In this document: positions 1 to 32,000 of the stretch, in pieces
Position numbering within the stretch: position 1 is the first letter of the stretch
Layout of the letters: the number at the start of each line of letters is the position of its first letter
Translations under genes and position numbers: made by a program
Notes under the pieces: model-generated
Database searches by the model: none
What the model was told of the DNA's origin: nothing
Seen by the model: only the letters and a program-made list of their open reading frames with translations
DNA from: Methylorubrum extorquens
GTDB taxonomy: Bacteria; Pseudomonadota; Alphaproteobacteria; Rhizobiales; Beijerinckiaceae
Length of the DNA stretch: 32,000 nt
Reading direction: 5' to 3'
Assembly: GCA_900234795.1 (NCBI GenBank)
Contig: LT962688.1
Span: 4,440,001-4,472,000 of the forward strand

Positions 1-715
1 GCCGAACTCTACCATGCCAAGGCGGAGGGCGAGGCCGCCGCCGAGGCGCTGGCCTGGATGTTTTCGGAAGAGGCCGAGACGAGGCCCAAACGCGGCGTGG
101 TTCGGGCAGCGCCGGGCGCCCGCGGCCTCGTCCTGCCCCATGCCGGGTCCGTCGCCGATTTCGATCTGCCGGAGACGGGGCTCGTCGCCGTGACCGGGCC
201 GAGCGGGGCCGGCAAAATCGACCCTGCTGCGGGTGCTCGCGAGTGTCGAAGCGCCGCTCGCCGGGGCCTTTCGCCTGCCCGCGCCGGGCCTTCCGGCGAC
301 CTGGGTCTCCCTCGACACGCCGATCCCGGCCGGCACGCTGGCCGCCGCGATCGCGGACGGCACGACCGCGGCGCCCGAAGCCGTGGCGGCGGCGGCCGCG
401 TCGCTCGGCCTGAGCGACGATCCGCACTGGCCGGGCGGCCTCGACGCCGCGGTTCTGGCGGGGGCGGAAAACCTCTCCGGCGGCCAGCGGGTCCGGGTCG
501 CGGTCGCGCGCCTGCTGCTGCGGCCGGGCACCGCCTTCTGTGACGAGCCGACCGCCAAGCTCGATCCCGCCAACGCCGCGCGGGTGCGCCAAGCTCTGGC
601 CTGCGCCGCCCGCACCCGCCTCGTCATCGTGGCGACCCACGATCCCGCGCTAGCGGCGCTCGCCGACCGGCGCATCGCCCTGAGGCCCACCCTTTCCGGG
701 AGGCAGGCCGCGTGA
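1..715 (+). pseudogene. cydD: CydD-type ABC exporter (thiol-reductant/cysteine-glutathione exporter family), C-terminal nucleotide-binding domain; 5' partial and frameshifted as sequenced
   Basis: Frame 1 is open from nt 1 and reads ...GLVAVTGPSGAGK (Walker A), then loses sense. Frame 2 continues STLLRVLA...LSGGQRVRVAVARLLL (ABC signature), FCDEPTAKLD (Walker B), VATHD (H-loop), with stop at 713-715. The join needs one A removed from AAAA 214-217. Confidence 0.7.
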
Positions 716-2342
716 TGCGCACCCGCTCCGATACGACGCCCGCCGGTTCCGGCCGCGCCGAAACGTCCCGAGCTTGGACCCTCGCCTTCGCCCTCGCGGC
801 TTTGGCGCTGGCGGCGAATCTCGCGCTCGCCGGCACCGCCGTGAGCTTCCTGGCGGCGGTGGCCCTGGCAGGGGGCCGGGCCGGCGGCCTTCGCCTTCAA
901 CTTCCACCATCCCGCCGCCCTGGTGCGCTTGTTCGCACTGCTGCGCACGGGCGCGCGCTACGGTGAGCGCATGGCGGGCCACCGCGCGGCGCTGAGCGAT
1001 CAGATCCGCCGCCGCGCCGGCCTGTTCGCGGCCCTGGCGCGGGCGCCGGAGAGCCGCGGCGCCGGCTGGCAGCTCGGACGCCCGGAGCGGCTCGCCGACT
1101 TCATCGACGACGTGGCCGACATCGACTACGCCCGGCTGCGCGTCGGCTTTCCCCTCGCCATGACGGGCGCGGCGCTTGCCGGCCTCGTGCTCGCCACGGC
1201 CCTCGTGGCACCGCTCGCGCTCCTTCCCGCCGCAGTGCTCGCGCTGGCCGGCGGCCTCGTCGCCCGACACGCGCTGACGCGGCTCGCGGCGATCGAGGCG
1301 TGGGTTCGCCGCGCACGGCGCAATGCCGCGGCCGATCTCGGAGCGGCTTTGGCGGGCGCGGTGCCCCTCGACGCCGAGGGGCGGCGCGGCCCGGCCCTGC
1401 GGATCGCCCTCGATCCCCTGCGCGATGCCGAACGCGAGGCCGCCTGCGGAAAGCGGGCGCTCGCCCGGCTCGAGGCGGTGCTGGCGCTGGCCGGTCCCGC
1501 CCTCGCCCTGGCCGTGCTGCTCGCAGCCTGGAGCGCCGGCGCCCGCGGCACCGGGCTCCTGCCCGCCGCCTTCCTGGCCTTCACCTGGCTCGCCCTCGCG
1601 GAGCCGATCCTGTCCCCTGCCACGGGCGCTGCTCGGCTCCGTCCGCGCCCGTCTCGCCCGCCAATCCCTCGCCGTGGAGGAGGGCGCCGCCGCGGAACCG
1701 GACCCCCGGCCCGGTCCGGCCCTCGGTGCCCTGACCCTGCACGGTTTGCACCTGCGGACGCCGGACGGGCGCGAGTTCGGCCCGGCGCCGGAGCTGGCCG
1801 TCGTGCCCGGCACGCCGCTGACCCTCGTCGGCGCCAGCGGCTGCGGCAAGACCACCCTGCTAAAGGCGCTCGCCGGCTGGAGCGCGGAGCGCCCCGGCGA
1901 GACGATCCGGCTCGGCGGGACTGTGCGGCCGGCGGTGGAGCGGCGGGCGCTGACGCATCTGAGCCTGCACGATGCGGCGATCCTGTCCGACACCGTCCGC
2001 GAAAACCTGTTCGCGCCCGGCGCCTCCGACGCGGCGTTGTGGGCCGCGCTGGAAGCCGTCGAACTCGACGCGCGCATTCGCGCAGCCGGCGGCCTCGATG
2101 CCTGGATCGCCGAGGGCGGCCTTTCGCTGGGCGAAGCGCAACGCCTCAACCTCGCCCGCGCCAGCTTGAGCCCGGCCCCCGTCATCCTCCTCGATGAGCC
2201 GGCCGAGCATCTCGGCGATGATCAGGCCGCGCGCATCCTCGGGCGCCTGCTCGCGCACTGGCATGACCGCATCGTCGTGCTGACGAGCCACCGCCCGGAT
2301 CTCAGGCTGCCCGGGCGCCGGGTCTCGCTCGGGCTGGATTGA
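712..2342 (+). pseudogene. cydC: CydC-type ABC exporter (fused permease + ATPase), two frameshifts as sequenced
   Basis: GTG 712/ATG 715 overlaps the cydD stop (GTGATG), with GGGAGG at 697-702. The coding signal moves from frame 1 (712-~870) to frame 2 (~876-~1613, FNFHHPAALVRLFALLRTGARYGERM) to frame 0 (~1618-2342). Frame 0 carries GASGCGKTTLLKAL Walker A, LSLGEAQRLNLARA signature, ILLDEPAEHL Walker B and LTSHR. The joins are restored by removing one G from GGGGG 871-875 and one C from CCCC 1614-1617. Confidence 0.7.
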
Positions 2343-2737
2343 GGCAAGCCCGAGCCGAACGCCGGGATTCCCCCCTGACCTCCGCCGAGTCGGCGACGGT
2401 TGGGGCACGGCGAGGATCGGTGCTGGCCGGTCTGTGCGATCAGGCGCCGTCGCGGCAGCCATGCGCCCCCTCTCTCGAAGCTGTCGCCATCGCGAGAATC
2501 GGCCTGGATCCCTTCACGGCATCCGTTCCGATCAAGAATTCTGAGAAGATCAAAATAAAGATGCGGCCGCGGAAGAAATCACTCAGTGGGAAGACACTGC
2601 CCGCGCCGCCGTAATGCGCCTCCTCGGTCGTCCTTCATTATCCGCTCGCTTCGCCCCTGCCCGGTTTCGACTTCACAGGTCGTGCGGAGGCAGGCTATTG
2701 AGTCAGCTGGGGCGGGGTGCGGGACGGGAGGCTTGCG

Positions 2738-3490
2738 ATGCAAAGCTCTGGCAACAGCGCCGGTGTCGAGCCGATCCCAGTCGAGCCGGCTTGCGCGCAC
2801 GACCGCTCGGAGAGGGGCTGCGCCGCGTGCAAGGTCCGCCTCGTCAGCGTCTGCGCGGCGCTCACGAGCGAGGAACTCGCCGGCTTGGAGGCGCTGAGCC
2901 AGCCCGTCCATCTCGATCCGCGCCAAGCCCTGTTCCAGCAGGAGGACCGGGCGGGCGCCGTCTACAACGTCACCGAGGGGGCCTTGCGCCTGTCGCGGCT
3001 TCTGCCGGACGGGCGGCGGCAGGTGATGGGTTTCGCCATGGTTGGCGATTTCCTCGGCCTCGCTCTGCCCGAGCGCTTCACCGTCACGGCCGAGGCGCTG
3101 TCACCGACGACGCTCTGCCGGTTCGAGAAGCGGGCCTTCGCCGGCCTCGTCGCGCGGACGCCGCACCTGCTGCAACGTCTCTACGAGCGGGCCGGCCATG
3201 AGCTGACGCTGGCACAGGATCACATGATGCTGCTGGGCCGCCGCACCGCCGAGGAGAAGGTGGCGAGCTTCCTGCTCGGCCTGCGCACCCGCTACGCCGG
3301 CATCGGGCGCGATTCCATCACCGTCGAGCTGCCGATGGGCCGGCAGGACATGGCCGACCATCTCGGTCTCACCATCGAGACGGTGAGCCGGATGCTGACC
3401 CGGCTCGACCGGGAGAAGGCGCTACTGATCGTGCCCGGCGGCGTGCGCCTGCTGGACCTTGCCCGGCTCGAACGCATCGCGGCGAGCTGA
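2738..3490 (+). CDS. Crp/Fnr-family transcription regulator, FNR-like (N-terminal Cys cluster suggests an O2-sensing Fe-S type)
   Basis: ATG 2738 is preceded by GGGACGGGAGG. N-terminal cysteines GCAACKVRLVSVC plus a central Cys (TTLCRFEK) resemble the FNR ligand set. There is a cNMP-like beta-roll and a C-terminal HTH with the E--SR recognition motif (ETVSRMLTRL). The listed ORF starts at GTG 2717, an alternative start. Confidence 0.85.
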   Translation: MQSSGNSAGVEPIPVEPACAHDRSERGCAACKVRLVSVCAALTSEELAGLEALSQPVHLDPRQALFQQEDRAGAVYNVTEGALRLSRLLPDGRRQVMGFAMVGDFLGLALPERFTVTAEALSPTTLCRFEKRAFAGLVARTPHLLQRLYERAGHELTLAQDHMMLLGRRTAEEKVASFLLGLRTRYAGIGRDSITVELPMGRQDMADHLGLTIETVSRMLTRLDREKALLIVPGGVRLLDLARLERIAAS

Positions 3491-3510
3491 GACGGGCACC
3501 CCTGATCAAG

Positions 3511-3557
3511 GCCGAAGCCGAACGCGGCGATCCCGAGGGGATCGGCCGGACTTCGGC
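3511..3557. terminator. Imperfect long hairpin between convergent genes (possible bidirectional terminator)
   Basis: Outer arms GCCGAAG (3511-3517) and CTTCGGC (3551-3557). Inner arms GATCCC (3529-3534), GAG loop, GGGATC (3538-3543). It lies between the FNR-like stop (3490) and the cytochrome c stop (3566). No T-tract follows. Confidence 0.35.
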
Positions 3558-3565
3558 TGGGTGCC

Positions 3566-3892
3566 TCACCGTTCGAGGGTCTGAAGGTAGGCGATCAGGG
3601 CCTGCGCCTGGTCGGGATCGAGCCGGAATTCCGGCATCGTCGGGTGCCCCGTGGTGATGCCCTCGGCCAACGCCTCGGCCAGATCCGTCACCGGGTAGCG
3701 GCGGTGCAGCTCGCGGAACGGCGGCGCGTCCGCCAGGGGGCTCGCGCCGACGCGGCCGATCGCGTGGCAGCGGGCGCAGTTCGTGCGCGCGATGGTCTCG
3801 CCGCGCTGGGCGCTGGGATCGAGCGCTTGGGCGGCGGCCGGCCAGGCGATCAGCAGGGCGGCCAGGATCGGGAGGGTGGTCGCGATACGCAT
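3566..3892 (-). CDS. Small periplasmic class I c-type cytochrome
   Basis: 108 aa. Signal peptide MRIATTLPILAALLIAWPAAAQA, a single CARCH haem-binding motif, and a candidate distal Met in GHPTMPEF. The ATG overlaps the upstream USP stop (TGATG at 3890-3894). Confidence 0.85.
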   Translation of the reverse strand: MRIATTLPILAALLIAWPAAAQALDPSAQRGETIARTNCARCHAIGRVGASPLADAPPFRELHRRYPVTDLAEALAEGITTGHPTMPEFRLDPDQAQALIAYLQTLER

Positions 3893-4704
3893 CAGTGACA
3901 CATCAGGCAGGGGAGGGGGCTGCGGTGCAGCATCTCGTAGGTGACGCCGCCGAACAGCCACTCGCGCAGGCGGGTATGGCCGTAGGCGCCCATCACGATG
4001 AGGTCGGCCTGCTGTTTGACGGCAAAGCGCAGGAGTTCGTCGCCGTCGCTCACGACGGTGCGCAGCAGGTGGGTCGTGACGGCGGCGCCGTGGCGGGCGA
4101 GATGGCCGGCGACATCCTCCGCGCCCTCGTTGCGGGCGCCCTCGCCGGTGCTGACGACGAAGACCTGATCTGCCTCGCGGATGAAGGGCAGCGCGGCCGA
4201 CACGGCCCGGCGCGCCTCCGAGCCGTCCTTCCAGGCCACGACGATCCGGGCGCCCCGAAGGTGCTCGATGCGCGGGGGCACCACGAGGACCGGACGGGCG
4301 GCCTCCATCAGGACGGGGCCGGGCGACACGCCGAGGGTTCCGAGCGGGATGTCGTCCGAGCCGCGGCGTCCCACCACGAGGAGGTCGGCTGCCCGCGCCT
4401 GCTCGACGAGATGGGAGATCGGGCCCGCCAGGGCCTCGCGCCAGTCGCGGCGCAGTGGGGCTTCGGTGGAGCGCTCGAATAGGGCGTGCGCCTGTGCGAG
4501 CAGGGCGCGCGCCTTCTCCTCGAAATGCGGGTCCGCGTCGTAGATCTCGCCGATATCGCGCACGTAATCCGGCGCCGGCACCTTGCAGGCGGCAGCCCCG
4601 GTGAGCGTCGCCTCGAAGCGCCGCGCGAGAGAGGCCGCAAGCCGGATGCGGTCGGCGGCGGCCTCGTCGAGGTCGACCGAGACCAGGATGTTCGCGTAAG
4701 CCAT
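3892..4704 (-). CDS. Tandem-domain universal stress protein (UspA family)
   Basis: 270 aa from ATG 4704, with GGGAGG a few nt upstream. It has two USP-like halves, and the C-terminal half carries a nucleotide-binding type GxxG-x9-G motif (GAYGHTRLREWLFGGVT). The longer listed ORF (to 4851) has an Arg/Pro-rich non-coding-like extension. Confidence 0.8.
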   Translation of the reverse strand: MAYANILVSVDLDEAAADRIRLAASLARRFEATLTGAAACKVPAPDYVRDIGEIYDADPHFEEKARALLAQAHALFERSTEAPLRRDWREALAGPISHLVEQARAADLLVVGRRGSDDIPLGTLGVSPGPVLMEAARPVLVVPPRIEHLRGARIVVAWKDGSEARRAVSAALPFIREADQVFVVSTGEGARNEGAEDVAGHLARHGAAVTTHLLRTVVSDGDELLRFAVKQQADLIVMGAYGHTRLREWLFGGVTYEMLHRSPLPCLMCH

Positions 4705-4786
4705 GCTCGCCTCCCGGGGCGTCCCCCTCCGCTCGGTGGGGCCATCCTTCGTGAGGGCATCCTTGCCGCCGGCCGGTACGGGTGCC

Positions 4787-4800
4787 TTGATCCAGCGCAA
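4787..4800. promoter_or_regulatory. Candidate FNR/FixK box TTGAT-CCAG-CGCAA
   Basis: 8 of 10 matches to TTGAT-N4-ATCAA (TTGA-N6-GCAA versus TTGA-N6-TCAA). It sits in the 167-bp divergent region between the USP-cytochrome c operon (start 4704) and the BKACE gene (start 4872). An FNR-like regulator with the E--SR helix is encoded about 1.3 kb away. Confidence 0.3.
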
Positions 4801-4871
4801 GGCGGGTCGAGGGGGCCCGCGCCGTGCCGGCCTGCGGCCGGCCGCGTCCATCTGCGAGGCTTGAGACCAGC

Positions 4872-5708
4872 ATGACCGGCCAGCCCCCCGTCGTCGTCGC
4901 GGTCGCGATCACCGGCTCGGTGCCGCGCAAACGCGACAACCCGGCCGTGCCGATCACGGTCGCCGAGCAGATCGAATCGACCCAGGCCGCCTTCGAGGCT
5001 GGCGCGGCGCTGGCCCATATCCACGTGCGCAACGACGACGAGACCCCCTCGTCCGATCCGGAGAAGTTCGCCGCCGTGCAGGAGGGCCTGCGCCGGCACT
5101 GCCCCGGCATGATCGTCCAGTTCTCGACCGGCGGGCGCGGCCGCGACCCGGCGAGCCGCGGCCTCTCGCTGCAGCACCGGCCCGACATGGCCTCGCTCTC
5201 GACCGGCTCGGTCAACTTCCCGACCATCGTCTACGAGAACCACACCACCCTGGTGACCGACCTTGCCGGCCAGATGCAGCGTTACGGCGTGCGGCCGGAG
5301 GTCGAGATTTTCGATCTCTCGCACCTGTACGGGGCCAAGCGCCTCGTCGAGGCCGGGCTGATGGATGCGCGCCCGCACGTGCAGTTCGTCATGGGCGTGC
5401 AGAACGCACTGCCAGCGCAGGAGCACCTGCTCGACCTCCTGCTCGGGGAGCTGCGCCGCCTGCTGCCGCAGGCGACCTGGACCGCCGCAGGGATCGGGCG
5501 CGAGCAGGCCCGCGTGATGGATTGGGCGCTCGCCCGCGGGGCGGATGCGGTCCGCACCGGGCTGGAGGACAACATCCGGATCACACGGGAGCGGCTGGCG
5601 GCCAGCAACGCGGAGCTGGTCGGCCTCGCCGTCGCTGCGGTGACCCGGCACGGCCGCCTCGTCGCGACCCCGGCGCAGGCCCGCTCCGCCCTCGGCCTCC
5701 CCGCCTGA
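4872..5708 (+). CDS. BKACE-family enzyme (3-keto-5-aminohexanoate cleavage enzyme-like, DUF849)
   Basis: 278 aa. TIM-barrel-like pattern VAVAITGSVP..., Zn-ligand style AHIHVRN, QFSTGGRG, and EIFD...FVMGV typical of DUF849/BKACE proteins. Confidence 0.8.
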   Translation: MTGQPPVVVAVAITGSVPRKRDNPAVPITVAEQIESTQAAFEAGAALAHIHVRNDDETPSSDPEKFAAVQEGLRRHCPGMIVQFSTGGRGRDPASRGLSLQHRPDMASLSTGSVNFPTIVYENHTTLVTDLAGQMQRYGVRPEVEIFDLSHLYGAKRLVEAGLMDARPHVQFVMGVQNALPAQEHLLDLLLGELRRLLPQATWTAAGIGREQARVMDWALARGADAVRTGLEDNIRITRERLAASNAELVGLAVAAVTRHGRLVATPAQARSALGLPA

Positions 5709-5880
5709 CAGGGGCGATCCCGAGGGTCGAAACCCCATTGGCTCGACCCGGCTCAGGGCTGCTGAGGGTGGGGGGCGGCATGGGGTCTTCCGCCTCGAAG
5801 CGAGCGTTCCGCCACCGGCCGGAAGCGGTCATGACCCCGAAACGGATTGCTTTCCCGCGGGCAGACACTCCATTGCCCCG

Positions 5881-6795
5881 ATGCGGATCAGTCGAACCGA
5901 ATTGGCCGACCTCGGGACCTTCCTCGCCATCGCGCGCCACCGCAGCTTCCGGCGGGCGGGCCTGGAGCTTGGCGTCAGCGCCTCCGCGCTCAGCCACGCG
6001 CTTAAGGCGATGGAGGCGCGCCTCGGCGTCCGCCTCATCAACCGCACCAGCCGCAGTGTGACCCTCACCGCAGCAGGGGAAGATCTGCTCGCTTTGCTGG
6101 ACGCCCCATTCGCGGCGATCGGCTCCGCGCTCGACGTGCTCGACCAGCACCGAGACCCGACGGCGGCGACCGGGCGGATCCGCCTCAACGTGCTCGAACA
6201 TGCAAGCACGTTGCTGCTCGCCCCCGTGCTGCCTCTCTTCCACGCGCGCCACCCGCAGGTCGAGATCGACGTCCGGGTGTCCAACGATCTGCTCGACGTC
6301 GTGGACGCTGGAGCCGATGCCGGCATCCGATATGGCGGAACGGTCCCTCAGGATATGGTGGCGCAGCGCCTGTCTGCCGATCTGCGCTGGGTGGTCGTTG
6401 GCGCTCCCGCCTATCTCGATCGGCAGGGGATTCCTGACCATCCACGCGACCTCGCGGCTCACCAATGCCTGCGCATCCGCTTGGGCGACGACCGTCTCTA
6501 CCGCTGGGAGTTCGAGAGAGCGGACGAGCAGATCGCGCTCGACGTTCCCGGTGCGGTGACGATCGACAACACGCAGTTTGGGCTGTCTCTTGCCTTGGCA
6601 GGAGGCGGGCTCGCCTATCTTCCCCAGCCCTGTATCGAACCCTCGGTCGCCCGCGGCGAGCTTCGCATCGTGCTGGCGGATTGGGGGCCAATCGGGCCCG
6701 GCTTCCACATCTACTATCCCGGACGTCGCCAACTGCCGACCGGATTGCGGCTTCTCACCGACCTGATCCGGGAGGTGAAGCCGCTCGGATTGTAG
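5881..6795 (+). CDS. LysR-family transcriptional regulator
   Basis: 304 aa. N-terminal winged HTH (LGTFLAIARHRSFRRAGLELGVSASALSHALKAMEARLGVRLINRTSRSV) followed by a LysR substrate-binding fold. Confidence 0.9.
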   Translation: MRISRTELADLGTFLAIARHRSFRRAGLELGVSASALSHALKAMEARLGVRLINRTSRSVTLTAAGEDLLALLDAPFAAIGSALDVLDQHRDPTAATGRIRLNVLEHASTLLLAPVLPLFHARHPQVEIDVRVSNDLLDVVDAGADAGIRYGGTVPQDMVAQRLSADLRWVVVGAPAYLDRQGIPDHPRDLAAHQCLRIRLGDDRLYRWEFERADEQIALDVPGAVTIDNTQFGLSLALAGGGLAYLPQPCIEPSVARGELRIVLADWGPIGPGFHIYYPGRRQLPTGLRLLTDLIREVKPLGL

Positions 6796-6809
6796 CGGCT
6801 GCACGTCCG

Positions 6810-6830
6810 ACGATGAACTCTGCTCATCGT
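6810..6830. promoter_or_regulatory. Perfect 7-bp inverted repeat ACGATGA-N7-TCATCGT containing a T-N11-A core (candidate LysR-type operator)
   Basis: Seen directly at 6810-6816 and 6824-6830, 15 bp after the LysR stop and 85 bp before the SDR start. TGA-N7-TCA fits the T-N11-A LTTR-box architecture. It could alternatively be a weak hairpin. Confidence 0.35.
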
Positions 6831-6914
6831 TCCATTGAGGGACAAACGCCTGATCGGCGGCTCGCCCGATGTCTACGTCAGGCTCTTCAGGAACATCAGC
6901 CGAGAGATCGAGAC

Positions 6915-7661
6915 ATGAGCCGTTTCAACGGGAAGGTCGCATTCATCACGGGTGCGGCCAGCGGCATCGGCCGCGCCGCCGCCATCGCGTTCGCAAAGGA
7001 GGGGGCACAGGTCGCGATCACGGACCGCACGGAGGAGGCTCTGGAACGCCTTCGCGCCGAGATCGAGGGGAATGGTGGCGCGGTGATCGCGATCCGGTGC
7101 GATGTGTCGTTGCCGGAGGACGTCGAGGCTGCGGTCGCCCGGACCGTCGAACGGTTCGGCCGCCTTGACTGCGCCTTCAACAACGCGGGCGTCGAGAACA
7201 AGGCTGCCCCCGTCCACGAGATCGCCCTGGACGAATGGGACCGGATCCTCGACATCAACCTGCGCGGCACGTTCGTGTGCATGAAGCACGAGATCGCGCA
7301 GATGCTGCGCCAAGGCGGTGGCGTGGTGGTCAACACCTCTTCCGGCGCGGGCATCAGAGGCGTGGCGGGAGGGGCGAGCTACGCCGCCTCGAAACACGCC
7401 CTGATCGGCCTCACCAAATCGGCCGCTCTCGACTACGCGAAGGCGAACATCCGGGTGAACGCCGTTCTGCCTGGGAACATCGAGACGCCGATGATGGAGC
7501 GCTTCACGGGCGGCGACATCCAGAAGGCGATCGACCTTGAGCCGGTCGGGCGGCTGGGCAAGCCCGAGGAGATCGCCGAGGCCGTCCTCTGGATGTGTTC
7601 GGATCTCGGTGCCTTCGTCACCGGCGCGTCGATTTCGGTCGATGGGGGCTGGTCGCTCTGA
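6915..7661 (+). CDS. Short-chain dehydrogenase/reductase (classical SDR)
   Basis: 248 aa. Contains TGAASGIGRA (TGxxxGxG), NNAG, catalytic SSGAG...YAASK (YxxxK), and PGNIETPM. Confidence 0.9.
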   Translation: MSRFNGKVAFITGAASGIGRAAAIAFAKEGAQVAITDRTEEALERLRAEIEGNGGAVIAIRCDVSLPEDVEAAVARTVERFGRLDCAFNNAGVENKAAPVHEIALDEWDRILDINLRGTFVCMKHEIAQMLRQGGGVVVNTSSGAGIRGVAGGASYAASKHALIGLTKSAALDYAKANIRVNAVLPGNIETPMMERFTGGDIQKAIDLEPVGRLGKPEEIAEAVLWMCSDLGAFVTGASISVDGGWSL

Positions 7662-7694
7662 GCGGCGTTTCCGAAGCGACAGAGGAGAGATCGA

Positions 7695-8093
7695 ATGGAG
7701 ATCAAGCGCAGCGGAAGCCAGGCCTCAGGCCCGGGGCCATCCGAGTGGTTCACCGGCACGGTTCGGATCGACCCGCTCCATAATGCGCCCGACCCCGCCC
7801 GCGTCGCGATGGCGAGCGTGACGTTCGAGCCGGGCGCGCGGACGGCGTGGCACACGCACCCGCTCGGCCAGACGTTGATCGTTACGTTCGGGCGTGGATG
7901 GGTTCAGCGCGAAGGCGGCCCGATCGACGAGATCGCGCCCGGCGACGTCGTTTGGTTCGAGCCGAACGAGAAGCACTGGCATGGGGCCACGGCGACCACT
8001 GCGATGACGCACATCGCGATCCAAGAGCGCCTGGACGGCAAGGCCGTAACCTGGATGGAGCCGGTCACCGAAGGGCAGTATGCCGGGCCGTGA
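7695..8093 (+). CDS. Cupin-domain protein
   Basis: 132 aa. Cupin motifs [13 protein letters not shown] and [16 protein letters not shown]. It lies 34 bp downstream of the SDR and is probably co-transcribed with it. Confidence 0.8.
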
Positions 8094-8580
8094 CTTTCGA
8101 CCCGCAAGTCCGCTTTCGGCGAGACGACGCCGAGAGCGGCTCCTCGTCCGGTTACGCAGAGTGCGTTTCGATCCGCGTCCGACCTCCCGCGAGGCCGGAC
8201 ACGCCCGCCGCGGCGTCGAAGGGGCGGAAGCGCCTGCTCCGGCAGTCTCGCCCCGAACCGCTCGCGGAAGCCGACATCGCAGCGGCGCTGCGCCAGCGGG
8301 CAGGGCCGCGGCGTCAGAGCGGCGTCGAAATCCGGATCGTAGAGATTGCCGATCCGGGCCGGAACGACGTGGCAGCGGCGGACCTCGCCGTCGCCCGGTC
8401 GGCGCGCAGGTCGAGGTCGAAGCAGCCGTCTCCGGCGAACCGCACGGCGGGATCGACGACGCGGTGGCTCTGGCCGGTCAACTCGCTATGCGCGAGCACG
8501 GTATGCGGCAGCGGCCGGCCGGCAGCCTCCAGCAGAACGGTCGAAATCGCGCGCATGAAGATATTGCCCCGGCGCCACAT
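8094..8580 (-). pseudogene. Possible degraded gene of unidentified family (coding signal hops between minus-strand frames)
   Basis: The minus-strand ORF 8314-8580 (MWRRGNIFMRAISTVLLEAAGRPLPHTVLAHSELTGQSHRVVDPAVRFAGDGCFDLDL...) has strongly G/C-biased third positions. The signal then continues in another frame (GDGEVRRCHVVPARIGNLYDPDFDAAL...). I recognise no family. Confidence 0.25.
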
Positions 8581-9131
8581 GCCCGACTCTGCCCCTTTCC
8601 TAAGAGAAAGGGCTGACTTAAGGGCCGCTCAGCGCTCTTTATCCGGCTTATGATCGTGGTGCGCGCCTGGAAGAGGCCATGCCTCGACGGAGCTGCGTCA
8701 TGGCAATACTCTGCCGGTGCGAGGCTAGCCTGGCGATCGACTGACGGTCAACCGGTAACGGGCGGCCACGGCGCCTCTTTCGAGCCTGATCCGCCCGCCG
8801 GCCGGCGTGAGATCCCACGGGATCGAGGCTCCTCCGCTGGCAGGACAACATTCGGTTGACCTATGGGCTCAGCAGGGTAGAAATCCTAGCGATCCGGGCC
8901 TCTCCTGTCTTGCGCACAACTTTAATAGCCTGGAACTGACGACATCTGCGGAGTCGTCATCGCTGTCGTCGGCCGGCATTCCTCGCATGTCCGGCTCATC
9001 CGCCTGCGAGCCTTGCGCCTGCGGGCCTTGCCGTTGCCCGCCCGCGCTTCAGGAGGCCGAGCATCCCCGAAGCAACGACTTCGCCCGCGCGCTCGCGTCC
9101 GCGTGCCCTGGCGCGCCTCGTCGCAGCCACC

Positions 9132-11249
9132 GTGTTGCTGCCGCTCGTTCTCCTGCTGCTCGGCCTGTGGGAGGTGCAGCGCGGCGCCGACGATCACGCC
9201 GCGTTCGAGGCCGAACAGCAACGGCTGGCCGGTCTCGTGACGCAGATGGAGGCGCGGGCGCCGCGGGATGGGCGCTTCGATCCCCGCTTTCAGTTCCGCT
9301 ACGAAGGCCGGACCTATGGCGGGCCGCTCGCCCTGGACAAGGCGCGCGAGGCCCGTGACGAAGCCGGGTTCCTCGCCAGGCTCATGGAGTGGCGCCGCGT
9401 GCTGCCGCCGGTCGTCGTCGCGGGCGGCGCGCTGGCCGCCGCGCTCTCCCTGTTCGTGCTGCTCGCCGGCGCCGTCCTGGGCCGCCTCGGCCGCGCTTCG
9501 CGCGATGCCCTGGTACGCGGCTTCTCGCTGATGCGCCGGCTGCTTCCCGCGACGCTCTCGCTCCAGATCCTGGCGGCGACGGCGAGTTTCGTCGCCGCCG
9601 TGACCTTCGAGGCGGCGGCTCTCCTCCAGGGCGGCTTCGACGGCGGCGCGCTGAAGCTGCTGGCGATCGCCGTCGTCGCGGTCGGGGCCGTGGTCTTCGT
9701 GGCCGGCAGCACGGTGCTCGGCCTGCGCCGGGCGCTCGGCGCCTTCGAGCCCGATCCGCTGCCGATCATCGGCCGGACGGTGACGCCCGAACAGGCGCCG
9801 GGCCTGTGGCGCCTCCTTGAGGGGCTTGCCGCGCGGCTCGGAGCGCTGAAGCCCGAGGCCGTGGTGGTCGGGCTCACCGAGGGCTTCTTCGTCAGCGCCG
9901 GTCCGGGGGTGCTGGAGCCCGGCGGGGCGCGGGTCACCGGCCGGATCCTCTACCTGCCGCTGCCCTATCTCGCCCTGATGCGGGGCGACGAGGTCGCCGC
10001 GATCATCGGCCACGAACTCGCCCACTATGCCGGCGGCGACACCACCTACAGCCAGCGCTTCCTGCCGATCTATGCCGGCGTCGAGCGCTCCCTCGATGCG
10101 GTCGCCGAGGGCCATCAGGGCTCGCTCGGGCTGCTCGGGCCGTCGCTGCGCCTCGGCGTCTTCGTGATGGAGCGCTTCCACCTCGCCGTGCGCCACTGGA
10201 GCCGGACGCGGGAATTCGCGGCCGACGCGGCGGGAGCGAGCGTGACCTCGATCGATGCCTCGGCCCGCGCGCTGCTGCGCACCGGCGCAGTGGGGCCGCG
10301 CATCTTCGAGACGCTCCAGGCCGCCGCCGACGCGCCCGACGCCGCACCGCCCGACCTCGTGGCCGCCGCGCTCGACCGCGCGATTGCGCAGGGGCTCGAC
10401 GACCCGGCGGCGCATTGGCAGGAGGAGCAGGCCCACCCGACCGATACCCACCCGCCGACCCGCGAGCGCGTCGCCGCCCTCGGGCGGACCATCGACGCGG
10501 ACCTCCTGGCCGCGGCCGGCGCCGTGCCGCCGCCCCACGCGCTCGGGCAGCTCGCCGCCTATTTCGCCGACCCGGCGGGGCTCAGCCGGGCGGCCACCGA
10601 CGACTTCCTCGCCGCGCTGCGGGCGCAGGACGCGGCGTACCGCGCCCATCTCGAAGCGACCGCGGCAGAGGTTGGCACCGAGGAACGGGTGCTGCGCGCG
10701 AACTACCGCTCCCGCGGGATCGCGCTCGCGGTGGGCGGCGGCCTCTTCGCCGTCATCGCGCTCGCGATCGCCGTGTTCGGCGTGCCGGGAATTTCCCCGA
10801 AGGATAACAGTGTCGTCCTCGCAATCGCGCTCGGCTTCGCCGTGCTCCTGGGCGGGGCCGGCGCCCTCATCCTGCGCCGGGGCGAGCCCGTGACGCTGAT
10901 CCTCAGCCCCGAGGGGCTGAAGGCGCCGGGGCTCGACCGGACGATCCCGTGGGATGCCATCGCCGACCTCGACATGACGTTCAACCAGACGGGCATCCTC
11001 ACGCGCCTGCTGCTGCCGCCCGAGGCGGACTGGCCGCAACGCAGCCCCGGCCGGCACGGGATCAAGCTCGACGCGAAGCGCCGCATCGTCACGCTTCCGA
11101 TCGGCCTGCCGCGCGGGATGAAGCCCCAGGATTTCGCCGAGCTGATCGGCCGCTACCAGATGGCCGCGCAGGCCCGGCGCCTCCTCGCCGAGACCGAGGC
11201 CGGCGCGCAGCGATCCTCCTCCAACTCCCAACGCGCCGAGGCTCCATGA
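9132..11249 (+). CDS. Membrane-anchored M48-family zinc metallopeptidase (HtpX/Ste24-like HExxH) with extra C-terminal TM pair and soluble domain
   Basis: 705 aa. Several hydrophobic helices, and HELAH encoded at 10011-10025 (IIGHELAHYAGGD). The C-terminal region has two TM segments followed by a PH-like stretch. The start (GTG 9132 or TTG 9135) is uncertain, with no clear SD. Confidence 0.8.
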   Translation: MLLPLVLLLLGLWEVQRGADDHAAFEAEQQRLAGLVTQMEARAPRDGRFDPRFQFRYEGRTYGGPLALDKAREARDEAGFLARLMEWRRVLPPVVVAGGALAAALSLFVLLAGAVLGRLGRASRDALVRGFSLMRRLLPATLSLQILAATASFVAAVTFEAAALLQGGFDGGALKLLAIAVVAVGAVVFVAGSTVLGLRRALGAFEPDPLPIIGRTVTPEQAPGLWRLLEGLAARLGALKPEAVVVGLTEGFFVSAGPGVLEPGGARVTGRILYLPLPYLALMRGDEVAAIIGHELAHYAGGDTTYSQRFLPIYAGVERSLDAVAEGHQGSLGLLGPSLRLGVFVMERFHLAVRHWSRTREFAADAAGASVTSIDASARALLRTGAVGPRIFETLQAAADAPDAAPPDLVAAALDRAIAQGLDDPAAHWQEEQAHPTDTHPPTRERVAALGRTIDADLLAAAGAVPPPHALGQLAAYFADPAGLSRAATDDFLAALRAQDAAYRAHLEATAAEVGTEERVLRANYRSRGIALAVGGGLFAVIALAIAVFGVPGISPKDNSVVLAIALGFAVLLGGAGALILRRGEPVTLILSPEGLKAPGLDRTIPWDAIADLDMTFNQTGILTRLLLPPEADWPQRSPGRHGIKLDAKRRIVTLPIGLPRGMKPQDFAELIGRYQMAAQARRLLAETEAGAQRSSSNSQRAEAP

Positions 11250-11755
11250 CCGCAACGCCCGATCGCGCCGAACCCTTGCGGCTGCCGCCCCAGGGGCAGG
11301 GTTGGATGGCCACCTTCTGGGTGCTGTTCGGCGTCGTGGCGCTCGCCGCTCTGCTGGGGGCCTGCGCCCTCTATACCGCTCCGGCCCTGGTCTCGGACTG
11401 GCAGGTCCGCGCGGCGGCCGAGCCGGTGGCGGAGGCCCGGATCAGCGACGGCAAGTGCAGCTCCAAGATCGCGATCCATATCTGCGACCTCACCTTGAGT
11501 CTGCGCCGGCCCACCGGCACCGTGACGCGCCGGGTGAACTACGTGTTCGCCGGCCTGCATGTCGGCGATTTCGGCGCCGGGCCGATGGCCGATCCGGCGC
11601 GCCCGGATCTCATCACCACCGATCTCGGCCTCGACCGGCTGTGGAACCGCACGATCACCCTCGCGGTGATCATGGCCGCGCTCGCGGCGGCCATCTTCGG
11701 GGCGCTCCTCTCGCTGGTGCGCAACCGGCGCGCCGCCTCCGGTGCGGCCGGGTGA
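11246..11755 (+). CDS. Hypothetical two-TM membrane protein, translationally coupled to the M48 peptidase
   Basis: 169 aa. The ATG overlaps the peptidase stop (ATGA at 11246-11249). Predicted helices WMATFWVLFGVVALAALLGACALY and ITLAVIMAALAAAIFGALLSLV flank an approximately 100-aa loop. Confidence 0.65.
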   Translation: MTATPDRAEPLRLPPQGQGWMATFWVLFGVVALAALLGACALYTAPALVSDWQVRAAAEPVAEARISDGKCSSKIAIHICDLTLSLRRPTGTVTRRVNYVFAGLHVGDFGAGPMADPARPDLITTDLGLDRLWNRTITLAVIMAALAAAIFGALLSLVRNRRAASGAAG

Positions 11756-11773
11756 GGGGCGGTCCCGGCCGGA

Positions 11774-12103
11774 TCAGCCCTCCGCATGCGCGGCCGCATC
11801 GAGCGCCTTCCGCACCGCCGGATCGCGGCCGTAGCGCTGCCGCAACCGCTTCGCGTCCGCCTCGATGGCGTCGCAGCGCAGCGTCTTGACGGCGGCGGCG
11901 ATCTGCCGGCCACGGGCCGCATCGTAGGCCTCCTCTCCGGACCAGTGGTTGCAGCCCATGTGCCGATCCAGATAGGTCACGACCTCGGCGGGCAGGCTCT
12001 TTCTCTCCGCGGGCGAGAGGGCCGGATCGGCCCGCACCGGGGCGGGCAGATGCGCGAGAATCAGCGCGGCGAGAAGCGCGGCGGCGGTCCACGATCGGGT
12101 CAT
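11774..12103 (-). CDS. Small exported hypothetical protein
   Basis: 109 aa from ATG 12103 (GGAAGAG upstream). Signal peptide MTRSWTAAALLAALILAHLPAPVRA. Two Cys residues (CNHW..., LRCD). Confidence 0.6.
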   Translation of the reverse strand: MTRSWTAAALLAALILAHLPAPVRADPALSPAERKSLPAEVVTYLDRHMGCNHWSGEEAYDAARGRQIAAAVKTLRCDAIEADAKRLRQRYGRDPAVRKALDAAAHAEG

Positions 12104-12165
12104 CGTCACACTCTTCCATCCATGGTTGCGGCCCCGCTCGGCCGGGATTCGACGTGAGACTGAGC

Positions 12166-12933
12166 ATGAGACCCGGACGCGCACAGCCTCTTTCCTCCTG
12201 CGCCGCCCTTGTCGGGCTCTCGGCCGGCTTCTTCGCCGCGCTCTCGGTCGGGCTCCCCGCCCCGGCCGCGGCCGAGGGCTGGAACGCGGCGCGGTTCGAC
12301 CCGCCCGCCAAGGTCGAGACCGCCACGGATGCCGAGGGCCGGGAGATCACCTGCACCTTTTATCCCGATCTCGTCATCCGCGAGAGCGACACCGGCACGC
12401 CCGAGCCCGGCGATGCGGCGCTCATCCCGATCCGGGGCGGCCCGCCCGTCGTCTGCCGCGCTGCGCCCGGCGCCAGCGCGCGCAGGCTGGAAACCGGCGG
12501 TCAGCGCTTCATCGGGCGGGCGGACGGGTTTCTCGTGTTCGAGGATGCGAGCACCAACGGCACCATGCCCTTCGCGGTGATCGATGCCGGGACCGGCCGT
12601 AGCCTGTTCACCGACACGACCACCTACGACGGCATCGACAGCTTCGCGGCCGAGGGCGCGACGCTGCGGCTCGGCTTCCGCCGCGGGGTGCAGGGCGCCT
12701 GCTCGATCCCGCAAGGGGGCGCGGCCTGCTGGGCGCGGATCGTGCGCGAGGACAAGCTCCCGCCACAGGTCGCGGCACTGCCGGTGCCAGCCAAGACCTG
12801 TGCGCAAGCCTACCGCGCCGGCAAGGCCCCCAAGGATACCCCGAGCATCGTCTCCTTCCCGGTGCGGCTCGTCTGGACCGGCAGCCTCGCCATCGAGGCC
12901 GACGGCCCGGTGCGATGCTTGCCGACGCCCTGA
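12166..12933 (+). CDS. Exported hypothetical protein
   Basis: 255 aa from ATG 12166 (alternative GTG 12154). Signal-like N-terminus ending PAPAAAEG. Six Cys residues in the mature part. I recognise no family. Confidence 0.6.
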   Translation: MRPGRAQPLSSCAALVGLSAGFFAALSVGLPAPAAAEGWNAARFDPPAKVETATDAEGREITCTFYPDLVIRESDTGTPEPGDAALIPIRGGPPVVCRAAPGASARRLETGGQRFIGRADGFLVFEDASTNGTMPFAVIDAGTGRSLFTDTTTYDGIDSFAAEGATLRLGFRRGVQGACSIPQGGAACWARIVREDKLPPQVAALPVPAKTCAQAYRAGKAPKDTPSIVSFPVRLVWTGSLAIEADGPVRCLPTP

Positions 12934-12998
12934 CGGCGCACCCGCCCTTTAACCCCGGTGCCCGCGATGCGGGCCGCCCTTCGAGGAGAAACCGCCGC

Positions 12999-13499
12999 AT
13001 GATCTCACGCCGACACGCGCTGGCTACCGCCGCGACCCTGCTCTGCGCCTCCGCGGCCTGGGCCGAGCCGACGCTCGGGCTCGCCGAACGCCGGGCGATC
13101 GCCGCCTACCGCGAGAGTCGCTACCCGGCGCAGGAGAAGGCGATCCAGGAGGCCGCGGGCTTTCCCGTGCCGGTCGAGGTGGCGTGGGACCAGATCACCC
13201 TTCCGGGCGACGCGAAGTACTATGCCGACGAAGGCTATTTCGAGAAGACCATCTTCGAGCCGATCGCGGCCGGGCTGAAGGAGGTCGGCAAGGACAAGAT
13301 GGGCCGCGAGGCGCTGCAGGCGAAGCTGAAATCGATCCGCATCCGCTTCGACGAGAAGACGGCGCCGGCCTCGAACTACCCGAACGGTCTGAAGTTCGAT
13401 GGCGGCGTCCTCGACGTGAACTGGCGGCCCTTCTCCAACGTCGCCGACTTCAAGGACCGGGTGGCGGCGGTGGTGCAGGTGCTGGAAAAGAACCTGTGA
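12999..13499 (+). CDS. Exported hypothetical protein
   Basis: 166 aa. GAGGAG lies about 10 nt upstream of ATG 12999. Signal peptide MISRRHALATAATLLCASAAWA. The mature part has a balanced, Lys/Glu-rich composition that is atypical for shadow ORFs in this DNA. Confidence 0.7.
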   Translation: MISRRHALATAATLLCASAAWAEPTLGLAERRAIAAYRESRYPAQEKAIQEAAGFPVPVEVAWDQITLPGDAKYYADEGYFEKTIFEPIAAGLKEVGKDKMGREALQAKLKSIRIRFDEKTAPASNYPNGLKFDGGVLDVNWRPFSNVADFKDRVAAVVQVLEKNL

Positions 13500-13542
13500 T
13501 CCGGCCGCCCCGGGTCCGGCCCCGGAGCGCGGCGCCTACCTC

Positions 13543-13671
13543 GTGCGCCACGATCCGGTGGCGATCCTGGAGCGGCGGGACGGCTGGGTGCGGGCGCTCT
13601 ACCGGCGCGGCGCGAAGCCGGTCACGGGTTGGCTGCCGGAGGCCGACCTCGCCCTGGCCGCCGCGCCCTGA
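13543..13671 (+). pseudogene. Possible remnant of a bacterial SH3 (SH3b)-domain protein C-terminus
   Basis: Frame 1 reads ...GAYLVRHDPVAILERRDGWVRALYRRGAKPVTGWLPEADLALAAAP*, which resembles the second half of an SH3_3 domain (..dGWvrv...G..GWlp...L). Only about 42-55 codons are open and there is no N-terminal part. Confidence 0.25.
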
Positions 13672-13729
13672 GGGGCAAGCGGCCGATCCCTCCGCGGGCC
13701 GCGGCCCGCCCCACCGCATAAGGTTCGCG

Positions 13730-14023
13730 ATGCCCCACTTCCCCCTTCACGCCCTCGTCCTGCTGGTCCTCGCGGGCATTCCTGCCACGTCCGCGCGGGC
13801 GCAGACCCTGCCACCCGCCGCACCACCGCGCCTTCCGACCACTTGGGAGGCGATCGACCAATCGATGAGCGCGCTCCTGAACGGCGGTCACCGCATCGTC
13901 TCGGCCACCGGCCCGAGCTTCACCCTGGAACGGCAGGGCACATACGTCGTCTGCGAGGTTCGTCCGCCGGGCGGCCTGCGCGGCAACGCGGAGGCGACCT
14001 CGACCTGCAACCGCGTGAACTGA
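13730..14023 (+). CDS. Small exported hypothetical protein
   Basis: 97 aa. Signal peptide MPHFPLHALVLLVLAGIPATSARA. Two Cys residues in the mature part. Confidence 0.55.
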   Translation: MPHFPLHALVLLVLAGIPATSARAQTLPPAAPPRLPTTWEAIDQSMSALLNGGHRIVSATGPSFTLERQGTYVVCEVRPPGGLRGNAEATSTCNRVN

Positions 14024-14034
14024 GGCCCGCCGTG

Positions 14035-14058
14035 AACGACCGCATGAACGACCGCATG
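14035..14058 (+). repeat. Perfect 12-bp tandem duplication (AACGACCGCATG)x2 at the 5' end of the HD-domain gene
   Basis: Read directly as GTG AAC GAC CGC ATG AAC GAC CGC ATG AAT GAC, giving V-NDRM-NDRM-ND. This creates three in-frame candidate starts (14032, 14044, 14056). Confidence 0.9.
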
Positions 14059-14712
14059 AATGACCCCTGGCGCGCACGCTTCGACGAACTCTGGGGCCGG
14101 ACGGTGCGGGGGAACGGTGCCGAGGCGGCCTGGCGGGCGCTCGATGCCGGCTACGGGGAGGCCGGGCGCCACTATCACAGCTGGCGCCACATCGCGGACC
14201 TGCTCGAAGGGCACGACGCGGTGCGGGCGCTTCCGGACTTCGCCGGGCTCGATCACGACGCGATCGATCTCGCGATCCTCTTTCACGATGCGGTCTACGA
14301 CACCGCCCGCACCGACAACGAGGTGCGCAGCGCCGCCTTGCTGCTGACTCACGCCGGTCCGGCCGCGGAATCCGGCCCGATCCGGGCGGCGGAGGCGATG
14401 ATCCAGGCGACCGCCGCGCACGCGCCGAGCGACGACGCGGCCACACGGCTGATGCTCGACCTCGATCTCGCGGTGCTGGGCGCGCCCCGCCCGGTCTACG
14501 AGGCCTATGCGGCGGCGATCCGGCGCGAATACGCTGCGGTTCCGGAAGCGGCATGGCGGTTCGGCCGCGCGGGCGTGCTCGACCGCTTCCTCGCCCGGCC
14601 CGACCTCTACCAGACCCGCCCCTTTCGCGACCGCTTCGAAACAGCCGCCCGGACCAACCTCGCGGCCGAGGCGGACACGCTCCGGGCCGGTCATACCGGC
14701 GAGGGGGCGTGA
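14044..14712 (+). CDS. HD-domain metal-dependent phosphohydrolase-like protein
   Basis: About 222 aa. Contains GRHYHSWRHI and LAILFHDAVYD (the H...HD...D pattern of HD-superfamily proteins). The start is ambiguous because of the tandem repeat. Confidence 0.7.
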   Translation: MNDRMNDPWRARFDELWGRTVRGNGAEAAWRALDAGYGEAGRHYHSWRHIADLLEGHDAVRALPDFAGLDHDAIDLAILFHDAVYDTARTDNEVRSAALLLTHAGPAAESGPIRAAEAMIQATAAHAPSDDAATRLMLDLDLAVLGAPRPVYEAYAAAIRREYAAVPEAAWRFGRAGVLDRFLARPDLYQTRPFRDRFETAARTNLAAEADTLRAGHTGEGA

Positions 14713-14932
14713 GGGATGCCTTCGCAACCGAGAACCGGTTCGGCGGCCTGCGCCCGACGCCACCGACGGGCGATCCGCTCGGAGAGCGCCGCCTTTATGC
14801 AGGCCAGCTGCACCGCGATCCGGCGTTGCTGAGCACGGCCGGTTCCGCGCCCGTCCTTTTGACTTCACGGCACTCCGATCCGGGCAGATCGTTTCCCTCG
14901 GCCCGGTCCGATCAGCGGCGCAAGCCTAAGGC

Positions 14933-15175
14933 TCAGTCGCCAGGTGTCCAGTTGATCTTGGGCTTCTGCGACAGGATCCGCTCGAAGTAGTTGGCCACCG
15001 CTTGCGCGCCATCCGCGTGCATCATGGCAACCGGATGCGCGAGGTAGGCCCGGGCCAGATCGAGCGGGATCTCGCCCGCTTGGAGCGCCGTGAGCACCGC
15101 GTCGATGAAGGCGTCGTTGGCCTCGTTGAAGTCGCCCGACAGCTTCTTACGATCGTTCAGGGCCTTGATCGGCAT
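14933..15175 (-). CDS. Small hypothetical protein (80 aa)
   Basis: ATG 15175, MPIKALNDRKKLSGDFNEANDAFIDAVLTALQAGEIPLDLARAYLAHPV... The composition is protein-like (Lys/Asn/Asp-rich) against a GC-rich background. I recognise no family. Confidence 0.5.
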   Translation of the reverse strand: MPIKALNDRKKLSGDFNEANDAFIDAVLTALQAGEIPLDLARAYLAHPVAMMHADGAQAVANYFERILSQKPKINWTPGD

Positions 15176-15239
15176 TGTGTGGCTGTTCCTGTCGCTGGGG
15201 CAAGCCGCGCGCCGGCCGCTCCTGTCGGAATGCCCTACT

Positions 15240-15449
15240 CTCGGCAGCCGGAGCCAGCCAGCCCGGATACGCGAATCGGCGCGTGACCGCCTGCCGTTCG
15301 CACCGCGTGCTCGCCCGACACGCTCGCCACCTCCAGGACCCGATCGCGGCGCGGCAGGACATCTCGGAGCACATCGAGATTGACCGCCCCGTTGCGGGCT
15401 GCGGCCGGGGCGAACAGAGCCGCGTCGGCGGCACGCTCGCCGTTCAAGA
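15240..15449 (-). pseudogene. Possible N-terminal remnant of a DUF938-type SAM-dependent methyltransferase
   Basis: The minus frame reads (L/M)NGERAADAALFAPAAARNGAVNLDVLRDVLPRRDRVLEVASVSGEHAV. This resembles the DUF938 N-terminus (..ApAaeRNrepIL.vLr.vLp..g.VLEiaSGtGqHav). The frame then breaks and the gene is cut off by the next gene. Confidence 0.3.
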
Positions 15450-15643
15450 TGGCTCTCCTGCGAACACGGCCCGGGTCCGGTCGGCGGCCCGACAGGGCGA
15501 TCCGTCCGTGCGCCTCCCTCCCGCCCCAATCAAGCCCTGTGTGGCTCGACCGAAAGGGCGGCACCGCCTCACCCGCGAGCCCGCGGCCGGAACCGGCCTG
15601 GACTTCGAAAACGCACTTCTACTCCACCCAAGGCAAACCGGTC

Positions 15644-17140
15644 TTGAACGCACCCCATCGCGCCGACACAGCGCCGCGCCTCAGCCCGGCCGAGATCCGC
15701 TCCATCATCATCGGCCTCGTCGCCGCGATGCTGCTCGCGGCCCTCGACCAGACCATCGTGGCGACCGCCATGCCGACGATCGGGCTCGAACTCGGAGACG
15801 CCGCGAACCTGCCCTGGATCGTCACGGCCTATCTCCTGGCCTCCACCGCCGTCACGCCGCTCTACGGCAAGCTCTCCGACATCCACGGCCGGCGGATCAT
15901 GCTGCTGATCGCGATCACGACCTTCAGCGTCGGCTCCCTGCTTTGCGCGCTCGCCCCGACGATGATCGCGCTGGCGCTCGCCCGCGGCCTTCAGGGCATC
16001 GGCGGCGGTGGCCTGATCGCGCTGTCCCAGATCATCCTCGCCGACATCCTCTCGGCCAAGGAGCGGGCGCGCTATCAGGTCTACATCGCGGGCGTGTTCG
16101 CCCTGTCCTCGGTGGCCGGCCCGCTGCTCGGCGGCTTCTTCGCCCAGCACCTGCACTGGTCGGCGATCTTCTGGATCAACCTGCCGATCGGGCTTGCCGC
16201 CTTCATCCTCACCAACGACAAGCTCAGGCTCCTGCCCCGCAACGAACGGCGGCACAGCGTCGATTATCCGGGTGCGGCGCTCCTCGTCGTGAGCTCGACC
16301 AGCCTGATGCTGGCCCTGAGCTGGGGCGGCGTCCGCTATCCCTGGGGCTCGGCACCGGTGCTCGGGCTCGCCGCCTTCGGTCTTCTCAGCGGTGTGGCCT
16401 TCGCGGCTCGCCTCGCGACCGCGGGTGAACCGCTGATCCCTTTGAGCGTGCTGCGCGACCGCGTCGTCACCAGCGCGACGCTCGCCGCCTGCTTCGCCAT
16501 GGGCACCCTGATCGGCCTCAGCATCTACGTCCCGATCTTCCTCGAGGGCGTCATCGGGCTCGATCCCAGCCGCTCGGGCCTCGCGATGGTGCCGCTGATG
16601 GTCGGGACCGTCGTGGGTGCCACCCTCTCGGGCCGCTCGATGGCGTACCTCCGGCACTACAAGCGCCTGCCCCTGGCGCTGCTGACGCTGAGCGTCGGCG
16701 CCTGCGGGCTGCTCGCCTTCATGGGGCCCGAGCTTCCGCTCTGGTTCACCGAGATCCTGTTCGTGCTGCTCTCGATGGGGATCGGCACGGTGCTGCCGCT
16801 CTCGACGATCGTGGTCCAGAATGCCGTCGCGCCGCAGCAGCTCGGCATCGCCACCGCCTCGATGAACTTCTTCCGCTCGCTGGGCGGCGCCCTGATCGTC
16901 GCGATCTTCGGCACGCTCGTGCTTGGCGGGGCGGGCGGGGCCGGCGAAAGCGCGGTGCACGACATGGCCGCGCTGATCCGGGGAGCCGATGCCGGCCAGC
17001 TCGGGCAGACCTTCCGCCTCGTCTTCCTCGCCGCCTGCTTCGGCCTCGTTCTGGCGCTCGGCTGCCTCAGCCTGGTCGAGGAGCGCCCGTTGCAGGAGAC
17101 CGTCGGCCATGGGCGCGACGGGCGCGGTCAGAGGGACTGA
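15644..17140 (+). CDS. MFS transporter, DHA2 (EmrB/QacA-like, 14-TMS) drug:H+ antiporter family
   Basis: About 498 aa from TTG 15644. The listed ORF start at 15380 adds an Arg/Pro-rich, non-coding-like extension. Contains LDQTIVATAMPTI, GKLSDIHGRR (motif A-like), LQGIGGGG and many hydrophobic helices. Confidence 0.85.
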   Translation: MNAPHRADTAPRLSPAEIRSIIIGLVAAMLLAALDQTIVATAMPTIGLELGDAANLPWIVTAYLLASTAVTPLYGKLSDIHGRRIMLLIAITTFSVGSLLCALAPTMIALALARGLQGIGGGGLIALSQIILADILSAKERARYQVYIAGVFALSSVAGPLLGGFFAQHLHWSAIFWINLPIGLAAFILTNDKLRLLPRNERRHSVDYPGAALLVVSSTSLMLALSWGGVRYPWGSAPVLGLAAFGLLSGVAFAARLATAGEPLIPLSVLRDRVVTSATLAACFAMGTLIGLSIYVPIFLEGVIGLDPSRSGLAMVPLMVGTVVGATLSGRSMAYLRHYKRLPLALLTLSVGACGLLAFMGPELPLWFTEILFVLLSMGIGTVLPLSTIVVQNAVAPQQLGIATASMNFFRSLGGALIVAIFGTLVLGGAGGAGESAVHDMAALIRGADAGQLGQTFRLVFLAACFGLVLALGCLSLVEERPLQETVGHGRDGRGQRD

Positions 17141-17377
17141 CTCATCCTGCCTCTTCGCGAGCGAGAGGGATCGGCCGCCGGCCCTTCGACCGGCGCATGG
17201 TCCGTGTCGATGCAGGCCGAGCCTGAGGCGTGCATTAGCAGTCTCATGCGGCGCGCCGCCTGCCTGACCCAGTCACCCGTCCGTGATGTCGCGAAGGTCG
17301 ACGCGTCACGCGAGCCCTTGGTCGCGCGTCTCGGCGTGACGGAGCATTCAGGTTGAAAGGACGCGTTCTTTCGCGGG

Positions 17378-17425
17378 TCCAGGGCAGAGCCCTGGATAAA
17401 GGAAAGCCGGGGCTCTGCCCCGGCT
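17378..17425 (-). terminator. Two GC-rich hairpins downstream of the alcohol dehydrogenase gene (probable intrinsic terminator)
   Basis: Hairpin AGCCGGGGC-TCT-GCCCCGGCT (17405-17425) is followed, in the minus sense, by TTCCTTTAT. A second hairpin TCCAGGGC-AGA-GCCCTGGA lies at 17378-17396. Both are in the convergent gap between the MFS gene (+) and the dehydrogenase gene (-). Confidence 0.55.
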
Positions 17426-17459
17426 CCCCGCCAAAAGGATATTCCCTTTGGAAACCCAC

Positions 17460-19223
17460 CTATCGGGAGGCGAGCGCCTTCGGCAGGCGGAAGGCCCAGA
17501 AGCTGCCGCCCTGGTTGATGCCAGCCGTCGTCTTGGCGACTTCGCCGCCCCAGAGCGGCACCGCGCCACCCCAGCCAGCCGCGACGCCGATCCACTGCTC
17601 GCCGTCCTGCTCCCAGGTGATCGGCGAGGCGACGACGCCGGTGCCGACCTGGAACTTCCAGACTTCCTCGCCGGTCTTGGCGTCAAACGCCTTCAGGAAG
17701 CCCTCGGGCGTTCCGGTGAAGACGAGGTTGCCCGCGGTGGTGAGCACGCCGGCCCAGAGCGGGGCCTTGTTCTTGTACTCCCACACGACCTTCTTGGTCG
17801 CCGGGTCGATGGCCTTCAGCGAGCCGATATGATCCTCGAAAGTCGGCTTGATGGTGAAGCCCGCGCCGAGATAGGCGGCGCCCTTCTTGTAGTTCACCGG
17901 CTCGTTCCAGATGTCCATGCCCCACTCGTTGGAGGGGACGTAGAACAGCCGGGTGTCGGGGCTGTAGGCGATCGGGTTCCAGTTCTTGCCGCCGAGGAAG
18001 CCCGGCGTCGCGTAGACGGACTTGCCCTTCTTGCCGTCCTCGGACTTGGCCGGGTCGCCGGGGCGGTTGGCGTCGTCGTAGATCGGGCGCCCGTTCTCGT
18101 CGATGCCCTTGGCCCAGTTGATGTTGGACACGAACGGCGTGGCCGACAGGAACGCCCCGTTGGTGCGGTCGAGGACGTAGAAGAAGCCGTTGCGGTCGGC
18201 GGTGGCGCCGGCCTTCACGGTCTTGCCGTCCTTCTGCATGTCGAAGGGCACGAACTCGTTGACCCCGTCGTAGTCCCAGCCGTCATGCGGCGTGGTCTGG
18301 AAGCCCCAGACGATCTCGCCGTTGTCGGAGTTGATCGCGAGCCGCGAGGCCGACCACTTGTTGTCGCCCGGGCGGAGCGCCGAGTTCCACGGGCCCGGGT
18401 TGCCGGTGCCGAAGTAGATCAGGTTCAGCTCGGGGTCGTAGGTGCCGCCGAGCCAGGTGGCGCCGCCGCCGAACTTCCAGGTGTCGCCGGGCCAGGACTC
18501 GTTGGCCTTGCCGGTCATGGTCGAGGGCTTGCCATTCAGCTCGCCCATATGGCCCTCGATGACGGGCCGCTTCCACACCACCTCGCCGGTCTCGGCATCG
18601 CGCGCCTCGACGCGGCCGACCACACCGAACTCGCCGCCCGACACGCCGGTGATGATCTTGCCCTTCACGATCATCGGCGCAGCGGTGTAGCTGTAGCCGG
18701 ACTTGAAGTCGTCGATATCCTTGCGCCAGACGACCTTACCGGTCTTCTGGTCGAGCGCGACGAGCTTGGCGTCGAGCGTGCCGAAATAGACCTTGTCCTT
18801 GTAGAGGGCGGCGCCGCGGTTCACCACGTCGCAGCAGGGCAGAATGCCCTCGGGAAGGCGGGCGTTGTATTCCCACTTCTTCTCGCCGGTGCGCGCATCG
18901 ACGGCGTAGAGGCGCGAATAGGAGCCGGTGACGTAGAGCACGCCGTCCTTGACCAGCGCCTGGCTCTCCTGGCCGCGCTGCTTCTCGCCGCCGAAGGAGA
19001 ACGACCAAGCCGGGACGAGGCCCTTGATGTTGTCGCGGTTGAGCGTCTTGATCGGGCTGAAGCGCTGCGCCTGCGGGCCGAGGCCGTAGGTGACGACGTC
19101 GTCCGTCGTCTTGGCGTCGTTGAGGATGTCCTGCTCGGTCACCTCGGCGATCGCTGGAAGGGCGAGGCCGACGCTGAGGGCGGCGAGCCCCACCGCCGTC
19201 AGGAAATGGTTCCGCATTCTCAT
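17460..19223 (-). CDS. exaF: PQQ-dependent (type I quinoprotein) alcohol/ethanol dehydrogenase of the ExaA/PedE/PedH/ExaF clade, with lanthanide-type active-site signature
   Basis: 587 aa. GGAGGA lies 8 nt upstream of ATG 19223, and there is a signal peptide. Near-collinear recognisable blocks with quinoprotein ethanol dehydrogenases include [20 protein letters not shown], the vicinal Cys pair [10 protein letters not shown] (18831-18836), [39 protein letters not shown] and [13 protein letters not shown]. The motif GWDYDG (18264-18281) has Asp two residues after the catalytic Asp. Confidence 0.9.
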
Positions 19224-19513
19224 GTGGCGTGTCCTCCGTGGATCATAGGGGCCCCTGTTCTTCAGGGACTGCGAGGCTTCTCTGTCCTGACCGACTCGGC
19301 CGGCTGCCTCTTGGAGACGAAGCCTAGAGCGCTTCTCAGCAAACTCTTATTGGCCTTTGGTCGAACGCTGTCCTGATCCGCTCGTAGTCTGTGCGAGCAG
19401 CGCCGTCCGCCCCGCTTTCGAGGCAGGACGAAGACGCTGGCGAACGGACAGGCCGACAGCCTTCGGGGCTTGCCGGGCGAGGCTGCCTGCGCTGGCGAAG
19501 GCCGGCGGGGAGA

Positions 19514-20383
19514 TCAGTACCCTTGCGGCGCGGTGTAGGTGACGCCGTAGGTCGCGCAGATCGCCTTGAGGCGCCCCTCCTGCGCCAGGGCGGCGAGGGC
19601 ATCGCCGACCGCGTAGGCGAGGTCGCGGGAATCGCTGCGCACCGCGCCACCGAGATCCCAGCGCGTCCGCACCAGACCGGGGATCGGCACCTCGACCACG
19701 GGATTGTCCTCGCCCGCAGCGCCGGCCGCCGCCAGCGCCGCCTCGATTCCCGCGCGGGTGCCGGCCAGGATCGGGGTCTCGCCCGCGAGGTAGGCCTTCG
19801 CCGCCTCGTCGAAGCTGCGGAAATGCCGGATCTGGCCGCGGAAGCGGCCGCCCTCGGCGTTCATCAGCAGGCTGTCGGAGGCGCTCGTGCCCTCGACCGC
19901 AACGCTGTGGCCCTCCAGGTCGCGTACGCCCTCGAACCCCTCGATCCGGCCGCGGTGATAGGCGAAGGCCAGCCGCTGCTCGAAATAGGGATTGGTCAGG
20001 AAGATCTGCTCGTTGCGGGTGGCCAGGATGCGGTCATGGGGCACGTGCAGCATCAGGTCGGCGAGCGGCGTGCCAGCGAGGTCGCCCCGCCACAGGTTCA
20101 GCCGGAAATCGCCATCGACGTTCTCGCCCGCATCCACCACCCGCAGGTCGAGCTTCAGCTTGAGCCGCTCGGCGATGGCCTGTGCGATGTCGGCGTCGAT
20201 GCCGCGGGGCGAGGCCTTCCCCGCTTCTGAGAAGGGCCGGTTGTCGTCGTAGATCGCCACGCGCAGGACGCCGGAGGCCGTCACCTCGTCGAGCGGACGC
20301 GCGAGCGCCGGCCCGCCCGCGAACGCTCCGGCGACGGTCAGGCAGGCGAGGGCGGCGAGGCCGCGGCGGGACAGGACGCGCAT
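19514..20383 (-). CDS. MoxJ/XoxJ-like periplasmic solute-binding (family 3) protein, quinoprotein-dehydrogenase-associated
   Basis: 289 aa from ATG 20383, with a signal peptide ending PALARP. It has a family-3 SBP fold pattern (LRVAIYDDNRPFS...GIDADIAQAIAERLKLKL). It sits between a c-type cytochrome and a PQQ dehydrogenase, as in mxaFJG/xoxFGJ/ped-type clusters. Confidence 0.75.
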   Translation of the reverse strand: MRVLSRRGLAALACLTVAGAFAGGPALARPLDEVTASGVLRVAIYDDNRPFSEAGKASPRGIDADIAQAIAERLKLKLDLRVVDAGENVDGDFRLNLWRGDLAGTPLADLMLHVPHDRILATRNEQIFLTNPYFEQRLAFAYHRGRIEGFEGVRDLEGHSVAVEGTSASDSLLMNAEGGRFRGQIRHFRSFDEAAKAYLAGETPILAGTRAGIEAALAAAGAAGEDNPVVEVPIPGLVRTRWDLGGAVRSDSRDLAYAVGDALAALAQEGRLKAICATYGVTYTAPQGY

Positions 20384-20397
20384 CGGCGACAGGTGTC

Positions 20398-20820
20398 CTA
20401 CTCTTCGTGCTTGGCTTCGATGTAGGTGCGGATCGCCCACAGGGCCTCCTGCGACAGCACGCCCTCAAAAGCCGGCATCTTCATCACGCCGTTGGTGGTC
20501 GCGCCGTGGCGGACGCGCTCGACGAAGTACTCGTCGCCCTCCTTGCCGAGCGGAAGGTAGCGCAGGTCCGGCGCCAGACCGCCGGAGATCACCTGAAGGC
20601 CGTGGCAGCGGGCGCAGTTCTGGTTGAACCCGGAATCACCGATGGTGATCGCCTTCGCGTCGCCGCGATAGGGATTCTCCTCGCGCCACGTCTCGCCCAG
20701 AGGCGCGAGGCCGGCGGTATCCACGGGCTGCGGCTGCACATCGCCGTGGCCGAGGGCGGCGGAGACGGACAGGACAAGGCCGACGGCGAGGAGCCCGCCC
20801 TTGAGGGGTGCAGCCTTCAT
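20398..20820 (-). CDS. Periplasmic c-type cytochrome, probable electron acceptor of the PQQ dehydrogenase (ExaB/PedF/XoxG-like)
   Basis: 140 aa from ATG 20820. GGGAGGA is 7 nt upstream. ATG 20826 is too close to the SD. It has a signal peptide, FNQNCARCHG haem motif, APDLRY, and a candidate Met ligand in GVMKMPAF. Confidence 0.8.
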   Translation of the reverse strand: MKAAPLKGGLLAVGLVLSVSAALGHGDVQPQPVDTAGLAPLGETWREENPYRGDAKAITIGDSGFNQNCARCHGLQVISGGLAPDLRYLPLGKEGDEYFVERVRHGATTNGVMKMPAFEGVLSQEALWAIRTYIEAKHEE

Positions 20821-20981
20821 TCTCATTCCTCCCATTCTTGAGGGGAGGGTTAGCAAGCGCGCCCGGCCGAACCCATTGTGCTTTGGTAGGGGGCGGTCGG
20901 TAGCACCTTGGTCCAATACCGGGACTGCCCCGTTCGCACGTATCACTCTCCCAACAACAATCGGGAGGCGAGCAGAGCGCG

Positions 20982-22208
20982 ATGCTGGCGCGGCTCGGGA
21001 AACGGCACGGCGGCCCGCTTCGGGCAACGAAGCCGCGGCGCAGGGCGCGCGGCGTCGGGCTGCTTCTGCTCGGCCTGCTGCCCGTCGCGGCCCAGGCCGA
21101 GCCGCTGGCGATTCACTACTTGGAGCGGCGCATCGAGCGCCCGACGCCCCTCAACAACGAAGATCCGATCCCCGATGACGAGGGGCTGAAGGGCGCCGAA
21201 CTCGGGCTCAAGGATTCGAACGCCACCGGCCGGTTCGTCTCGTTGACCTTCCGCCTCGACAGCCGCGTCGTCGGGCCCGACGAGGATCTTCGCGCCGCCT
21301 TCCGTGCGCTGGGCGAGACCCCCCGCTTTGTCCTTCTGAACGTGCCGGCCGAGGACGTGCTGGCGCTCGCCGACATGCCCGAGACCAAGGGCACCGTGTT
21401 CCTCAATGTCGGCGCGCCGGATTCGCGCCTGCGCGAGGCCGATTGCCGGCCTCGACTGCTCCACGTCCTGCCCTCGCGGGCGATGCTCGCTGACGCGCTG
21501 GTGCAGTTCCTCGCCTACAAGCGCTGGACCCGCATCCTGCTGCTCTCCGGCCCGGCTCCGGCCGATGCGCTCTACGCCGAAGCGTTGAAGAAGAGCGCCA
21601 AAAAGTTCGGCGCGCGGATCGTGGCCGAATCCCGCTTCGACCCGCAGGGGGGCGACACCCGCGACACCGCTTTGCGCGAATTCGTGCTGCCCACCCGCGG
21701 CCCGGAGCACGACGTGGTCGCGGTGGCCGACGAGGCGGGGGCGTTCGGGGCGAACCTCGTCTACAACACCGCCGCGGCCCGGCCCGTGGTCGGCACGCAG
21801 GGGCTGACGCCTGCGGCCTGGGGGCGTCCGGTCGAGGCCTGGGCGGCGGTGCAGCTCCAGACCCGGTTTCGGCGGCTCGCGGGGCGGGCGATGCGCCCGA
21901 TCGACTATGCCGGCTGGATGGCCGTGCACGCGCTCGGCGAGGCGGCGGTGCAGGCGCGCAGCACCGATCCCGACACGGTGGCGGCCCTCATGCTGTCGCC
22001 ACGCTTCGAGGTCGGTGGCTTCAAGGGGCGCCCCTTGAGCTTCCGCGCCTGGGACGGGCAGTTGCGCCAGCCGGTCTTCCTGCTCTGGCCGGGCGCGGTG
22101 ACGGCGACCGCGCCGATCGAAGGCTTCCAGCACCACCGCACCGAACTCGACACGCTCGGCCCCGACGAGCCGGAGAGCGCGTGCCGGGCTTTCCGGAAAC
22201 CGGGCTGA
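20982..22208 (+). CDS. Periplasmic substrate-binding protein (Leu/Ile/Val-binding fold) of the PQQ-dependent alcohol dehydrogenase-associated ABC system type
   Basis: 408 aa with a signal peptide (LLLLGLLPVAAQA). It is transcribed divergently from the cytochrome/MoxJ/ADH genes. The family call is from remembered similarity to the PQQ-ADH-system SBP family (I believe TIGR03863) and needs HMM confirmation. Confidence 0.65.
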   Translation: MLARLGKRHGGPLRATKPRRRARGVGLLLLGLLPVAAQAEPLAIHYLERRIERPTPLNNEDPIPDDEGLKGAELGLKDSNATGRFVSLTFRLDSRVVGPDEDLRAAFRALGETPRFVLLNVPAEDVLALADMPETKGTVFLNVGAPDSRLREADCRPRLLHVLPSRAMLADALVQFLAYKRWTRILLLSGPAPADALYAEALKKSAKKFGARIVAESRFDPQGGDTRDTALREFVLPTRGPEHDVVAVADEAGAFGANLVYNTAAARPVVGTQGLTPAAWGRPVEAWAAVQLQTRFRRLAGRAMRPIDYAGWMAVHALGEAAVQARSTDPDTVAALMLSPRFEVGGFKGRPLSFRAWDGQLRQPVFLLWPGAVTATAPIEGFQHHRTELDTLGPDEPESACRAFRKPG

Positions 22209-22255
22209 TGCGCGTGCCATCCGCTGACGCCGCACACGAGAACGGAAGGTTCTGC

Positions 22256-23269
22256 ATGAGCCGCGCTTGGACCGCACGCCTCCTCCTCTGCGCCGGCCTG
22301 CTCGGCCTCGCGACGGGACCGGCGAGGGCGGAGGAAATCTTCGTCTCGAACGAGCGCGACAATACCGTCTCGGTGATCGACGGGACCTCGCTCGAGGTGG
22401 TCCGCACCTTCCCCGTCGGCCGGCGCCCGCGCGGGCTCACCTTCTCCCGCGACGGACGCACGCTCTACGTCTGCGCCAGCGATTCCGACGCGGTGCAGGT
22501 GATCGACCCCGAGACGGGGGCGCTACGCCACAACCTGCCCTCCGGCGAGGATCCGGAGCAGTTCGCGCTGGCGCCCGACGACCGCACCCTGTTCATCGCC
22601 AACGAGGAGAACGCCACCACCACGGTCGTTGACGCACAGACGCGCAAGGTGCTGGCGCAGATCGATGTCGGCATCGAGCCCGAGGGCATGGCGGTGAGCC
22701 CGGACGGCAAGACCGCCGTCACCACCTCCGAGACCACCAACATGGTCCATTGGATCGACGTGCCGACGTTGAGCGCCACTGACGCGACCCCGGTGGGCCA
22801 GCGCCCGCGCGCCGCCGCCTTCTCGGCGGACGGACGGATGCTGTGGGCGTCCTCCGAGATCGGCGGCACCGTCGCGGTGATCGACACTGCCAGCCGCAAG
22901 GTGGTCGAGACCATCGAATTCGCGGTGAAGGGCATTGCCGCCGACCGGCTCCAGCCGGTGGGCATCACCCTGACCCGGGACGGGCGCTTCGCCTTCGTCG
23001 CGCTCGGCCCCTCTGACCGCGTCGCGGTGATCGACGCCAAGACCTACAAGGTCTTGAACTACATCCTCGTCGGACGCCGGGTCTGGCAGCTTGCGATGAC
23101 GCCGGACGAGTCGCGACTGTTCACGACCAACGGCGTCTCGGGCGACGTCACCGTGATCGACGTGGCAACCCAGCGCCCGATCCGCAGCGTCAAGGTCGGC
23201 CGCTTCCCCTGGGGTGTCGCCGTGCGCCCAGCCGTCACGCCCGAGCGGGCCGCGGGCGCCGCCCCGTGA
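22256..23269 (+). CDS. YVTN-family beta-propeller repeat protein (PQQ-dependent catabolism-associated beta-propeller type)
   Basis: 337 aa. GGAAGG is 7 nt upstream of ATG 22256, and there is a signal peptide. Repeated units follow the pattern '...V.VID..t.kv...i.vG..P.G.a.spDG...yv'. Confidence 0.8.
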   Translation: MSRAWTARLLLCAGLLGLATGPARAEEIFVSNERDNTVSVIDGTSLEVVRTFPVGRRPRGLTFSRDGRTLYVCASDSDAVQVIDPETGALRHNLPSGEDPEQFALAPDDRTLFIANEENATTTVVDAQTRKVLAQIDVGIEPEGMAVSPDGKTAVTTSETTNMVHWIDVPTLSATDATPVGQRPRAAAFSADGRMLWASSEIGGTVAVIDTASRKVVETIEFAVKGIAADRLQPVGITLTRDGRFAFVALGPSDRVAVIDAKTYKVLNYILVGRRVWQLAMTPDESRLFTTNGVSGDVTVIDVATQRPIRSVKVGRFPWGVAVRPAVTPERAAGAAP

Positions 23270-25383
23270 CACGATCTGGACGCGGCGACATCGCATCGAA
23301 CGTCCTGCGGTCAGCGCTGCTCGCACTGCTTGCCCTGCTCCTGGCCGTCCCGTTGGCCAAGGCGGGCACCCTCGACCGGGCCGGGATGGAGCGCCACTTT
23401 CCCGCGCCGCTCGTCGTCGGCGAGCGCGACGCGACGCTGCCGGTCTGGCCGATCCTGAAGCAGGAGGCCGGCAGCTACGAAGTCTTCGCCTACGCCTTCG
23501 AGTCGATCGACCTCGCGCCGATCCCCGGTTTCGGCGGCACGCCCCCCGATCTCCTCGTGGCGCTCGCCCCCGACGGGACGTTCCGCGACGTGAAGGTGAT
23601 CGCCCACCACGAGCCGGTGTTTCTGGAAGGGCTCGGCTCGGAGCCGCTCTTCGCCTTCGTCGAGCAGTATGTCGGGATGTCGGCCCGTCGCCCGATCCGG
23701 GTCGGGCGTCCGAACGCCCGCGGCTCGGGTGCTGCGCCGCAGACCACGGTCGATGGCATCTCGATGGCCACCGCCTCGACGCGGGTGATCAACGAATCGA
23801 TCCTCGCCGCCTCCCTCGCGGTGGCGCGGGCAAAGCTCGGGTTCGGGGCCGCCAATCTCGGCCTGAAGGTCGAGGCGCGGCCCGATACCGGCGAAGCCCT
23901 GACGGTGGCCGAGTTGACCACGCGGGGCTGGCTCCGGCGGCTGACCGTCACCAACGCGGGGGCCGAGACCGCCTTCCGCGACGCGGGCGTGGCGGGCGCC
24001 GGTGACGGCCCGGCCGAGGCTCCGTTGGTCGACCTGACCTTCGCCGACCTCAACGTGCCGGCGATCGGCCGCGCCCTGCTCGGGGCCGAACGCTTCGCCG
24101 CCCTGACCCGCGAACTCGGGCCCGGCGACCACGCGGTGCTGGTGGTAAGCCACGGCGCCGAGAACCCGCTCGGGGACGAGTTCGTGCTCGGCTCGATCCC
24201 CGACCGGCTGACGGTGATGCAAGGTGGGCTCGCGGTGAATGCCCGCGACATGGCCATCGAGCGGCGCGGGGCCGCGCCCGGCTTGCCAGACGGGCCCTGG
24301 ACGATCCTTCGCATCACCGCAGCGGCAGGCTTCGATCCCTCCGCGCCTTGGACGCTGAGCGCGAAGATCGTGCGCGAGCGCGGCCAGATCTTTCCGGAAA
24401 AAATCGCACGCGAGTTCTCCGCCGACTACGCGCTCCCGGCCGATCTCTTCATCCGCGAGGCGGCGGAGGCGGGGCCGAGCTGGACCGATCCATGGCGCGC
24501 GCGCGGCGTCGAACTCGGCGTGATCACCCTGGCCCTTGCCGGGCTGGTGCCGGTGCTGGCGCGCCAGCGCGGCCTCGTGGCGGACCGGCGCCGCTTTCCG
24601 GCGTTCCGGCTCGCCTACCTCGCCTTCACGCTTCTCTTCATCGGCTGGTACGCCCAGGCGCAGCTCTCCATCGTGACGCTCGTCGGACTCGTGCGTGCCG
24701 CGACCGTGACGCACGACCTCACCTTCCTGCTCTACGACCCGCCCTCGCTGCTGCTCTGGGCCTTCGTCATTGCCACCCTCGTCGTCTGGGGGCGCGGCAC
24801 GTTCTGCGGCTGGCTCTGCCCGTTCGGCGCCTTGCAGGAATTTGTTGCGTGGTTGGCCAAGCCCCTGCGCATCCGGCCGGTTGCGGTATCGCCACGGCTC
24901 GATCGCGCCTTGCGGCAGGTGAAATACGTCCTGCTCGCCGGCATCCTCCTCGCCGCCGCGACCGGCTCGCCGCTCGCCGACAGCCTGTCCGAGGCCGAGC
25001 CGTTCAAGACGGCCATCACCCTGTACTTCGTGCGGGCTTGGCCGTTCGTCGCCTATGCGCTCGGCCTGCTCGTCCTCAACCTGTTCGTCTACAAGGGGTT
25101 CTGCCGCTACCTGTGTCCGCTCGGCGCGAGTCTCGCCGTCCTCGGGCGCCTGCGGCTGCTCGACTGGATTCCGCGCAGGGCCGAATGCGGCAGCCCGTGC
25201 CAGCTCTGCAAGGTGCGCTGCCGCTACGGGGCGATCCGTTCTGACGGCCGGATCGACTATCCCGAGTGCTTCCAGTGCATGGATTGCGTCACGATCATCC
25301 ACGATCCCGGTCAATGCGTACCGGAGGTGCTGGCGCGCCGACGCGGAAAGCGGATCGTGCCGCAGCCGGTCGCGGCGGAGTGA
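23266..25383 (+). CDS. NosR/NirI-family membrane protein: periplasmic FMN-binding domain + polytopic membrane domain with two CX3CP motifs + C-terminal Cys-rich ferredoxin-like domain
   Basis: 705 aa. GTG 23266 overlaps the beta-propeller stop (GTGA). It has an N-terminal signal/anchor. The FMN_bind-like motif DGISMATAST has S-M-A-T encoded at 23761-23772. Also present are FCGWLCPFGALQE, FCRYLCPLGA and CGSPCQLCKVRC...CFQCMDC. Confidence 0.8.
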   Translation: MTRSGRGDIASNVLRSALLALLALLLAVPLAKAGTLDRAGMERHFPAPLVVGERDATLPVWPILKQEAGSYEVFAYAFESIDLAPIPGFGGTPPDLLVALAPDGTFRDVKVIAHHEPVFLEGLGSEPLFAFVEQYVGMSARRPIRVGRPNARGSGAAPQTTVDGISMATASTRVINESILAASLAVARAKLGFGAANLGLKVEARPDTGEALTVAELTTRGWLRRLTVTNAGAETAFRDAGVAGAGDGPAEAPLVDLTFADLNVPAIGRALLGAERFAALTRELGPGDHAVLVVSHGAENPLGDEFVLGSIPDRLTVMQGGLAVNARDMAIERRGAAPGLPDGPWTILRITAAAGFDPSAPWTLSAKIVRERGQIFPEKIAREFSADYALPADLFIREAAEAGPSWTDPWRARGVELGVITLALAGLVPVLARQRGLVADRRRFPAFRLAYLAFTLLFIGWYAQAQLSIVTLVGLVRAATVTHDLTFLLYDPPSLLLWAFVIATLVVWGRGTFCGWLCPFGALQEFVAWLAKPLRIRPVAVSPRLDRALRQVKYVLLAGILLAAATGSPLADSLSEAEPFKTAITLYFVRAWPFVAYALGLLVLNLFVYKGFCRYLCPLGASLAVLGRLRLLDWIPRRAECGSPCQLCKVRCRYGAIRSDGRIDYPECFQCMDCVTIIHDPGQCVPEVLARRRGKRIVPQPVAAE

Positions 25384-25387
25384 GGCC

Positions 25388-26368
25388 ATGCCGGTGACCG
25401 CAGGCACCCCCCGCCGCCGCGTCCTCCTCGGCATGGCCGGGCTCGCCGCCCTGGCGGGCCTCGGCGGCCCGGCCGCTTTCCGCACGCTGGCCGCGGAGCG
25501 AGGATTGACGACCCGTACCCGCGCGGGCCTCGCCTTCGGGACCACCGTCGCGCTCACCGCCGCCGGTCCCGACCCGACCGCGCTCGACGCCGCCCTCTCC
25601 GATGGGTTTGCCGCGATGCGCGCGGTCGAAGCCGCCGCGAGCCTGTTTCGCGCCGACAGCGCCCTCTCGCGCCTCAACCGCGACGGGCGGCTCGATGCGC
25701 CACCCGCCGATCTCACGGCGATGCTGGGCTTCGCCCTCGACCTCGCGGAGCGGACCGGCGGGGCGTTCGATCCCACTGTGCAGCCGCTCTGGCCGGCCTG
25801 GGCCGGTGCGGCTGCGCGCGGAGAACAGCCGGATCCGCAGGCCCTGGAAGACGCCGTCGCCCGGATCGGCTGGCGCCGCGTTGCGCTGGCGCCGGAGCGT
25901 ATCGTCCTGGAGCCCGGCACGGCGCTGACGCTGAACGCCCTGATCCAGGGCTACGCCGCCGATCGGGTGATGGCGGCTCTGCGGGCGCGGGGCATCACGG
26001 ACGCCTTCATCGATACCGGCGAGTTCGGCGCCATGGGCGCGCATCCCGACGGCACGCCGTGGCAGCTCGGCATCGCCGACCCGCGCCGGCCGGAGGCACT
26101 GACGGCGACGATCACCCAGTTCTCGGGCTTTGCCGCGACCTCGGGGGATTACGCCATGAGCTTCACGCCCGACCGCGCCGACCATCACATCTTCGATCCC
26201 ACCACCGGACGCTCGCCGCGCGGCCTCGCTTCCGTGACCGTCACGGCCGAAACCGGCCTTCTCGCGGACGGCCTGTCCACGGCCTGCATGGTGCTCGGAC
26301 CCGAGGCGGGCGGACGGCTCGTGGCGCAGTGGCCGGGCTGCTCCGTCCGTTTCGTCGGCAAAGCCTGA
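25388..26368 (+). CDS. apbE: ApbE-family FAD:protein FMN transferase, Tat-exported
   Basis: 326 aa, starting 5 nt after the NosR-like stop. Twin-arginine signal TPRRRVLLGMAGLAALAG. ApbE blocks NALIQGYAADRV, ATSGDYAMSF, HHIFDPTTGRSP and LLADGLSTACMVLG. Confidence 0.85.
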   Translation: MPVTAGTPRRRVLLGMAGLAALAGLGGPAAFRTLAAERGLTTRTRAGLAFGTTVALTAAGPDPTALDAALSDGFAAMRAVEAAASLFRADSALSRLNRDGRLDAPPADLTAMLGFALDLAERTGGAFDPTVQPLWPAWAGAAARGEQPDPQALEDAVARIGWRRVALAPERIVLEPGTALTLNALIQGYAADRVMAALRARGITDAFIDTGEFGAMGAHPDGTPWQLGIADPRRPEALTATITQFSGFAATSGDYAMSFTPDRADHHIFDPTTGRSPRGLASVTVTAETGLLADGLSTACMVLGPEAGGRLVAQWPGCSVRFVGKA

Positions 26369-26380
26369 TCGCGAGCACCG

Positions 26381-27220
26381 ATGATGCGCCCCCTCCGATC
26401 CGGCCTCCGCAGAGACCTTGCAAGGACGCTTCGCCGTGTCGTCCGAACCGGCTTTGCGGCCACGACAGCGCTGCTGATTGGCCCGACCGCCGACGGCGCC
26501 AGGGCCGAACCGGCGGCCGCCGCCGCGGTCGCCCTCGTCGTCTCCGTCGACGTGTCGCAATCGGTCGATGACAGCCGCTTCGTTCTGCAGATGGAGGGCA
26601 TCGCCGAGGCTCTGGAGGATCCGGGCGTGATCGCGGCGATGACCGGCCATCCCGGCGGCACGCTCTTCGCCATGGTCACCTGGGCCGACCGCGCGGGCCT
26701 CGCCGTGGGCTGGCGGCGGATCGCCAGCCGTGCCGACGCGTTCGCAGCCGCGGCCCAGGTCCGTGTCACGCCCCGGCAATCGGGCGAGTTCACCTGTCTC
26801 GGCCAGATGTTCCGCACCGTGACCGCAAGCGTCCTTCCGGCAATGCCGGTTCCGGCGGAGCGGATCGTTGTCGACGTCTCGGGCGACGGCATCGACAACT
26901 GTACCGATCCCGAGAATCTCGAAACGGAGCGGACGGCGCTTCTGGCGGCCGGCGCCACGATCAACGGCCTGCCGATCCTGGTCCCGGGCGAGAACGACGT
27001 CGTCGGCGCCGGCGCCTACCGGGCTCCGGGCTACGGACTTCGGGCCACGCCGCTCCCGCAGGAGCGCACGGATCTGACGCAGTGGTACAGGTCCCACGTC
27101 GTGGCCGGTCCCGGCGCCTTCCTCTTGAAGGCGGCGGGTTACGGCGACTTCTCGCGGGCCCTGCGGCGGAAATTCGTGATCGAAGTCAGCGGCCTCGCGC
27201 CGGGTCGGCGCGACGAGTGA
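26381..27220 (+). CDS. DUF1194 (vWA-like) domain protein, exported
   Basis: 279 aa, starting 13 nt after the apbE stop. Blocks typical of DUF1194 as I remember it: VVSVDVSQSVDDSRF.LQ..G, VTWAD, IVVDVSGDGIDNC, ATINGLPIL, WYRSHVVAGPGAFL and DFSRALRRKFVIEV. Confidence 0.7.
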   Translation: MMRPLRSGLRRDLARTLRRVVRTGFAATTALLIGPTADGARAEPAAAAAVALVVSVDVSQSVDDSRFVLQMEGIAEALEDPGVIAAMTGHPGGTLFAMVTWADRAGLAVGWRRIASRADAFAAAAQVRVTPRQSGEFTCLGQMFRTVTASVLPAMPVPAERIVVDVSGDGIDNCTDPENLETERTALLAAGATINGLPILVPGENDVVGAGAYRAPGYGLRATPLPQERTDLTQWYRSHVVAGPGAFLLKAAGYGDFSRALRRKFVIEVSGLAPGRRDE

Positions 27221-27390
27221 CCCCGTTTCGTCGGCGCTCGCGATCCGGCGACGGGTTCAAGCGAAACGGCGTGCCGCGGAACGCCCTGCCGTTCGGAGCA
27301 GGAAAGGTCCTCGGTACGAGGGCGATCCAGGGGCCACGTCAGCGGCCGGCAAAAGCCCGCCGCCATGGCCGACGAGCCCGCGCCGCGCCG

Positions 27391-29804
27391 TCAGGCGACG
27401 TTCCGGACAGGTTGGCGCGCCTGCCTGACGGCCTGGGGGATGAGCTCGATCAGCCCGGTGACCTCGCCGGAGGGGCGGGCCGGGCTGTAGAGGAAGCCCT
27501 GCGCGCTGTTGCAGCGCCGCAGCCGGAGCAGTTCCGCCTGCTGCTCCGTCTCGACGCCCTCGACGGTGACGTCGATCCTGAGGTCACCCGCGATGACCAT
27601 GATCGCCTTGATCACGGCCAGGCATTCCGGCCGGCTGCTCAGGTCGCGCACGAAGGCCCGGTCGATCTTGATCTTGTCGACGGGGTATTGGGTCAGGTAG
27701 CTCAGCGACGAGTAGCCCGTCCCGAAATCGTCGAGAGCGATCCGCACCCCCTTCGCACGCAGCGCCTGAAGGTTTTCCAGGACATGCGGTGTGTTGGCGA
27801 GGAAGATCGACTCCGTGATCTCGATCTCGAGTCGCTCCGGCGCGAGCCCTGTCGCGTTGAGGGCCGCCTCGACCTCCTGGAAGAAGTCGGGGAGACGGAA
27901 GTGGGTCGATGAGATGTTCACGGCAACCCGCATCGGCACAGGCCATGTCAGGGCTTCCGCACAGGCCGTCCGCAAGGCCCAGCGCCCGATCGTGATGACG
28001 AAGCCGGTGCTCTCGGCAATCGGGATCAGCTCGGCGGGCGAGACGGGGCCGAGGCCGGGCCGGGTCCAGCGCAGCAACGCCTCGCATCCCACGACCTCCC
28101 CGTCCTGTAGGCTCACGAGCGGCTGGTAGTGCAACTCCATCTCGCCGTTCGTCAGGCCGGCCCGCATGGCGCTGTCCAGCTCCCGCCAGCGCTGGACGCG
28201 GCGTTCGAGGTCGGCCTCGAAGCATTGCCAGCGGCCCCTGCCGGCCTCCTTGGCGGTGTAGAGAGAGCAAGGTCGGCCTTCCGCATCAGGTCCTGAAGCT
28301 CGGTCGCGTCCTGCGGTGCCCGTGCGATCCCGATGCTGACGCCGATCTCGGCCTGCATGCCCTCGATGAGGTAAGGCCGGTGCAGGGACGCGATGACGGC
28401 CTCGGCCAGGATTTCCGCCTCCGCGCTCTCCCGGCCGCGGTGCAGGATCGCGAACTCGTCGCCGCCGAGGCGGAACACTTGCGCGTTCGCATCGACGCTG
28501 GCGCACAGGCGGTCGGCGACCTGGCGCAGGAGGTCGTCACCCGCACAATGGCCGGCCGTGTCGTTGACCTTCTTGAAGCCGTCGAGGTCGAGATACAGCA
28601 GGTGGACGCGTGGGCCTCCGCTCATGGAGGCCGTGCAGGCCTCCCCCGCCACATCGTGGAAAACGGCCCGGTTCGACAGTCCCGTCAGAGGATCGCGCGT
28701 GGCGAGATAGGCGATGTGGGCGTCCGCCTCCCGGCGCTGCGTCACGTCGGAGCCGACGCCGCGGAACCCCGCTAAGGTCCCGCGCTGATCCGCGAAGGGC
28801 TTGCCGCTCAACGCGAGCCACCGCAGGCCGGTCGGGGTCTCGACCGCGACGAGGCACTCGTGGAAGGCCTTGCCCTGCCGAAGATGGCTGAGCAGGTCGG
28901 TGGTCCGATCCTCGTCCCGGTCCTCCCCGGCACGGAGCAGATCCCGGAACGAGCCGCGCTGAAGCCGCTCGATCGGGCAGCCCAGAGCGTCGGCCATCCG
29001 CGGCGACACGTGCTGGAAACGGCCGGTTTCGTTCGTCTCCCAGAGCCAGTCGCTCGTGTTCTCCTCGAACTCGTTGAGGAGAAGGCCGATGGTCTCGCTC
29101 TGATCCTCGACGCGGACGCGGTCGAGGATGCGCTGGCGCGAGAGGCGGCTCATCCGGTGGACACTCACCCCGACGAAGGTCGCGTAGACGAGGAGCAGGA
29201 CGGCGATGCTCAGGGCAATCGGCTCGCCGCTGCGGGCCAGCCCGATGAAGCTGCCGACGATCACCGGGATCGCGAAGAGGTAGGAGACCGACAGGAGCGG
29301 CCCGACCACGTAGGCGTCCGAGATCAGGCCGGCGGCGATACTGACGACGAGCAGCCGCTCGTCGCTGCTGGCTGAGCAGAAGAGCACGACCGGCATGGTG
29401 GCCCAGGCCAGACCCAGCGCGAGAGCGAACCCGGCGGAGATCCGGTAGCCGCGCCCGACGCCGACCTCGGTGACGGCGTCGCCGTAGAGGCGCTGGTAGA
29501 GCCAGGTCGTGTAGATGGTCGCCGCGATCACCACGGTGACGACGGCGAGCAGACCAAGCAGATAGGCACGCGGCGCCGAATCCCAGAAGAAGTAGGCGAC
29601 CGCGACCGCGATGATCAGGTGGGTGACAGCGGAGTAGTTGGCGAGCTTCAAGGTCTCGTCGAGCAATCCGGCGCGAACCTGCAGGCTGTAGCGCGCCGGC
29701 AGCCCGTCGAGCGTGTCGATGCGCCGAAGCCGATTGATCAAGGCACTGAAGCTCTGCGTCGATGTCGTGGTGTCGTCCGATGTCGTCGTGCCGTCGCGGC
29801 GCAT
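27391..29804 (-). pseudogene. Membrane sensor diguanylate cyclase/phosphodiesterase (multi-TM N-terminus, PAS, GGDEF, EAL); one frameshift as sequenced
   Basis: ATG 29804, with about 6 hydrophobic helices. A PAS-like segment (DWLWETNETGRFQHVSPRMADALG) precedes GGDEF (DPLTGLSNR...FRLGGDEFAIL). The frame breaks at LMRKADLAL|YTAKEAGRGRW, in an AG/CT repeat at 28260-28267. The EAL domain continues in another frame (GCEALLRW, EITES, DDFGTGYSSLSYL, EGVET), with stop at 27391. Confidence 0.8.
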
Positions 29805-29818
29805 CTCGGGGGACGGGA

Positions 29819-31235
29819 TCAGTGGGCATGACGCGGGACAACTTTCATCTTCATGCCGCCCTTGGGCCGAAGCGTCACACGAAACTGCGTCGCCGGCATC
29901 TCCGCCTTCGCGGGCACGAAGCGGAAGGCTGGCAGAAGCGTGGCGAGGATGACGAGACACTCCGTCAGCGCGAGGCCCATGCCGATGCAGACGCGCGGCC
30001 CGGCGCCGAACGGCAGGTAGGCGTAGCGATCGCGCGAGGCCGTCAGCTCCGGTGCGAACCGATCCGGATCGAAGACATCCGGCCGGTCCCACAGCGATTG
30101 GTGCCGGTGTAAGGCATAGACGGGCACATGCACCGATTCCCCGGCCGGGATGACCGTGTCGCCGAGGCGGACCTCCTCCGCCGTCCGCCGGACGATCAGC
30201 GGTGCCGGCGGGTACAGGCGCATCACTTCGAGGACGACCTGCCGGGTGAAGGCGAGCCGGTCCAGCGCCTCGGGGGCCGGATCCGCACCGAGGCCTGCGA
30301 TCTCGTCGAGGATGCGAGCCTCGACCGCCGGGTGGTCGGCCAGCACCCGCAAGGTCCATGTCAGGGCGAGCGCCGTGGTCTCGTGGCCGGCCGCGACGAA
30401 GGTCAGCAGGTTGTCGATCAGGCTCTCGTCGGACAGGCGCTCCCCCGTCTCCGGGTCCTTCGCCTGCAACAACAGCCCGAGGAGGTCGGCACCGGGTTCG
30501 CCGCGTGCACGGCGCCGTTCGACCGTTCGGGCCACCTCACTCCTGAGGTAACGGACCGCCCTCGCTCCCGCTCGCGCCCCCGGATGCGGCATCCAGGCCG
30601 GCGCCCCCAGCATCGAGAGCGCGATCTTCCAGGGGAGTCTGGCCGAGATAGGCGTCGATCGCCCGTCCGAACGGCTCGACCTTCAACTGGCTGTCGCCCG
30701 ATACCATCGTCGCGACGATGACGTCGAAGGTGGTGCGCATCATCTCCGGCAGGATGTCCCGCTCGCCGTCGAAGCGCGCATCCGCGGACGCGCGAGAGGA
30801 CATCTGGCCGAGCCAGCGCAGGCGCGTGGCGTGGGCGGCCTCCGCCATGGCGGGGATGAAGGCCTTAACCCGGTCCGGCCGGAACATCGGGGCTGCCGTT
30901 CTACGCTGCCCCCGCCAGTGCGGGCCGTCCGCCGTCAGGATACCGGACCCCAGGGCGGGCGCCAGCGCCCGCAGCATGAAAGGCTCGCGCTCCAGAGCTC
31001 CGGCCTGATCGACGATCAGGCTGCGGATGTGCCCGGGCGCGCAGACATACGTCGTCCGCTGGCCGAGGAAGCGCGTTGTCACGAGCGGTCGCGTGTAAAC
31101 CTCGTCGGGCCACGCCTCGATCAGGCTGCGAAGCATCGTGGCAAGCACGGACGGCAACGCGACCGCCTCGGCGAGCGCCTCCTGAAGCGGCGGACCGCCC
31201 GCCTCGCATACCCGAAACGTTCCTGCGGATGACAT
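29819..31235 (-). pseudogene. Cytochrome P450 monooxygenase; one frameshift as sequenced
   Basis: ATG 31235, with GGAGAGG 8 nt upstream. The N-terminal part is in one frame (to ...IDAYLGQTP) and the rest in another (WKIALSMLGAPAWMPHPG...). Motifs are intact: AAGHETT (I-helix), EVMRLYPP (ExxR) and FGAGPRVCIGMGLA (Cys ligand). The join needs one G removed from GGGG 30632-30635. The stop is 14 nt upstream of the GGDEF-EAL start. Confidence 0.8.
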
Positions 31236-31451
31236 ATCGGCAACCTCTCCGTCGCGACCCTCCGCCACCATCGTTAAGTTTTTCGCAGTTCGTCCCTCGC
31301 GGATACGGTCAGACCAGACATTATTTCGACGACGAATTCATGTGATGAACGTTCGATTGACGCGCTGCGCCCCGTAATAAACCTCACGTTACGCTCGGCT
31401 GTCAGATGGAAACCTTACCCGGCTTGCGCTTTGAGTATCGTGCGTCTCCAA

Positions 31452-31471
31452 AAATATAATTTAGTATATTT
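31452..31471. promoter_or_regulatory. AT-only inverted repeat AAATATA-N6-TATATTT within an AT-rich island (candidate operator/promoter element)
   Basis: Seen directly at 31452-31458 and 31465-31471. It lies in the 523-bp divergent region between the P450 gene (-) and the PAS sensor gene (+). The nearby motifs AATTTAG and AAATTAG are similar to each other. Confidence 0.3.
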
Positions 31472-31758
31472 CACCTCGAAAAATTAGATTGTGCTGTTGA
31501 TCGCCGTGGCAGATCGTGGGCAGCACCAGATCAGGGCGGAAGGTTAAAGGTCTGAATTGAGTGTTGGGGAAAGCTCGCTCGATGCACGACAGCGAACGTT
31601 TCCTCACGCCGCGGCAAGCGATACGATCCGCTCACGCTTCGGTGCCGCCGATCAGGCTCGGCCGGACAGGTTCGCTCATGACGACGTGATCCTCCTGCGG
31701 TAAGGGTCGAGCCAATCCGTCGCCGTCTGTTCGGGGGCGCCTACGGAAAGGATCGTTC

Positions 31759-32000
31759 GTGGCCTCTGTTCTGGCCTCCATTGCCAAGCATGCCTTCGTC
31801 GTCGATGGCGGCGAGACGGGCCGACTTGTCCGCTCGCGGGATTGGTCCGCGACCCCGCTCGGGCCGATTGAGGGTTGGCCGCCGACCCTGAAGACCGCGG
31901 TCAACATCATGCTCACGTCGCCGGGCCCGGTCTCGATCCTCTGGGGGCCTGAGCGCGTCCAGATCTACAACGACGCGTACATTCCGATCGCGGCGGAGCG
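31759..32000 (+). CDS. PAS-domain sensor protein (probably a histidine kinase), 5' partial
   Basis: GTG 31759 is the first start after the in-frame stop at 31687, with GGAAAGGA 6 nt upstream. It reads VASVLASIAKHAFVVDGGETGRLVRSRDWSATPLGPIEGWPPTLKTAVNIMLTSPGPVSILWGPERVQIYNDAYIPIAAE. This is the common alphaproteobacterial PAS_4-type N-terminus (DWS.TPLGP...WP.SL). The ORF runs off the window. Confidence 0.7.
   Translation, partial: MASVLASIAKHAFVVDGGETGRLVRSRDWSATPLGPIEGWPPTLKTAVNIMLTSPGPVSILWGPERVQIYNDAYIPIAAE

What the first reader, a model, noticed from the sequence alone, without database searches (positions are those of the whole stretch)
20982..27220. PQQ-ADH/lanthanide-associated periplasmic pair runs into a NosR-like/ApbE/DUF1194 module instead of the usual ABC ATPase and permease
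- **Operon structure:** five same-strand genes are packed tightly. They are SBP (20982-22208), YVTN beta-propeller (22256-23269), NosR-like (starts at GTG 23266, GTGA overlap), ApbE (5-nt gap) and DUF1194 (13-nt gap).
- **What is normally there:** in ped-type clusters of Pseudomonas putida (PedA1A2BC) and the lut cluster of Methylorubrum extorquens, homologous periplasmic components travel with an ABC ATPase and permease. Those systems have been linked to lanthanide acquisition for Ln-dependent dehydrogenases.
- **What is here:** no ATPase or permease is present anywhere in this window. Their position is taken by a flavinylated Fe-S membrane electron-transfer protein and its maturase.
- **Interpretation:** I know of no described role for a NosR/NirI-type protein in a quinoprotein alcohol dehydrogenase system. 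One speculative idea is redox maintenance of a periplasmic cofactor or of the vicinal Cys-Cys disulfide of the dehydrogenase. Another is an alternative electron route between quinone pool and periplasm.
Basis: partly seen in the sequence, partly recalled or inferred. Interest (0 to 1): 0.72.

Follow-up and report, generated by a model that had tools for sequence, protein, structure and literature searches.

The report
NosR-like redox module in exaF cluster
Beside the lanthanide-dependent alcohol dehydrogenase gene of Methylorubrum extorquens sits a gene pair for a flavin/iron-sulfur membrane protein and its flavin-attaching enzyme; the pairing is real and widespread, was catalogued by bioinformatics in 2021, has never been tested experimentally, and accompanies rather than replaces the usual transporter genes.

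Summary
The five-gene operon is as described. HMMs place the genes in TIGR03863 (binding protein), TIGR03866 (beta-propeller), NosR-like (FMN_bind + Fer4_5, below the true-NosR cutoff), ApbE and DUF1194. They lie divergent from exaGJF, i.e. PedF-type cytochrome c, a PedG/MoxJ-like protein and the lanthanide-type ADH ExaF (M. extorquens META1p1132-1139).

The "instead of the ABC parts" reading does not generalise. I examined 80 species-level relatives of the NosR-like gene:
- 47 lie in ped/exa-type clusters.
- 54 have ApbE directly downstream.
- None has nosZ or nirS nearby.
- Nine carry NosR-like/ApbE together with PedB/PedC-type ATPase and permease, often directly after the permease gene.

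So the pair is a conserved add-on to these clusters. It sits next to lanthanide-signature ADHs in 40 of 43 cases and coexists with the PedF cytochrome. DUF1194 is a lineage-specific periplasmic vWA/MIDAS extra.

Méheust et al. 2021 already reported NapH-like/ApbE clusters with exaA in 172 genomes. No experimental work was found.

In AM1 RNA-seq the binding protein and propeller genes are co-induced with exaF. NosR-like/ApbE/DUF1194 are about 4-fold lower and not significantly induced.

My best guess (about 0.4) is a low-flux, outward electron-donor module for maintenance or cofactor handling, by analogy with NosR and NosZ. Interest is moderate.

The parts
17460..19223 (-). exaF: lanthanide-type PQQ ethanol/methanol dehydrogenase (META1p1139 orthologue)
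   Evidence: TIGR03075 scores 809.9 bits against a cutoff of 480. It carries the W-D317-Y-D319 lanthanide signature and the vicinal Cys130-Cys131 pair. Sources name it a lanthanide-containing QEDH.
19514..20383 (-). exaJ: PedG/MoxJ-like periplasmic binding protein (META1p1138)
   Evidence: It gives weak SBP_bac_3 / TIGR03871 hits. The gene call matches L001. PMC12997753 names META1p1138 as PedG-like.
20398..20820 (-). exaG: cytochrome c-550, PedF type (META1p1137)
   Evidence: TIGR04494 scores 200.8 bits against a cutoff of 122. It has a CARCH haem motif and a signal peptide.
20821..20981 (.). 161-bp divergent intergenic region between exaG and the SBP gene (presumed shared regulatory region)
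   Evidence: Read directly from the sequence. The consensus promoter scan found nothing, which is uninformative at about 70% G+C.
20982..22208 (+). PedA1-type periplasmic substrate-binding protein of the PQQ-ADH system (META1p1136)
   Evidence: TIGR03863 scores 477.8 bits against a cutoff of 413.6, with a Peripla_BP_6 hit. The N-terminal signal is rich in arginine. It is co-induced with exaF in AM1 (log2FC 2.3, q = 2e-4).
22256..23269 (+). PedA2/YncE-type seven-bladed YVTN beta-propeller, periplasmic (META1p1135)
   Evidence: TIGR03866 scores 521.1 bits against a cutoff of 287.3. PDB relatives include YncE 3vgz/7seu. It has a Sec signal. It is co-induced with exaF (log2FC 2.9, q = 2.5e-5).
23266..25383 (+). 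NosR/NapH-like flavinylated Fe-S membrane protein (META1p1134)
   Evidence: Pfam hits are Fer4_5, FMN_bind and PF27538. NF046105 scores 505 bits against a cutoff of 1000. Sequence features: TM1 at 13-31; the D163-G-I-S-M-A-T169 flavinylation motif; CX3CP at 514 and 613; Cys clusters at 641-652 and 668-684. The GTGA overlap with the propeller stop is conserved in L008 and L010.
25388..26368 (+). ApbE/NosX-type FAD:protein FMN transferase with a Tat-like signal (META1p1133)
   Evidence: PF02424 scores 212.5 bits. The N-terminus contains RRRVLLG. An ApbE gene lies directly downstream of the NosR-like gene in 54 of 80 related loci.
26381..27220 (+). DUF1194: periplasmic vWA-fold protein with a MIDAS motif (META1p1132); a lineage-specific addition
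   Evidence: PF06707 scores 153.3 bits. The DxSxS motif is at D57/S59/S61. The AF2 model has pLDDT 80.7, and its Foldseek hits are vWA/MIDAS domains with E down to 1e-10. It is present in only 4 of the 80 genome loci.

Best explanation
**What it is (well supported)**
- The NosR-like gene and ApbE form a two-gene redox cassette.
- The cassette is a recurrent accessory of lanthanide-type PQQ alcohol dehydrogenase (exa/ped) clusters in Alpha-, Beta- and Gammaproteobacteria.
- In the Methylobacteriaceae lineage it is fused into one operon behind the PedA1-like binding protein and the PedA2-like beta-propeller. That operon lacks the PedB/PedC ATPase and permease. In Methylorubrum and a few relatives a periplasmic vWA/MIDAS protein (DUF1194) is appended.
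- It is not a substitute for the ABC parts. Elsewhere the cassette sits alongside them.

**How it works (shown from sequence, not biochemically)**
- ApbE is exported by a Tat-like signal. It would attach FMN to Thr169 of the periplasmic FMN_bind domain of the NosR-like protein.
- That protein has a NapH-type membrane core with two CX3CP motifs and two cytoplasmic 4-Cys Fe-S sites. It therefore connects the quinone pool or cytoplasm with the periplasm.

**Inferred mechanism (my commitment, about 0.4)**
- Like NosR acting on NosZ, it delivers a small flux of electrons outward.
- This would keep a component of the lanthanide-ADH system in a working state, or support its maturation or cofactor and metal handling.
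- Candidate acceptors are PQQ or the Cys-Cys disulfide of ExaF, the propeller protein, or an imported cofactor or metal chelate.
- It is not the main respiratory outlet of the enzyme.
For: **Family placement and motifs**
- HMM placements are; sequence motifs are.

**Conservation across 80 related loci**
- 55 loci hold at least one PQQ-ADH-system gene within 10 kb, and 47 hold at least two.
- ApbE is directly downstream in 54.
- The loci come from three proteobacterial classes, with varying gene order.
- No nosZ or nirS signature was found.

**Coexistence with the ABC parts**
- Nine loci also carry TIGR03864/TIGR03861-type ATPase and permease.

**Link to lanthanide-type enzymes**
- 40 of 43 neighbouring ADHs carry the WD[FY]D lanthanide signature.

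**Evidence against a bulk electron route**
- PedF cytochrome is present in 15 of 18 full-flank loci that carry an ADH.
- In AM1 RNA-seq the NosR-like read density is about 840 reads/kb. The cytochrome is at about 24,700 and exaF at about 83,000.
- NosR-like is not significantly induced when exaGJF rise 16- to 50-fold.

**Family precedent (established knowledge)**
- NosR/NosX sustain NosZ activity.
- NapH and PceC pass electrons outward.
Against: - There is no experimental data on any member of this clade.
- The direction of electron flow and the acceptor are inferred only from relatives.
- The only published proposal (PMC8238504) has the opposite direction, from ADH to the electron transport chain.
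- In Oxalobacteraceae the cassette follows ADH and a porin gene, and no cytochrome c was seen within the partial contigs. That fits an acceptor role there.
- The RNA-seq comparison is between mutant strains. The reference samples show high replicate scatter and background-like counts.
- The lanthanide-signature enrichment has no base-rate control.
Confidence: 0.4

Rival explanations
1. Electron-acceptor route (Méheust et al. model). The periplasmic FMN domain takes electrons from the reduced PQQ enzyme, or from its cytochrome, and feeds them through the Fe-S membrane protein into the quinone pool. This would run in parallel with, or in place of, cytochrome c-550.
For: - The model is published for 172 genomes with NapH-like/ApbE plus exaA.
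- In nine Oxalobacteraceae loci the order is ADH > porin > NosR-like > ApbE on one strand, with no PedF gene in the available contig.
- Entry at quinone level would be energetically advantageous (inference).
Against: - PedF cytochrome coexists with the cassette in 33 of 47 cluster loci and in 15 of 18 full-flank loci.
- In AM1 the cytochrome is induced about 45-fold with exaF, whereas NosR-like is not. NosR-like read density is about 3% of the cytochrome's.
- Characterised relatives (NosR, NapH, PceC) move electrons outward (established knowledge).
Confidence: 0.25
2. Transport-linked replacement. In this lineage the NosR-like protein takes over from the ABC ATPase and permease, so that the binding protein and propeller hand their ligand to a redox-driven rather than ATP-driven membrane partner.
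For: - There is a direct SBP > propeller > NosR-like > ApbE order with a 4-nt overlap and no PedB/PedC in the window.
- Twelve loci have SBP and propeller but no ABC parts within 10 kb.
Against: - Nine loci have both the cassette and PedB/PedC.
- Eleven Oxalobacteraceae loci have the cassette and the propeller without any SBP or ABC parts.
- NosR/NapH-type proteins have no known transport function.
- M. extorquens has lutE/lutF elsewhere (PMC7391723).
Confidence: 0.07
3. Redox sensor or regulator. As in the historical annotation of NosR, the protein senses redox state and is needed for expression of the exa cluster rather than for catalysis.
For: - Sources annotate it as "regulatory protein NosR".
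- Regulators (LuxR-type, sigma-54 activators) are frequent neighbours.
Against: - It has no DNA-binding or signalling domain.
- An obligate ApbE partner in 54 of 80 loci points to a working flavin cofactor.
Confidence: 0.07
4. Functionally unrelated neighbour that merely hitch-hikes next to the ADH cluster.
For: - Some relatives (Neptuniibacter, Marinobacter, S. stutzeri) are orphans with unrelated neighbours.
- In AM1 the gene is not significantly co-induced with exaF.
Against: - 47 of 80 loci across three proteobacterial classes keep it inside ped/exa clusters despite shuffled gene order.
Confidence: 0.05

Closest known systems
NapH-like flavinylation-associated clusters with ExaA (Méheust et al. 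2021, eLife, PMC8238504)
   Same: - A PF12801 membrane Fe-S protein with an N-terminal extracytosolic FMN-binding domain.
- An ApbE gene in the cluster.
- A PQQ alcohol dehydrogenase gene nearby.
- This locus fits their operational definition.
   Different: - Their model has the protein standing in for cytochrome c. Here, and in most related loci, the PedF cytochrome is present.
- They did not describe the links to PedA1/PedA2-type proteins, TonB receptors, lanthanide-type enzymes or DUF1194.
NosR/NosX (ApbE) of the nitrous oxide reductase system
   Same: - The domain order matches: signal/TM, FMN_bind, NosR periplasmic domain, NapH-like membrane core with two CX3CP motifs, and two C-terminal 4-Cys sites.
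- It has a dedicated ApbE partner.
- The beta-propeller gene just upstream resembles the propeller of NosZ-type proteins only weakly.
   Different: - It scores 505 bits against a cutoff of 1000 for the NosR equivalog.
- No nosZ, nosDFY or nirS lies near it or near any of 80 relatives.
- The flavinylation motif has Met or Lys where Gly is usual.
PedA1A2BC (P. putida) and the Lut ABC system (M. extorquens) for lanthanide uptake
   Same: - The SBP and propeller are full-score members of the PedA1 and PedA2 families.
- Related loci carry PedB/PedC-type partners.
   Different: - This operon has no ATPase or permease.
- Whether LutA and LutB belong to the same HMM families could not be checked here.
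vWA/MIDAS accessory proteins of methanol dehydrogenase maturation (MxaC/MxaL) — recalled from knowledge, not tested
   Same: - DUF1194 is a vWA fold with a DxSxS MIDAS motif encoded beside a PQQ dehydrogenase cluster.
   Different: - DUF1194 appears periplasmic and single-domain.
- No MoxR-type ATPase is nearby.
- No sequence relationship to MxaC or MxaL was tested.

Membership tests
TIGR03863 PQQ-ADH-system substrate-binding protein (PedA1 type) | HMM score above the curated cutoff | tested here: met
   477.8 bits against a cutoff of 413.6.
TIGR03866 PQQ-catabolism-associated beta-propeller (PedA2 type) | HMM score above the curated cutoff | tested here: met
   521.1 bits against a cutoff of 287.3.
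PedA1A2BC-type ABC transporter | TIGR03864 ATPase and TIGR03861 ABC-2 permease encoded with the SBP and propeller | tested here: not met
   Neither family is in the window. Both are present in nine related loci.
NosR proper (NF046105 equivalog) | HMM score of at least 1000 bits | tested here: not met
   505.4 bits. Relatives L037 and L075 score 563 and 447 bits.
NosR proper | Encoded with nosZ (or nirS for NirI) | tested here: not met
   No CuA-motif ORF of at least 450 aa, and no cd1-like ORF, in the 80 related genome loci, which include the CP021054 copy of this region (L001). HMM scans of the window's genes gave no such match.
NosR/NapH-like architecture | Periplasmic FMN_bind domain, two CX3CP motifs and two 4-Cys Fe-S sites | tested here: met
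   PF04205 and PF12801 hits. Motifs at 514, 613, 641-652 and 668-684 are invariant in alignment A1; the Cys residues of these motifs are also invariant in alignment A3.
ApbE-flavinylated protein | Dxx[ST]xA[ST] flavinylation motif with a conserved acceptor Thr or Ser | tested here: met
   D163-G-I-S-M-A-T169. The motif was found in 71 of 80 relatives, with Met or Lys in place of the usual Gly. Actual flavinylation cannot be tested here.
NapH-like flavinylation cluster with ExaA (Méheust 2021 definition) | PF12801 membrane protein, ApbE and an ExaA-type dehydrogenase in one neighbourhood | tested here: met
   The definition is quoted. The KEGG K00114 assignment itself was not run.
Lanthanide-dependent PQQ ADH (ExaF/PedH type) | Extra Asp two residues after the catalytic Asp (D-x-D) | tested here: met
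   W-D317-Y-D319.
DUF1194 / vWA | PF06707 match, vWA fold and MIDAS DxSxS motif | tested here: met
   153.3 bits, D57/S59/S61, Foldseek hits to vWA domains. Metal binding was not tested.

The most novel reading that the evidence does not exclude
The operon (binding protein, propeller, NosR-like, ApbE and, in this lineage, DUF1194) is a periplasmic, redox-dependent loading or repair system for the PQQ-lanthanide cofactor. The flavinylated NosR-like protein would reduce PQQ, or a chelate such as a Ce(IV) or Fe(III) complex. That substrate would be delivered by PqqU-like receptors and the PedA1/PedA2-type proteins. Electron input would then be a required step in making or maintaining lanthanide-dependent quinoproteins.
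Probability: 0.15. Interest if true: 0.8.

Novelty: new member of a known kind. Interest (0 to 1): 0.45.

Why it matters
- **A possible new step in lanthanide enzyme biology.** If the cassette is needed for ExaF/PedH-type enzymes, it would add an unrecognised redox step. That step could affect maturation, maintenance or an extra electron route.
- **Easy to test.** The genes META1p1132-1136 sit in a genetically tractable model organism.
- **Practical relevance.** It would bear on heterologous expression of lanthanide-dependent dehydrogenases and on rare-earth bio-recovery strains.
- **If it has no exa-related phenotype.** The locus is then just another uncharacterised NapH-like flavinylated system.

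Tried and rejected
- **Promoter and terminator scan of 17-28 kb.** No promoter-like sites were found, and terminator-like sites were at shuffle level. This is uninformative at about 70% G+C.
- **PDB sequence search.** Nothing was found for the NosR-like protein or the SBP.
- **AF2 model of the NosR-like protein.** It was only moderate (pLDDT 70.8, pTM 0.48, Fe-S tail disordered). I did not use it for fold search.
- **Supplement of Méheust et al.** It could not be mined for this locus because no matching text is held.
- **Apparent co-variation of the five genes across the three dMDH-3 RNA-seq replicates.** I rejected this as evidence of co-transcription. Neighbouring genes on both strands show the same uniform read density, which looks like background.
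- **Remnant nos/nir cluster.** Rejected.
- **DUF1194 as an obligatory third member.** Rejected. It is present in 4 of 80 genome loci, and homologues at 65-70% identity in other Methylobacterium species sit next to pentose-phosphate genes.
- **Homology of LutA/LutB to TIGR03863/TIGR03866.** This could not be verified, because they are annotated only as exported proteins.
- **Literature searches.** Searches for the locus tags META1p1132-1136, NosR plus lanthanide, NosR plus extorquens, and flavinylation plus PQQ found no experimental study.

Full report

The window is about 70% G+C. Over the 18.7 kb covered by locus L001 it is 99.8% identical to Methylorubrum chromosome CP021054. Several of its proteins are identical to M. 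extorquens entries SOR31318-31325.

- binding protein, 20982-22208
- beta-propeller, 22256-23269
- NosR-like, 23266-25383
- ApbE, 25388-26368
- DUF1194, 26381-27220

The spacings are 47 nt, a 4-nt GTGA overlap, 4 nt and 12 nt.

- TIGR03863 scores 477.8 bits (cutoff 413.6).
- TIGR03866 scores 521.1 bits (cutoff 287.3).
- The third protein hits Fer4_5 and FMN_bind.
- ApbE scores 212.5 bits.
- DUF1194 scores 153.3 bits.

Divergently transcribed from this operon are three genes:
- a PedF-type cytochrome c-550 (TIGR04494, 200.8 bits against a cutoff of 122)
- a PedG/MoxJ-like protein
- a PQQ dehydrogenase (TIGR03075, 809.9 bits)

The dehydrogenase has the lanthanide-coordinating D317-x-D319 motif and the vicinal Cys pair. 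This is the exaGJF locus. An AM1 RNA-seq table lists the genes as follows:

| Locus tag | Annotation in the table |
|---|---|
| META1p1139 | exa |
| META1p1138 | periplasmic binding protein |
| META1p1137 | cytochrome c550 |
| META1p1136 | exported protein |
| META1p1135 | YVTN propeller |
| META1p1134 | "NosR" |
| META1p1133 | "nosX" |
| META1p1132 | mis-annotated IPP transferase (this is the DUF1194 gene) |

One statement needs correcting. The window does contain ABC permease/ATPase genes, because cydD and cydC lie at its 5' end. They are not PedB/PedC types and are 19 kb away.

**2. Anatomy of the NosR-like protein and its neighbours**

The 705-residue protein has these features:
- An N-terminal signal or TM helix at residues 13-31.
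- A periplasmic region of about 380 residues. It contains the FMN_bind domain with D163-G-I-S-M-A-T169, which fits the Dxx[ST]xA[ST] flavinylation pattern.
- A NapH-like membrane core with two CX3CP motifs at C514 and C613.
- A C-terminal tail with two 4-Cys sites, CX3CX2CX3C at 641-652 and CX2CX2CX9CP at 668-686.
- All of these Cys residues, and the acceptor position, are invariant or nearly so in 39 homologues.

It scores only 505 bits on NCBI's NosR equivalog model, whose cutoff is 1000. It is therefore NosR-like, not NosR.

The neighbouring proteins look periplasmic:
- ApbE starts with a twin-arginine-like signal, RRRVLLG.
- The binding protein and the propeller both have export signals.
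- DUF1194 has a signal-like N-terminus and a DxSxS MIDAS motif. Its AF2 model (pLDDT 80.7) matches vWA/MIDAS domains in the PDB with E down to 1e-10.

**3. Comparative genomics**

I scanned one genome per GTDB species with an alignment of NosR-like homologues. This returned 80 loci at 84-40% identity. I called ORFs, clustered them and labelled the clusters with Pfam and NCBIfam.

Main results:
- 55 of 80 loci hold at least one PQQ-ADH-system gene within 10 kb, and 47 of 80 hold at least two.
- ApbE lies directly downstream in 54 of 80.
- The taxa span Methylobacteriaceae, Methylopila, Ancylobacter, Beijerinckiaceae, Rhodobacteraceae, many Burkholderiales and some Gammaproteobacteria. Gene order differs between them.
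- No locus has an ORF with a NosZ CuA motif or a cd1-type nitrite reductase.
- The few context-free members (Neptuniibacter, Marinobacter, S. stutzeri) have unrelated neighbours.

That criterion is therefore not met.

**4. "Instead of the ABC parts"?**

Nine loci contain the cassette together with the binding protein, the propeller and an ATPase and permease. Examples are L037 and L078, with the order ATPase > propeller > SBP > permease > NosR-like > ApbE. L074, L075 and L082 in the Rhodobacteraceae are similar.

The ATPase and permease score above the TIGR03864 and TIGR03861 cutoffs, at 334.9 against 302 and 354 against 241.

Other arrangements also occur:
- Eleven Oxalobacteraceae loci have the propeller, a PqqU-like TonB receptor, the ADH and the cassette, but no binding protein or ABC genes.
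- Twelve loci, including this one, have the binding protein and propeller without ABC genes.

The cassette is therefore an independent add-on. Its presence does not depend on the absence of PedB/PedC.

The direct SBP > propeller > NosR-like > ApbE order is a lineage feature of Methylobacteriaceae and neighbouring families. The 4-nt overlap recurs in L008 and L010. M. extorquens has a complete Lut ABC system elsewhere (PMC7391723). I could not verify that LutA and LutB belong to the same HMM families.

**5. What travels with the cassette**

- 40 of the 43 ADH ORFs next to it have the WD[FY]D lanthanide signature. One is of the Ca type (DFS), and two belong to a distant PQQ family. I have no base rate for this, so the enrichment is suggestive only.
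- The PedF cytochrome is present in 33 of 47 cluster loci, and in 15 of the 18 loci with full 10-kb flanks and an ADH.
- DUF1194 follows ApbE only in L001, L007 and L009, and lies on the opposite strand in L013.

I also scanned metagenome contigs with DUF1194. Of 41 assessable contigs, 4 have ApbE directly upstream, 4 have a lanthanide-type ADH directly upstream, and 33 have neither. One further contig shows ADH followed by DUF1194. DUF1194 thus has a recurrent but minority link to these dehydrogenases, and that link is independent of the NosR-like gene.

**6. Expression evidence**

Table S1 of PMC8969499 compares the evolved strain evo-HLn with its parent dMDH-3, both grown on methanol with La.

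| Gene | log2 fold change | Significance |
|---|---|---|
| exaF | +5.7 | significant |
| exaG | +5.5 | significant |
| exaJ | +4.0 | significant |
| SBP gene | +2.3 | q = 2e-4 |
| propeller gene | +2.9 | q = 2.5e-5 |
| NosR-like | +1.0 | not significant |
| ApbE | +1.05 | not significant |
| DUF1194 | +0.56 | not significant |

Read densities in evo-HLn, which I calculated as mean counts divided by gene length:

| Gene | Reads per kb (approx.) |
|---|---|
| SBP | 2,500 |
| Propeller | 3,550 |
| NosR-like | 840 |
| ApbE | 875 |
| DUF1194 | 650 |
| Cytochrome (exaG) | 24,700 |
| exaF | 83,000 |

There is thus a roughly 4-fold step-down at the propeller/NosR-like junction. The three distal genes have similar levels, and their abundance is far below that of the enzyme and its cytochrome.

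The parent-strain counts are background-like and noisy. This is weak evidence, and it neither proves nor excludes a single transcript.

**7. Literature**

Méheust et al. 2021 (PMC8238504) surveyed flavinylation clusters. They reported NapH-like systems with an "ethanol oxidase" (ExaA, K00114) in 172 genomes. [quoted passage not shown] The association is therefore already described, although only computationally.

The paper's main text does not mention the propeller, and the binding-protein Pfam name gave no hit either. TonB receptors, lanthanide-type enzymes and DUF1194 were not among my search terms. Full-text searches for the AM1 locus tags and for related term pairs found no experimental work. 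DUF1194 is described elsewhere only as a secreted vWA-like protein of unknown function (PMC12282271).

**8. Most likely mechanism**

Shown from sequence: this is an exported ApbE plus a membrane Fe-S protein whose periplasmic FMN domain carries the acceptor threonine.

Inferred: the direction of electron flow and the partner. I favour an outward, low-flux donor role (about 0.4), for three reasons:
- Characterised relatives (NosR with NosX, NapH, PceC) move electrons outward.
- The dedicated cytochrome is retained almost everywhere.
- The cassette is expressed at about 1-3% of the level of the enzyme and its cytochrome, and it is not co-induced with them.

The published inward route remains a serious rival (about 0.25), especially for Oxalobacteraceae. 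Replacement of the ABC energiser, a regulatory role and mere hitch-hiking are each unlikely.

**9. Novelty and interest**

This locus is a new, lineage-specific member of a kind already catalogued in 2021. The points that appear new are:
- coexistence with PedB/PedC and with the cytochrome
- the near-exclusive association with D-x-D enzymes
- the propeller and PqqU-like receptor neighbourhood
- the separate link between DUF1194 and the ADH

The function is unknown and directly testable in a model organism. Interest is moderate (0.45).

Noticed in passing
window 28260-28261, 29808, 30632: The window has three small insertions relative to CP021054 (L001). A +AG at 28260-28261 splits the PAS-GGDEF-EAL gene (intact at 811 aa in L001) between its GGDEF and EAL domains. 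A +G at 29808 and a +G at 30632 disrupt the P450 gene (intact at 471 aa in L001). These are either real pseudogenes or assembly indel errors.
   Followed up: partly
window 233-2342: The 3' end of cydD and cydC (a thiol-reductant ABC exporter made of fused permease/ATPases) lie here. cydC matches switch reading frame between about 1636 and 1695, which suggests another indel.
   Followed up: partly
L019, L022, L028, L030, L033, L038, L044, L052 (about 1-4.5 kb of each locus): In Oxalobacteraceae ped-type clusters, a PqqU-like TonB receptor lies divergent from the PedA2/YncE-type propeller gene. The receptor scores 797 bits against a cutoff of 1200. This is the same arrangement as yncD(pqqU)/yncE in E. 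coli, and it hints that the propeller family works with PQQ or chelate import independently of the ABC parts.
   Followed up: partly
L112, L124, L126, L132 and L091: DUF1194 genes lie immediately downstream of lanthanide-signature ExaF-like dehydrogenase genes in unrelated metagenome contigs, with no NosR-like or ApbE gene between them.
   Followed up: partly
L070, L072, L076, L081, L084, L085 (downstream of ApbE, opposite strand): In Rhodobacteraceae and related loci the cassette is flanked by a CoxG / 2Fe-2S / molybdopterin-binding / FAD-binding set, i.e. a xanthine-dehydrogenase-family enzyme. It may be the aldehyde-oxidising step of the cluster.
   Followed up: no
NosR-like residues 163-169 (window about 23752-23772) and relatives: The flavinylation motif in this clade almost always has Lys or Met (for example DGV[STA]KAT, DGISMAT) where the canonical motif has Gly. 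Only 2 of the 71 relatives with a detected motif (80 were scanned) keep Gly.
   Followed up: no
L019-L052 group, between ADH and NosR-like (for example L042 8778-9929): A conserved 383-aa protein with a signal peptide and a C-terminal ...IIFF has no Pfam or NCBIfam hit. It is probably an outer-membrane porin, and it sits between the ADH gene and the cassette in nine Oxalobacteraceae loci.
   Followed up: partly
window 8940-11249 (+) and about 11.7-15 kb: A 770-codon high-GC3 reading frame gives only faint HtpX/M48-like hits. Several ORFs between 12 and 15 kb have no family match at all.
   Followed up: no
AM1 RNA-seq Table S1 of PMC8969499: The three dMDH-3 replicates show nearly uniform read density across weakly expressed genes on both strands in this region, at about 80, 520 and 10-50 reads/kb. 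This pattern is consistent with background such as DNA carry-over, so fold changes for low-expression genes in that comparison should be read with care.
   Followed up: partly
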